A stretch of DNA of 64,000 nucleotides from the human T2T-CHM13v2.0 reference genome, Homo sapiens. The stretch lies in NCBI RefSeq assembly GCF_009914755.1, contig NC_060926.1. One strand, written 5' to 3'. The position numbers and the translations under genes are program-made. Positions 1 through 64,000 of this stretch are shown one piece after another (positions within the stretch are counted from its first letter, which is position 1; the number at the start of each line of letters is the position of its first letter). The notes beneath the pieces were generated by a model. The model had not been told where the DNA came from and did no database searches. It worked only from the letters and a program-made list of their open reading frames with translations.

Positions 1-438
1 AATGACCCTATATGGCAGATGCACCTGAATGTGTATACCGAGCTACGGAATCCAGGATTCATTCCTTGTCTGTGAGGGACATCTGAGCCCCACGCTCATC
101 CTGTGGAGCATGAGCCGTGCATGGGATTGAGACCTTTGGTTTTGGGTTAAATGGAGGTTGCCAGGTGGAGGTGGAAGTTGTTGGGGGAAGGGTGCTAAGT
201 GAAAATGCTATGTAAACTGCATGCTGTTTGCAAGTGGTCGCAGGTTTCCTGCCCAGCACACTGCCACTGGGCCTCCAGCCTCTCCCACTGGACTGTGTGT
301 AAGGCGGTCTCCTGTGCAGCCCGCCGCCACTGGACTGTCTCCTGTCTGTAAGCGCCCAATAAAACCTCATGCCTCATTTGCTGCCTCCAGATCTCTTCTT
401 GCCATTTCTGTTGAGGTTAATAGGGGTTCAGTATAATG
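1..438 (+). mobile_element. ERV-type solo LTR, 3' part (subfamily uncertain, possibly LTR47-like)
   Basis: TATA-like 'gctatgtaaact', AATAAA at ~358 and a U5-like end 'taggggttcagtat'; resembles ERVL-class LTR consensus from memory. Confidence 0.55.
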
Positions 439-961
439 CATGTTTAATAAGTACTCTGGGTTTTTCAAACTGTGTTCTCAGAAACCCTTAGGATTCCCCC
501 AAAGTATATTGGAGGCTACCAAGGGGGAGAGGTAAGAGGAGAACCAAGGTTGTTGACAGGAGGGGGGGTTCAAACACTCAACCCGCTTCATCTGCTTCAT
601 GTATTAAGCTTCAGTGTACAATTGCATTTGAAAAGAGGATTTTTTTTCCAAATTTTGAAAACAAGTCATAGCTGTTCATTGATAAGGGCCTCTTTAAAGT
701 TGGCAGTGTTCTCCTTTTGAGCCACAGTTCAGGACAGCCTCTCGCCCTTGTGACCACCTGTCCTTCCTGACACGCTGACCTTTAGTCCCTGAGCTGCCTC
801 ATACCTGGCCCATGATGCTAACTATCCACAATGACCCTGACTCCATTCACATTGTGGGATTGCCTGGCTCTGCCATTTGCCCCAATTACCAAATTCCTTT
901 ACTACTGAAAGAATGCTGGTCACACCAGAAATATGCTTTGTACAAATCATAGTACCTCAAG

Positions 962-1168
962 ACAGTGAGTCTCAAATATGGCTGTGGCTTTCAAATATTT
1001 TTCTGCACCAGAATCATCTGGAGAGCTTGTTAAAGCACAGATTGCTCAGCCCCAAACCCAGAGTTTCTGATTCCATGGGTCTGAGGTGGGACGTGAGAAC
1101 TTGCATTTCTAGAAAGATTCCAGGTGGGACTGATGCTGCTGGTCTGGTGACCACACCTAGAACAACTG
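962..1168 (+). mobile_element. MER5A (hAT-Charlie MITE)
   Basis: 'cagtg..tctcaaa' start, 'cagagtttctgattc', 'tgcatttcta', 'gatgctgctggtc', 'agaacaactg' end. Confidence 0.8.
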
Positions 1169-2344
1169 CCTTAAGATTAAATAATGTTGGATACAGCTTG
1201 GGTCCAATTCTCCTGTTAGGTGTTTTCTCACTGAGTAGTTCCTCCTTTGGTGTTAAAATATATGAGGAGAAGAAGTGCTGGAATGAAGAAATCAGTGTCA
1301 GTTGGGATTATGGCTCAGTCCTGCTCTGCACTAATTAGGTTTTGCTGGACTCTCCTGCCCAGCTAACAGCCATTTATGATATTGTTTCTGCAGGACAGTG
1401 CATTGCATAGTATGGTCCCCGTGCTGCTCATCGTATAGGCCCTGCCAGAATGGTTGGCAATGACAAGGATCTGACAGTAGCTTCTTATTGCCAGGGCTTG
1501 ATTAGAATGTGACAAGTCATTGCTGAACATTGGTTACCATAAAGGCAAATATTTTGTCTTCCCTGAAACAAATAGTAAGAGGAGAAAGTGTCCTGTTGTA
1601 GAAACTCCCATCTTTGTAGAGATTTCCATCCTTTCAGTCTTAGGCGCTTGCAGAAAGCTGGCATGGTGGCAAGGCAGAGGTGTCCTGTCAGTGGCCAAGC
1701 AAACAGCAAACACATGCTCATGGTCACTGCTGTCTAGGTCAGAGGCCTTCAAAGCTTTGATCAAATACAACACCAGTCACTGTTGGGAAATCCTCCTGGA
1801 CATGTCCCCTCAGTTGTTGAAATGTTTTGACCAGGCAAATGACTATAATTATTGTTATATTAAAAAAATAGCCTTTGAGTTTTTTAACCTCTGTAATGGT
1901 TCAGCTCTGTGGTGGAAAATATTTAACTTCAATTTTCAGAAGTACACCTGAGTGACTTTATTAACTACCCTTGAACAAATGCAAGGGGTGAGTTAATAAG
2001 GTGGTTACATTTGTGCAGGTGGTGGAGTGAGCATCTGTGAGACGGTGGAAAGAAAATGTTTGTGTTATGTTGGGTGGGTAAGGACAGGTAAAACCACCTT
2101 CTCCTTTTCTGTGTGTGAGGCTGGCTGGCTGCTTTAGGATAAATACTTCCAGGTGAGTGTGAGCACAGATGCTGCTAGGCATTGTCTGGGAGTACCCTGG
2201 AAGGTCAGGCCCAGCGTCTCTTCTCCACAGTGCTCTTGTGGGTGGATTTTCCAGCTCTCTTTATCCTGCTGCTGAAGGAAGTAGCAGACAATCAAAAACA
2301 TAAAAAGAGGTCCTGGGCATGATGCCCTGAAAAAACATTTCTAG

Positions 2345-2737
<393 letters not shown>

Positions 2738-3054
2738 TAGAATAATAAAAGCTAGCAATGTTGGCAGGCTTCCTGAGTTCCAGACTTTGTACTGGTTGCC
2801 TGACATTGAGGTGGGTTCTGTTAAAATGGGGTCGTATCATAGAAACATCGAATGTGCTTGAATGACGACATGTGCTTGGCAGAGGCAAAGAGATTGTGTT
2901 TAAACAAAACGACCTGCTCAAATGTAGAAAGACATTTTGAGAGCCAGTATGTTGGTCCTACTGAGTAGATTTGCAAGAGTAATTTTGACTGTAAGTGATT
3001 TTCATCTTAGGAACTAACTTCACTCCCTGCTTTGCTCCCCCTCCAAATGAGGCT

Positions 3055-3200
3055 TCTTTCAACCATCCCCAATTTATAGATGTTGCAGTTGAGGCTTAAG
3101 AGGGTTAAATAACTTGCTAAAGGTCATGCAGCCAGTTAGTGATGGAAGTCAGATTTAAACCTGTAAACCTATGCATTCCAACTCTGAAGGTTACGCTTGT
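3055..3200 (-). mobile_element. MIR
   Basis: 'ttttatagat..gaggcttaagagggttaaataacttgctaaaggtcatgcagccagttagt' MIR core. Confidence 0.7.
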
Positions 3201-3448
3201 CACCAGTGCTGGGGCATGCTGTGGTGTATGCAGAGCTGTGCAACCAGGTGACGGCAGAACTTGAAGCGCTGTCCACATGAGGAGTAACTGCAGGAATGGG
3301 TATATTGAGTCAGAAGAAAAGAAGTCACAGGCAGGGTGGTAGAGCTTCCTTCCAACCTTGTGGAAAGGGGAGGCAATGAGTGTAGCTCTGGGCATCCATT
3401 TTAACTTGGTAAGAGGCATGAAAGTTGTAAGAATCAGAATGTCACTTG

Positions 3449-3856
3449 TGTCAAAACCCTGACAAATAGAGCTGGGAGAGGCCACGAAAAGAAGGTTCTC
3501 ACACATATATGCCTGATAACAAGAACTGTCACAAAAACCTCTGCAAAACCACAACCTTGCACAAAGCCTGTGGCAGTCTTACACACAAAAACATATTTCT
3601 GCAAGGACATCTGCCCAGCAACTGCCTGTCCAACGTTGGGTTGATGCCACCATTGTTACTGATACCTGTACCCAAGGATAATTGTCTCAAAACAACTTAT
3701 ATAGCCATCCTTATTTTTCCTTGAAAAGCCCTTGTTTTCCTTTATCTCCCTGAATACACTCACATGGATTCCCATTGCAATGCCCATTCCTTAATAAATA
3801 TCATTTTTTTTTTTTTTAAAGAGAGTCTGCCTCGCTGATTGTTACTTAGGTTTGAT
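3449..3856 (+). mobile_element. ERV1-class solo LTR (MER65-like, tentative)
   Basis: TG start, 'aataaatatcatttt' poly(A) signal, similarity to remembered MER4-group LTRs. Confidence 0.55.
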
Positions 3857-4217
3857 AAGGTAAAGTCTTTTAAAGATGGAGCTGTTCCAACTTCACTGGG
3901 CTGTTTGCAGGTAGAGATCCTTGTTGGAGCTACTTAACTTGTGCAGAGAGATTGTAGATGAGTTTTAATCCTAGGGTAAGGTCCTGCCCATCCTGACAGT
4001 CAGTGACTTAAGCTTTGGCCACACTTTGGCCAGTTTGTATTTGTCCTCACAGAGTTCTGTGGGCTTTATGATAAGCTGTTTGATGGAATCCCCTTATATG
4101 GGCATGGCGATTTTTTTTTAAACAGCTTTATTGAGATATAATCCACATACCGTACAATTCCCTTAACGTATATAAGTCAATTTTTTTGTATATTATTTTA
4201 AAAATTATGGTAAAATT

Positions 4218-4712
<495 letters not shown>

Positions 4713-4859
4713 TTATTAACCATATCTGTGCTGATTTTTATTTTGACGACTTGTTCATACAGCCACAGCTGTGAGAGTTAATGCAGCAGGCTCAGCATGG
4801 TGGAATTAGCAGAAGCCCTGGAATGAAGTGAAGTGACTCTTTGGGAAGATTCAGTTATT

Positions 4860-5672
<813 letters not shown>

Positions 5673-5829
5673 CGAAGAACCACAATGGTCTTTTTTCTCT
5701 TTCTTCCTCATTCTCACTCCACAGAAGCCTGTCCCTAATCATTGTGTGAGCCAGTGATGACAAATACTGGCAAGAAATCTAAGAAAAAATTTAAAAATCA
5801 GTACTAGGAATACATAGTATTTAAGAGAT

Positions 5830-5923
5830 CGTGGCTTGGTCTCAAACTCCCTACCTCAAGTGACCTGCTCATCTTAGCCTCCCAGAGTGCTGAGATTACA
5901 GGCGTGAGCCACTGCACCTGGCC
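5830..5923 (-). mobile_element. Alu left-arm fragment (AluJ/FLAM-like)
   Basis: 'ggtctcaaactcc..gattacaggcgtgagccactgcacctggcc'. Confidence 0.8.
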
Positions 5924-6082
5924 TGCTCTTAATGATTATTTAAATTTATATTTGTTTAGTGATTACACATTATTTGCTTACTTCTGACATACTCTGAGTC
6001 TCACTCAGATCAGAGATTATAGGAGGGGGAATATATTTACTAGAATAATTTCTCCATTCAGAATGTCAGAAATAAGAAAGCC

Positions 6083-6741
<659 letters not shown>

Positions 6742-7112
6742 TTAAATTTTATATGTTACTGCTTGGAAAACAGAGCTTTGCTTGTTCCTTTCAGCTATTC
6801 CCTGATGAGCCCTTAAAGTCCACAATTCTGTTTCAGCTTAATTTCTGAAAATAGTTATACCACATTTTCACAGTAAGAGAGCTAGTAGCCAGATGCATCG
6901 TGTGTTTTGTTTGCAAATGCATCATCTGCTGTCTAGCTTCCTTCCATGGAGAGGAATGGCCTTATATTTCACAGTGAGGCTTCAACTGCTGCTCCCTTTT
7001 GGCATGTCAAAGTCTAATTACTGTGGTCTCTGTAGCAGGGGCTGTATCCACAGCCTGCGAATGTTTGTGTTCTACGATGATACTTGGGCATCAGTGACAT
7101 TTGAAAGGGGTG

Positions 7113-7317
7113 GTTTTTTGAGACGGAGTCTCACTCTGTCGCCCAGGCTGGAGGGCAGTGGCACGATCTTGGCTTACTGCAACCTCTGCCTTCTGGGTTC
7201 AAGTGATTCTCTTGCCTCAGCCTCCCAAGTAGGTCTCGAACTCGTGACCTCAAGTGATCCGCCCGCCTCGGCTTCTCAATGTGCTGGGATTACAGGCGTG
7301 AGCCATCATGCCCGGCC
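7113..7317 (-). mobile_element. AluS with central deletion
   Basis: Right arm joins directly to left arm at 'cccaagtag|gtctcgaactc'; TSD ttgaaaggg. Confidence 0.88.
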
Positions 7318-7799
7318 TTGAAAGGGTTTTTATTTTAGCATCAAAAATCTATGGCATGGCTTGGATTGCATTTCTTCTAGGCTGTTCCATCCTTAGTCAC
7401 ATAATGCTACTAATTCACCTGAAGGAATGCTGTCAAAATAAATCAAATGGTAATTTTAAAAGACTCTGTCTCATTCATTGTAGCTTTTACTCAGTTAAGA
7501 ACAGTTTGGAAATATGAGCCTTGAGCATGAGAACACTCACGTAGCATTTTATTTTAGCTTAATGCTGCTGGCTGTCATTTTGCCGCTATCACTGTTTTAC
7601 GCTGAATGGTTAAATGTGAGAAAGAAAGAACAAAATGGTAGCATATTGTGCTTGACTCATTGAGAAAGGCTGTTTTAGGTTAATGTAGAATTCCAATAGT
7701 AGAAAGAAAATTCTATCCCATATACAAATGTGACTTGCCTCTCAAGAGCTTCTTTGAAGGTTATTTTGGAGCGTGTGGGGGATGAATTTGGTGCATAGG

Positions 7800-8035
7800 A
7801 TAATAATAATTGACATCTGTCTGGTGCTACTCTGAACCAGGAACTGTCCCTAAGTGCTTTGCATGTATTAATTAATCTACATATAAGCGCTCTTTGTATT
7901 ATTTCCATTTACAGATAGAAAAATTGAGATGTAAAAAGATAATAGAAACAAGGCCACACAGCTAGTCAGTGTTGAGCTGGGGCTTGGTTTTGACTGTCCG
8001 GCTTCAGTGGACTCTGGCTTTAGCCACTATATGAC
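7800..8035 (-). mobile_element. MIR
   Basis: 'taataataat..ccaggaactgtccctaagtgcttt..ccatttacagat..aaggccacacagctagt'. Confidence 0.75.
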
Positions 8036-8619
8036 ACTCGCTAATCAAAGTAAGTTATGTTTTCTTAGTCTTTTTTTTCCCTTTATTTGAAACCAAGTTT
8101 CAGATGTTGATTTGCAAGTTGGCAGTCATTTCTGTTTTATAAAGCTTATTTTTTATTGCCCCAGTTTTCAAAAAAGCTTTTCTTGTTTAACATTTTTGCC
8201 TGATGAAAATAAAAGTCAACTTTTCAAACAGATTATACATGTTGATAATAGTGCTAGTCATATGAACCATTCATAGTATGTTAAGAATAAGTTTCAAAGT
8301 AAAAATAATGTAAGTTCCAACATAGTACATTTATCATATAGTCGAGTGAATAGTACTCTGTCTCACATATTGTTTAGATTGTAGAAATTACAGCCCTTAA
8401 AAATTTAAGTATGTTTAAAGTAGCCCTTAAGTGAATTAACATTTCTTTTTTAAAAAAATATTATTGATTTTTGCCAAACAATAAAAGTAATAACAGACTT
8501 TTAGAAAATCTGGAAAGTATAATATGGTATAAACAAAAAATTAACACTGTGTGTAATTTCACCACTTATAGGTAGATGATTCATTCATGTTAGCATTTAA
8601 GTCTATTTGCCTTCCAGCC

Positions 8620-10340
8620 CTCATTCATGCATTTACTCCTTCCACGATTACTAACTGATTATCTTCTAGGCGCAGGGCAAAAGCCGCAACTAAAATAGTC
8701 TTTCTCCCTGTGGAGCTTATACTTTACTGGAAGAAGTGGACAATGACCAGATAAATATGCAATATGATGTCAGGTAGGGAAAAGTGCTTTAAAGAAAAAC
8801 AAGGCAGGGTAGGAGGATAGAGGCACAAGGGCTGCTGTTTTGGGAAGGGCAGCCCCAGAGAAGGCTGAGTGATTTTAGGAAGGGAGCCTGTGACTGTCTG
8901 GTGAAGGACATGACAGGTGGGGACACAGCCAGTGCAAGGCCCTGTGATGGAAGCAGGCTTGGTGTGTCTGGGGACCAGCAAGCAAGCCAGGGTGACCGGA
9001 GTGTGGCACTCAAGGGAGTGCAAGGAAATGACATGGGAGAGATGGCAGAGGTTTGCAGGCTGTAAAAATAAGGGCTTTGCATTTCATTGAGTGAGGTGGA
9101 AGCCTTTGGAGGGTTTGAGGCAGAGGAGTAATGTCATCTGGGTTTGGTTCTAACAGATTCCTTCTGGTTGCTCTGGTGAGAATAGACTGCAGGGGATAAG
9201 GTGGCTGGGAGAAGGGTTTGCGGGGAGGTGGTGAGAAAAATGGTCAGATTCAGGATGTCTTTAAAGTAGAGCTAACAGGATTTGGAGCTGGATTGGATGT
9301 GTGTTATGATGAAAACAGAAGAGTCACATATAGTGATAACTTGGTGTTGTGGTCTGAAATATTGCCCTTCCCTGATTCACGTGAAGTCCTAACCCCCAGT
9401 ACCTCAGAATGTGAGCTTCTTTGGACATAGGGTCCTTGCAGATGTAATTATTTAAGATGAGGCCATTCTAGAGAGTGTGTATGTGTGACGTAATCCAGTG
9501 GACTGATGTCTTTATGAAAAGGGGATATTTCAGCATAAGCATATAATAAGAGGGAAGATGTGAAGATATAGCAATAAGGACATCTGTTAAGCCAAAGAAC
9601 GCTTGAGGCTACCAGAATCTAGGAGAGAAGGATGAATAGATTATCTTTCAGTCCTCAGGAGGAACCAGTCTTACTGACATCTTGATTTCAGATTTCCAGC
9701 CTCCAGAACTGAGTGGTAGTAAATTTCTCATTTTGTGATACTTCGTTATGGCAGTCCTAGTAAACTAATACACTTGGTGAGCAACCTTGTGAATGGCCGT
9801 CCCTTTTAAGGCAGTGAATGCCAGGAAGGAGCAGGTCTTAGAGTTTGGGGTGGATGGAGGGGACAGAAGACATGCTAAGTTTGAGAAGCCTGTTAGATAC
9901 CCACATGGAGGCATCGATGAGACCGTTGGATGTGGAAATCTGGAGTTCCAATAAGAGGACAAGGCCAGACATCTAAGTTCGGGCACTGAATTAGATCTTC
10001 AGGAGAAGGGTCCAAGGATCAAGGAGGCCCTGGGAAATTTTGACATTTGGAGGGTGGGGAGAGAAGGAGGAGACAGGAGACAGAGCAGAGGATGGCAGTG
10101 AAGTGGGAGAAGGCTGGCAGGGCGTGGTGGCTCAGCAGCCATGGGGGGACATGGGGAGGAGGAGGGACCAGGCCTCTGTGGCCAGCATGGCTGATGGTCA
10201 GGAATGGAGAGGACCAAGAACTCCCACTGGATTTAGCAGCCTGGAGGCCACTGATGACTTGGACAAGAACAGATTCCGTGGAAAAGCGGAAAAGTGGATG
10301 CACAAGGCTGATTGAAGGGAGTTCAAGAGGAAGTGGCATT
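8620..10340 (-). mobile_element. L2 fragments split by an MLT1 LTR
   Basis: 'tcattcatgcattta', 'ggagcttatact', 'aaagtagagctaacaggattt..gattggatgt', 'ggatttagcagcctggaggccactgatgacttg'. Confidence 0.7.
9345..9772 (+). mobile_element. MLT1B-like MaLR LTR
   Basis: 'gaagtcctaacccccagtacctcagaatgtga' and end 'ttatggcagtcctagtaaactaataca'. Confidence 0.8.
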
Positions 10341-10384
10341 ACATCATAAGCATTATCCAGTGTCATTAAAAATCTTTTTCAATC

Positions 10385-10708
10385 AGAGGCTGGCTAGGAA
10401 GAGTGCATGGGTGTGTGGGGGGGATGAAGAGAAATTGGTTAATGAGCACAAACATACAGTTAGATAGAAGAAAGAAATTCTGAGTTTGATAGCAGAGTAG
10501 GTGGCTAAAGTTAACAACAATGTGTTGTATATTTCAAAATAGCTAGGAGAGAGGACTTGAAATGTTCCCAACACATAGAAATGATAAATATTCGGGGTGA
10601 TGGATGCCCTAAATATGCTGACTTGATCATCACACATTCTCTGCAGGTAACAAGATATCACATGGACCCCATAAACATGTACAAATATTATGTATCAATT
10701 AAAAAAAG
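10385..10708 (+). mobile_element. L1MA 3' end
   Basis: 'acagttagatagaag..tatttcaaaatagctaggagagaggacttgaaatgttccca..tatgtatcaattaaaaaaa'. Confidence 0.8.
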
Positions 10709-10715
10709 TTTTTGA

Positions 10716-11054
<339 letters not shown>

Positions 11055-11358
11055 TAATCCATTCTTTACTTGTTTTATGGGTAGGATGGTTCTAACTTTT
11101 ACCACTATATTGGTTGTGATACTGCAGTGGACATATTTGCATACAAAATTCCCTAGATTAGGAATGACAAGACACAACAGGATGATTATTTTTAGGGCTT
11201 AATCCTAAAATATGGCCAGTCATTTACAGAAAGTCTGTACCAGTGTACACTCCTCTTGGCATGTAGGAGTGGGCTTGTCTCACTGCACAGCTCCCCTCCA
11301 TGTATTTTTGAATTGACTAGAACATCCAGAAAAGCATTGTTACAGAGGTGATGGTAGG

Positions 11359-11735
11359 GCTTATGGGCTGAATTTTGTTTCCCCAAAATTCTTCTATAGA
11401 AGTCCTAATCCCCAGTATCTCAGAATGTGAGTGTATTTGGAATTAGAATCTTTAAAGAGGTAATTAAGTTAAAGTGAGGTCATTAGTGTGGGCCTTAATC
11501 CAGTGTGACTGATGTTCTTATAAGAAGAGGCAATTTGGACACAGAGACAGACACAGAGGGAAGACCGAGTGAAGTCACAGGGAGAAGACGGCCATCTACA
11601 AGCCAGAATGAGGCCAACTCTGCTGATGCATTGACCTTGGACTTTTAGCTCCCAGAATTGTGAAAGAATAAATCTCTGTTATTTAAGCCCCTGACTCTGT
11701 GGTACTTTGTTATGGCAGCCTGGCAAGCTAGTACA
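11359..11735 (+). mobile_element. MLT1A/B MaLR LTR
   Basis: 'tatgggctgaat..ccccaaaattc' start, 'aataaatctctgttatttaagcc', end 'ttatggcagcc..tagtaca'. Confidence 0.82.
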
Positions 11736-14700
11736 GTGGGCATTAGTGTTTTGTTCCTGATTTACAGGATGATGTCTCTGGTGATTATACTAAATCATAC
11801 TGGACCTGCATACTAGACACATATATTTAAGAATATATTATAATTTATCCTCCCAAACCTGATCGCTTATGAAACATAAATCCTGAATCAGTGGGGTCTA
11901 TTCCCATTTTGCTGCTCTGTGGCAGATTTTAACACTGACATTTGGCCTGGTCCGTGTGTTATTTATTTCTCTCCGATTTCAGGTCTCCTGGTTAAATTCA
12001 TGGTCTCAGGGAGGTCTTTCCTAACTCCCTGACCCCCACTGTGATCACCCCCCATCAGACACTCCTCTTCTCTTTCCGAAAGACTGGTAATAGTTATAAT
12101 TACTTTCCCTGTGGGGTCTCCCTGGCTGGGTTGTGAATGCCAAGGGGCAGAGATGATGTAAAAACATCATCTCTGTTTCCAGTTCTAGCCACAGGGCGTA
12201 TGACAGTGCCTGGTGCAAAATTGAGCATAGAATTGTCACTCAGTATTTTGTTGAATGAATAAGGCATGAGTCAAACTTGGCCACTTGCCCAAGGGCACAG
12301 AGCTGGGATGGGGTGGGGGGGGCTTCACACTCAAATCTCTGTGACCCCAGAGCATAGCTCCCTCTTGTACGTGTCTGCTCATCAGTAGATGAGCTTGGGC
12401 AAGGAGGTGTGTAGTCACATTTTTTGATTTTCTCTCAGGCTCGGTAGTAGCTCCTCAAGGAAACAAACCATTTCTAAGAATTCTTTGTATCCTTTATGGT
12501 CCCTTGAATATAATAACTCACAAATATTTGCCAATTGTCCAATTAAGGCCGCCATGTTCCTCTTTCTACACCTTTGTTATTATGACACGTAGCTGTATGG
12601 TGATTCTTTTTCTGTACTTGTGTCTTTCCTATTGGACTCTGATCTACTTGAGAGCAAGAAATTTGTCTCCATCTTTTGTCTGCAGTTCTTGGCACAATGC
12701 AGGCATTTAAGAGGGGGCTCAATTGGATGAATAAAGATAACATGGATGGGATTAAAACAAATTTAAAGATTATTTAGAAAGGTATTGTCTTCCTTTGAAT
12801 GAACTCTAAAGATAACAGTTATAACAATATATGTGCATAATAGTTTACAGTCTGTAAAACCCAAGATTTTTCAAAATATGTACTCATCATACATATATAC
12901 TAGCATGAATGCACAAAGTAAAATTATACTATTAGAGAAGGTGCTTAAGGAGTGAATGGCAGTGAATAATGAAATAACGTGTTTTAATTCACTTTATCAA
13001 TGCTTTAAAAGCTGGTAGTATCACTTTATAGTTCTAATTTTGAATGGCTGTTAATACCATATTCTACTCAACCTTTATGGTTCTTTTAAATTTTTTCTTG
13101 GCACAAATAGCGCTGCTGTGGACACCTACATATATGTATGCCCAGTTATTTCCTTTTTTTGATTATTAGAATAAATTTCTAAAAATGAGGCTACTGAAAT
13201 ATTTGAAACATATTGTTAAACTGCTTTCTAAAAAGGCTTGTACCATATTCCTTACCTCCTTTGCAGCACTTAGTACTAATATTTATATTTTCTAAAAAAT
13301 TAGCCGTGATGTATCTCCTTGTTTTAGTGTTCATCTCTTTTGATGACTTTGTTAATTTGGACATTACCCTATAAGTTTCTTTACTAATTTCATTTCCCTC
13401 TGTCTAAATTATCTATTTCTGTTCTTTTTTTCATTTTTTGATTTTGGTCTTCCTTTGTTAAAGGCAACTTTTATTAATTTTTTTTATATAATAGCATTTT
13501 CAGAAAAATTTTTTTTCTGGGTTATTTTTTTCCCTTTTGCTATTTTAATTAATGTTAAATGCTTATATACACTAAACTGTAGATAGATATTTTAACTTTT
13601 TCTTTTTTTTCATTGAATGCCTGTGATTAAAAAAAGTTATACATGGCAGTGATAAGATCAGAAACAATCCAGGAAAACTGCTGGTTGTTTTGTATTACAG
13701 GACTTGTGATTTAATTACGTTATATTCTGTGAGTGCTTTTACAACTATTGACGGTATTGGGAAGAGTGTGTTTGGGCCCAGCTGACCACCTATTTTAAAT
13801 TACATCACATGGTTAACAACCACTCCTGCTGAGCTTAGGTTTAGAAAACTTCAAGCTTCCAGAACACAGCTCTTGGGGAGCTGGGAATTCTGGGGCTGTG
13901 TACTTGACATAAAGGCATTAAACTCCTGAATGAAACATGAGATTCTGTACCCAGCCTTTGTGACTTGTAGTCCCTTTAATTTTTGCTATGCTCAACTATC
14001 TGGTTGGTGAAGTTGTTACTCGTAAGATTAGAAAGGCAAATAGGGTAGGAAAATAGGGTGGAAAGAATGCTTGTGTGACTTGACGATCTGACTCAGAGGG
14101 AAGAGAGAGAACAATGAAAGCAAACACCCATCCCTCACAGGTTTCAAATAGATTTTCATAAGGATGAAAGACCTGTAAAGATTTATTAAATATATTGGTG
14201 ATTGATGGGCATGGTCCACGTATTTAGAAAATTTCATTATGTGGAATTCTTCATTATTCCAGGAGACTGGATAGAAAAGGCATTGGGATGTTATGCTAAT
14301 TTTTTTTTCTCTTTAGGGATTTTGGAGGAGGCTAACCCAGAGACATTTACAACGAAACAACAGCATTTATTTGGATTTGGTACAAGGAGCAAGCAGACAG
14401 AGTAGACTAAAATGTGTGACCTCATGCTATATTTCTTGTGATCTGATATCACTTAGTGTTATTGAATGACTTCAAAGGGCAGCTGGGAATTACTGTGAAG
14501 ACACACACAGCAAAGCAATTTCTCACCTGCTGTCTCTGATCACAGAAGACACAGTTAGACTCACATTTCTCCCCAGGACACATGCGGTAGACATGCTGCA
14601 ACTTGTTTGGAGAGAAAGGCAAGGGGCAGAGAGTCACACTGTTTGCACTGTGTGGACTGAGACAAGTTTTAAATATAACTAAGGGTTACTTTTTTAGAAT

Positions 14701-15031
14701 TAAAAACAGTAGAAGCTGAGCTTCAGGGCATGGGTTACTTCCTAAAAATACAATCACTGAACTTTTAAAGAACTCTAGGATCAGCTTGTCAAACTGGAGT
14801 AGATACGAATGTGAAAGACATCTGAGACTCTTTAGTACTTGGCGCACAGATTGAGAATTAACTCAATTTTGACTGTTTCAAATGATGAAAGTATTTTCAG
14901 AAGACCAACCTGGTAGCCAGGATGGTGTAGGGTTTTGTTGCTTAACCTGCTCACCTAGATCTTGATGTCAGTGGGCTTTCTGCAAGCCCACTATCTGAGT
15001 TTATCGCTGTCTTGGTGGCAGTTTTGGCCAC

Positions 15032-15092
15032 TTTTTTTTTTTTTTAAGAGATGGGGTCTTGCTATGTTGCACAGGCTGGACTCAATCTCCTA
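15032..15092 (-). mobile_element. Alu/FLAM fragment
   Basis: Poly-T followed by 'agagatggggtcttgctatgttgcacaggctgga'. Confidence 0.7.
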
Positions 15093-15681
15093 AGTGCCTA
15101 CAATAACCTCCTAAATGTTATGCCCCTTGTGATGTTCTCTTCTCTTTGACCTTGACCAGTTTGCTTCACTGTCGCTACTCTTCAGAGTTCCTCTACAACA
15201 CATTGGATCTGGTTTCTGAACCTGTTTCTATCTGTAACTATAACATAAGGTTAAATGTCACTACAGACTTTGTGTCTTTGCAGAGTTTACTTGAATTTAA
15301 TTTTGATGGAAAAACATCTGCTTTGAAGGATTGGAGACTGCTTGATTGAATAAATCGCAAATCAAGTCTGCAAGTGTAGATGTTACCATGTAATGAATTA
15401 AGAGACCATTGGCCATCTTTCCTTTATAGACGTCCTTAAATCCCCCAGCATCATTTGGAAAGTAGTGGCTCTATGTTTATATCAGTCAGTCAACCAAGTT
15501 TAGGCTCCTATCCCAGGCTACAGAAAGTTCTGCATAAGTCACTTAACTGACCTCACAGCTTATAACCTAGTTGTCAAATAGGAGAGAAGTGTAAGAAGTT
15601 GACTAGCATGTGGAATGTGAATGATGACAGTGGACAAGAGCCAGATGGTACAAAGGTCGTGATAGGGCTGGGTGGGTGGGT

Positions 15682-16099
15682 CTGTTAGTCACTTCTCACA
15701 CTGCTATAAAGAAATGCCTGAGACTGGGCGATTTATAAAGAAAAGAGGTTTAACTGGCTCATGGTTCTGCAGGCTGTACAGGAAGCATAGCAGCTTGTGC
15801 TTCTGGGGAGGCCTCGGGAAACTTCCAATCATGGCATGAGGCAAATGGGGAGCAAGGCACAAAACATGACCAGAGGAGGAGGAAGAGAGAGAGTGGGGAG
15901 GTGCCACACACTTTTGAACAACCAGATCTCAGAATCACCCACTCACTCACTATTGCAAGAACGGCATGGATGGGATGGTGCTAACCCATTAATGAGAACT
16001 CTGCCCCATAGTCCAGTCACCTCCCACCAGGCCCCACCTCCAACTCTGGGGATTATAATTCAACAGGAGATTTGGTAGGACTCATACCAAACCCTGTCA
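15682..16099 (-). mobile_element. MSTA/MSTB MaLR LTR
   Basis: 'ctgctataaagaaatgcctgagactggg..tttataaagaaaagaggtttaa..' through 'gagatttgg..caaaccctgtca'. Confidence 0.85.
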
Positions 16100-16454
16100 G
16101 TGGACATTTGGGAGAGACTTCATACAGAAGGGTGGGAGAAGGGTGGGCTTGAAGGCATTGGAGGTTTTAATTGTTCTCATTGGATTGAGGGGCCTGTGCT
16201 CCTGCATAGGGCTCCCTCTGTGCAGAGACAAGGAGGTGGGAATCCCAGAGGTTGGGTGAGCTTCTGCAGGGGTAGACCAGTGAGAAGTGAGGGTGGAAAA
16301 GGGGGTTTGGGTTAGATGTAGATGGCCTTAACATTTACCCTTGGTCAGCTAAAATGTGTGGAAAGTTTTTGAATGAAAGGGAAAAAAATGATTCAAAGAG
16401 TAGCGTTTTAGAAGACTAGTCTGTCCGCAAGCCTGGATTAGGTTTTTGTTCCTA

Positions 16455-16638
16455 ACCCACTACTTTTCAGACTTGGCTGTATATTTCAGTCACCTGGGGA
16501 GTTAAAAAAGTACTGAAGCCTGGAGCCCTCCCCCGCTAGAGATTCTGATTTAATCTGTTTGGAGTTAGGCCTGGGTTTGGGGAGTTTTAAAAGTTCCCCA
16601 GGTGATTCTAATGTACAGCCAAGCCTGAGAACCACCGC
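16455..16638. mobile_element. MER5-type MITE
   Basis: 'tcacctggggag..gagattctgatttaat..ccccaggtgattctaatgtacagcc..tgagaaccac'. Confidence 0.75.
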
Positions 16639-16777
16639 CCAATCCACTGATAAGATCTTGATATAGCCTCCACTCAGCCTCCACTCATCGAGCTGAACCA
16701 CAGCACAGTGCTGGCCAGGAAAAAGCAATCAACTGATGGGAAAAAAAATAAAATTAAATTAAAAAGTACTTCTGGCT

Positions 16778-17078
<301 letters not shown>

Positions 17079-17388
17079 GGTACTTCTGTGACAATATTTA
17101 TAATATTCCACATAGTCCAACACCTTAGTTATAATAAGTTTTCACGTAAATGCTATGAATTTTTGCATTGGCCATGAAGTAGATGGGGACAAATGTGTAG
17201 ACTTTTGGCAATGTATAGATATGGAAAATGACATCTAAAATTGCAATAAAAATGGCAAGATAAAACACTTTTATCATAGCCAAGAATTCAGTAGCCTAAA
17301 AGCAATTACAGCATGAAAGCTTGCAAGTATAAAAATATAAGTCCTCAGAAACTTGCTGCTGGAAGACCTGTTTCCAGATGTTGTGTGT

Positions 17389-17555
17389 CAGTGATTCTCA
17401 AACCTGAGTGTGCATCGACGTCGCTTGGAGGGCAGTCACTGATTGCTGGGCTCCAGTTTCAGATTTAGCAGGCTTGGGGTAGCCCAAGGATATGTAGTTT
17501 CAAAGTTTTCCCGGATGATACTGCCGGCCTGGGCACCATACTGTGAGAACCACTG
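17389..17555 (+). mobile_element. MER5A
   Basis: Terminal inverted repeats cagtgattctcaaa ... tgagaaccactg. Confidence 0.75.
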
Positions 17556-17573
17556 ATGCTTGCTGCCATGTAA

Positions 17574-17917
<344 letters not shown>

Positions 17918-19365
17918 ACAAGTTTTGCTTTTTATGTCAGATGACGGGCTTCTCTTGGGAGTTAGGGAATCTGTCCTCCTCCAGTTCAATCCAGCCCCTC
18001 CTCATCTCCGTGCTCTAGGGGGCACCTGTCTGAGTCTAGGTAGGGTAGGTAGAAGAGAAAATTGTCTTTTCATTCTCCTAATTGTCCTTTTAAAATGTAC
18101 TACAAAGGGAGGTATTATATACATAGCTGTAATATTATATAACACGTTCTTTACTTTTCTTCCAGTAGAAAATATTTGTAAGTTCAAAGTTTTTTTTTTT
18201 TAACTTTTATGACTGTCTCCCCACCCCCCTTACCCTACCACATGAAAAATTTGAAGAGTTAAAAAAAAATGCTAACCATCCATGTCTTCCTTAAAACAGG
18301 TTCTTGCGGCTCATTCTTGGTGGTACATTGGAGGATGTCAGTCCTTGGCCTCCCCCTAGGTGCCAGCTTTTGCACCAAACAGCCTTCCTGGTAGAAAAGA
18401 CATTTGCAGTGTACCTTGGGCGGGAGGAGAAGCGGAAATCATTCTCAGATGTTAAAAAGAAACATGTTTCTAATTGAAAGCATGATGAGAAGGCACACAT
18501 GAAAGGGCCTGGGTGGTGAGCTCAGGCCAAGGCACAGCTTTGAAAGCCCAGCTCAGTCCTTGCTGTGGCCACTTCTGTTCTCTTGGGTGGATCCCATTCC
18601 CATTCCTGTGACATTCCAGAAATAACCATGGCTGAGCAGGGACCCAGGACAGCATCTCAGATATAGCAACAAAGTTTGCTCAGTTGGTCAGGAAACTCTG
18701 ATAGTTAGAATTCTGAATTCTAGAAACACAGAGCTTTTGAACTAGAATTCTAGAAGCAGAGTGTGGGAACAGCCTTTATTCTCATATTGTGGAGACCATT
18801 TTAGAACAAATCGCTGCTGCCCTCCTCATAACCCCCAAACACACACAAGTGCAGAGGCCAGGGTTAAGTGGCTTACTCCAAGGTCACCTAGGGAGCTGGC
18901 TCCATTTTTTTTTTTCTTTTAGAGAATCCTTCCCAACTTTCTGAAAATTTGTCAGCTTGGTATTCTGACACCCAAGGGCCATTTTAGAAAAATCATTACT
19001 TGCTGTAACGAATAGGCATCATATTGTAGGAAGATGGGAAAATTATTTTGTCTCTTTTATAGAAAATCAATAGGTTTTGAGGCTTTTAGGTCTTGGTCTT
19101 TTGGATCTTCATAACTGAGTCTCCTGTTGTTCGTTTTGCTTGTCTATTTTGTAATTGCTTTGTGGACTGAAGCTTGTTTTGAACTTTATGGGAGACTTGA
19201 TAGTGTGATCTGCCTCAGGACCAACAGTTTATGTAAAAGGTGAGCTGACAGCAACAGGGCAGCATAGTAAATGTATTTGAACAAATAAAGAAGGGACTGA
19301 AGGAATCATGGCCATAAGCTTATGACATTACATAATAAAACTTAAGTCAGTAGCATGTACACTTC

Positions 19366-19670
19366 TTTTTTTTTTTTTTTTTTTTTTTTTGAGACCAAGT
19401 TTCCCTCTGTCATCCAGGCTGCAATGTGTGGCACCATCTCGGCTCACTGTAACCTCTGTCCTCTGGGTTCAAGTGATTCTCCTACCTCAGCCTTCCGAGA
19501 ACTGGGATTACAGGCCCCTGCCACCACACTCGGCTAATTTTTGTATTTTTAGTAGAGATGAGGTTTCACTATTTTGACCAGGCTGGTCTCGAACTCCTGA
19601 CCTCAAGTGATCCACCGGGCTCCGTCTCCCAAAGTGCTAGGATTACAGGCGTGAGCCACTGTGCCCAGCC
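19366..19670 (-). mobile_element. AluS
   Basis: Long poly-T then dimer; TSD agtagcat(g/c)ta(c/a)acttct. Confidence 0.92.
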
Positions 19671-19752
19671 AGTAGCATCTAAACTTCTAAGGGACCTTGC
19701 CTATCATAAAACCTACTTACTCTACCAATGACCCACAGCCCTGATAACTTCT

Positions 19753-20049
19753 CTTTTTAAATTTTTAATTTTGAGATTGGGTTACATTCTGTTGCTTAGG
19801 CTGGAGTGTAGTGCTGTGATCACGGTCACTGCAGCCTCGACCTCCTGAGCTCAAGAGCCTCCTGAGTAGCTGGGACTACAGGTGCGTGCCACCATGCCCA
19901 GCTAATTAAATTTTTTTTTTTTTTTTTTTGGTAGAGACAGGGTCTTACTACGTTGCTGAGGCTAATCTCAAACTCCTGGGCTCAAGCGATCCTCCCACCA
20001 TGACCTCCTAAAGTGATGGGCTTACAGGCGTGAGCCACTGTGCCTGGAC
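19753..20049 (-). mobile_element. AluJ
   Basis: 'gcagcctcgacctcctgagctcaag', 'ctcctgggctcaagcgatcctccc'; TSD tgataactt. Confidence 0.88.
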
Positions 20050-20535
20050 TGATAACTTTAAAACTCTGTTTGGTCAGGAGTGTGGTGATTCAGAGTACAT
20101 ACATCCTTGCAAATAGGAGATGAAGAAGTTGTTTCTTTTTGGTTGCCTTTCATTATTAAATTCGGAATGGTGCCTAGCACACTGGATTTTTATACAAACT
20201 AGCAGGTGTGTTTTGGGCGACTCTCAACCTTTCTGCCCTTGGTTTTCTCGTTTTCTCGTATGTCAAAGAGTAGATTGGACTAAATTTCTGACACAGTCTC
20301 TCGAAGATCTGATAGCCTATACAACATGAGGTCTATAGGAGAGCACTTTTTGGGGTTGGGGATTGGACTGAACTTTTGTTTTTTGCCAAGTCTTGGCAAA
20401 AAATTTAGGCTTAAAAAATTTTAAATTAAATTTTAAGTTAAGCGTATATTTAAATTTAAGCCACAGAACATAACTTTAAAATAATGGCAGAGCATTTTCT
20501 TACGATTTTTCCTGGATTTTCTGATGCATTTCTGG

Positions 20536-20780
20536 GAGGCAGATGCAGTAAAATGGTTAAGAATGATAGCTTTGGAGCTGGCTCACTTGGTTTCAAATCC
20601 GAGCTCTTCTACTGAGTAATAATTATATAATGTTTAACAAATCACTTAATCTCTGTTTCTGTTTTTTCATCTGTAAAGTGGGCACAATAAAATATCTACA
20701 AAACACGTTGCTGGGGGATTACATTTGTTTATATATTTTAGAACAGTGCCTGTCACATAGGAAGCCATTAATATTAGCTC
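20536..20780 (+). mobile_element. MIR
   Basis: 'atggttaagaat..ttggagc..tcacttaatctctg..tcatctgtaaagtggg..tagaacagtgcctgtcacatag'. Confidence 0.78.
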
Positions 20781-20944
20781 TCTTCCCCCTCCTCCGCCCA
20801 ACTGCCCCACCTTCCTCCTTATGAGTATTTGTGTGGTTTTTTATTGGAGAACAAACAACCTGATGCTACTGTTAACCCTTTGGAAAAATTAGGAAGTCTA
20901 CAATGTTGTTCTTCAAAGCTGTGCCTTCTGTTTTCTTTCTGCAG

Positions 20945-21242
20945 CTAGCTGTGTTCCGCCATGTCAGAATGGAGGGATGTGTCTCCGGCCACAACTCTGT
21001 GTGTGTAAACCAGGGACCAAGGGCAAAGCCTGTGAAACAATAGCTGCCCAGGACACCTCGTCACCAGTCTTTGGAGGGCAGAGTCCTGGGGCTGCTTCCT
21101 CGTGGGGCCCTCCTGAGCAAGCAGCAAAGCATACTTCATCTAAGAAGGCAGACACTCTACCAAGAGTCAGCCCTGTGGCCCAGATGACCTTAACCCTCAA
21201 GCCGAAGCCTTCAGTGGGACTCCCCCAGCAGATACATTCTCA
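20945..21242 (+). CDS. LTBP1: LTBP1 (latent TGF-beta binding protein 1) internal coding exon, exon 3 of the long isoform; EGF-like domain plus linker
   Basis: Polypyrimidine tract and cag acceptor (AG 20943-20944), donor CA|gtgagt at 21242/21243. Translates (P)SCVPPCQNGGMCLRPQLCVCKPGTKGKACETIAAQDTSSPVFGG...VGLPQQIHS(Q), which I recognise as the LTBP1-L N-terminal region. 298 nt, phase 1 to phase 2. Confidence 0.95.
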
Positions 21243-22469
21243 GTGAGTGTTTCGAACTTTCATTTAGCTAAGGATCATCTTAATTACTCTCTTGGATGCC
21301 TTGCTTTAAATCACTGTCCCTTTCCTGCACAATTTGCAGAAATCACTTGGATAATAATGTTTTTCTTTCCTTTCTTAAGGCTTTACACGTTAGGCTTTAC
21401 ACATGGAATCTCTTAAAAATATTTGGTGTGTGTATTTAGCCTCTGCAGGAAATTTTACCATAAGTACAACCCATGGCAACCATGAGGATTATAGGGATCA
21501 AGACTGGAAGGGAATGATAAAAATAGTTATTTTTGATAAAGTTGTTAGTTTAAAAATTCTGTTTTTGAGGGGGGAGCTGCTTTATAGAGTTTTGAAATAA
21601 TAATTTAAAAAAAGAAACAGTGTTATTTTTAAAGTTATCTGGAAAAGGTAAGAACTCAGCTTGCACAGAGAAACTACTCAAATGAAAGGGAGTCCTTGCA
21701 AAGAGAGAATTTCTCAACCTCAGTAGCAGGTTAAGTGTACCTTCTGTTAACACCATGTTTATCTCCCAGTTGCCGTGTGGGTCCATTTTTGGTGAATGAG
21801 CTTGTTTTCTATTTATGGGAACAAGGTTTTTTTTTTCTTAGTGTTAGGAAGTAAGTGCTATTCTGAACAAAATGAGAACTCAGAGAAGAAAGATTACCCC
21901 GTTCTCTGATTTGCATTACAAGCAGCCACTCAGCTGCACCGGGTCCTTAAACAAATTGTCTCCTCTTAATGAGCTATTCTGTATGGATAATAAGATGCAG
22001 AATGTACTGCAACTATCACTTGTCATTTGTCTAGGAAGGTAAAATACAGGAAGTTCCCAACTTAAAAATGGGCTTGACGTAGCAGTTCATTTGTAAGTCA
22101 CTTGCTTGGAATTTAGAATGCTTCTTCCCTCTGCAGAGACAGCTTCCATATGGTGATTAGTATCCAGTCAGCCCACAGAAGTTATTCAGTCTGTTGCTAT
22201 AGATGAAATTATCCTTATTTTTACTTCCCCTTCGAATAGACCACCTACTGTTTCTTCTGAGTGTGGTCTTTTTCTTTTCTCCTATTCCCTCCTCAATCCT
22301 CTTTTTTTTTTTTTTTTTTCTGTTTTTCTTCATTATTCTCTAATTTCTTCTTGTCTCATAATACTTCAGTTCTATTGTGGTAGCTAGATTTAGGGACTAG
22401 TTTGAAATGCTACTTTGCTGTTGGAAAACACATTCTGCAGCCCTCAACAAGAAGCAAAGGTAAGATAGG

Positions 22470-22710
22470 TATAGCTAATACTTAGTAAGGGCTTACTATG
22501 TGCCAGGTACTCTTTTAAACACTTATTGTGTATTGTTCACTTACAGCTCACAAGGATCCTGTAAGGAAGGTAACATTATTAAACCCATTTTACAGATGAG
22601 AAGACTGAGGTACAGAGTGGTTAAATAATTTGTTCAAGGTCCCACAGTTACTAAGTGACAGTATTACAATTTAAACAGAGGCAGTCACGTTTCAGCATCC
22701 ATGCCCTGAA
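22470..22710 (-). mobile_element. MIR
   Basis: 'ttactatgtgccaggtact..cccattttacagatgagaagactgaggtacagagtggttaaataatttgttcaaggtc'. Confidence 0.82.
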
Positions 22711-22712
22711 GG

Positions 22713-23050
22713 AAGGAGTTGGCAAAAATTTTCTGTAAAGGGACAGATAGTAAATATTTTTAGCTTTGTGGGACATACGGTTTCTGTTGCATCTACTCAG
22801 TTCTGCCATGGTAGCACAAAAGCAGCCATAGACAGTGTATGAATTAATGAGTGTGACTGTGTTCTAATAAAACTTTATGGACATTGAAATTTGAATTTCA
22901 TATAAATTTCACAGGTCATGAAGTATTATTCTTTTTTAAATTTTTTTCTCAACCATTAAAAAACATAAAAGTTATCCTTAACTTGTGGGCCATAGGAAAG
23001 CAGGCTGTGGGCTGGATTTGGCCCATGAACTGTAGTTTGCTAACTTTTTC
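22713..23050 (+). mobile_element. MER58 (B-like) hAT MITE
   Basis: 'ggagttggcaaaaattttctgtaaagggacagatagtaaatattttt' through 'ggatttggcccatgaactgtagtttgc'. Confidence 0.82.
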
Positions 23051-24109
23051 TCTAAAGGATAGTAGTGCTTTTTTTGTGTGTGCCAGAACATGAATATAAC
23101 TGTGTGTCCTTGGAACGGTATAAAGCTTTGATTATATCATAGCTAGACATCTCCCTTCCAACATTGTTTTGGATATTAAAAACAAAAAACAATTCTGTGT
23201 TGAACTATGCTTTGGCGATCAAGAGTCAGATTACTGTGAATTGCAATTAGTTTTTTCTAGCATTATGACTTACATAAACTGTAAAGTAATTTACAAGCAA
23301 CATTATTCATCTTGAATATCACCATCCACTGTTAGAATTTGACCCTCTATGATGTATATATATGGATTGTTAGTAAGAACCATATGTCGGATGTCAGATA
23401 AAGGAACAGTCTATTTTTTTTCCTTCCTTTTGGTAGCCGCGGTGTACTTTAGACAAGAATGTTGTGAGTCAAAGAGGAGGCTAAGGTTTCAGCTCTGACT
23501 CAGCTTTGGTAAAATAAAGTCATTAGGCAGTTTGCTTTGGAGACTTCATCTGCTGAATGAAGATGCTTTTTTATGGTAGCATTGTTATAGGCATGTATAT
23601 ATGGGTGTGCCTACTGGTGCACTTTTAAGTAAAGAGAAGAGATGAGAAGAGATGGCCTTGGGTGCCATCAATCCTGATATTAATAAACTATATAGTTTGC
23701 CCCATTATCTAGTCCCTGCAGAGAAGATTAAGATGTACAAGATCCAGTCCTGCTCTTAAGGAGATTTTGAAATGACAAATGAGCTATACAAAGGAAACTA
23801 TACAAAGCTATAGAATTAGCCCTTTGATTAATTTAGGTTATGACATAATCACAGTGAGTCATGTTTAATCAAATGGCCAAGGAATCACATGTGATAGGCC
23901 CACTTTGGCTACTTTTGAGAAATGTTACAATCCTTAAGTTATCTTTCAGATTGCCTATTTTAGGATATTTCAGGTTTTGTGTTTAACCAGTAAAGTAGGA
24001 GATTGATTAAGCCTCCTTAAAGTATTCAACTATATACATAAATATGTCTAACATGCCAAAATGTTTAGTGTTACGTTCATTGTGTGTCACATGAAGTGCT
24101 ATCATCTTG

Positions 24110-24520
24110 ATCACTTATTCAACAAGTTTTTATGGAGCATATTTTATGTATGAGGGCACAGTTCAGGGAGCTAAGGATAGATAACACTAGGCAACTACAT
24201 AAAATGTCTGCTTTCTTGGAACTTACAGTTTAGAGAGGGAGAGACAGTTGATAAATGACATAATTAAAATACACATTAGATATTCATAAGTGCTGTGGAG
24301 AAAATAAAACTGCATTAGCAGATAGGACATGCTGGGTTGGTGTGTGGTGGGGAAGAGTGAGGGGTGTGGCAGTTTTAAATAGGCTGCCAGGGAAGACCCT
24401 ACTGAGAGGCATTTAAGCAAAGGCCTGCGATAAGTGCATGAACCCTGCAGATATGTAGGGGTGAGGCAGAGGCTTTGAGGCAGGAGTGTGCCTGAGATGT
24501 TTGAGGAACAGCTAGTTTGG
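24110..24520 (-). mobile_element. L2 3' fragment
   Basis: 'ttattcaacaag..tatggagca..ggaacttacagtttag..ataagtgctgtggagaaaataaa'. Confidence 0.65.
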
Positions 24521-24814
24521 TAAAATTGTAGTGTTAAAAGCACATATTTTAGGCAGGTGGGGATTAGATGAATTGGTTTTACCTTTGGCTGAATTGGTTT
24601 TAGGCAACTTGATTTAGAACCAAATACAAATAAAGTTCCTTAGGAAATCAAAGGAAAGAGCAGTTGTTTCCAGATTTTGGAGTGTTAGTGCAGTGGAGTC
24701 CAGGGATGGCTCCTTAGAGAAGGTGTCTGTGAAAAGATGGTTGGATTCAGATACATACAACTGGAGGAGAAGGGTGTATCCAGGGGAGGCAATGATGTGA
24801 GGCTAGGTAGCCTG

Positions 24815-25342
24815 GCATATTAGTTTTCTTTGGCTGTGTAACAAATCACCCCAAAACTTAGCAACCTAAAATAACATGCATTTATTGACTGACAGTCTGT
24901 GTCAGGAATCCAGGGGCTGCAGCCAAGCAGTCAGCAGGGGTGGCAGTCATCTGAAGGCTCGACTGGGGCTGGGGAATCCACTGCCAAGATGGCTCACTTT
25001 CATGGCTGTTGGCAGGAGGCCTTAGCCCTGGCACTGGCTGTTGGCAGAAAGCTTCACTTCCTCTCTATGTGGACCTCTCTGTAGAGCAGCCTGAGTGTCC
25101 TCACAATGTGGCCATAAGCTTCTCCCAGAGTGAGTGATCCTAGATTAGGGAGAGCGAGGAGAAGGCCACAGTGCCTTTATGGTCTTGGTCTTAAGGATGC
25201 CACACCCTCACGCTTACCTTATTGTACTGATTAGTAGTGAGTTGCTAAGTCTAGTCCTCACTCAGAGGGGGTAGAAGTATGCTGCACTGCTTAAATGGAG
25301 AAATATCAAAGAATTCGTGGACATATTTAAAAATAACCATAT
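24815..25342 (-). mobile_element. MLT1-family MaLR LTR
   Basis: 'tattagttttct..gctgtgtaacaaatcaccccaaaacttag..gcagtcatctgaaggctcgactggggctgg..ccaagatggctcact'. Confidence 0.75.
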
Positions 25343-26799
25343 TTAGGATATGATTTAATTAGAACTTGATAAATATGAAGATTAACGGTAATATAAGGTA
25401 ATATAAAGCTCTAAAGGTTGCTTGAAAACCAAGCTACTGACTAAGATTTCAACAAAACAATTCCAAAAAGACACAAAATAGAGAAAAAAGTAATGGAAGG
25501 ACGCCTCGTAGCTTAAACAAGGCTTAAGAAACACATTAACCCATCACAGTATTTTGATTATGTTTCTATCCTGTTTCAAACAAACTGCTAATAAAAGAAA
25601 AAGATAACAATGACGATTTATAGAACAATCATGAACATGCTAACATTGGTAATTTGATGATATAAATGAATGATTGTTGATTTTGGGAGCTGTGATGATG
25701 GCATTGTAGTTATGTTCATAAGGAGGAGAATCATGTTAAAGTATTTACAGATGAAATGATATGATATATGAGATTTTATTCAGAATAATCCAGTGGGTTG
25801 AGGTATAGAGGTAATAAGATTGGCTTGAGGTGGTAATTATTGAAGCTTGATGATGGGTACATAGGGGTTTCTTACAAAATTCTTTTTATATTTTTGAAAT
25901 TTTCTGTAATAAAGAGTAATAAAAAGATGAAGTTTCTTATAGTCCTGAGTGTGGTCCTGAGTCTTCAAAAACCTAATGCTATGATATCTCCAAGGATGGA
26001 AGAACTTCTGGGATATTCCTTGAAGTATGCCACCTCCTAATTGACAATAGTAACAATAAAACGTAAGCTCATTCTCTTTATTTGTAGTAAAGGAAAAAAA
26101 ATCCCATTAGAAAGCTATGCCAATAGTTAAACACTTTGGGGAAAGAGTTCAAGCTTGTTGCAGTACTGATAGTTATTACTGGGACCTTGTCTGAACTTAT
26201 TAAAGGATCCAAGGAATTGGTCAGTAGTCAAACGGATGATTTCCTTAAACGATCTCTCAGACTGTAGGAGGGGACCTTGCTCAATATTGAACCCCCACCT
26301 CAACCCCACCAACTCTCTCCCAGGTTTCTCTTGTGTGCTTTCCTGTACTTAACATTGTCATGACACAACACAGTCTTTGATCTCTTTGTCCACAGAGGTA
26401 CACAGAAAGGCTCCAATCAATGTTTGCTTAATATATATATATTTAGAGTTTTGCCTAGAGAAAATAAGTGTTAATAATGTCTAAATCCTTGTCTATGGAT
26501 TGTTTCACGAATGCTTATATTGCAGGACGTACCCTTCTCTCTTGGAATAATAGCATTTGCCTTTGTAAAGCCCTGAACATTTTGCAGAGTATTTTCCATT
26601 CCTTATGGTATGTGGTCTGCCCAACGAGTCTGTGAGGTAGTTGAAGGTTTTGATCCTACTTTATTATGTGGAAAAAAAAGGCATTGAACGAAAGTTGAAC
26701 AAAAGGAACTCACTCCAAGGTGCTCAGTGCTCAATTCATGACACCTGGGGAATGGGATGAGAACTAAAAATTTGAACCAATCACTGATTTTATCGTGTT

Positions 26800-27560
26800 A
26801 TACACATTTATTTAAACTTAAAAAGATGTTAAATTGAAATTACATACAGAAAAGTACAAAAGTCAAAAGTGTACAGTCTAGTGATGATCCCAAAGTGACA
26901 TATTCATGTAAGTGCCATCAACATTAAATAGAACATTTCCAGCACCACAAAGCCCCTTGTTCTTAGACTCAGCCATCTTCCTCCTCACCGGAGGGAGCTA
27001 CTCTCTTAACTTCCAATGCCAGAGATCAGTTCTGCCTGTGTTTGAACTGTATGTAAATAATACGGTGTGTTTTTTTTCACTCAGTGTTATGTCTGAGATT
27101 CATCTATGCAGTTGTGTGACTATAGCTTGCTCATTTATATTATACCACCAATGCTTACCACATCATGTGAGTGTACCACAATTCATTATTTATTCTGCTC
27201 TTGATGGATGTTTGGATTTTTTTCAATTTTTGGCTCTTTTTATCCCAGATTGACTAAGGTATAATTGACAAATAAAAATTGTATGTATTTACAGTATACA
27301 TGATATTTTCAAATATGTACACATTGTAAAACGATTACCACAATCAAGCTAATTAACATATCTCTTATCCCACATAGTTACCATTTTTGGTTTGTGGTGA
27401 GAATGTTGAAGGTCTACTCTCTTAGCAAATTACCAGTATACAGTATACAGTATTATTTACTATAGTCACCATGCTCTTTGTTAGATCTCTGTAACTTACT
27501 CATCCCACGTAACTAACATTTTATACCCTTTGACCATTTTTTGGTTCTTAATACTGCTGT
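26800..27560 (-). mobile_element. Old L1M fragments (L1MA nested in L1ME-like)
   Basis: 'ggtataattgacaaataaaaattgtat..caatcaagctaattaacatat..tactctcttagcaaatt' inside an older L1 3' UTR. Confidence 0.7.
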
Positions 27561-27592
27561 ATAGGTATGTATATGTGAAAATTCTAGAAGAA

Positions 27593-27918
<326 letters not shown>

Positions 27919-28425
27919 TCACCAAGCCCAACTGGATATAGCAGTATGGTAGTTTGAGAAGGACTTCCTAATCCATGAAAACCATGTAAAGTTTGATCAT
28001 ATCATTAGCTATTGGTCAGACCTATTTTGTTGTTTGAGAAAAACAGACACATGGGGAAAATGGTGAGGTGAGGTAGTGTGTTGAGGAGCTGGAAGTGAGC
28101 AGCTCTTAATTTTTTCCTCCTGAGACTGAGTTCGGAAGAAGAGTAGACCATGGCATGGAGGTGGGAGAGACAAGGACAGAGTTGGGGAGGTCACTGCCTC
28201 ACACTTCTGCTCACACCGCTGGGTCTGGTGGAAACTCAAAGTTTGTATCTAAAAATGGGAGGTGTTGGGATAGAGTTTGCTCCCTAATACAATTGAAATA
28301 AATCAGGATAATGTTTTCGTGCTATGTAATAATAATAGTTAATATGACCAATTATTCTGTGCCAGACACAATTCTGAGTACTTTTTGAGTGTTGTCTCAT
28401 TTAATCTCTTCAAAACCATGTGAGA

Positions 28426-28594
28426 GGCCTAGCGTGGTGGCTCACACCTGTAATCCCTGCACTTTGGGAGGCTGAGGTGGGCAGATCATGAGGTCAGGAG
28501 TTGAAGACCAGCCTGGTCAACATGGTGAAACCCTGTCTCTACTAAAAATACAAAAATTAGCTGGGCATAGTGGCGAGCGCCTGTAATCCCAGCT
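28426..28594 (+). mobile_element. AluS (Sg-like), 3'-truncated
   Basis: Left arm and linker present; ends at 'cctgtaatcccagct' with no tail. Confidence 0.88.
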
Positions 28595-29232
28595 GTATCT
28601 CAGGAAACCAATTCAAAAAGTCACTGATTGGAATTAGCAAAACTTTACTTAATCATCCTGGTCACCATCCCAGGCCAGTAAGTAGTTCAGCTATTCAAGT
28701 ACCATAAAGTCCCATTCTTTACGGTACTTGTAGCAAATGATGGGACCCACTTCTTGTATATCTCTGGATGTCATAAGGGTTTTCATTGATCAGACCATAT
28801 TTAATTTTCTGTGTCTTATGTTCTTGACCTTGCAGTGTTGAATCTTCTTGCTCCTTGCACTTAGAATGGCTGTGATAGACATAAGGCATGTTAACAAGGA
28901 AAAGGCTGACGGCAAAGCCCAGGCAGCCAGCCTCTTGGGAAAATTACTGAAACTGGTACTATAAATCCAGTTTATGGGCTTGAAATTTTCTAGTACTCAT
29001 GAATATTCAATTAAATATTGATATGAACCTTGACACAAGTTTGGCTCAAGTGCTGGTAGAAAGCAAACAGGGACATTCAGACAAACTTTAATTATTTTTC
29101 ACTTAGAGATCATACAGTTCTAGAGTAGTGTGAGTAATTGGAGTTAGCTCTCACCAAAACACAGAAGAAATATTTAATCAATATTAGTATCTTTGAATAG
29201 AATTTATCCTGGGCACTTGCTAGTTATTATTT

Positions 29233-29537
29233 GTCCGGGCGTGATGGCTCACACCTGTCATCACAGCACTTTGGGAGGCTGAGGCAGGTGGATCACCTGA
29301 GGTCAGGAGTGCAAGAACAGCCTGCCCAACATGGTGAAACCCCGTCTCTACTAAAAATACAAAAATTAGTTGGGCGTGGTGATGCGTGCCTGTAATCCCA
29401 GCTACTCAGGAGGCAGAGGCAGGGGCATCTCTTGAACCCGAGAGGTGGAGGTTGCAGTGGGCTGAGATTGCACCACTGCGCTCCAGCATGGGCAACAGAG
29501 TGAGACTCCATCTCAAAAGAAGAAAAAAAAAAGAAAG
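29233..29537 (+). mobile_element. AluSx
   Basis: Sense dimer; TSD agttattattt. Confidence 0.93.
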
Positions 29538-32500
29538 TTATTATTTGAGCATAATGAAAAAGAGAACAAAAATTAGGGACAACTTTCCCTTCCAACTTTC
29601 CAGAATTTTCAACCGGTACAAACCATAAAGTTTTATAACTGCAAGTGTCTGAATGCCTGGCCCACAGTCACTCAGCAGGGCTGCAGCAGAGTCGTGACTT
29701 GAACCCAGGCTTCCTGACCTTTTGTTCCATGTTCTCCTTGCATCCTTTACATGTCAGTGTCTGACTCCGCTTAACAAAATAGTGGAAAAATACTTTGCAC
29801 AGTATTTTTGAAGCCCCAAATTCAAATAAAAGGCATAAAGAAGTGAAAAATTGTAGTTATTTTATGAATTCTCAAGTAAACCACTGTTGTTTGACCAGAA
29901 ATTGTTTATTTTCAAAACAATAAAGATTCACCTAAAACATATTCTGTTTCATGAAGGAAATGTGACAACCTATTCATTACAGTCAGTTACCAATATAGAG
30001 AGCTGTTCCCAAATGTTTAGAATTAGCTGGACTGTCTACTGTAGACACAGAATTTATTTTTTAAAAAACTCTCTTTCCGAGAGTTTCAGTGCTTTCAGAG
30101 CACTGCCTTTTGTTTCTTTGCCTGACGTTGGTGTTTTGCCAAGTGCTGGTATTTGGAGGTTTGATGGACAGCATTCGAAGTGAGGCATCAGTCTTCCTTA
30201 ATTTGTTCAAAGCCTCTTTATGCAGCAGCTAATCCTTCCTAATTATATTTCTAGGAAGGATGTTCTTAACTCAGACGGGAAGAAGACATAGACATTTTGA
30301 CATTAGGATGCACTTCACTCCAAGAAAAGAAATTTGAAAGGAAACACTCTCCCAATTCCCATTCCTTACCCCCTGGGCACAAGCAACCATTTTCCCCTGC
30401 CCCATTTATGAAGCTCTTTTCTCTCCCTCTCCATTCCTCTTTCATTCCTGTGGCTCCTATTTATCTCCTGGCTTAATGAAGCTATTTTGAAGGAGCTAAA
30501 AAAAATTCAGAAAAAACCATTTCCGTGTAGTGAGGCAGGCATTTCACACCTTAATTGCTTTAACGTCTTGAAAGGTGAAAGGTGACCTGTGAGTCTAAAC
30601 AGTTGGAAAATTTAGTGTGCATATTTGAAATGCTTTACATAAAGTTGAAACACTTCACAGTCTCCTTGATTAATTTCTTTGTTGCCGTGCTGCTTTGTAT
30701 TAATTTAATTTAGTGACTTTTATGTGAAAGTAAATATGTAAGTCAGTGGCATTATGTTTATTAGATTATTTTCCTTTAATATTTTAAGCAGACTAAATGC
30801 GGCTTCTGTCAAATGAGTCTTTAATAAATAAATTGCTGTCTGTGAAGTCTTAGTGGCTTTGAATGGTCTTATGAAGTGTGATCTTATCACCTTATGAAGC
30901 AATTTTGTGTTTCTTAGTTTTTTTTAGTGAGGTTGAACATTTTCCACATTTTTATAAGTCCTTCATATTTTTTATGTGGATAACTAACATCTTCACACCC
31001 TTTTCTGTTACATGTGCTTATAATTTTCTTTAATTTCTAAGAGCTCTTTTCATATTAAAGATTGTTTTTATCAAATATTTAAGAATTCTCCAAGGGAAGG
31101 TACTTTTATGCAAAAAATATTATTAGTACTCTGGTTTTTTTTATGCTCAAATTTGGAAGAAACGTCTTAAATTGGATTGTAAAAAATCCCCCCTTGTCCA
31201 TGAGGACAAGAATACAATCTGTTACTCATTGACTGGGTAATTTATTTCAGAATTCTTTGGTCTTCTGAGAGGCTTATTGACTTACACAGACATAAATCGT
31301 AATATACTACTGAACCATCTATAACTTTCCAAGTTCTCTGTGCATTTCTAACTGGTTGCGTTATCTCTGGTTCACCATAGTGAAGATAGAATCTCAGTCC
31401 TCCTGGCCCCCAGAACACAGATTCTCAATAGTTGATTCATTCATTCCATCAGCAGATATTTACTGAGTGCCATCCACATACCAACTACTGTTCTAGGTAC
31501 TCCAATTGGAGGGATCAGGCTAATGTGTCTGCAAAATACTGAATAACATAGCATAATACCTAATAAGCTGCTAAACTATGTGGTGCATAGTATAAATTCT
31601 AATGGCGAGTAAGGAAGGGGGAGATTGGCAGGGGCTGGAGGACTGGACTAAAGGAACATTGACCAGAGTTGGAAGGACTTGGAAAAGTGAAGGAGAGTCT
31701 GGCCTTTAAATAAATAACAGGTGGACGATAGGGTGGGAATGATTCTCCTGTTGGGGAATTGATCTCTTTGTGGGGATTGAAGAATAGCAGGAAATGAGAT
31801 TGGGTGGGCAGGTCCAATTATGGAAAGCCTTGACAGTCAGACAGAGGAGCTCTGTGTAGGGCTCCGAGGAATATGAAGATGGCTCTGATAGTCACTGAAG
31901 AAGTGTCAGGCTCACCCTGGAAAGCCAGGTCAGGTGGGGTGCTAAGAGAGTGTGAGGGAAGGCCTGGGAGGCTGGCTGCTGGGCAGATGAGAGAGAGGGA
32001 GGCCTAGAGGAGCTGGCCCTGTGGAGTGTCTGTCTTGCACAGGGACTTGAGAGGAGAGGGATCTGATTCCCTTTAAAACAGGAAGGATTCAGACTGCCAG
32101 TCAAGAAAATAATTCCTCTGGATTCGGGTTAAGGAATTATGTGTAGTCTAATGTTGATCTCTCTCTCTACCTATGTTAAATGGAATGATATGTAATCTTA
32201 TCCTCTTTAGGAACAGGAAAGTAGGGGATATCATTGAAGGCTTCCTGTTCCTTATTACACTCTATCCCTAGACTCAAATTCATCAACCCATAATCAAAAC
32301 CAGATTTGATTTCCTTCTGTGTTGATCAAACTAACACATCATGCTCTGTAGAATAATCAAGGTCTTTTTTCCTGTTTCAAATGTTCAAGAGTTTTCTACC
32401 TTTATCTTTGTTGGCTTTATAGCTTTGCCATAACTACTTTTTGTTATCTCTACCCCTATCGATATCAACTTCCGTGTATCTTCTCTGTGTTTTTCTTGCT

Positions 32501-32961
32501 ACACTAGGAGTGATCCACTCACCTATATTCCTCCTCCTTTAGGTGACAGAAGTCCTACATCTTGATTATCCTGTATTGGTGAACTGGAAAGGAACCTTGG
32601 GTAATCACACACAGATGTATAATAACCAACAGGTTGTTAGGCTCTAAATGTCTTCCTAGCTGGACTGCATTCTCATTAGTTATTATTTAAAATAATATAA
32701 AATAAGTAACAGTATGACACAAAAATTGCATATGTATTTGATACTATTAATAAAGCAGTTTTTGTTTCAGACTTATATTCATTTAATTTAGCTATTAAGG
32801 TCTAAAGTTGCTAGGAAAGTTTTTGTGATTTGCTTTGTGAAGTAGTGTAGTAACATGCTGCTTGATAAAAATAATGGTAATTGCCTTTCACAGAATCAGA
32901 AATGCTTTTCATACCTAGTGAGGAAATGCTATACTTCTTTTAAAAAACTTACATATCCATA

Positions 32962-33078
32962 TCAGCTTTATGTTCAGATTAATTTAGGATGTTCATAAAA
33001 AACAAGGATTTGATCAAGCTCAGCTTTATGTTCAAATAATTTAGGATGTTCATGAAAAACAAGGATTTGATCAAGCTC
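32962..33078. repeat. Two-copy 58/57-bp tandem duplication
   Basis: tcagctttatgttca...aacaaggatttgatcaagc starts at 32962 and again at 33020. Confidence 0.92.
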
Positions 33079-36000
33079 CATTAGGAAGTCTTTGACAAGA
33101 AACCGAAAGAAATGATTGGGACTTTCAATTTCACATGTATTTGTTGAATATTTACTGTGTGCCAGGCAGTGTCCTAGCAGCCAAACTAAATAGTCTTTAG
33201 TTTCAATGAATAATTGATAACTGGAATGTTTCTTCCATCATTTCTAGTGTAAGTGGTTTTTTTTTCATTTTTAGTAGAGAGCTATATTTTCATAGGACAA
33301 AACATGTAATACTGTCCCCTCTGTTGATATTAAGTCAGATATTTTATCTGTTCAGTCAAAGCCCAGTTCTGGTGTTAATGGGCCTGGATTTAATTAATTA
33401 AAGGATTAACTTACTGTATCATTACCTGTGTGCACCAGGCACCCTTCTGAATTGCAGACAGCATGTAGGAAGATCTAACTAAACTTTAACCTTACAAGTA
33501 CAAACCACTTCTAGGTGTTCTCAGGTGTGAACAATCAGATGCAAGCGGGAAAGAGATCAGAAACACTGACAATAATAATGCATGAAATAATAGCTCCTGT
33601 AGAGTTTTAGAAGAAAGGGTTGAGCTGACTATGGTGGGGGAAAAAAGGGACTTTTTTTTTTTTTTTTTAATGTGTGTGATGTTCTACAGAAACAGCAATC
33701 TGAAAGCTAACTGGCTGCAGCTGGATGGACTTTCTTTTGTATGGAGACGCTGCCTCTAGTGTTTAGGAAAAAATGCACACTAGAAAATAGTGCAACATTA
33801 TGGTGCCATCTGTCTTGAAAATGAATTATTTTTTATTGTCTGCTTTATAGTAGTTCCCAGACAAAACTTGAAAAAACTTCAACTAGCTTTGGTGCTATTT
33901 TGCGTATGGACAGTTTCAGCAGGCAGAAGCCTTTAAAGTTGTATTTCAAAGCGCCTCAGGAGTTATCGATGTGATGTGATGAGACTGTTTGCCATATAAG
34001 CCTCTCAAGAGGCCACAGCCCTAACCCCCTCCCCGGCTCCCTGGGGGACAGGAGAGCAGATGGAGTCGTGTTTGCATCATTCACCGTCCTAATTGGGTTT
34101 GTGACTGGCTGTTAGGGCATCTTTCTCTCAGATGGCATTTTCTTCTTTAATTCAAAGTTTCACTTTCTCCTTAGCAGCGTTCTGGATTGTTTTTGAGGGA
34201 ACGATGGCATGGATACGCAAATCTACAGAGTTAGAAGAAAGAGACGAGACTTGAAGGATTGTTGTTCTAAAAAAAAAAAAAGGCTAAAATGCATTTATTT
34301 CTCAGACTTCTTTAGAATAAGTGCAAATGAAAAAGAATACTGAAAACATTTTCAGAACCCATGAAAACACTTGTCGGTATTAATATAATTAAGGTATTTA
34401 AGTTTAAATGTTTAAAGCTGATCTTTGAGGTGTTTTAGCTGGGCTTCTACTTGAAATTTTGTAGTGTGAATGTATATCAACTATTTATAAACTAGCTGAA
34501 GGGAGTTAAGCTATTAATGTTTGGATTTTAAAAATCTATAAGGATCAGAAAATGGGTTTTGTATTCCATATCATCTAGAATGATGACAGGCCTGGAAGCA
34601 TAGGACAGAGCTGGCACATTTTCAAAGGAATTCTTCCCTGGTCTGGATACTATAATGAGCACAACTGCATTTTGGTGGATTTATTATATACAGTACACAA
34701 CATATATAACCATTTGGAAGTTGGGTTTGCTTTCTGGTTAGAGGTGCACTGGTTATAGCTGATTATGTATAGGGTTTGAAATAGCATCTGGTTAAAAATT
34801 TGAGGGGCTGACATTTCCTCTCAGAGACTGGTGAAAATGAATAAATACGCAATATGGAAATATCCATGCCAATCAATTAGTAGAAGGGTTTAAATAAAAA
34901 AAAAAGGATGCAATTTGAACATTTACGATTATGCCAGTGGGCAGCAGGTGGCAAGCTTTGCTTTTCAATGTTCTTCGGTTTTATTTTTATACCGCAGAAT
35001 GCCAAAATTTGAAGAGGGGGGTTTAACTCCACTGGAATATGTCATTTCTTGGCAGTGCAACCTCGAACCACCTTCTTTGCTCATTGTGCATAATTGCCTT
35101 TCTTTGGATGCCGTAGCCGACCCTTGGTTCCCCTTGTTGCCGATGGATAGGAATTAATTCATATGAGCAATGTTCTATTCTCTTGTGATTTTAGCAACAC
35201 GTTGCTAATGGAGAAAATAAATTAGAAACAAATGAGTTTCTTAAAGCAGTCCTTGTATGATTTATAAGAGATTTTCTTGTGTAGTTTTACTTAGTTCTAA
35301 ATGACACATAAATTGCTTTTAATTTAAAAAATTCTAACTGGCTATATACCTTGATATGGAGATGAGAAGTAAGCAAAACTGCGTAGAGTTCCATGAAAGT
35401 GTTTTGAAAAATTAGAGAGGAAAAACACATTTTGAGACCAGAATAGAAGACCATTATCTTTTCATAGGCTAAACTGTGTAGTCAGGATTTGAATTTTAAA
35501 TCCGGAAAAGAGAGCAAGCTTGAAATGGGAGTGATGGTGAGGTGGACACCAAATTATTTTATAGTCTACTGTATTTCTTCATACTTTCTAGATAAAAAAT
35601 TCTTTTTGGGTTGTTTTATGCATTGTGAGAAATTCGGAAGAATGGAGAAGAATGCAAAAGCATATCAAATCACTGTAAACATTTAATAGTCTACAAATAT
35701 TTAACACTTGCTGTGTACTCAGTTTTTTGTAGGCCGTTTGTTAGAATTGAGTTCACATGGGGTATAATTCTACGTTCACGACTTGACATTCTCAACCTCA
35801 GTTCAGCATTTTTTCTTTTTAGAAAAGAGATCGTTCATAATGATTATAATTTACAACACACATATTTTAAAGGATAGTAATAAAAAAACCCAAACTGTTG
35901 TACCCACTACGTAGCTGAAGAAATAAAAACACTGTTGTCATTATCTTAGAGGCTCTTACGTGGTCCTTGTTAATTCCTTTATCCTTTTTTCCCAGAAAAT

Positions 36001-36166
36001 AATTTATATCAGTTATTTCCTGCTTTTCTTTATAGTGTTACCACATTTTTAGGTATATCTGGATACTGTGCTGTTTAGTTTTTGACTTTTAAACAAATGT
36101 CATATTGTTTGTATTCTTCTGAGACTTGCTTTTCTTGCTCAAGGTGTTTTTGACATTCTTCTGTAA

Positions 36167-36364
36167 CAGTGGCTCTCAAACTGGAGCATGAATCAGAATC
36201 GCCGGTGGAGGGCTTGCTAGATAAAATACGGCTTGTTGGGCCCCACCTCAGAGTTTCCGATTTGGTGGGTCTGGGGAGGGGTGGAGAATTTGGGTGGCTG
36301 ACAAACTCGCAGGTGGTGCCAATGCTGAATGCTGCTGGAGGGGTCCGCACTTTGAGAACCACTG
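36167..36364 (+). mobile_element. MER5A inside an old L1M
   Basis: Terminal inverted repeats cagtggctctcaaa ... tttgagaaccactg. Confidence 0.85.
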
Positions 36365-36365
36365 A

Positions 36366-36861
<496 letters not shown>

Positions 36862-37753
36862 TAGAAAAATATCAAAATGCTTCCCTCATATTAAGGGTAG
36901 GTGTTGTTTCATGAAACTTTTGTTTTTGGAACACACACTGCTATGTAAAATGGCTTTCTTACAGTGAACTCGTCAAAAAATGCTTAAAAGCCTCTTGTCC
37001 AGAGTAGTTACATTGATCATGCTTTCTTTATAAAATGGGATCCATTTCTATCTCATTGCTATATTTTTCTAGATTTTCTTCTAAAAGCTTTTTCTTTCAC
37101 ATTTCCTGTAATGTACCTGGAAATGATTTTTGAGTATGTGTGATTTTTTTTCCATATGGCTAACTTATTGTCTTAGCACTATTTATTGACTAATTCTCCC
37201 CCTGTCCCTCTCATAAAAAAAATTATAAAAAACTACCATATCATATATGTTTCATTCAAGTTTCTAAATATGTAAGTCTGTTTCTCCATCCTCTATCCTA
37301 CTGTGTTGGTCTTTTGAGTATCCTTAAGTCAGTGCCATGCTACTGAAAGTGCTGCAATTGTGTAGTAAGTCTTGGAAGGTGTAATAATCATCTGTGTCTC
37401 TTGTGCTGGGTTCTGGCTGATTTCTTCTAGTTTATTAATCTGCTATTCTGTTATACCCACTGTCATCTTTTCAAGTGTTATTTATTTTTTAATCTCTGAA
37501 AGTTCTATTTGACTCTTTTCAAATTTCCTTAGTGTATGTTGTCTTATTATTTAGTCATATTTTTGACCTCTTTCTACATATTAAATATACATTGTGTATC
37601 TTATAGTTGCAGTCTTAATAATCTACAGTTGTTACTGGACTGATTTGGCACTTTTATTTTTCCTCTGATTCTGGCTTGTTTCCTTGTTCATTTTGTGATT
37701 TCTGATTGTGAGTATTCATTGGAATTTTATTTCTAGAATTCCTGAAGATATAG

Positions 37754-38059
37754 TTTTTATTTTATTTATTTTTTTGAGAAAAGGCCTCACTCTGTCGCTC
37801 AGGCTAGAGTGCCGTGGCATGACCATGGCTCACTGCAGCCTTGACCTGCTGGGCTTAAGCAATTCTCCCACCTCAGCCACCCAAGTAACTGGAGTTACAG
37901 GTGTGTGCCACCATAGCCAGCTAATTTTTAAAATTTTTTGGAGAGATGAGGTGTCATTATGTTGCCTAGGTTGGTCTTCAACTCCCGAACTCAAGCAGTC
38001 CCCCTGCCTTGGCCTCCCAAGGTGCTGGGCTTACAGGGCATGAGCCACCGCACCTAGCC
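37754..38059 (-). mobile_element. AluJ
   Basis: 'catggctcactgcagccttgacc', 'aactcaagcagtcc'. Confidence 0.88.
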
Positions 38060-41000
38060 AAGATCCTGTTTTAAGGAGGATTCCTACAGAGGAGAGCACT
38101 TGTGTCTGCTTTTAACAAGTCTCCTAGTGGGGTACTACCCATTCAGGTTGCTTTTAATTAAATGTTGGGGTTATTATTGTTTTGATCACTCAGATACTTT
38201 TTAATTTGAATGCCAAACCAACATAAAGGCGAACTTGTGGGTTAGGAATTCTCACCTGAGATTTATGCTGTTGCTTGTTTTCGTGTTTACCCAAAGCCCA
38301 AACTAAGACAGATGCGACTCCTCCTGTTCTCTCAGCAGTGCAGTGTTTGGTTTTTTGGTTTCCCCTGCAGAAAGTTTTAACACGAGGGTTTCTGATCTAA
38401 TCTTTTACCTTATGCAGCACCAAGCTTTGTCTCTGTGCCCCATGAAGCATGTTAAAACCTGTAATCTAGGCATCCAGAAATGGCAGATGCCCCTCCAGGG
38501 AAAATTCCTGTTCTGGAGCCAACTCATTTCCCTGGATTCATGCTCTCTGGTCGTTCCTGGCCTGTGAAGATTTCTCTTACTTTCTTGACATCTCAGCCAT
38601 ATTTTATATTTTGTCCAGCAATCTTAGTTGTTTTATCCTGGCAAATTTTCTCTGGACATCTTATCCTCTGTTTTGCCAGAATTAGAGATCCTAGTTAATT
38701 TATTTTAAAGAGTTCGAGTTCTGAGAAGTAGAAAATATTTGGAGGCTAGACCATAAAGTTTCCTGTGCTGCAAGGAACCCATAGCACTGTTGAATGACTA
38801 TACGCTTGAGTCTTTGGAAAGACTCAGATGTTCTTTTCCTTGTCATTTATGACATGAGAAGTCTTAGGAAAATGTCTTTGTTTTTGCCGGAGCCTCATCT
38901 AACCAGTGGCCAGTGAGCCTGGGAGATGTGTAGGATCCTCTGGGGCTGCTTCTCGCATCTCTGCCTCTGGGTGCCTGCCTCTGGGCACCTGCCTGGGACA
39001 TCTGCGCTCAGGGCTCTGCCTCCAGTTCCCGCCCTTTGTCTTTTTGTCCCCAGCCTAGTTGTGAAATCTCATCTCCTGGTTCTTCATTTTGCTCAGTAGT
39101 TTCATTTGGGCAGTCTCTAGCTCTCACAAACATGTACTCGAAGAGTACTGATTAGTGTGTTCAGAGGTTAAATTGGCCTTTGTGTGTTATAATCCCACTC
39201 TTCTCTTTGAGGGTTTGATGAGAGAAAATTGAAGTTCTGTTCATTATCATTCTAGGAAGAGTAAATGGATAGTAATTTAGGGGTAGGAAAGGGGCAAATG
39301 CATAGTTGTTGCTTTTACTCCAGTAGCATCTGACAGGAGAAAAAAAAAAAACCAAAACCCATAATTGTTCTTTCGGAGAGAGAAACCCCACCTGTATATA
39401 TTTTTTAAGCTGTAAATACTCCTGAATGAATTTTGGTAGCTTTGGTAGCTATAAGGGGAAACAGTATTGTATCCATCTTGAGTGTCCTTCTTACCTCTTA
39501 TACTACATTTATCATCTTTAATTCTGCTTTAGACTCATCCCTTGCAGTGGCCACCTGTAACTTGGCAGCCTGCAGGGCATTGCCAAATATATCGAGACAC
39601 CAAGTAAAATATCTTTTGTAACCAAAATTAAAATCAACTATATTTTTGGCTGACCAGTTCTAATCCCAGACTTGTCTAAATCATTGAGAAATTATATGTT
39701 GTGTTTGTGGGGGGCCATAATAATATAATCATAGTCAATTAAATTAAATTGAGGGAGTGAATGGAATTAAACATTTTTTTTTACCCTGTATTTCTTTTTC
39801 AGGAATCTGAGTTGGAATTTGATAACCATCAGTTTATTATAACAGGGTCAGTACTGGAGTGATAATGGGTTCGGAAAGGCAGGTTCTGGGCAAGGGAAAG
39901 CTGATAATGGTTGCTTACGGTTGAGGTTTTAGATGACGAAGCTTGGTTTTGTGTGTGATTTAGATTGGGACTGCACCAAAATGAGGAAGGAGAGTAGGTG
40001 TAAAATCTCGGGAGTGCAGGGGAGGAATCAAGGAGCAGCCAGAAAAGAGAGATCGAATGGGACCGGTTTTGGAATCTGGGAGTGGTTGGGGAAGGCTAGG
40101 TAGAGTAGGGCATGGAGGCCCATAGAGATTTCATTCCTTGGTATGGAAGAAAAATGAGCAAGAGTTACTTGAAGGGTAAGCAGTGGTTTGAGATCCTGGG
40201 TCCTGATTATAGGAGGCAGTAATCAGTAGTTAGTGAGATCCTGAAAGCAGGAGAGGGCTGCTCAGAGAGAATTCACAGGGCATCCAACTGTGAGTGTAGA
40301 CCCAGATGCTTGGAGCAGTGGGTATGAGAAACTCAAGCTCCTGAGAGCGCTGTCTGCCAACACACATGACGATTAGCAGACCCTTCCTGGTGGTTAAGGA
40401 GCTCACAGGTCAGTGGAAGACATACCTGCATTCTGCGCATATGTGTACATGCATAGAATAATATTTCTTTGTAATAAAGGTAATGAGAGGAGCTTTGCAG
40501 CAGGTGATCTGGGAGTTCCAAGAAGAGGGATGTGCCTTTTCCTACTCCACAGAACCTAAACTCATTTCAAAGCCCTTGGTAAACACGTTCATCTACTGCC
40601 TCCTCAACCACATATGTCACTGCTCTCCAATCCACGCCTCACTGTCTCTTCCCTCTTCCTGCTCCTTTTCTGCTCCACACTTTGTGTTCCTGCCTGTCAA
40701 ATCCTCCCTTGAATGGTAATGTCAGGTATTTTGCATGCATTACTTGTGACAGGAGACATTCAGATGATTGAACTATTTACTGGACAGCACAGGCATAGAG
40801 CAGTTGGAACAGAGCCGGCTGCAGTGCAGGGTCACTTGCTTTTCTGGAGGTTATTCCCTTAGTGCTTGTGCTGTGTGGCGGGGAGGTCTGAGGGAGGTTT
40901 GGTGGGATGATAATGACACCTGGGAGACTCAGGATAGCAGCTCTTTACCATTTGCTATGGAAGAAGTCTGACAATTTTACAATGGTCACACTGTGCTGGT

Positions 41001-41279
41001 ACCTACCAGCTGACTGTCAGACTGCCTCACAACTACCCCACCGTTAATACCTTCCTTTTATAGATCTGGAAAATTAGTTTTCTTTAGAAGAGTCAAGTAA
41101 CCTGCCAAAATGACAGCTAGTAAGTGAGAATTAGACTTGAACCCAAGCCTGTGTGACCTCAAAGAATGATTAAGAGGTCTCTACCACCATACCACATAGC
41201 CCACCGAGTAGAGTCTTGTGTTGCTCACTGTCTTGTCTGGGTCAGGCCTCTTTATTATTTGTTTATTTATTTTTTCTAG

Positions 41280-41621
<342 letters not shown>

Positions 41622-44166
41622 CAGACTGTGTCTTTTCTGTATTCCCAGTGCCTAATCTGGAATGGAGCACATGATAAATAGCATTCATTCCTTTATTTAT
41701 TCTGCAAACTCTTAATGAACACCTGCTATGTGTCAACCTTTGTATTAGGGCATAAACAGATAAATAAGGCAGGATAGTCACCCTTAAATAACCCACAGTT
41801 TACTGGAAGTCTCAGTCTCTCCCTCTGTCTCTCTCTTGCTCACACACATATATAATTATAATGATAAAGATATGTACCAGATGCATCTAGTTGCATTTAT
41901 TTGAAGAGGTGAGGTAGCTGAGAGTGATAATGGTATGTGTATCCTTTACAGGATACTACCAAACTGTTTGCTATAGTGACTATACCATTTTGTTTCCTTA
42001 CCAGCCGTGTATGAAAGTTTTAGTTGCTCCACATCCTCATCAGCACTTAGTATTGTCAGTTTTTTCTTTGTGCCATTCTAATAGGTGTATAGTCGTAGCT
42101 CATTGGGCTTTTAATGTGAATTTTTCTAGTGATCAATCTTTTCACATGCTTTTGAGTATCTTTGCATATGCGTACTTGCCATCCATAGATCTTCTTTGGT
42201 GAAGTGGACCTTTAGCCCATGTTTTTAATTGTGCTATTTATTTTCTTACTTGTTGATATGACTAACTTTTAACAGAACTTTCTTTTCAGGAATTTGTTAA
42301 TTAGGTTTCAAGTACATTTGATATAAACAGTTTATAAAATGCTTCAAACAACATGCTCTAGGAGTGGTTGCCAGGGAAAACTAAAATGGACTTTGATCCC
42401 GACTGGGGCAAGAGTGATGAAGATGAGGTTTTTTCTGTGCTTTTCCTCAGTGTGATTTTGAAACAGGAGGACAGAGCAAAGGGAGAGAAATAGGAGCCAA
42501 AAAGCTCAGGAGGGACTTTGATCTTCAGTCTAAAAGGGAAAACAGGGATTCTCTTGGTTGCCAGTGGAAGCTGGAAGGATTAGACACGCCAAACGGATGG
42601 TTTACTCTGATGAGAAAAGCAACTGGACAACAACAGCAAAAAACACTGCAAGGCCCAATTCCCATCCTTTTCAGCCCAAAATTGGAGGAGGCCAGACCAA
42701 TGGGAGGTTTCTGTCACTGAAGATGAGGTCACATTATTTTGTCATCCAGACTGATCTAAGCAGATACTTTTAGGAAAGGTAAGAATGCCTTGATCTATGC
42801 CTAGATATTTACAATAGGCGGCAATTTTTGACATTTATGTTGTTACGCTAATAAATTGGTATTTTTTAAAAAAATATTTGGCTGATTATGTAAAAACTGT
42901 TTTGGGAAGGAGTCTATATAAAGCTAAAACACTCCCTGCCTCCTGTCTCTGACTTGCAGGCCTTGTGCCATTGGGAAAAAAAACAGCCAGGCCTATGGTT
43001 TAAGGCCTTCTGGGCATCTGACTACCTGCACCCCAGCACTGTCTACACAGTTTGTGTACATGAGTATTTTTATGGGGAATGGTTACAGAGCTCTTCTCAG
43101 CCTCAGGGAGGCCTATAATCCCCAAACGGCTGTGAACCGCTGTTCTAGAGGGTGAGATTGGCAAATTCACTACAGTGATGGCACAGCAAATGTTCCATGT
43201 CTCAGCTTGAAAACATTATGGCAGGAAGTCCTGCGTCAGATGAAATTAGGTATACATTAAAGTAGTGGGATTGAGCCCAGAGCCTTTTCAACTCTTGTAT
43301 ATAACAGCTTTGATTCTCTTCCTGACATAATGAGTCTATAATAATTGGTCAAGAATTTTTTTTTTTTACTTATTAAAAGAACCACCTCAGATAATATGTT
43401 CCTGATTATGTAACTATAATTATAAAAAATCGTATATTATTGTGTTTAATAAAAATCAAAATTTATAGGCTGGGTCTAATATATGCATCTTGCCATGCTG
43501 TATTTTGGAGAAGACAGTAGAGTGTAAGCTATGATCTTTTTGAGAAGACAGGAGCCACGTGCGCAGACCATGAAGTCCAGAGGAGGGTGGTGGAGGGAGA
43601 GAGTGTTTCAGGCTAGAATGGCCGGTTTTAGCTGTGGATGGAAAGGTAGTATTTGATGGACCAAGAGGAGAGGAAATCTGTAAGCAATTGCTCAGAGGAG
43701 GAGGAAGTAGAAGAAGGAATTTGGCTGAGCATGTTTTACATGAAGTATTCCTATTAGGGGAGTAGCCATAAGTGAGGGTGAGAATGCAACACAGGTGAAA
43801 TAACATTTTGGGAAATTTATCTGGTGGTGGAGGACCAGGCGGTGGAGGACCAGGCATAGAGAAGGGAAGAGACTAAAATGAGAGACGGTGTTTAAATAGT
43901 TAATGCAATCACATAGTCATGAAGAGGGAGGGCTTAAGCAAAAAGGAAGGGATAGCTAGGAGAGCCCTTGTAGAGGGTGGAGAAGGCAGGCTGTGCCCTA
44001 TTCAAGGAAAGGGAGGCAGTGGGTCAGGTGATTCCACTGACTCTTAGACTCTATATTCACAGTATAGATTTCTGTTCGTTTTTTTTTTTTCTTCAAAAGC
44101 CTTTAAAAATGTTCAAAAGGAAAGCATTTAGACCTTTTATGAAATAGAGTTGTTAAAGGAAAAAGT

Positions 44167-47100
44167 ATTTTTTTTTTTAATTATACTTTAAGTTCTGGGA
44201 TACATGTGCAGAACATGGCAGGTATACACATGCCATGGTGGTTTGCTGCACCCATCAACCTGTCATCTACATTAGGTATTTCTCCTAATGCTATCCCTCC
44301 CCTAGCCCCCTACCCACTGACAGGCCCTGGTGTGTGATGTTCCCCTCCCTGTGTCCATGTGTTCTCATTGTTCAACTCCCACTTACGAGTGAGAACATGT
44401 GGTGTTTGGTTTTCTGTTCCTGTGTTAGTTTGCTGAGAATGATGGTTTCTAGCTTCAGCCATGTCCCTGCAAAGGACATGAACTCATCCTTTTTTATGGC
44501 TGCATAGCATTCCATGGTGTATATGTGCCACATTTTCTTTATCCAGTCTATCATTGATGAGCATTTGGGTTGATTCCAAGTCCTTGCTATTGTGAACAGT
44601 GCTGCAATAAACACGTGTGCATGTGTCTTTATAGTAGAATGATTTATAATCCTTTGGGTATATACCCAGTAATGGGATTGCTGGGTCAAATGGTAATTCT
44701 GGTTCTAGATCCTTGAGGAATTGTCACACTGTCTTCCACAATCGTTTAACTAATTTACATTCCCACCAACAGTGTAAAAATGTTCCTATTTCTCCACATC
44801 CTCTCCAGCACCTGTTGTTTCCTGAGTTTTTAATGATTGCCATTCTAACTGGGATGAGATGGTATCTCATTGTGGTTTTGATTTGCATTTCTCTAATGGC
44901 CAGTGACGACGAGCTTTTTTTCATGTGTGTTGGCCGCATGAATGTCTTCTTTAGAGAAGTGTCTGTTCATATCCTTTGCCCACTTTTTGATGGGGTTGTT
45001 TGGTTTTTTTTTCATGTAAATTTGTTTAAGTTCTTTGTAAATTCTGGATATTAGCCCTTGTCAGATGGATAGACTGCAAAATTTTTCTCCCATTCTGTAG
45101 GTTGCCTGTTCACTCTGATGATAGTTTCTTTTGCTGTGCAGAAGCTCTTTAGTTTAATTAGATCCCATTTGTCAATTTTGGCTTCTGTTGCCATTGCTTT
45201 TGGTGTTTTAGTCACGAAGTCTTTGCCCATGCCTATGTCCTGAATGGTATTGCCTAGGTTTTCTTCTAGGGTTTTTATGGTTTTAGGTCTTACATTTAAG
45301 TCTTTAGTCCATCTTGAGTTAATTTTTGTATAAGGTGTAAGGAAGGGGTCCAGTTTCCGTTTTCTGCGTATGGCTAGCCAGTTTTCCCAACACTATTTAT
45401 TAAATAGGGAATCCTTTCCCCATGCTTGTTTTTGTCAGATTTGTCAAAGATCAGATGGTTGTAGATATGTGGCATTATTTCTGAGACTTTTGTTCTGTGC
45501 CATTGGTCTGTATGTCTGTTTTGGTACCAGTACAATGCTGTTTTGGTTACTGTAGCCTTGTAGTATAGTTTGAAGTCAGGTAGCATGATGCCTCCAGCTT
45601 TGTTCTTTTTGCTTAGGATTGTCTTGACTATGTGGGCTCTTTTTTGTTTCCATATGAAATTTAAAGTAGTTTTTTCTAATTCTGTGAAGAAAGTCAATGG
45701 TAGCTTGATGGGGATAGCATTGAATCTATAAATTACTTTGGGCAGTATGGCCATTTTCACAATACTGATTCTTCCTATCCATGAGCATGGAATGTTTTTT
45801 CCATTTGTTTGTGTCCTGTCTTATTTCCTTGAGCAGCGGTTTGTAGTTCTCCTTGAAGAGGTCCTTCACATCCCTTGTAAGTTGTATTCCTAGGTATTTT
45901 ATTCCCTTTGTAGCAATTTTGAATGGGAGTTCACTCATGATTTGGCTCTCTGTCTGTCTATTATTGGTGTATAGGGATGCTTGTGATTTTTGCACATCGA
46001 ATTTGTTTCCTGAGAATTTGCTGAAGTTGCTTATCAGCTTAAGGAGATTTTGGGCTGAGACGATGGGGTTTTCTAAATATACAATCATGTCATCTGCAAA
46101 TGGAGACAATTTGACTTCTCTCGTCCTATTTGAATACCCTTTCTTTCTTTCTCTTGCCTGATTTCACTGGCCAGAACTTCCAATACTATGTTGAATAGGA
46201 GTGATGAGAGAGGGCATTCTTGTCTTGTGATGGTTTTCAAAGGGAATGCTTCCAGTTTTTGCCCATTCAGTATGATATTGGCTGTGGGTTTGTCATAAAT
46301 AGCTCTTATTATTTGGAGATATTTTCCATCAATACTTAGTTTATTGAGAGTTTTTAGCATGAAGAGGTGTTGAATTTTGTGGAAGGCCTTTTCTGCATCT
46401 ATTGAGATAATTATGTGGTTTTTGTCGTTGGTTCTGTTTATGTGATGGATTACGTTTATTGATTTGCATATGTTGAACCAGCCTTGCCTCCCGGGGATGA
46501 AGCCGACTTGATCGTGGTGGATAAGCTTTTTGATGTGCTGCTGGATTCAGTTTGCCAGTATTTTATGGAGGATTTTTGCATTGATGTTCATCAGGGATAT
46601 TGGCCTGAAATTTTCTTTTTTGTGTGTCTCTGGCAGGTTTTGGTATCAGGATGATGCTGGCCTCATAAAATGAGTTAGGGAGGTGTCCCTCTTTTTCTAC
46701 TGTTTGGAATAGTTTCAGAAGGAATGGTACCAGCTCCTTTTTGTACCTCTGGTAGAATTTAGCTGTGAATCTGTCTGGTCCTGGACGTTTTTTGGTTGGT
46801 AGGCTATTAATTACCGCCTCAATTTCAGAACTTGTTATTGGTCTATTCAGGGATTTGACTTCTTCCTGGTTTAGTCTTGGGAGGGTGTATGTGTCCAGGA
46901 ATTCATATTTCTTCTAGATTTTCTAGTTTATTTGCATAGAGGAAGTCAAATAGTATTCTCTGATGGTAGTTTGTATTTCTTTGGGATCATTGGTGTTATC
47001 CCTTTTATCATTTTTTATTGTGTCTATTTGATTCTTCTCTCTTTTCTTCTTTATTAGTGTGGTTAGTTGTATATCTATTTTATTAATCTTTTCCAAAAAC

Positions 47101-48066
47101 CAGCTCCTGGATTCATTGATTTTTTGAAGGGTTTTTTGTGTCTCTATCTCCTTCAGTTCTGCTCTGATCTTAAGTTATTTCTTGTCTTCTGCTGGCTTTT
47201 GAATGTGTTTGCTCTTGCTTCTCCAATTCTTTTAATTGTGATGTTAGGGTGTTGATTTTAGATCTTTCCTGCTTTCTCTTGTGGGCATTTAGTGCTATAA
47301 ATTTCCCTGTACACACTGCTTTAAATGTGTCCCAGAGATTCTGGTACGTTGTGTCTTTGTTCTCATTGGTTTCAAAGAACTTACTTCTTTCTGCCTTAAT
47401 TTCGTTATGTACCCGGTAGTCAATTCAGGAGCAGGTTGTTCAGTTTCCATGTAGTTGTGCGGTTTTGAGTGAGTTTCTTAATCCTGAGTTCTAATTTGAT
47501 TGCACTGTGGCCTGAGAGACTGTTTGTTATGATTTCTGTTCTTTTGCATTTGCTGAGGAGTGTTTTACCTCCAGTTATGTGGTCAGTTTTAGAATAAGTG
47601 CAATGTGGTGCTGAGAAGATTGTATATTCTGTTGATTTGGGGTGGAGAGTTCTGTAGACGTCTGTTAGATCTGCTTGGTCCAGAGCTGAGTTCAAGTCCT
47701 GAATGTCCTTGTTAATTTTCTGTCTCGTTGATCTGACTAATATTGACAGTGGGGTGTTAAAGTCTCCCACTATTATTGTGTGAGAGTCTAAGTCTCTTTT
47801 AGGTCTCTAAGAACTTGCTTTATGAATCTGGGTGCTCCTGTATTGGGTGCATATATATTTAGGTTAGTTAGCTCTTCTTGTTGCATTGATCCCTTTACCA
47901 CTATGTAATGCCCTTCTTTGTCTTTTTTGATCTTTGTTGGCTTAAAGTCTGTTTTATCAGAGACTAGGATTGCAACCTCTGCTTTTTTTTTTGTTTTCTA
48001 TTTGCTTGGTAAATATTCCTCCATCCCTTTATTTTGAGCCTATGTGTGTCTTTGCATGTGAGATGG
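44167..48066 (-). mobile_element. L1PA (L1PA7/8-like), 5'-truncated, defective ORF2
   Basis: Poly-T and L1PA 3' UTR. ORF2 fragments include the endonuclease (HLTCKDTHRLKIKGW; GDFNTPLS), RT (FADD) and C-terminal CWRGC..HCWWECK. TSD ggaaaaagt(a/t)ttt at 44158 and 48065. Confidence 0.95.
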
Positions 48067-49869
48067 AAAAAGTTTTTTTTTAAACCACAAGGGATGAACC
48101 TTGCATAAATTAAGAGCCGTAGCATTGTTGCAGGCATTGTGTTGTTACCTGACACCATTTTGGAGTGGTTGATTCAGAGATCTGTTGTAAGGATAAGAAT
48201 AAAACAGACATTCAGAAGCAGAGGAGGATTTCAGGCAGTGACTGGTCTTCATGGAAAGAGATGAAGAGCACTTATTTAGTACAAGGAGCTGTGTGACTGT
48301 AACTGAACCCATTCCTTAGAGTACTGGCTGAGTGCTAGCAGGAAAGACATCCAGAACCTTCAGAGGATTCTGGGAGTGCAGTAAAAATCCTTCAAATTTC
48401 TCTTGGAGAGGAATAATCCTGTTGTCTTCTAATAGTAGAGAAAAACAGGTGACTGGATTAGAAGTGGTTATTAAAGTTAAATGTTGACCAGGCACATTGA
48501 TGCCTAATAGCATTGCTTTCCACAGCAAAGTACTCACACTCAGAGGAGCATGAGACATTCCACTAAGGCTGCAAGAAGAAAAAAAAGAATAGATGTTGTA
48601 CTTATGTTTACTTCTGTCTAAAAATAGAAATCAACCTGTATAATAGTCGACATCCAGACTGACCCTGGTCCTTCCTGTGGTCCAGATGCCAGAAGATCTG
48701 CAGCCTTGCTCACAGCTGGACATTTCGAGGGAAGCGTGTGTGCTCCGTTGACAGGGGCTGACTCTTCAGAGAGGATTATCTCTACCTGATTAGGTAGACT
48801 TACAGATGATAGGATATTAAATAGCCAAAAAATCTTACAGTATTTAATAATGAGATTGAGAATGATGCTGATAATCTCTAATACCACAGATGCTAATGAG
48901 CAGATATCTTAAAGGAACTGTTGAATGTGAGTTAAGAATGTTTTTTATAAAAGACAAACATTTTGAAATTGCTGGCCTTCTGCATGATATTTAGCTATGA
49001 GTGGTCTTGTTGCCCTGCAGATAATTTAAAAGTTAATACTCATAATCTGTCCTTTCAAAGTAGAGGTGATACATTAACAATGAATAAGAAAGTAACCTTT
49101 AAAAAAATCTGGTGATCTGGTGCTACACAGAGAGCACTTGTAAAATAAATGTACAGAAATAGTTCCATTGTGACATGATTTTCATTCCTAAAAACAATAG
49201 GTGTGCGTTACATGTTAACTCATATTTGCATACTTAAAAATATTGGAAACAAACTAAAATCTTCCGGAGAGTTTAAAACCCAATAAAAATTTGTCAAAAT
49301 GTAACATTTTCCAATAAGTTTGTAAGACCAATGAAATGACATTGGGGAAAATGGAAAGTTACTAATTTTAGCCAAAAAGCTTTTGAGTAGTTAGTGTATG
49401 AGATTGAAATATGAGTGTTATGACTTTGTAAGTACATTTCTTCCATTTGCATCAATGTGTCTTTTTCAAATATCTCTTTTGAGCTAGGCCGGACACTAAA
49501 ACTAAATATTAACATATACTGGACTTAAAATGAGACCTCTGAATTGCCATATCAGTAAGTGTTAAACCAAGATTAAAAAAATGAAACCCATTCAATCATG
49601 CCGCAGTCACTAAGAAACATTTTTAGTGATAAAAAGGGTTAATAAAGGAAAACTACTTAAAAAAATTTAAATTTCATTTTTATCTCAGCCTTCCAAATTT
49701 CTATTTTTGAGTATGTTTTGTGATGTACATATTGTATAGACAGTGTAGTTTTAGAATATATACTCAATCAGAAGTGTTAACAGCAAAGCTAGAAGGAACT
49801 TTGAGATTCTCTAATCCTGGTATAGAACATGCATATAATTTGTAAATAATGTATATTTTGGAGGTTAGG

Positions 49870-50169
49870 CTTTTTTTTTTCTTTTTTTTTGTTTTGAATG
49901 AGACAGAGTCTTGCTTTGTTGCTCAGCCTGGAGTGCAGTGGTGTGATCACAGCTCACTGCAGCCTGGGACTCCTGGGCTCAAGCGATCCTCCCACCTCAT
50001 CCTCCTGAGTAGCTGGAACTATAGGTGTGGGCCACTGCGCCCAGCCAATTTTTACAAATTTTGTGTAGAGCCAGCATCTTGCTTTGTTGCCTAGGTTGGT
50101 CTCGAACTCCCGGCCTCAAGCGATCTTCCTGCCTTGGCCTCCCAAAGTGCTGGGATTATAGGCGTAAGC
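49870..50169 (-). mobile_element. AluJ
   Basis: 'cacagctcactgcagcc', 'ctcaagcgatcctccc'; head slightly truncated and followed by a separate T tract. Confidence 0.87.
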
Positions 50170-50308
50170 ATTTTTTTTTTTTCTTTTCTTTTCTTTTTTT
50201 TTTTTTCCCTAGAACGGTGTATGATCCAAATAGGTGGCCATTGGTCTACAGACAAAAACCTGCTGAGAACCTTTTAATAAAATCATCCTGGTTTCTGAGG
50301 GGTTGAGG

Positions 50309-50711
50309 AATGTTCTGTTTCCAAGCCCAGGACTCTTAGAAACTATCTGTAGCACATTCAGGTGACAATATGGGTTGAGATGTATCTATAGGACCTAACA
50401 GGTAGAGGAACTTCTATTCTTTGAGTAGATGTCAAAAGGTAAAAAGTAGGATCGGAATCTTTCTCCATGTGGAGAAATTTCAGATTCCAAGAAAGAGTAC
50501 ACACAACTCACCTGTACATTAGACACCAAAAAAATGCTCAAATTAATGAACTATTATGGAGTATTTAAAAACATAGAGAACTCTGCTTTAAAAAAAATAG
50601 GAGAGGATCCTTAAGTTTAAAGCAAAGTAGTACTTCAAAACTTCATTAATTTTGAAGTATTACTCTGCTACAGATAGTGTCTAAGAGTCCTGGGCCTGGA
50701 AACAGAACATT
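50309..50711. repeat. Interrupted inverted repeat (46-bp plus 20-bp arms)
   Basis: 50309-50354 is the reverse complement of 50666-50711 (44/46); 50621-50640 is the reverse complement of 50650-50669 (18/20). Confidence 0.9.
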
Positions 50712-50751
50712 TGGGTTCAGGTTTCCTCTTTATTCCATTCTGGCTTTATGA

Positions 50752-51060
<309 letters not shown>

Positions 51061-51171
51061 TGAAACTCTTGAGGTTTCCTCAGCCAGAAAATGAGCATGG
51101 TAATTCTTCACACCATGATTGTGAAGCTCCATGAGTTGGGGCAGAAGGAAGTGCTGTAAAAACTATAGTCC

Positions 51172-51470
51172 CCGCCCGTTGTGGTGGCTTGTGCCTGTGA
51201 TCACAGCGCTTTAGGAGGCTGAAGGAAGAGAATCATTTGAGGCCAAGAGTTCGAGACCAGCCTGGTCAATGTAGGCAGACCCAGTCTCTACAAAAAATAC
51301 AAAAATTGGCTGGGTGTGGTGCTGTGTGCCTGTTGTTCTAGCTACTTGGGAGACTGAAGTGGGGGGATTACTTGAGTCCAGGAGTTTGAGGCTGCATGAG
51401 CTGTGATTATGCCACTTTAACTCCAACCTGGGTTTCAGAGCAAGATCGTGTTTCTAAAATAAGAAAAAAA
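51172..51470 (+). mobile_element. AluJ with (CA)n after the tail
   Basis: 'gaggccaagagttcgagacc', 'ttgagtccaggagtttgaggctgc'; TSD aaaact(a/g)tagtcc. Confidence 0.88.
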
Positions 51471-52917
51471 ACACACACACACACAAAACTGTAGTCCTCT
51501 GCAATATTACTGAGTGAGGATTGCCCGAGACTTGAGAGGCAGTTAGGCAGCCCCCTTCATTCTGACTGTGGTGGTCCTCTCCTAATTGAGACTGAGAATT
51601 CTCTAGATGTGCCTGTTAAATATTTGCATGGCCCCGGAGTGCCATTCAGAGCTGGATTTTGTTTCTGATGGCTCAGTTGCCCTTGAGGCTGCTCTTGGGT
51701 TCCCAGTGCTTGTGTTGCCAAGTTGTGTGAAGTGTGCAGAGCTGCTCTGGGTTTGCAGAGCTGGCTTCATGTGTTGTGGAGAGGGCCCTGAGATGTTGGT
51801 GACTCATTCAAAGCCACTTTATGTCTGCTTCTACATCTTGCTCAATCTGCTAGGCTTACTACCATCTAAGTCCTAGAAGGCCTATCAACTCTCCCCAGGA
51901 AATGTAGAACCCAAAGACATAGGCACATACTTTCATTTCCTTTTTAAATGAATACAGTCTCTTTAAAAGTTTTATTTGAATACCGATCCATGGTTTGCAC
52001 AAGCCATTTGAATTTTAAACAGATGTGTGTGCAAAGCTGGGAGTCAGCATTGCATGTCTCAGTCAAGTTTTATAGTCATTGACTTTTAGGGTTACAGCCT
52101 GGTCTCATAGCTGTGCCTTGGGTGGAAAGGCTGGTAAGGACTTCGATGTACTTTCCTGTCCAGAGTTTTGAGACTTTAGCCAGGACTAGGGCAGCTTTCT
52201 GGGTGTCCAGTGGAGGGCCACGTCATTCGACCGTTGCTATGGGAAAAACCCATGAGCTCTCTCATTCCAAAGTTTACCGATTGCCAAATACTTGGGTGTG
52301 TGGTATTTGGAAAAAATATTTAGTGATGCAGTGATTCTTTGAAGAGGTGTCCTCTAATGTTTACTTTTTAAAATGGTAAACCAATTTTAATATTGTTCAT
52401 ACCTAGCTAAGACTGAATTAGATTATTTAAACATATTTAAACATCATCTCTGTAAGTGAATGGGAAAATAGGAACCAGACCAAACCCCTATTATTGAACG
52501 CTAAGAGAAATGGATTTTTTTAAAAACCGAAATAATTAAAATCTAGTGTTACATGTGAGTCTAGGGACTGGATTTACTATTTGGCAACTACATATTTTGT
52601 TGGCAATAAACTTATTGTCTAAAAGAAAATGCGTAGAGCCAAGATAGAGGCCCAAGTAAAGAAGAAAGTGTGATCCTAAGGGAAATTGGTTTATTGAGGA
52701 GAATGTATCTTCATATACTATTTGTAAGTTTTCTGTATGGAGGATTTCTCCCTTTTCACCCTTGTATTTATTTAATCGTTTAGTTATAGTACCTTAGCCT
52801 CATTTGTTTTATTCTTCAGGTTATATTATTATTTTCTTGCTCAAATTGTTCCATCTTTAGTCATTGTAAGCTCTTTCAGGTTGACTCCCGGATCAAAATA
52901 TAGTTTTTAAAACAGGC

Positions 52918-53208
<291 letters not shown>

Positions 53209-53214
53209 TAAAAG

Positions 53215-53501
53215 ATTTCAGTTTTTAAGGGCAGTTTTAGGTTCACAGCAAAATTGGAGAGGAAGGTCCAGACTTCCTATATACCCTGGCCCCTGCAACC
53301 CCTCTCCCCGTCCCATAGGCATAGCTTCTCCCATTATCAACATCTACCAGAGTGGTACATTTGCTACAAATGATGAACCTACATTGACACATCATTATTC
53401 CCCAAAGTCCTAGGGTTCACCCTTGGTTTTGTACATTCTGTGGGTTTGGACAAATGTATAATGACATCTATCTATCATTATAGTATCATAATGAGTATTA
53501 T
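53215..53501 (-). mobile_element. L1MC-like 3' end, host of the ERV; continues at 58030-58070
   Basis: 'gcagttttaggttcacagcaaaattg..gtacattctgtgggtttggacaaatgtataatgacat..tagtatcata' continues as 'cactgtcttaaaaatcctctgtgctct' after the ERV. Confidence 0.8.
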
Positions 53502-53578
53502 TGAAAGGTGACAGCGTGCTGGCAGCCCTCGCAGCCCTCGCTCGCTCTCGGTGCTTCCTCGGCCTCGGCGCCCAGTCT
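53502..53578 (+). mobile_element. Inverted 77-bp LTR12 U3 terminus
   Basis: TGAAAGGTGACAGCGTGCTGGCAGCCC... is 70/77 identical to the reverse complement of 57953-58029. Confidence 0.93.
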
Positions 53579-54862
53579 ACTAGATGAGTATTTGCCGTCT
53601 GGGTTTCCTTGATTAGAGGGGCCTGGCTATTTTGCTGTATCCGGGGATCCATAGTCGGCAAAAGCCAGTAATTCCAAGGAACCCCCACAAACTGTTTTAA
53701 TGTCTTAGGGCAAGGATAAGCCAGTATAGGCTTTATTCATTCCTTGCTGAGGGCCCTGGTCCCTCTGGCTAAGATTAGGCCTAGATATTTGACCTGCTGT
53801 AGGCAAAGCAGGGCCTTCGACCTAGACACCTTGTACCCTTGATTAGCTAGAAAGTTCAAGAGATCTAGAGTAGCCTGCTGGCACGAGGCTTCCAAACTGG
53901 TAGCCAAAATTAAATCATCCACATATTGAAGGACCAGAGTGCCTGGACTTGAGAAGTGGCCTAGATCTTGGGCCAGTGCCTGACCAAATAACAGGTGAGG
54001 GCTATCCCTAAACCCCTGGGGCAAGACCATCCACATAAGTTGGGACGTGTGATCTGTGGGATCCTCAAAGGCAAAGAGGAACTGGGAGTCAGAGTGCAGG
54101 AGAATACAGAAGAAGGATCCTCGAAGTCCAGAACTGTGAACCATTCTGTTTCCTCTGGTATTTGAGAGACCAGGGTATAGGGGTTGGGTACAACTGGATA
54201 TAGAGGAATTACTGCCTCACTGATGAGTCTAAGATCTTGCACTAGTCTCCACTGACCGTTCGGTTTTTGTACTCCTAGAATTGGGGTGTTGCAGGGACTG
54301 CTGCATTTCCTTACTCAGCCTTGAGCTTTCAAATGTTTAATAATATTCTGTAATCCTTTATGAGCTTCAGGCCTTAAGGGATATTGCCTTTGATAAGGAA
54401 AAATGGTGGGATCTTTTAACCTGATTTGGACTGGGCGGGCATTTTTTAGCCTTCCAAATTGTCCTTCCAATGCCCAGACTTCAGGGTTGATTCCCTCCTC
54501 AAGTAGGGGACAACAAATGGGTAACTTGTTCCCCATATTCATGTAGATAATAGCTCCAGCCTTGGCTAATATATCCCTCCCTAATAAGGTGTGGGACTTA
54601 CAGGCATAACAAGAAAGGCATGTGAAAAGAGCAAAGTCTCCCAATTAAAACTGAGGAGGTGTGAGAAACACCTGGTTACAGGCTGTCCCAGGATTCCTTG
54701 GGTGGTAACGGACCTTGAGGACAGTCGTCCAGGACAGGAGATTAACACTGAGAAGGCCGCACCAGTGTCCAGGAGGAAGTCAATTTCCTGGCCCTCAGTA
54801 GTTAAATCTACCCGGGGCTCAGTGAGGGTGATGACATGAGCCGGTGTTTGCCCCAGGCACCC
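53571..54862 (-). pseudogene. HERV9 pro-pol remnant (protease and RT, frameshifted, truncated before RNase H and integrase)
   Basis: Protease EIDFLLDTGAAFSVL (~54740-54790), LLGRD, QDLR, LPQGFRDSP, LQYVDDL, YLG. Confidence 0.92.
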
Positions 54863-56325
54863 TCAGTCCTGTTGTTGGATCATCTGGTTGGGGGCTTCTG
54901 ACCCAGGGAACCTTCATCCTCTGGAGCAGTGCACCTTCCAGTGATTGCCTCGGCATAGTGGACATGGACGAGGGGGCAGCTTTTTCTCACTGGACAGTCT
55001 TTTTTAAGGTGTCCTAGTAAACCACACTGATAACAAGCCCCACCAGATGATTGGCCTGCTCCATTCTCTGTCCTCTCTGAACCACCAAGGTTTGTTTGTC
55101 TGAGGGCCATGACTAAGGCTGCAGCCTTTCTCTGATCTCGCTTTTCCTTTTGGGCCTGTTCCTCTTGGTCCTTATTATAGAACACCGAGGTTGCAAGGTT
55201 TAACAATGCCTCTAGATTTTGTTCAGGGCCCAGGGCTTGCCTTTGGAGCTTTCTCCTGATATCTGTGGCTGATTGGGTATTAAACTTATCTTTTAGAATC
55301 AATTGACCCTCGAGTGATTCGGGTGACAGGGGAGTATGTTTTCTTAAGGCCTCCCATAGCCACTCGAGGAAGGCAGAAGAATTTTCTTCCTTTCCCTGAG
55401 TTATGGTGGACATCATTGAATAATTCATGGGCTTTTTTTCTAATTCTCCTTAGTCCTTCTAGAACACAGGTCAACAGATGTTTACAACTCCAGTCCCCAT
55501 GATCTGAGTCAAGGTCCCAGTGGGGATCCATACTGGGGATAGCTTGCTGACCAGTAGGGAATTTGTCCCTTTCTTTGGCTGTCATTCTATCATTTACTTG
55601 ACTAAGATACCAGGTGTCTCCAAACTCTTGGGCTGCAGCTAAAGCCGCATTCTTTTCGTTAAAGGCCAGGGTTTGATCTAACAGTAGCATGACATCTCTC
55701 CAAGTGAGGTCAAAGGTTTGCCCTAGACCCTGTAGGACATCTATGTACCTATCAGGATCATCTGAAAACTTCCCCAGGTCTGCCTTCATCTGCTTTAAAT
55801 CAGAGCAGGAGAAGGGGACATGTACCTGGGTAGGGCCAAATTCCCCTCCCCCTACAGCTTGAAGGGGACATAACCCATAGCCCGTGGGTTTTTGTGGTCC
55901 TTTGGAGATTTCTTTGCTTATTTCCTTCTGGGCAGGGGAGATGAGAGGATGATTATCATTAATAGGAAGGGGAGCTATAGGGAGGCTAGGATATGGGGGT
56001 AAGCTGAGAGGTCCTCCTGTGGGATGTAACTTGTAAGCTTTGCATAGTTGTGTATTCTCCCTCAATGAAAAGAAAGCTTGGACATAAGGTATTTCACTCC
56101 ATTTGCCTTCCCTCTTACAGAAAAAGTCAAGCTGCAGGATGATAGTATTGTAATTTGTACTTCCCTCAGGTGGCCGTTTTTCCCCATCAGAGAGAGAATA
56201 TTGGGGCCAAGCCGTAGCGCAGAAAAAAATGAGCCACCTCTTTTTCAGGGTTTGTGGGTCGAATTGGTCCCAATAGCTTAGGATGCATTTCAAGGGTGAG
56301 CCTGTGATGCCTGAGTGTTTCCCAT
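54863..56325 (-). pseudogene. HERV9 gag remnant (frameshifted)
   Basis: ATG GGA AAC ACT CAG (MGNTQ) at 56325, [14 protein letters not shown] major-homology-like region, zinc knuckle CYQCGLLGHLKKDC, QQQD-TGA stop at 54863-54865. Confidence 0.92.
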
Positions 56326-56370
56326 CTGAAAGACAAAACCGCCTGCAGTTTTGTTTTGTTTTGTTTGCAT

Positions 56371-56546
56371 TTATTTGCTTTTGGCTTTGTGGCTTTCGGT
56401 TTTCTTTGGTAACAGAATGGCCTGGATGTTAGGCAAAATGCCGCCCTGGGCGATGGTGACTTTGCCCAGCAGCTTGTTTAGTTCCCTGTTGTTGCAAATT
56501 GCCAGCTGGAGGTGATGAGGGATGATGCGCGTCTTCTTCTTGTCCC
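56371..56546 (-). pseudogene. Histone H2A C-terminal fragment (H2AC20/HIST2H2AC-like) inside the ERV leader; may be the annotated H2ACP2 (unverified recollection)
   Basis: [56 protein letters not shown]. By my alignment to remembered H2AC20 it is 49/56 identical, including the distinctive [11 protein letters not shown] end. No ATG, poly(A) or histone stem-loop. Confidence 0.9.
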
Positions 56547-56559
56547 TTCGTGGTTGCAA
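56542..56559 (-). other. Retroviral primer-binding site, tRNA-Arg type
   Basis: TTGCAACCACGAAGGGAC, 3 nt after the LTR end; canonical form TGGCGACCACGAAGGGAC. Confidence 0.88.
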
Positions 56560-56562
56560 AAA

Positions 56563-58029
56563 TGTGTCCAGATTTGGCGGGTTCTTGGTCTCACTGACTT
56601 CAAGAGTGAAGCCGCGGACCCTCGCAGTGAGTGTTATAGTTCTTAAAGGTGGCGTGTCCGGAGTTTGTTCCTTCTGATGTTCAGATGTGTTTGGAGTTTC
56701 TTCCTTCTGGGTTTGTGGTCTCGCTGGCTCAGGAGTGAAGATGCAGACCTTCGTGGTGAGTGTTACAGCTCATAAAGGCAGTGTGGACCCAAACAGTGAG
56801 CAGCAGCAAGATTTATTGCAAAGAGCAAAAGAACAAAGCTGCCACAGTGTGGAAGGGGACCCGGACGGGTTGCCACTGCTGGCTCAGGCAGCCTCCTTTT
56901 ATTCTCTTATCCGGCCCCACCCACATCCTGCCGATTGGTCCATTTTACAGAGAGCCAGTTGGTCTGTTTTACAGAGAGCCGATTGGTCCGTTTTGACAGG
57001 GTGCTGATTGGTGCGTTTACAATCCCTGAGCTAGACACAAAAGTTCTCCACGTCCCCACTAGATTAGCTAGATACAGAGTGTCGATTGGTATATTTACAA
57101 ACCATGAGCTAGACACAGAGTGCTGATTGGTGCATTTACAAACCTTGAACTAGAGACAGAGTGCTGATTGGTGTATTCACAATCCCTTAGCTAGACATAA
57201 TGATCCAAGTCCCCACCAGATTAGCTAGATACAGAGTGCCGATTGGTGCATCCACAAATCCTGAGCTAGAGACAGGGTGCTAATTGGTGTGTTTACAAAC
57301 CTTGAGCTAGATACAGAGTGCTCATTGGTGTATTTACAATCCCTTACTAGACATAAAGGTTCTCCAAGTCCCCACTAGACTCAGGAGCCCAGCTGGCTTC
57401 ACCCAGTGGGTCTCCCACTGGGGCCGCAGGTCGAGCTGCCTGCCAGTCCCGCACCATGCGCCTGCACTCCTCAGCCCTTGGGCAGTCGATGGGACTGGGC
57501 GCCGTGGAGCAGGGGGCAGCTCTCATCGGGGAGGCTCAGGCCGCACAGGAGCCCACGGTGGGGTGGGGGAGACTCAGGCATGGTGGGCTGCAGGTACCGA
57601 GCCCTGCCCCACAGGGAGGCAGCTAAGGCCTGGCGAGAAATAGAGCACAGAGCTGGTGGGCCAGCACTGCTGGGGGACCTGGCGCACCCTCTGCAGCTGC
57701 TGGCCCAGGTGCTAAGCCCCTCACTGCCCGGGGCCGGCACGGCTGGCCGGCAGCTCTGAGTGCGGGGCCGCCAAGCCCACGCTCACCGGGAACTCTAGCT
57801 GGCCTGCAAGCACCACGTGCAGCCCCAGTTCCCGCCCATGCCTCTCCCTCCACACCTCCCCGCAAGCCGAGGGAGGCGGCTCCGGCCTCGGCCAGCCCAG
57901 AGAATGGCTCCCATGGTGCAGCGGCGGGCTGAAGGGCTCCTCAAGCACGGCCAGAATGGGCGCCAAGGCCGAGGAGACGCCAAGAGCGAGCGAGGGCTGC
58001 GAGGGCTGCCAGCACGCTGTCACCTCTCA
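56563..58029 (-). mobile_element. LTR12 (C/D-type) 5' LTR, 1467 bp
   Basis: Starts TGAGAGGTGACAGCGTGCTGG and ends CCAAATCTGGACACA; GC-rich U3, tandem CCAAT repeats, R-region AATAAA at 56812-56817. Confidence 0.95.
56889..57350 (-). promoter_or_regulatory. LTR12 enhancer/promoter: tandem CCAAT (NF-Y) and GATA repeats with AATAAAA TATA-equivalent
   Basis: About 9 ATTGG motifs in ~41-bp-type repeats (56931-57330); 'GGATAAGAGAATAAAAGGAGGCTG' on the - strand at ~56889-56911. Confidence 0.75.
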
Positions 58030-60689
58030 ATATCACTGTCTTAAAAATCCTCTGTGCTCTACCTCATCATAAAAGTAAGAAACCTAGGAGTGTTTCTCTC
58101 TTTGGTTTCCAATTACTTTGGCCTGGGATAAACTGGGACTTCTCAATTAATTGCGGGCCATTTAACAGTTAATGAGAAGCATTTCATGGTCTTTCTAAAA
58201 CTCTTGTAGACTAATAATAGCTATGATGAAGTATATAGAAATTCATTAATATTTATAAAAGTAATAAACATTGAGTAATAGAATTATGTTAGCATTAAAA
58301 TTCAATTATTAATTACATTATTATTTCAACTAATTTTGCAAAAGACCATTGACTATAGGTTCTTAGAGGCTAAAAGAAAATTAGAAGTCTACCACCCCAC
58401 CTCCTTTGTTTTACAGATGAGAAGCTAAAGCTTCCAATGTTTAAGTGATTTGCCTAATCGAAGCCAGGACCAAAACTCATCTAATAACGTCTAAACGTAG
58501 TACCTTCCACTGAATCAAAGAGTTGGGTCTTCCTGTTTTCCCTTTTTCTCCCCCCTTCTTTTCAAGAATTAATATTCTGAAGTATTTTCCAGATATGGAA
58601 TCACCAATTTATAATGATAAATATGCAAGAAAATCAAGATAAATTTTGTGTATTATCTTACATTTGTGTTTTAAATTGATAGCTGCTATCAATGGCATGT
58701 TAAAAAATACTTTAGTGAATTTCATATTTTGATACAGCTTTCAGCACAGATCAGCAATTTCTCTCAAGTTTTTTGATTATACGTTTGATTCCAGAAATTC
58801 TGTTTCACTGGTACTAATTCAATGTGTTTACTCTTCTTTTGAGAATGGTACCTTACTATAAATGTCGCAGGAGAAAAAACATTGCCATTTAAGCTACAGA
58901 AGTGCTGAATATGACCTGCACGTGTTGAAATGGCAGTGCTGCGGGAGAGGTTGGAAAATGTGTGATGCTGTCTTATAATTTTAGCTCGGGTTTATGCAAA
59001 TGTGGGCATTTATCTTGTTATTTTCACAGCCATACACATTTACTGCCGCTTGAAGTTATCCTTACAAGTGATCTTCATTAAATTAAGTTTGTCTTACAGG
59101 AGCAGAAGGAAAAGGATGATGTGAATTTCACCTTTAAAAGGCAGCACTAGGCAATGCAACATTTAAGAAGTGTTTTTTGCCTGTGCCCATAAAAAGCTAT
59201 ACCACTTTGTTGATGGATTTGCTATTTTGTGTCCTATTAAGTATAAAATGTGACCATATATTTTGGATTCCAAGGTCTTTTCTGGTTTGTTGAACACATT
59301 AGTGCTTATGATGATGATTTAAATTAGTTTTAATGTACTTGGGTAGTCAAGCATACAGTGCTTTGAAGCCACTAAGGGAGAAAAAGAAGAGATATTTCAG
59401 CCTTCCCCAGTAATGAGACCCATAAATCAAAAGAACGAACATGGAAACTTCAAGCAAGCCTAGGGATCTAATTTCAAACACCTTAAAAGAGACTCCTTTT
59501 TTGGTTTAGGCTTGCCATGTCCGTGGTGCCCAGTGGAAGGGCTGAGCTGAAAAATTTGGATAAAAAACAGAGAACCTCTATAGGATTAAAACAATGGAGC
59601 CAGACGCTCTCAGTGTTAGCCTTTGGATTTGAGAGGCTTGTGTTTAAGAAGTCTGGGCCTGAAGAGGTGGAAATACAGGGGGTCAGATTCAGTTACAGAT
59701 ACATACATGTTCAAATACCAAATACATGTCATTTAAGGGAACCATAAGATGACTTTGCAAGAGGGAGACTTTTTTCCATGAAATAGTTATAGTAGACTTT
59801 TCAAACTAACTCTGAAGTGAAATTTTGAGCATAAAAGCTTTTCAGCTGACAAAGAGAAATGGCATGAATGTCTGAGAAAAAAACCAGACACATCCCTAAA
59901 ACAACAGAGAAATGCCTTCTAGACTTTAGATACATCTATGGCAAATAGGAAGACAAGCTATTTCTAGACCTCTGGCAAGAAGACTGGCCTTTTACTCAGT
60001 TCTTAAAGAAAATAGCTAAGAGAAGTTTGGAATAAGAAATCCAAGTTCTTCTACATGTTGTTGGTTCGGGCAATGTCAAAGATTTTTTTCATAGCTTGTC
60101 TCTTGGAGGCTGACCTTGGACTGTGCACATGGACCTATTTTTAAACTGTAGACTCCATTTCACTCCCACATATTTTACCCTTCTACTGTTCAAGTGCTAA
60201 AACCAGGGATTATTTAAGTTAGCTTACTCTCTGTTGCAGGCTGGGATGAGAGTTTAGGATTCCAAAATTGTGTTAGAAGTGGGTTGAGAGGAAATAAATG
60301 TGGAGAGGCTAAATGACAGTTGTGTTATGGATCCTTTTCCTTTTAATTTCCCCCTATTTTTAAAAAACTCACTGGAGTCCTAGAATACACACAGATAATT
60401 GACGTATCTCTAGGGGTATTTGCATTCAAGGTAAGTTTCTTTTGATTTTAGTAACATGTGGCTTTTGATTATTATGGAGGACAATTTAAGCCCAAAGTAT
60501 TATTTTGCCATTTAGGTTTGTATCTTAATTTGGGCTGTGCTGAAATCATCTTGGGGGGTGTGTGTGTATGTATGTGTGTGTGTGTTTGGGGGGGATGTGT
60601 GTGTATGATATATGTGGGTAGGTGAGATATGGAGGGAGGCAGGGAGGGAACTTTTAATACCGTTCGTTGTACTGAATTTTAAATTCAGA

Positions 60690-60691
<2 letters not shown>

Positions 60692-60720
<29 letters not shown>
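60692..60720. repeat. (GT)n microsatellite
   Basis: About 14 TG units. Confidence 0.92.
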
Positions 60721-60723
<3 letters not shown>

Positions 60724-61369
60724 GAAATGCATTTGTCATGGCTAACTGTGGTCTTTAATAGCAAAGTGACCAGAGCATGAATTATTTTCTTATTCAAAGA
60801 AAAATGAGGGGATCAGAAGGGCCACTGGTTTTCAAACAAAAAATAGTACAAGGTTTATGTTTTTAAAAAACTCATGTTATAGTGATTGAAATTTTCTTGT
60901 TTGGCAGCCTTTTCAAAAATTAAAAATTATATTACTTTTTTTTTCTGAAATAGCTCTTGCAAACAATTATATGAATCAAAACTGAAAACTAATTGTAACC
61001 ATGTATTTGCTTATATCAGATCATAGACCAATAACAAGGATGTTTTGCCTGGTACTGAATTGTAGAAACTGGAGTTGGTAGGACACATTCCTTTAACTTT
61101 GAGGGATGATTATGGATAAGGCAATTGAAGTATTTATGGAAGATAATTCAGTCTATATTTAGGAAAGACTTCTTTTTTCTAACCAAATATGGTGGGTTTT
61201 AAAAATCTTACATATTACAAGATGGATGGATGATACTGGTCCATCCATTAATACACCCTATTTTCTTAATGCCTTTCAGACTAAGATGCACACATCATGA
61301 GTATATGTTTACCTATAAACACTTTGTCATGCATGTCATTAACTAGAGGTCAGTATTTGCTTATAGTGT

Positions 61370-63300
61370 TATTTTTAAGGTAAAATTTACAGTGTACTGA
61401 AATGTACAAATCTTACATGCACCCTTTGAATTTTGAGAAATGTGTACTTATGTAATCCAAAACTCTATCAAGGTAGAGGACTTGGCCAGTATCTAAGTTA
61501 TCTCATCAGTTTTCTCAGTCCTACCCCAGAGACAACCACTCTTCTGATTTTTTTCACCATACTTTTCACTATTCTAGAAACTTCATGTGAGATTATACAA
61601 TGTGTACCCTTTTGTAGAAGGCTTTTTACTTACCATACTATTTGTGGAATGTGTTAATACTGTCGCGTGAATAAGCAGTTCATTCCTTTTTATTGTTAGG
61701 TAGTATTCCATTGTATAAATATATGGCAATTTGTTTGTCCAGTCATCTGTTGATGAACACCTGGGTTGTTTCTGGTTTGGGGCTATTATAAATAAAGCTG
61801 CCATGATCATTCTTGTGAGTTTTCCTGTGGACATATGCTTTCAATTCTGTTGGGTAAGTACCTAGGAGTAGAATTTCTGTGTATAAGGTAGGTATGTGGT
61901 TAGCTTTATAAGAAACTCTCAGATGTTTTTTCCAAAGCGGTTTATCATTTTATCTTTCTATTAGGAGTGGATGAAAGTTCTGGTTGCACCACATCTGGGC
62001 TTACAGTATAGAATTGTCAGTCTTCTTCATGTTAATCATTCTTCTGAGTGTATAGTGGTATCTCATTATGTTTTTAATTTGCATTTCCCTGATGACTAAT
62101 GATATCGAATAGCTTTTAATGTACATATTAACCATCTGTATATTCCCCTTTGTGAAATGTCTATTGAATATATTGCTCATTTATTAATCAGCTTTTTTTT
62201 CTTAATGAGTTGGAATTTTTTATTAGTATATATCCTGGATATCAATCTTTTATCTCTCTGTCTCATACACACACACACACAGCATTTTTTTCCTCTTACT
62301 GTGTTAGTTTTCTTAACAGTGTCTTTTGGTGAGCAGTTTTTAATTTTGTTGAGGTCTGATTTTGTATGATTATTGATTTCTGTGTGTCGCTCAATAAATC
62401 TTTGCCTACTCTCAAATTATAAAGATATTTTCCTATGATTTCTTCTAGAGCTTTGTTGTTTTAGCTTCTGTGTTTAGGTCTAGGATTAACTTTGAGTTCA
62501 CTTGAGTGTAGTGTAAGGTGAGAATCCAGGATGCTTCATTTTTTTTCTTTATACTGATATCTAGTTGTTCAGGATCATTTGTTGAAAAGAGTTTCTTTTC
62601 TCCGTTGGAATGCTTTGGCACCTTTTATCAAAAAATCAGTTGACCATATATATGTGAGTCTATTTGGGAGTTTCCAGCTATTCTGTTGATCTGTTGTTGA
62701 TCCTTATGCTAGTACAGTAATCGCCTCTTTATCCATGAGAGGATATGTTCCAAGACCCCCAATGGATGCCTGAAACTGTGGATAGTACAAAACCCTCTAT
62801 GCTATGATTTTCGTATCTGATAACCAAGATAGCTACTAAGTGACGAATGTGTGGGTAGTATGTGCAGTGTGGATATGCTGGAAGAAGGTGTGAGTCATGT
62901 CCCAGGTGGGACACAGCAGGACAGATTTCACACTACTCAGAATTTAAATCATGAATTCTTTACTTCTGGAATTTAAAACTTATGAATTGTTTAATTCTGG
63001 AATTTTAAACTTCTGAATTGTTTATGTCCATTTAATGTTATGAGACTGAAACCATGGGTAACTGAAACAGCAGAAAGCAAACCACAGATAAGGGGGGACT
63101 CCTGTCCCACACTGTCTTGAGTACTGTAGCTTCAAAAGTAAGTCTTCAAATCAAGTTGTGTAAGCCCTCAATTTTGTTCTGCATTTTCAAAACCACTTTT
63201 TGACATTTGTAGGCTCTTCATATTGCTGTTCGAATTATAGAATTAGTTTGTCAGTTTCTTTTTTTTTTTAAGTCTGATGTGATTACAATTTGCATTGTCT
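61370..63300 (-). mobile_element. Old L1M (L1MB/ME-like) interrupted by MER2
   Basis: ORF 61583-61834 retains AALFIIAPNQKQPRC..YIYTMEYY, matching the L1 ORF2 C-terminus. Confidence 0.8.
62714..63103 (+). mobile_element. MER2 (Tigger-derived MITE)
   Basis: 'cagt..ttatccat..gttccaagaccccc..ggatgcctgaaactgtggatagtac' through 'gataagggggactcctg'. Confidence 0.82.
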
Positions 63301-63309
63301 TGAATCTGG

Positions 63310-63736
63310 AACACCTGGTGAAAACTATTTTCATAATAATACTTAGACATTATTTGCTTTCACACTCATTGTCTCAGGAGTACACTGGAGTTTTCCAGAG
63401 AATACATAATGTGTGATCTTGCAGCAGATTGAATGCAGAAGCAGATAGGCAATCAGGCTCTCTTCTTTTATGGTAAACATTAATGGTATTTGCAAAAGTG
63501 TAAAACAATGCAAAGCTTAATACATTTTATTTTAGGAAAAAGAAAAATTATTTTAACATTTAATGGGCTTGTTAATTTTAAATGAATTAATATTTTAACA
63601 TTTTTTAATTTTAAATTCCTTCTCTGGTAAATTTTGATAGCTATAAACTACATAAATATTAAAAGTTTTTTGGGATCCTCAGTTGTTTTTGAGAGTTTCA
63701 AGGAGTCCTGAGAATGAAGGGTTTGAAAACTGCTGC
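63310..63736 (+). mobile_element. Charlie1-like hAT fragment
   Basis: 'aactattttcataataatact..gattgaatgcagaagcagata' and end 'gtcctgaga..gtttgaaaactgctg'. Confidence 0.65.
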
Positions 63737-63891
63737 CATAGCTCAATTTTGGGACAATTGATGCCTTAACAATATTTATTTTTTCAATCCATGAATATGG
63801 TATATCTCTACATTTATATATGTTTTATAGTTTTCAGTATAGAGATTTCTGAAGATGTTTTGTTAAATATATTTCTAAGTATTGTATATTC

Positions 63892-64000
63892 TTTTTTTTT
63901 TTTTCTTTTTGAGATGGAGTCTCGCTCTGTCGCTCAGGCTAGAGTGCAATGGCATGACCTTGGCTCACTGCAACCTCTGCCTCCCAGGTTCAAGTGACTC
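63892..64000 (-). mobile_element. AluS, cut by the window edge
   Basis: Poly-T followed by right-arm sequence. Confidence 0.9.

What the first reader, a model, noticed from the sequence alone, without database searches (positions are those of the whole stretch)
53498..58033. Provirus with two inward-facing U3 ends: inverted terminal repeats instead of direct LTRs
Seen: the left end (53502-53578, +) is a 77-bp copy of the LTR12 U3 start, inverted relative to the full LTR at the right (70/77 identical, several differences at CpGs). No 3' LTR, PPT, env, integrase or RNase H is present. At the junction pol reads CATCTAGTAGACTGGG and passes into antisense U3 through AGA(A/C)TGGG, an ~8-nt overlap with LTR 57953-57960. 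Both termini are precise TG/CA ends, the flanks are TTAT and ATAT, and removing the element plus 4 bp rejoins the host L1MC. Known: class I ERVs such as HERV9 make 4-bp duplications and normally pair a U3 end with a U5 end. Inference: RT jumped from pol onto plus-strand U3 DNA, and integrase supplied in trans joined two U3 ends. The inverted ends could also form a pre-mRNA panhandle or allow inversion of the interior.
Basis: partly seen in the sequence, partly recalled or inferred. Interest (0 to 1): 0.8.

Follow-up and report, generated by a model that had tools for sequence, protein, structure and literature searches.

The report
HERV9 provirus with two U3 ends
A truncated ancient retrovirus copy in an LTBP1 intron carries the same LTR tip (the U3 start) at both ends, facing inwards, most likely because a faulty reverse-transcription product was still inserted by the viral integrase; it is a rare molecular fossil with no sign of a present function.

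Summary
A HERV9 element lies on the minus strand at 53502-58029: a full LTR12, a tRNA-Arg primer site, gag, protease and part of RT. It then ends in an inverted copy of U3 nt 1-77 (70 of 77 identical to its own LTR). Both tips start at the canonical LTR12 first base. Seven L1M paralogues show the host sequence is continuous once the element and one 4-bp copy (TTAT/ATAT) are removed. Sixteen of 20 ordinary LTR12s have perfect 4-bp duplications. No 3' remnants lie in the window or 30 kb beyond. New here: about 1.2 kb of leader is replaced by 212 nt of H2A mRNA, with one junction exactly at the primer site's 3' end. Best reading (~0.8): an aberrant reverse-transcription product with two U3 ends, joined by integrase. 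Main rival: a replication-based rearrangement after integration, using the near-palindromic duplication. Primate orthologues, not available here, would decide. No precedent found in print.

The parts
53498..53501 (.). Left copy of the 4-bp target-site duplication (TTAT), inside a host L1M 3' region
   Evidence: seven L1M paralogues have 4 nt here, where the window has TTAT plus ATAT split by the element.
53502..53578 (+). Inverted copy of LTR12 U3 nt 1-77. It starts at the canonical TG and faces inwards.
   Evidence: 70 of 77 identical to the element's own LTR. It is 91-95% identical to other LTR12 starts, and every hit begins at query base 1.
53571..53578 (.). Crossover zone: 8 nt shared by pol (sense AGAATGGG in other copies) and antisense U3 nt 70-77. 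It reads AGACTGGG here, one private change.
53579..54400 (-). pol, reverse-transcriptase part only. It is cut about 64 codons after the end of the RVT_1 match, and the frames are interrupted.
   Evidence: RVT_1 E=4.2e-14, about 53770-54168; 91-94% identical and collinear with other HERV9 copies down to 53559-53579.
54593..54820 (-). Retroviral aspartyl protease
   Evidence: RVP E=6e-5.
54991..56325 (-). gag, with capsid p30 and a zinc knuckle. The start codon is at 56325-56323 and the frame is interrupted.
   Evidence: Gag_p30 E=3.3e-12, zf-CCHC E=4.6e-5; collinear with 5 of 6 other copies over 56366-54745 at 92-94%.
56335..56546 (-). Captured 3' part of a histone H2A mRNA, comprising the C-terminal coding part and about 25 nt of 3'UTR, in sense with the provirus. 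It replaces about 1.2 kb of leader. It is annotated as H2ACP2.
   Evidence: 91% over 212 nt to G000:C1:149011327-149011537. Histone_H2A_C E=2.7e-17. None of 36 other HERV9 hits carries it.
56542..56559 (-). Primer-binding site, 18 nt, complementary to the 3' end of tRNA-Arg. Its last 5 nt (GGGAC) are shared with H2A and form the junction.
   Evidence: alignment; the pattern hits the 3' ends of 4 tRNA-Arg genes, and the window matches 16 of 18.
56563..58029 (-). Complete 5' LTR (LTR12, 1467 bp), with U3 nt 1 at 58029
57953..57960 (.). The 8 nt in the full LTR (AGAATGGG on the + strand, U3 nt 70-77) that match pol at the breakpoint
58030..58033 (.). Right copy of the 4-bp target-site duplication (ATAT)

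Best explanation
This is a dead-end product of one faulty round of HERV9 reverse transcription that the particle's integrase nevertheless inserted into the germ line.

Plus-strand DNA primed at the polypurine tract starts exactly at U3 nt 1. At U3 nt 70-77 this plus-strand U3 DNA and the pol region came together through an 8-nt match (AGAATGGG in pol, CCCATTCT in U3). There are two ways this could have happened. Either the short nascent U3 plus strand left its template and primed on pol RNA, running towards gag. Or a growing pol plus strand copied the U3 plus strand to its 5' end. Both give the same double-stranded DNA: 5' LTR, PBS, gag, protease, part of RT, then inverted U3 1-77. Both of its tips are U3 attachment ends.

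Integrase processed and joined both tips in a concerted reaction. This gave TG...CA ends and the 4-bp duplication typical of the family.

The same molecule carries two more non-homologous strand transfers: viral leader to H2A mRNA, and H2A back to the 3' end of the primer-binding site. They point to a reaction that had lost its normal templates.

Shown: the structure, the microhomologies, the precise tips and the 4-bp host duplication. Inferred: that the junctions arose during reverse transcription, that integrase joined both ends, and that all three switches happened in one cycle.
For: 1. Both tips coincide to the base with the canonical LTR12 start, in 29 of 29 copies compared.
2. Host L1M continuity closes with exactly 4 bp (7 of 7 paralogues). 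Ordinary LTR12 insertions show perfect 4-bp duplications in 16 of 20, and 3 of 4 identical in 2 more.
3. There is an 8-nt microhomology at the pol/U3 junction. It is present in pol of other copies (5 of 11 exact, 3 of 11 one mismatch) and in this element's own LTR.
4. The interior is collinear with other HERV9 copies up to the junction. No env, integrase, RNase H or 3' LTR piece lies in the 64-kb window or the next 30 kb.
5. The 7 arm differences split about evenly between the arms (3-4 private to each), as expected if the arms were identical at insertion.
6. The same element has a second rare anomaly with a reverse-transcription signature. [quoted passage not shown] That junction has 5 nt of overlap, and the other junction has an A/C-rich overlap. 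H2A is absent from 36 of 36 other HERV9 5' regions listed.
7. Passages of PMC5041404 describe insertions where only one end is joined by integrase. These show truncated viral ends and large host duplications or deletions, unlike the clean ends here.
Against: - No orthologous locus could be examined, so the time order (before or after integration) is inferred, not shown.
- The duplication is imperfect (TTAT versus ATAT).
- ATAT is a palindrome, which is exactly what a replication-based rearrangement after integration would need to mimic this structure.
- Three non-homologous switches in one cycle are improbable if independent. The H2A capture may instead date from an earlier cycle.
- I found no printed precedent for a natural provirus joined through two U3 ends. 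That integrases accept U3/U3 donors in vitro is recalled, not seen in a call.
- The junction reads AGACTGGG, matching neither parent exactly.
Confidence: 0.8

Rival explanations
1. Replication-based rearrangement after integration (FoSTeS/MMBIR type; the mechanism is recalled). A normal provirus integrated with an ATAT duplication. Later, a nascent strand copied the left flank and ended in ATAT. It re-annealed to the palindromic right ATAT on the other strand and copied 77 nt of U3 backwards. It then returned to pol through the 8-nt match. This deleted the 3' LTR, env, integrase and RNase H.
For: It gives the same product. The duplication is (nearly) palindromic and an 8-nt microhomology lies at the inner junction. 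The sequence alone cannot exclude it.
Against: - It needs a breakpoint exactly at the LTR/host boundary on both sides, which the integration model gives for free.
- Palindromic duplications are common for this family anyway: 4 of 16 perfect ones, ATAT three times and CTAG once. So palindromy is weak evidence.
- It does not explain why the same element also carries the H2A capture with reverse-transcription signatures.
Confidence: 0.1
2. Two independent LTR12/HERV9 insertions in opposite orientation, followed by a deletion between U3 nt 77 of one and pol of the other.
For: LTR12 copies are abundant (1291 first-look candidates). The 8-nt match could also guide a deletion.
Against: The host L1M is continuous across the whole element with a single 4-bp overlap. 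Two insertions would therefore have had to hit the very same 4 bp. No second duplication or intervening host DNA is present.
Confidence: 0.03
3. L1-mediated retrotransposition of a HERV9 transcript with twin priming (mechanism recalled), giving an inverted end.
For: Twin priming makes inversions. The target is A/T-rich.
Against: - There is no poly(A).
- The duplication is 4 bp, as for integrase.
- The element starts at U3 nt 1 rather than at R.
- Both tips are the exact LTR terminus.
Confidence: 0.01
4. One end was joined by integrase and the other by host repair, or the structure is an assembly artefact.
For: One-ended integrations are documented for HIV and ASLV (passages of PMC5041404).
Against: Those events leave truncated viral ends and large host duplications or deletions. 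Here both ends are exact and the duplication is canonical. The hub's RefSeq table independently annotates H2ACP2 at the coordinates I found.
Confidence: 0.03

Closest known systems
Canonical HERV9 (ERV9) provirus with LTR12 LTRs
   Same: LTR12 5' LTR, tRNA-Arg PBS, gag-protease-RT at 91-94% identity to other copies, TG...CA ends, 4-bp duplication.
   Different: There is no 3' LTR, PPT, env, integrase or RNase H. The 3' end is an inverted U3 nt 1-77. The leader is replaced by H2A mRNA sequence.
Defective proviruses made by aberrant strand transfer (HIV-1 deletions, asymmetric LTRs, inversions)
   Same: Non-homologous or misaligned template switches during reverse transcription give truncated proviruses that still integrate. 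This comes from passages of PMC12657518 and PMC9278108.
   Different: Those passages describe deletions, 3' LTR deletions and internal inversions that keep a U3 end and a U5 end. Neither paper, in the passages I saw, describes a provirus bounded by two U3 ends.
Aberrant one-ended integrations (ASLV, HIV with integrase inhibitors or mutants)
   Same: A viral DNA with an abnormal end still becomes a provirus (passages of PMC5041404).
   Different: There the abnormal end is joined by host enzymes, with truncated viral DNA and large host rearrangements. Here both ends are exact and the duplication is the normal 4 bp.
LTR-mediated retroposition (Tan et al. 2016, PMC5131818)
   Same: The H2A piece fits it. 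A partial mRNA copy replaces an internal part of an LTR element, in sense, with microsimilarity at both junctions.
   Different: This applies only to the H2A part, not to the two-U3 architecture. That paper reports three human cases. H2A and HERV9 do not occur in the 9 of 10 supplementary files that could be searched, and the single LTR12 match there is a mouse RLTR12B element.
DIRS retrotransposons, which have inverted LTRs by design
   Same: Inverted terminal repeats around a retroelement interior (search listing).
   Different: They are a different order, use a tyrosine recombinase, and the inverted ends are a family trait. Here it is a one-off defect of a family with direct LTRs.

Membership tests
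HERV9/ERV9 provirus (class I, LTR12) | LTR of the LTR12 family with canonical TG...CA termini | tested here: met
   the arms and the full LTR align from base 1 with 29 other LTR12 copies. The U5 end reads ...CACA, as in 19 of 20.
HERV9/ERV9 provirus (class I, LTR12) | Primer-binding site for tRNA-Arg next to U5 | tested here: met
   18 nt at 56542-56559 match the 3' end of tRNA-Arg(CCG) plus CCA at 16 of 18.
HERV9/ERV9 provirus (class I, LTR12) | gag-pro-pol interior homologous to other copies | tested here: met
   91-94% identity, collinear, with Gag_p30, zf-CCHC, RVP and RVT_1.
HERV9/ERV9 provirus (class I, LTR12) | Two direct LTRs, with PPT, RNase H, integrase and env | tested here: not met
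   none present. The 3' end is an inverted 77-nt U3 piece.
Integrase-mediated insertion | Both viral tips exact, and a target duplication of the family's length | tested here: met
   4-bp overlap, 3 of 4 identical; 16 of 20 LTR12 have perfect 4-bp duplications; exact tips.
Integrase-mediated insertion | One U3 end paired with one U5 end | tested here: not met
   both ends are U3 starts.
L1-mediated processed copy / twin priming | Poly(A) tail, long variable duplication, start at the transcript 5' end (R) | tested here: not met
   no poly(A), a 4-bp duplication, and the element starts at U3 nt 1.
LTR-mediated retrocopy (H2A part only) | A partial mRNA copy replaces an internal part of the LTR element, with microsimilarity at the junctions | tested here: met
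   1180-1263 nt of leader (5 copies) are replaced by 212 nt of H2A. The overlaps are 5 nt (GGGAC) and up to 32 nt (imperfect, A/C-rich).
LTR-mediated retrocopy (H2A part only) | Loss of introns shows an RNA origin | not testable with these tools
   The matching genomic H2A locus is collinear with the copy. Replication-dependent histone genes have no introns (recalled).

The most novel reading that the evidence does not exclude
All three odd junctions come from one reverse-transcription reaction on damaged templates. A displaced 77-nt nascent plus strand re-primed DNA synthesis on the orphaned 5' half of the genome. Synthesis then bridged through a co-packaged H2A mRNA to the strong-stop DNA. 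The HERV9 integrase then carried out a fully concerted U3/U3 integration in the germ line. This would be natural evidence that a gammaretrovirus-like integrase needs no U5 end in vivo. It would also suggest that proviruses with two like ends form a searchable, so far uncounted class of ERV fossils.
Probability: 0.4. Interest if true: 0.7.

Novelty: new variant of a known kind. Interest (0 to 1): 0.55.

Why it matters
It is a clean natural record of two things usually seen only in cell culture or in vitro. One is a template switch that involves plus-strand U3 DNA. The other is integrase joining two identical (U3) ends with a normal target duplication.

It gives a concrete search image for genome-wide scans in any species: an ERV interior bounded by an LTR and an inverted LTR start, with the family's duplication length. 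Such scans would measure how often like-ended products integrate.

The H2A capture adds a human case of LTR-mediated retroposition of an intronless gene. Screens based on intron loss cannot detect such cases.

For the host locus nothing functional is shown. The element is an old, broken, antisense intronic insertion in LTBP1.

Tried and rejected
- **Rfam scan of 52500-59000:** no family at gathering score.
- **Direction of the jump:** I compared 12 nt on either side of the 8-nt core between pol copies and antisense U3. The result was 1-2 of 12 upstream and 4-5 of 12 downstream, against about 3 expected. This is not informative (10 of 11 copies were found by the anchor and L017 was missed).
- **Second copy of the pol/U3 junction:** a 101-nt query across the junction gave only the locus itself at full length. 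The other 39 scored hits (of 720 candidates) stop by query base 76.
- **Another short inverted U3 next to a HERV9 interior:** I checked the 9 of 29 fetched LTR12 loci that lacked a U5 end in range. None has one. They are long or truncated LTRs, or a 5' LTR with an internal deletion.
- **Different source for the left arm:** several foreign LTR12 copies are closer to the left arm (94-95%) than its own LTR is (91%). However, the differences are private changes on both arms and CpG decay. With 77 nt this cannot separate sources.
- **A true genome-wide scan for like-ended proviruses:** not possible with the tools, because searches score only the 40 best hits.
- **Literature:** searches gave no U3/U3 provirus. 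A search for H2ACP2 found 0 papers. No paper held LTBP1 together with ERV9, HERV9 or LTR12 terms. Many older retrovirology papers are outside the searched library.
Full report
**Observation.** The repeat finder returns one long inverted pair: 53494-53578 against 57953-58037, 85 nt, 89% complementary. The next best inverted pairs in the same 6.5 kb are 20-26 nt at 72-80%. Within the element the two arms are identical at 70 of 77 positions. The element proper is 53502-58029 and begins TG and ends CA. The flanks are TTAT (53498-53501) and ATAT (58030-58033).

**Anatomy, provirus sense on the minus strand.**
- The 5' LTR is an LTR12 of 1467 bp (58029 down to 56563).
- After a 3-nt spacer comes an 18-nt primer-binding site (56559-56542). 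A pattern built from it hits the 3' ends of four tRNA-Arg genes. The window copy matches tRNA-Arg(CCG) plus CCA at 16 of 18.
- Pfam finds Histone_H2A_C, Gag_p30, zf-CCHC, RVP and RVT_1 in that order. It finds no RNase H, integrase or env. The frames are broken into at least six pieces.
- The interior is collinear with other HERV9 copies at 91-94% identity, from 56366 to 54745 (5 of 6 copies) and from about 55400 to 53559-53579 (6 of 6 copies).
- Those six copies carry 1.5 kb beyond the breakpoint. None of that sequence, and no further LTR12 piece, occurs in the 64-kb window or the next 30 kb to the right.
- The last RT residues matched by RVT_1 lie about 64 codons before the break, so pol is cut in the thumb/connection part.

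**The tips and the host site.** I searched the genome with the left arm. All 39 non-self hits start at query base 1 and end at base 73-78. In an alignment of the 29 fetched copies, both arms begin at the same first base as all 29.

The left flank is the 3' part of an old L1M, with about 80% identity to many paralogues. Seven fetched paralogues run without a gap across the point where the element sits. Window left GAGTA-TTAT and window right ATAT-CACTG both align to paralogue GAGTA-GTTT-CACTG. The two flanks therefore overlap by exactly 4 bp.

To see what this family normally does, I located both ends of LTR12 copies in the fetched loci. Twenty of 29 had both ends in range. Of these, 16 have a perfect 4-bp duplication, 2 have 3 of 4, one has none, and one has its flank cut off. 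ATAT occurs three times among the 16. So the element sits in a single, canonical integrase-type target site.

**The inner junction.** Eleven other HERV9 copies were aligned across the breakpoint.
- Five read AGAATGGG there (L013, L015, L018, L019, L020).
- Three differ at one base.
- Two differ at two bases.
- L017 differs at more.

The antisense strand of this element's own U3 reads AGAATGGG at nt 70-77 (57953-57960). Among the 29 LTR12 copies, which were chosen for likeness to the left arm, nt 74 is T in 7 and C in 22. This LTR belongs to the minority that gives the full 8-nt match. The junction itself reads AGACTGGG, one change that neither parent has.

**A second anomaly in the same element.** Between the primer-binding site and gag, five other copies carry 1180-1263 nt of leader. 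Here that stretch is replaced by 212 nt (56546-56335) that match a histone H2A gene at G000:C1:149011327-149011537 at 91%. The piece covers the C-terminal coding part and about 25 nt of 3'UTR, and stops about 20 nt short of the histone stem-loop. It is in sense with the provirus. These are exactly the coordinates RefSeq calls H2ACP2.
- The upstream junction lies in GGGAC. [quoted passage not shown]
- The downstream junction lies in an A/C-rich stretch shared imperfectly by the H2A 3'UTR and the HERV9 leader (56366-56335).
- None of the 36 other HERV9 5' regions listed carries H2A.
- This fits LTR-mediated retroposition as described by Tan et al. (passages of PMC5131818). Their human list has three cases. 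H2A and HERV9 are absent from the 9 of 10 supplementary files I could search.
- The parent gene's name (H2A type 2-C, chr1q21 cluster) is recalled, not tested.

**Mechanism.** Plus-strand DNA primed at the polypurine tract begins exactly at U3 nt 1 (established retrovirology). An exact inverted U3 tip is what results if that plus-strand DNA is either the template or the primer in a switch with pol.
- Version B: a nascent 77-nt plus strand anneals to pol RNA and primes synthesis towards gag. A normal strong-stop DNA then completes the other strand.

Both versions give the same duplex with two U3 attachment ends. Similarity flanking the core does not tell them apart. Integrase carried in the particle then joined both ends. 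Integrase 'in trans' is therefore unnecessary.

The seven arm differences are 3-4 private changes on each arm, and three are at CpGs. This is as expected for arms that were identical at insertion. Their 9% divergence is similar to the 9% between the H2A piece and its parent. Both suggest an old event, roughly 10-20 million years or more by a recalled neutral rate, though CpG decay inflates this.

The co-occurrence of two rare anomalies in one element, one of them placed exactly at the strong-stop DNA end, argues that the pol/U3 junction was also made by reverse transcriptase. Whether all three switches happened in the same cycle is inference.

**Rivals.**
- The serious one is a replication-based rearrangement of a once normal provirus. 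ATAT is a palindrome, so a nascent strand ending in the left duplication could re-anneal on the other strand at the right duplication. It could then copy 77 nt of U3 and return to pol through the 8-nt match. The product would be identical. I rate it about 0.1. It needs breakpoints exactly at both LTR/host boundaries. Palindromic duplications are common in this family anyway (4 of 16). It also leaves the H2A anomaly as a coincidence.
- Two independent insertions plus a deletion would require two hits on the same 4 bp.
- L1 twin priming is contradicted by the lack of poly(A), the 4-bp duplication and the U3 nt 1 tips.
- One-ended integration leaves truncated ends and large host changes (passages of PMC5041404), unlike the clean ends here.

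**Comparison with print.**
- Passages of PMC12657518 and PMC9278108 document deletions, asymmetric LTRs and inversions made by aberrant strand transfer in HIV-1. In what I read, neither describes a provirus bounded by two U3 ends.
- PMC5210030 mentions in one sentence a guppy foamy-like ERV with 'inverted LTR', without analysis.
- PMC12711578 shows that inverted LTR pairs can form Z-RNA. This bears only loosely on the panhandle idea.
- Seven searches found no U3/U3 provirus. H2ACP2 occurs in no searched paper.
- Much of the older retrovirology literature is outside the library, so 'not in print' is limited to these searches.

**Function and verdict.** The arms would pair strongly as RNA (-159.8 kcal/mol for 81 nt). 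Nothing shows that they do pair, and 77 bp at 91% is a poor substrate for inversion. The element is a broken, antisense intronic fossil.

It is a new variant of a known kind (defective proviruses from aberrant strand transfer) rather than a new kind. It is interesting mainly as a search image and as natural evidence on integrase end requirements.

Noticed in passing
window 56335-56546 (minus strand): The annotated pseudogene H2ACP2 is not a free-standing pseudogene. It is a piece of H2A mRNA captured inside the HERV9 provirus. It replaces about 1.2 kb of leader, and one junction sits exactly at the 3' end of the tRNA-Arg primer-binding site. None of 36 other HERV9 5' regions listed carries it.
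   Followed up: yes
window 56134-56635: The RefSeq 'enhancer' feature in the hub's table covers the gag start, the H2A piece, the PBS and the U5 end of this provirus. I did not examine what assay it rests on.
   Followed up: no
L044 (G000:C7:145603193-145606270): In another HERV9 provirus, only about 198 nt of the 5' LTR (the U3 start) match this LTR, and the gag start follows about 1.15 kb further on. This suggests a large internal deletion of the LTR.
   Followed up: no
LTR12 loci L036-L064: The 4-bp duplications of ordinary LTR12 insertions are often A/T-rich and palindromic: ATAT in 3 and CTAG in 1 of 16 perfect duplications. This hints at a weak target preference.
   Followed up: partly
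window 56326-56366 and HERV9 copies L025, L026, L028: The HERV9 leader just upstream of gag has an A/C-rich run followed by a GGCGGTTTTGTCTTTCAGA-like stretch. MAFFT lined this up with the H2A 3'UTR and histone stem-loop region. A paper seen only in a search listing (PMC11417402) links U7 snRNA, the histone 3'-end factor, to LTR12 repression. Whether the two facts are connected was not examined.
   Followed up: no
window 56995-57390: The U3 of the full LTR holds the family's internal tandem repeats. There are five copies of a unit spaced mostly 41 nt apart (family D1). This is ordinary for LTR12.
   Followed up: no

What the first reader, a model, noticed from the sequence alone, without database searches (positions are those of the whole stretch)
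56326..56562. Fossil retroviral transduction: histone H2A mRNA captured exactly at the end of the primer-binding site
Seen on the - strand: LTR end (..GGACACA), TTT, 18-nt Arg PBS ending GGGAC, then 56 codons of H2A with its TAA, then ATG-CAAACAAAAC..TTTCAG and the gag ATG. The fragment is co-oriented with the virus and has no poly(A), TSD or stem-loop, so it does not look like an L1 processed pseudogene. Only ~45 nt of leader remain before gag. The PBS-terminal GGGAC reads in frame as H2A R-D and matches the native CGG GAC codons as I recall them, giving a 5-nt microhomology; the 3' junction falls in a CAAA run. Known: plus-strand strong-stop DNA ends at PBS nucleotide 18, and aberrant second-strand transfer gives deletion-with-insertion proviruses; replication-dependent histone mRNAs lack poly(A) and are poor L1 substrates. 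Inference: minus-strand synthesis jumped from the leader to a co-packaged H2AC20 mRNA, and strong-stop DNA then landed on that cDNA via GGGAC. The amino-acid changes (R>H, R>C, D>N, two V>I) fit neutral CpG decay.
Basis: partly seen in the sequence, partly recalled or inferred. Interest (0 to 1): 0.88.

Follow-up and report, generated by a model that had tools for sequence, protein, structure and literature searches.

The report
Histone H2A patch in aberrant HERV9
A piece of histone H2A messenger RNA sits inside a broken ancient retrovirus copy exactly where viral DNA synthesis normally changes strands, and the whole copy looks like a frozen record of one botched round of viral reverse transcription.

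Summary
On the minus strand an LTR12 ends at 56563 and is followed by TTT and the 18-nt tRNA-Arg primer-binding site (56559-56542). Then come 180 nt of histone H2A type 2-C sequence (56546-56367) holding 58 codons, TAA and ATGC of the 3' UTR. The last 41 nt of HERV9 leader and the gag ATG (56325) follow.

The parent gene on chr1 reads CGG GAC, so GGGAC is a true 5-nt overlap. It is also the only GGGAC in the mRNA model. About 1.2-1.4 kb of leader is missing. No other genome copy carries this junction.

New here: the element is not a normal provirus. After gag, protease and most of RT it ends at 53571-53578 in an inverted copy of the first 77 nt of its own U3. That joint uses an 8-nt overlap. 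Both outer ends are therefore U3 nucleotide 1.

The two flanks are exactly contiguous in an old repeat. They carry either a 4-bp duplication (TTAT/ATAT) or retained terminal AT dinucleotides. So the 4.5-kb structure was made before insertion, as an aberrant reverse-transcription product.

An RNA source and the ape orthologues could not be tested. This is a new variant of a known kind, of moderate to high interest.

The parts
58030..58033 (.). Right flank 4-mer ATAT. It is either the right copy of a 4-bp target-site duplication, or AT of host sequence plus a retained viral terminal AT.
   Evidence: In six other copies of the flanking repeat the two flanks are adjacent. Five of them read ..GAGTA/ATA/GTG-(G/T)TTT-CAC.., and the window has 4 extra nt.
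56563..58029 (-). Complete 5' LTR (LTR12 type, 1467 nt). It starts TGAGAGGTGACAGCG and ends GGACACA.
   Evidence: Aligns to the LTRs of the chr13 and chrX HERV9 copies. Its start was defined against 5 other LTR starts.
56560..56562 (-). TTT spacer between U5 and the PBS.
   Evidence: Same spacer in all 12 comparison rows.
56542..56559 (-). 18-nt primer-binding site (tRNA-Arg type). Its last 5 nt, GGGAC (56546-56542), are shared with H2A.
   Evidence: There are 301 genome matches to the 18-mer at up to 2 mismatches, against 155 for the control.
56367..56546 (-). H2A type 2-C fragment: GGGAC, 56 further codons, TAA (56373-56371) and ATGC of the 3' UTR. The H2A-only part is 56541-56367.
   Evidence: 169 of 180 bases identical to G000:C1:149011327 onward. 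Pfam Histone_H2A_C at E 3.9e-18.
56326..56366 (-). Last 41 nt of HERV9 leader (AAACAAAAC...GGCGGTTTTGTCTTTCAG). The A at 56366 is common to both templates.
   Evidence: Homology with other HERV9 copies resumes at 56366 or 56361.
53571..56325 (-). gag (MA, CA, NC), protease and RT up to just past the RVT_1 domain, with frameshifts and stops. There is no RNase H, IN, env, PPT or 3' LTR.
   Evidence: 93.5-93.9% identity to the chr13 and chrX copies over 2.8 kb. Pfam Gag_p30, zf-CCHC, RVP and RVT_1. No 3' LTR was found anywhere in the window, and no further HERV9 internal sequence in 40000-60000.
53502..53578 (+). Inverted copy of U3 nt 1-77 of the LTR. Bases 53571-53578 (CCCAGTCT, CCCATTCT in the 5' LTR) overlap the complement of pol AGAATGGG.
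   Evidence: 73 of 80 in BLAST and 70 of 77 by direct count against the element's own 5' LTR start. The pol and U3 alignments overlap at the joint.
53498..53501 (.). Left flank 4-mer TTAT, the partner of 58030-58033.

Best explanation
The 4528-bp element at 53502-58029 is one aberrant HERV9 reverse-transcription product that entered the germline as a preformed linear DNA.

Inferred order of events:
1. A plus-strand DNA started at the polypurine tract, so its 5' end is U3 nucleotide 1.
2. After 77 nt its 3' end, CCCATTCT, paired with AGAAUGGG in the RT region of a genomic RNA.
3. It was then extended in minus sense through protease, gag and the last 41 nt of leader.
4. At the 5' edge of the A/C-rich tract just before gag, synthesis moved to a co-packaged histone H2A type 2-C mRNA. 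The 3' UTR of that mRNA carries the most similar stretch of the whole mRNA.
5. Synthesis ran back 180 nt to the only GGGAC in that mRNA.
6. There the new 3' end, GTCCC, paired with the 3' end of a complete plus-strand strong-stop DNA. That DNA stops at PBS nucleotide 18, ...GGGAC. Both strands were then extended.

The result is LTR-PBS-H2A-leader remnant-gag-pro-RT-inverted U3, with a U3 terminus at both ends. It was inserted into an old repeat without loss of host bases.

Shown:
- the anatomy;
- the three joints and their overlaps;
- the single-copy status;
- the contiguity of the flanks.

Inferred:
- the order of the jumps;
- RNA as the template;
- the role of strong-stop DNA at the PBS joint (about 0.65 given the rest).
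For: 1. 5' joint. HERV9 homology in other copies stops at 56542 or 56541, and H2A homology starts at 56546. The parent has CGG GAC. GGGAC, and even GGAC, occurs once in the 482-nt mRNA model, at the junction.

2. 3' joint. In 12 rows (11 loci) the native leader reads ...GGGAG|AAACAAAACAAACCAAAAC..GGGCGGTTTTGTCTTTCAG-ATG. The parent 3' UTR reads ATGC|AGACAAACAAACCAAGACCAAAGGC. The best local alignment of the mRNA against 1.3 kb of leader sits at this spot in both reference copies.

3. The leader is about 1180-1368 nt in those rows, so about 1.2-1.4 kb was replaced by 175 nt.

4. The inverted U3 nt 1-77 is joined to RT through an 8-nt overlap. CCCATTCT lies at LTR nt 70-77.

5. Both flanks belong to one old repeat and are collinear and adjacent in 6 other copies. 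The window has exactly 4 extra nt, TTAT and ATAT. A chrX HERV9 copy has a 4-bp TSD, GAAC.

6. Ages agree. H2A shows 11 of 180 differences, all on the pseudogene lineage, with 5 at non-CpG sites. The inverted U3 differs from the 5' LTR at 7 of 77 sites over two lineages.

7. A second kind of joint at PBS nt 18 exists in HERV9. Copies on chr7 and chrX restart in U5 right after GGGAC, as a 124-nt duplication bounded by GAAGGGAC.

8. Patching of host RNA by template switching is documented. I saw passages of PMC4997597 and PMC5131818.
Against: - The parent gene has no intron, so nothing in the sequence proves an RNA template.
- The leader/3' UTR similarity is no stronger than chance. Shuffled mRNAs reach its score in 25 of 300 and 54 of 300 trials.
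- The strict overlap at the 3' joint is 1 nt. It is 7 nt only if a G:T pair is allowed.
- The 4-bp duplication is 3 of 4 identical. It can equally be read as no duplication, with an AT dinucleotide retained at both viral ends. Integrase action is therefore not proven.
- The H2A patch could in principle have been added after insertion, independently of the inverted-U3 joint.
- Only 100 of 301 PBS matches were examined. Only 40 of 1368 candidates were scored in the copy search.
- No ape or monkey orthologue could be examined.
Confidence: 0.75

Rival explanations
1. The H2A piece was inserted after integration, with loss of about 1.2 kb of leader. One route is L1 ORF2p priming from the T-rich plus strand (GTTTTGTTTT...) on the A-rich part of the H2A 3' UTR, with 5' truncation and end-joining at GGGAC. 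The other is double-strand-break repair that copied a stray cDNA or DNA piece by microhomology.
For: The geometry fits target-primed reverse transcription. The plus strand reads ...GTTTTGTTTTGTTTTGTTT and is followed by antisense H2A. Short overlaps at both joints also fit end-joining. The source could be DNA, since the gene has no intron.
Against: There is no poly(A), no TSD around the piece and no stem-loop or mRNA 3' end. The would-be nick site is TTT/C in the native leader, which I recall to be a poor L1 endonuclease site. The 5' joint coincides exactly with PBS nt 18. By my estimate that is roughly a 6-in-1300 coincidence if breakpoints were random in the leader. The same element carries a second rearrangement that predates insertion.
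Confidence: 0.12
2. The patch was made during reverse transcription by two ordinary template switches, as in LTR-mediated retroposition: leader to H2A mRNA, then H2A back to the PBS of genomic RNA through GGGAC. Plus-strand transfer was then normal. The position at the PBS end is a coincidence of where the overlap lay.
For: This is the published general model. I saw the passages and the Figure 4 legend of PMC5131818. The sequence outcome is identical.
Against: It does not explain why the return lands on the last nucleotide of the PBS out of about 1.2-1.4 kb of available leader. From general knowledge, the PBS in genomic RNA is paired with the tRNA primer and is a poor acceptor. HERV9 copies with the U5-PBS duplication show another joint at PBS nt 18, which suggests a recurrent role for the strong-stop 3' end.
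Confidence: 0.2
3. The inverted U3 piece belongs to a second, independent LTR12 insertion in the opposite orientation. A later deletion fused it to the RT region of a normal provirus.
For: LTR12 elements are numerous, about 5,000 according to the abstract listing of PMC11853044.
Against: The host flanks next to the two U3 ends are exactly contiguous in the old repeat, with only 4 extra nt. Two separate insertions plus a deletion would not leave that. The joint has an 8-nt overlap. The piece differs from the element's own 5' LTR start at 7 of 77 sites.
Confidence: 0.03
4. H2A is a normal part of a HERV9 subfamily, so the observation reflects an inherited feature or the consensus.
For: None found.
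Against: None of the 12 comparison rows carries it. None of the 32 HERV9/HERV-W-type PBS sites among the 100 examined carries it. Apart from the window itself, all 16 H2A-only matches lie at other loci and none includes the LTR or PBS part of the query.
Confidence: 0.01

Closest known systems
LTR-mediated retroposition (Tan et al. 2016, PMC5131818), including the HERV-K/FAM8A1 transduction (Jamain et al. 2001, cited there). I saw passages only.
   Same: A partial host transcript replaces an internal part of an LTR element. Short overlaps mark the joints. There is no poly(A) and no L1-type TSD.
   Different: Here the upstream joint is at the exact end of the PBS. The element also carries an inverted U3 end in place of a 3' LTR. 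The parent has no intron, so intron-loss screens would miss it. The paper reports only three human cases. Its Supplemental Table 8 could not be seen: 2 files were searched with no hit and 1 was not searched.
Host-RNA patches and non-homologous recombination in experimental retroviral replication (review PMC4997597, section 5.1 passages and reference list: Hajjar and Linial 1993; Sun et al. 2001; Duggal et al. 2007).
   Same: An encapsidated host RNA unlinked to the provirus is used as a template during reverse transcription.
   Different: Those are cell-culture events. This one is a germline fossil, roughly 20-35 million years old by my rough estimate.
Defective HIV-1 proviruses with inversions and asymmetric LTRs (PMC9278108, passages).
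   Same: Rearranged proviruses are attributed to misalignment during reverse transcription, with plus-strand strong-stop DNA completing the product.
   Different: The passages I saw show no host insert at the PBS and no element bounded by two U3 ends.
L1-made processed pseudogene.
   Same: It is a cDNA-like copy of part of an mRNA.
   Different: It lacks the poly(A) tail, the flanking TSD, the full 3' end and an endonuclease-type site.

Membership tests
LTR-mediated retrocopy / retroviral host-RNA patch | The host fragment is flanked on both sides by parts of one LTR element, with an internal part of that element replaced. | tested here: met
   The PBS lies upstream and the leader remnant and gag lie downstream. 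About 1.2-1.4 kb of leader is missing.
LTR-mediated retrocopy / retroviral host-RNA patch | Microsimilarity at the switch points. | tested here: met
   5 nt (GGGAC) at the 5' joint. At the 3' joint, 1 nt strictly, or 7 nt with one G:T pair.
LTR-mediated retrocopy / retroviral host-RNA patch | RNA origin, shown by intron loss. | not testable with these tools
   The parent coding region is one uninterrupted frame, so there is no intron to lose.
LTR-mediated retrocopy / retroviral host-RNA patch | The chimera was made before insertion, so element-level insertion marks surround the whole structure. | tested here: met
   The flanks are contiguous in 6 other copies of the host repeat, and the window has 4 extra nt. 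Whether these 4 nt are a TSD or retained termini is open.
L1-mediated processed pseudogene | A 3' poly(A) tail at the mRNA end. | tested here: not met
   The copy stops 4-5 nt after TAA, upstream of the stem-loop, and has no A tail.
L1-mediated processed pseudogene | A target-site duplication of several to about 20 bp around the copy. | tested here: not met
   No direct repeat flanks 56367-56546. Instead there is a deletion of about 1.2 kb.
Canonical HERV9 provirus | A tRNA-Arg-type PBS after an LTR12, followed by gammaretrovirus-like gag-pro-pol. | tested here: met
Canonical HERV9 provirus | Two LTRs in the same orientation, with a U3 start at one end and a U5 end at the other. | tested here: not met
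   There is no 3' LTR. The far end is an inverted U3 nt 1-77.
Oncogene-type transduction by read-through | The captured gene is linked to the integration site and carried by a replicating, helper-dependent virus with several copies. | tested here: not met
   The parent is on another chromosome, and no second copy of the joint was found.

The most novel reading that the evidence does not exclude
This locus is a germline fossil of a single reverse-transcription complex. It preserves both physical ends of HERV9 plus-strand strong-stop DNA: U3 nucleotide 1 as an inverted terminus, and PBS nucleotide 18 fused to host cDNA. It shows that an extinct primate retrovirus packaged a replication-dependent histone mRNA. 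It also shows that a DNA bounded by two U3 ends could enter the germline. Together with the U5-PBS duplications at other HERV9 loci, it suggests that mis-landing of the strong-stop 3' end was a recurrent source of HERV9 structural variants.
Probability: 0.5. Interest if true: 0.7.

Novelty: new variant of a known kind. Interest (0 to 1): 0.62.

Why it matters
Capture of host RNA by LTR elements is documented, but reported human cases are very few. Tan et al. give three, in the passages I saw.

This case adds a histone gene, a class that intron-loss screens cannot detect. [quoted passage not shown] The mechanism can therefore be read from the sequence and does not have to be assumed.

It explains the origin of the annotated pseudogene H2ACP2 and corrects its 3' boundary.

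It also gives a search image for finding other aberrant reverse transcripts among endogenous retroviruses: sequence other than leader right after PBS nucleotide 18, and inverted U3 termini.

Tried and rejected
- A search for a 3' LTR in the window found none. The only other LTR-like piece was the inverted 80-nt start.
- An inversion of the element's own 3' LTR was considered. The sequence after the inverted U3 is host repeat and shows no polypurine tract or env, so I rejected it.
- L1 retrotransposition of a HERV9 transcript, as in HERV-W pseudogenes, was rejected. The element starts with a full U3 and has no poly(A).
- Autointegration was rejected because, from general knowledge, it yields circles and not a chromosomal insert.
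- The similarity between the leader and the H2A 3' UTR was tested as a possible sign of common origin. Its score lies within the range of shuffled sequences, so I claim only its position at the joint.
- Literature:
  - 'H2ACP2' gave 0 papers.
  - 'HERV9' with 'H2A' gave 6 papers whose titles and abstract openings do not concern this locus.
  - 'histone pseudogene' showed 0 occurrences in the 12 papers listed, of 395 found with the HERV9/ERV9/LTR12 terms.
  - Vargiu et al. (PMC4724089) has no occurrence of 'transduc' or 'histone'.
  - PMC12220202, on tRNA-linked HIV deletions, was seen as outline and abstract only and does not bear on this case.

Full report
**Observation**

On the minus strand an LTR12-type LTR ends ...GGACACA at 56563. 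It is followed by:
- TTT at 56562-56560.
- An 18-nt primer-binding site, TTGCAACCACGAAGGGAC, at 56559-56542.
- An open H2A reading frame, [58 protein letters not shown], with TAA at 56373-56371.
- ATGC, an A/C-rich run, TTTCAG and ATGGGAAAC, with the ATG at 56325-56323.

The 58-residue peptide matches Pfam Histone_H2A_C at E 3.9e-18.

A search of the window's own genome gave one full-length match, the window itself. The best H2A match was G000:C1:149011327-149011537. Its 129-aa product carries the PDB name Histone H2A type 2-C. The gene symbol H2AC20 is my recall.

The remaining H2A matches lie on chr1, chr6, chr11 and chr12, and none includes the LTR or PBS part of the query. Only 40 of 1368 candidates were scored, but a second LTR-PBS-H2A copy would have ranked at the top.

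**The 5' joint**

Other HERV9 copies align with the window through 56542 or 56541, the last PBS base. The H2A alignment starts at 56546.

The parent reads GCT CGG GAC AAC and the PBS reads CGA AGG GAC. GGGAC is therefore a 5-nt overlap, with A against C just before it.

In a 482-nt model of the mRNA (45 nt upstream of the ATG to 5 nt past the stem-loop), GGGAC and even GGAC occur once, at this position.

**The 3' joint**

In 12 comparison rows from 11 loci (L017-L022 and L025-L030; L025 and L026 are one locus) the PBS is followed by 1180-1368 nt of leader. The leader ends ...GGGAG|AAACAAAACAAACCAAAACCGCGGGCGGTTTTGTCTTTCAG-ATGGGAAAC.

The parent 3' UTR reads TAA ATGC|AGACAAACAAACCAAGACCAAAGGCTCTTTTTAGAGCC. 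The window reads TAA ATGC|AAACAAAACAAAACAAAACTGCAGGCGG.

The crossover is therefore right after ATGC. It has one strictly shared base, or seven if a G:T pair is allowed.

The best local alignment between the mRNA and 1.3 kb of leader plus gag start falls at this very spot in both reference copies. Its score is not beyond shuffled controls, which reach it in 25 of 300 and 54 of 300 trials. I therefore claim only the position.

RefSeq's H2ACP2 span (56335-56546) and BLAST's 192/212 run about 31 nt into HERV9 leader because of this resemblance. The true H2A stretch is 56546-56367, with 169 of 180 bases identical.

About 1.2-1.4 kb of leader was replaced by 175 H2A-only bases.

**The element as a whole**

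No 3' LTR exists in the window. Against two other copies (chr13, chrX):
- The LTR spans 58029-56563.
- Internal homology runs from 56366 to 53571 or 53559 at 93.5-93.9% identity.
- No further HERV9 internal sequence appears in 40000-60000.

Pfam finds Gag_p30, zf-CCHC, RVP and RVT_1 in the broken frames.

At 53502-53578 the plus strand carries the first 77 nt of the LTR, starting TGAAAGGTGACAGCG. This piece is inverted relative to the element. It matches the element's own 5' LTR start at 73 of 80 bases in BLAST and 70 of 77 by direct count.

The true LTR start was fixed by comparison with five other LTR starts. It is TG at 58029-58028 and at 53502-53503.

The pol and U3 alignments overlap at the joint. 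Pol reads ...TAGTAGAATGGGAACC and the reverse complement of U3 reads AGAATGGGCGCC. That is an 8-nt overlap, now with one changed base. CCCATTCT lies at LTR nt 70-77.

**Flanks**

The left flank, 53212-53501, belongs to an abundant old repeat, with 4193 candidates at about 75% identity. I recall its sequence as resembling an L1 3' end. No tool named it.

The first 38-41 nt of the right flank match four other loci at 92-97%.

In six other copies (L036, L038, L042-L045) the two flanks are collinear and adjacent. Five of them read ..GAGTA/ATA/GTG-(G/T)TTT-CAC.., and one has a 2-nt gap there.

The window reads ..GAGTA-TTAT| at 53498-53501 and |ATAT-CACTG.. at 58030-58033. That is four extra bases and no loss of host sequence.

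A chrX HERV9 copy has a 4-bp TSD, GAAC, so a 4-bp duplication with 3 of 4 bases still identical fits.

An equally good reading exists. In the two 3' LTR junctions shown the polypurine tract ends ..GGGGGG AT|TGAGAGG. AT before TG at both ends could therefore be the unprocessed terminal dinucleotides, with no duplication.

On either reading a preformed linear DNA with a U3 terminus at each end was inserted as one unit. A later inversion or deletion cannot place U3 nucleotide 1 against an exactly contiguous flank.

**Mechanism**

The steps below are inferred from the standard model of retroviral reverse transcription. Plus-strand strong-stop DNA starts at U3 nt 1 and stops after copying 18 nt of the tRNA primer. 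Both of those ends coincide with unusual features of this element.

The simplest path is as follows:
1. A nascent plus strand of 77 nt paired through CCCATTCT with AGAAUGGG in RT-coding RNA.
2. It was extended through protease, gag and 41 nt of leader.
3. It moved to an H2A mRNA at the edge of the A/C-rich tract.
4. It reached the only GGGAC of that mRNA.
5. It paired there with the 3' end of a complete strong-stop DNA, and mutual extension followed.

The inverted-U3 step is new here.

**Supporting observations**

- All 11 H2A differences lie on the pseudogene lineage, since a paralogue agrees with the parent. Six are CpG transitions.
- Non-CpG divergence of the H2A piece is about 3%. That is similar to half the non-CpG divergence between the inverted U3 and the 5' LTR. 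The numbers are small, so this is consistent with one age but does not discriminate.
- The 18-nt PBS has 301 genome matches at up to 2 mismatches, against 155 for the control. I fetched the 100 listed sites.
- Of those 100, 32 have a HERV9/HERV-W-type U5 end. They divide as follows:
  - 28 continue with the usual leader start.
  - 2 have a shorter repeat variant.
  - 2 (chr7:158.06 Mb and chrX:116.66 Mb) restart in U5 directly after PBS nt 18.
  - None has cellular sequence.
- The chrX copy shows a 124-nt U5-PBS tandem duplication bounded by GAAGGGAC. This is a second kind of joint at the strong-stop 3' end.

**Rivals**

- A post-insertion L1 or repair event fits the strand geometry and the overlaps. 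It lacks every L1 hallmark, and it leaves the PBS-end coincidence unexplained (about 6 in 1300 by my estimate). It also leaves the independent evidence for an aberrant transcript unexplained. I give it 0.12.
- A plain double template switch back to genomic RNA, the model of PMC5131818, gives the same sequence but does not predict the PBS end. I give it 0.2, as a variant of the main reading.
- Two separate LTR12 insertions plus a deletion is excluded by flank contiguity. I give it 0.03.
- H2A as part of HERV9 is excluded within the limits of the searches. I give it 0.01.

**Comparison with print**

- Host-RNA patches made during reverse transcription are known from experiments (PMC4997597, passages).
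- LTR-mediated retrocopies with microsimilarity are known across animals, with three human cases including FAM8A1 (PMC5131818, passages). The supplementary table listing them could not be seen.
- HIV-1 proviruses with inversions and asymmetric LTRs are attributed to misalignment in reverse transcription (PMC9278108, passages).
- I found no paper on H2ACP2 or on a histone fragment in HERV9. The library lacks most subscription journals.

**Verdict**

The element is a new variant of a known kind: a host-mRNA patch in an endogenous retrovirus. [quoted passage not shown]

The open points are the RNA source, integrase against end-joining at insertion, and the primate orthologues.

Noticed in passing
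window 56335-56366: The RefSeq span of H2ACP2 (56335-56546) runs about 31 nt past the real H2A end (56367) into native HERV9 leader. That leader tract resembles the H2A 3' UTR.
   Followed up: yes
L025/L026 (G000:C23:116659158-116659360) and L058 (G000:C7:158060823): These HERV9 copies have a tandem duplication of the last 124 nt of U5 plus the PBS. The sequence restarts in U5 directly after PBS nt 18, and the unit is bounded by GAAGGGAC. Both loci share the same joint, so they may descend from one event.
   Followed up: partly
L023 (G000:C1:86646712-86649789): Another rearranged HERV9. A truncated LTR, the PBS and about 260 nt of leader are followed by inverted leader-gag sequence, and an inverted gag-pol block lies upstream.
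   Followed up: no
L046-L145 (100 PBS sites): The same 18-nt Arg-type PBS follows at least four different kinds of U5 end, so it serves several ERV groups. Some copies jump from ...CTCCAAAG straight to a later part of the element or to ATGGGAAAC, which looks like copies of spliced RNA.
   Followed up: no
window 56995-57379: The 5' LTR holds an internal direct repeat of about 229 nt, 57379-57155 against 57220-56995, at 84% identity.
   Followed up: no
window 56290-56325: The frame opened by the gag ATG stops after 11 codons ([11 protein letters not shown]). The long gag frame (380 aa, 55286-56428) is in another frame, so there is a frameshift just after the start.
   Followed up: no
window 56134-56635: The hub table lists a RefSeq 'enhancer' feature covering U5, the PBS, the H2A piece and the gag start. 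I did not examine it.
   Followed up: no
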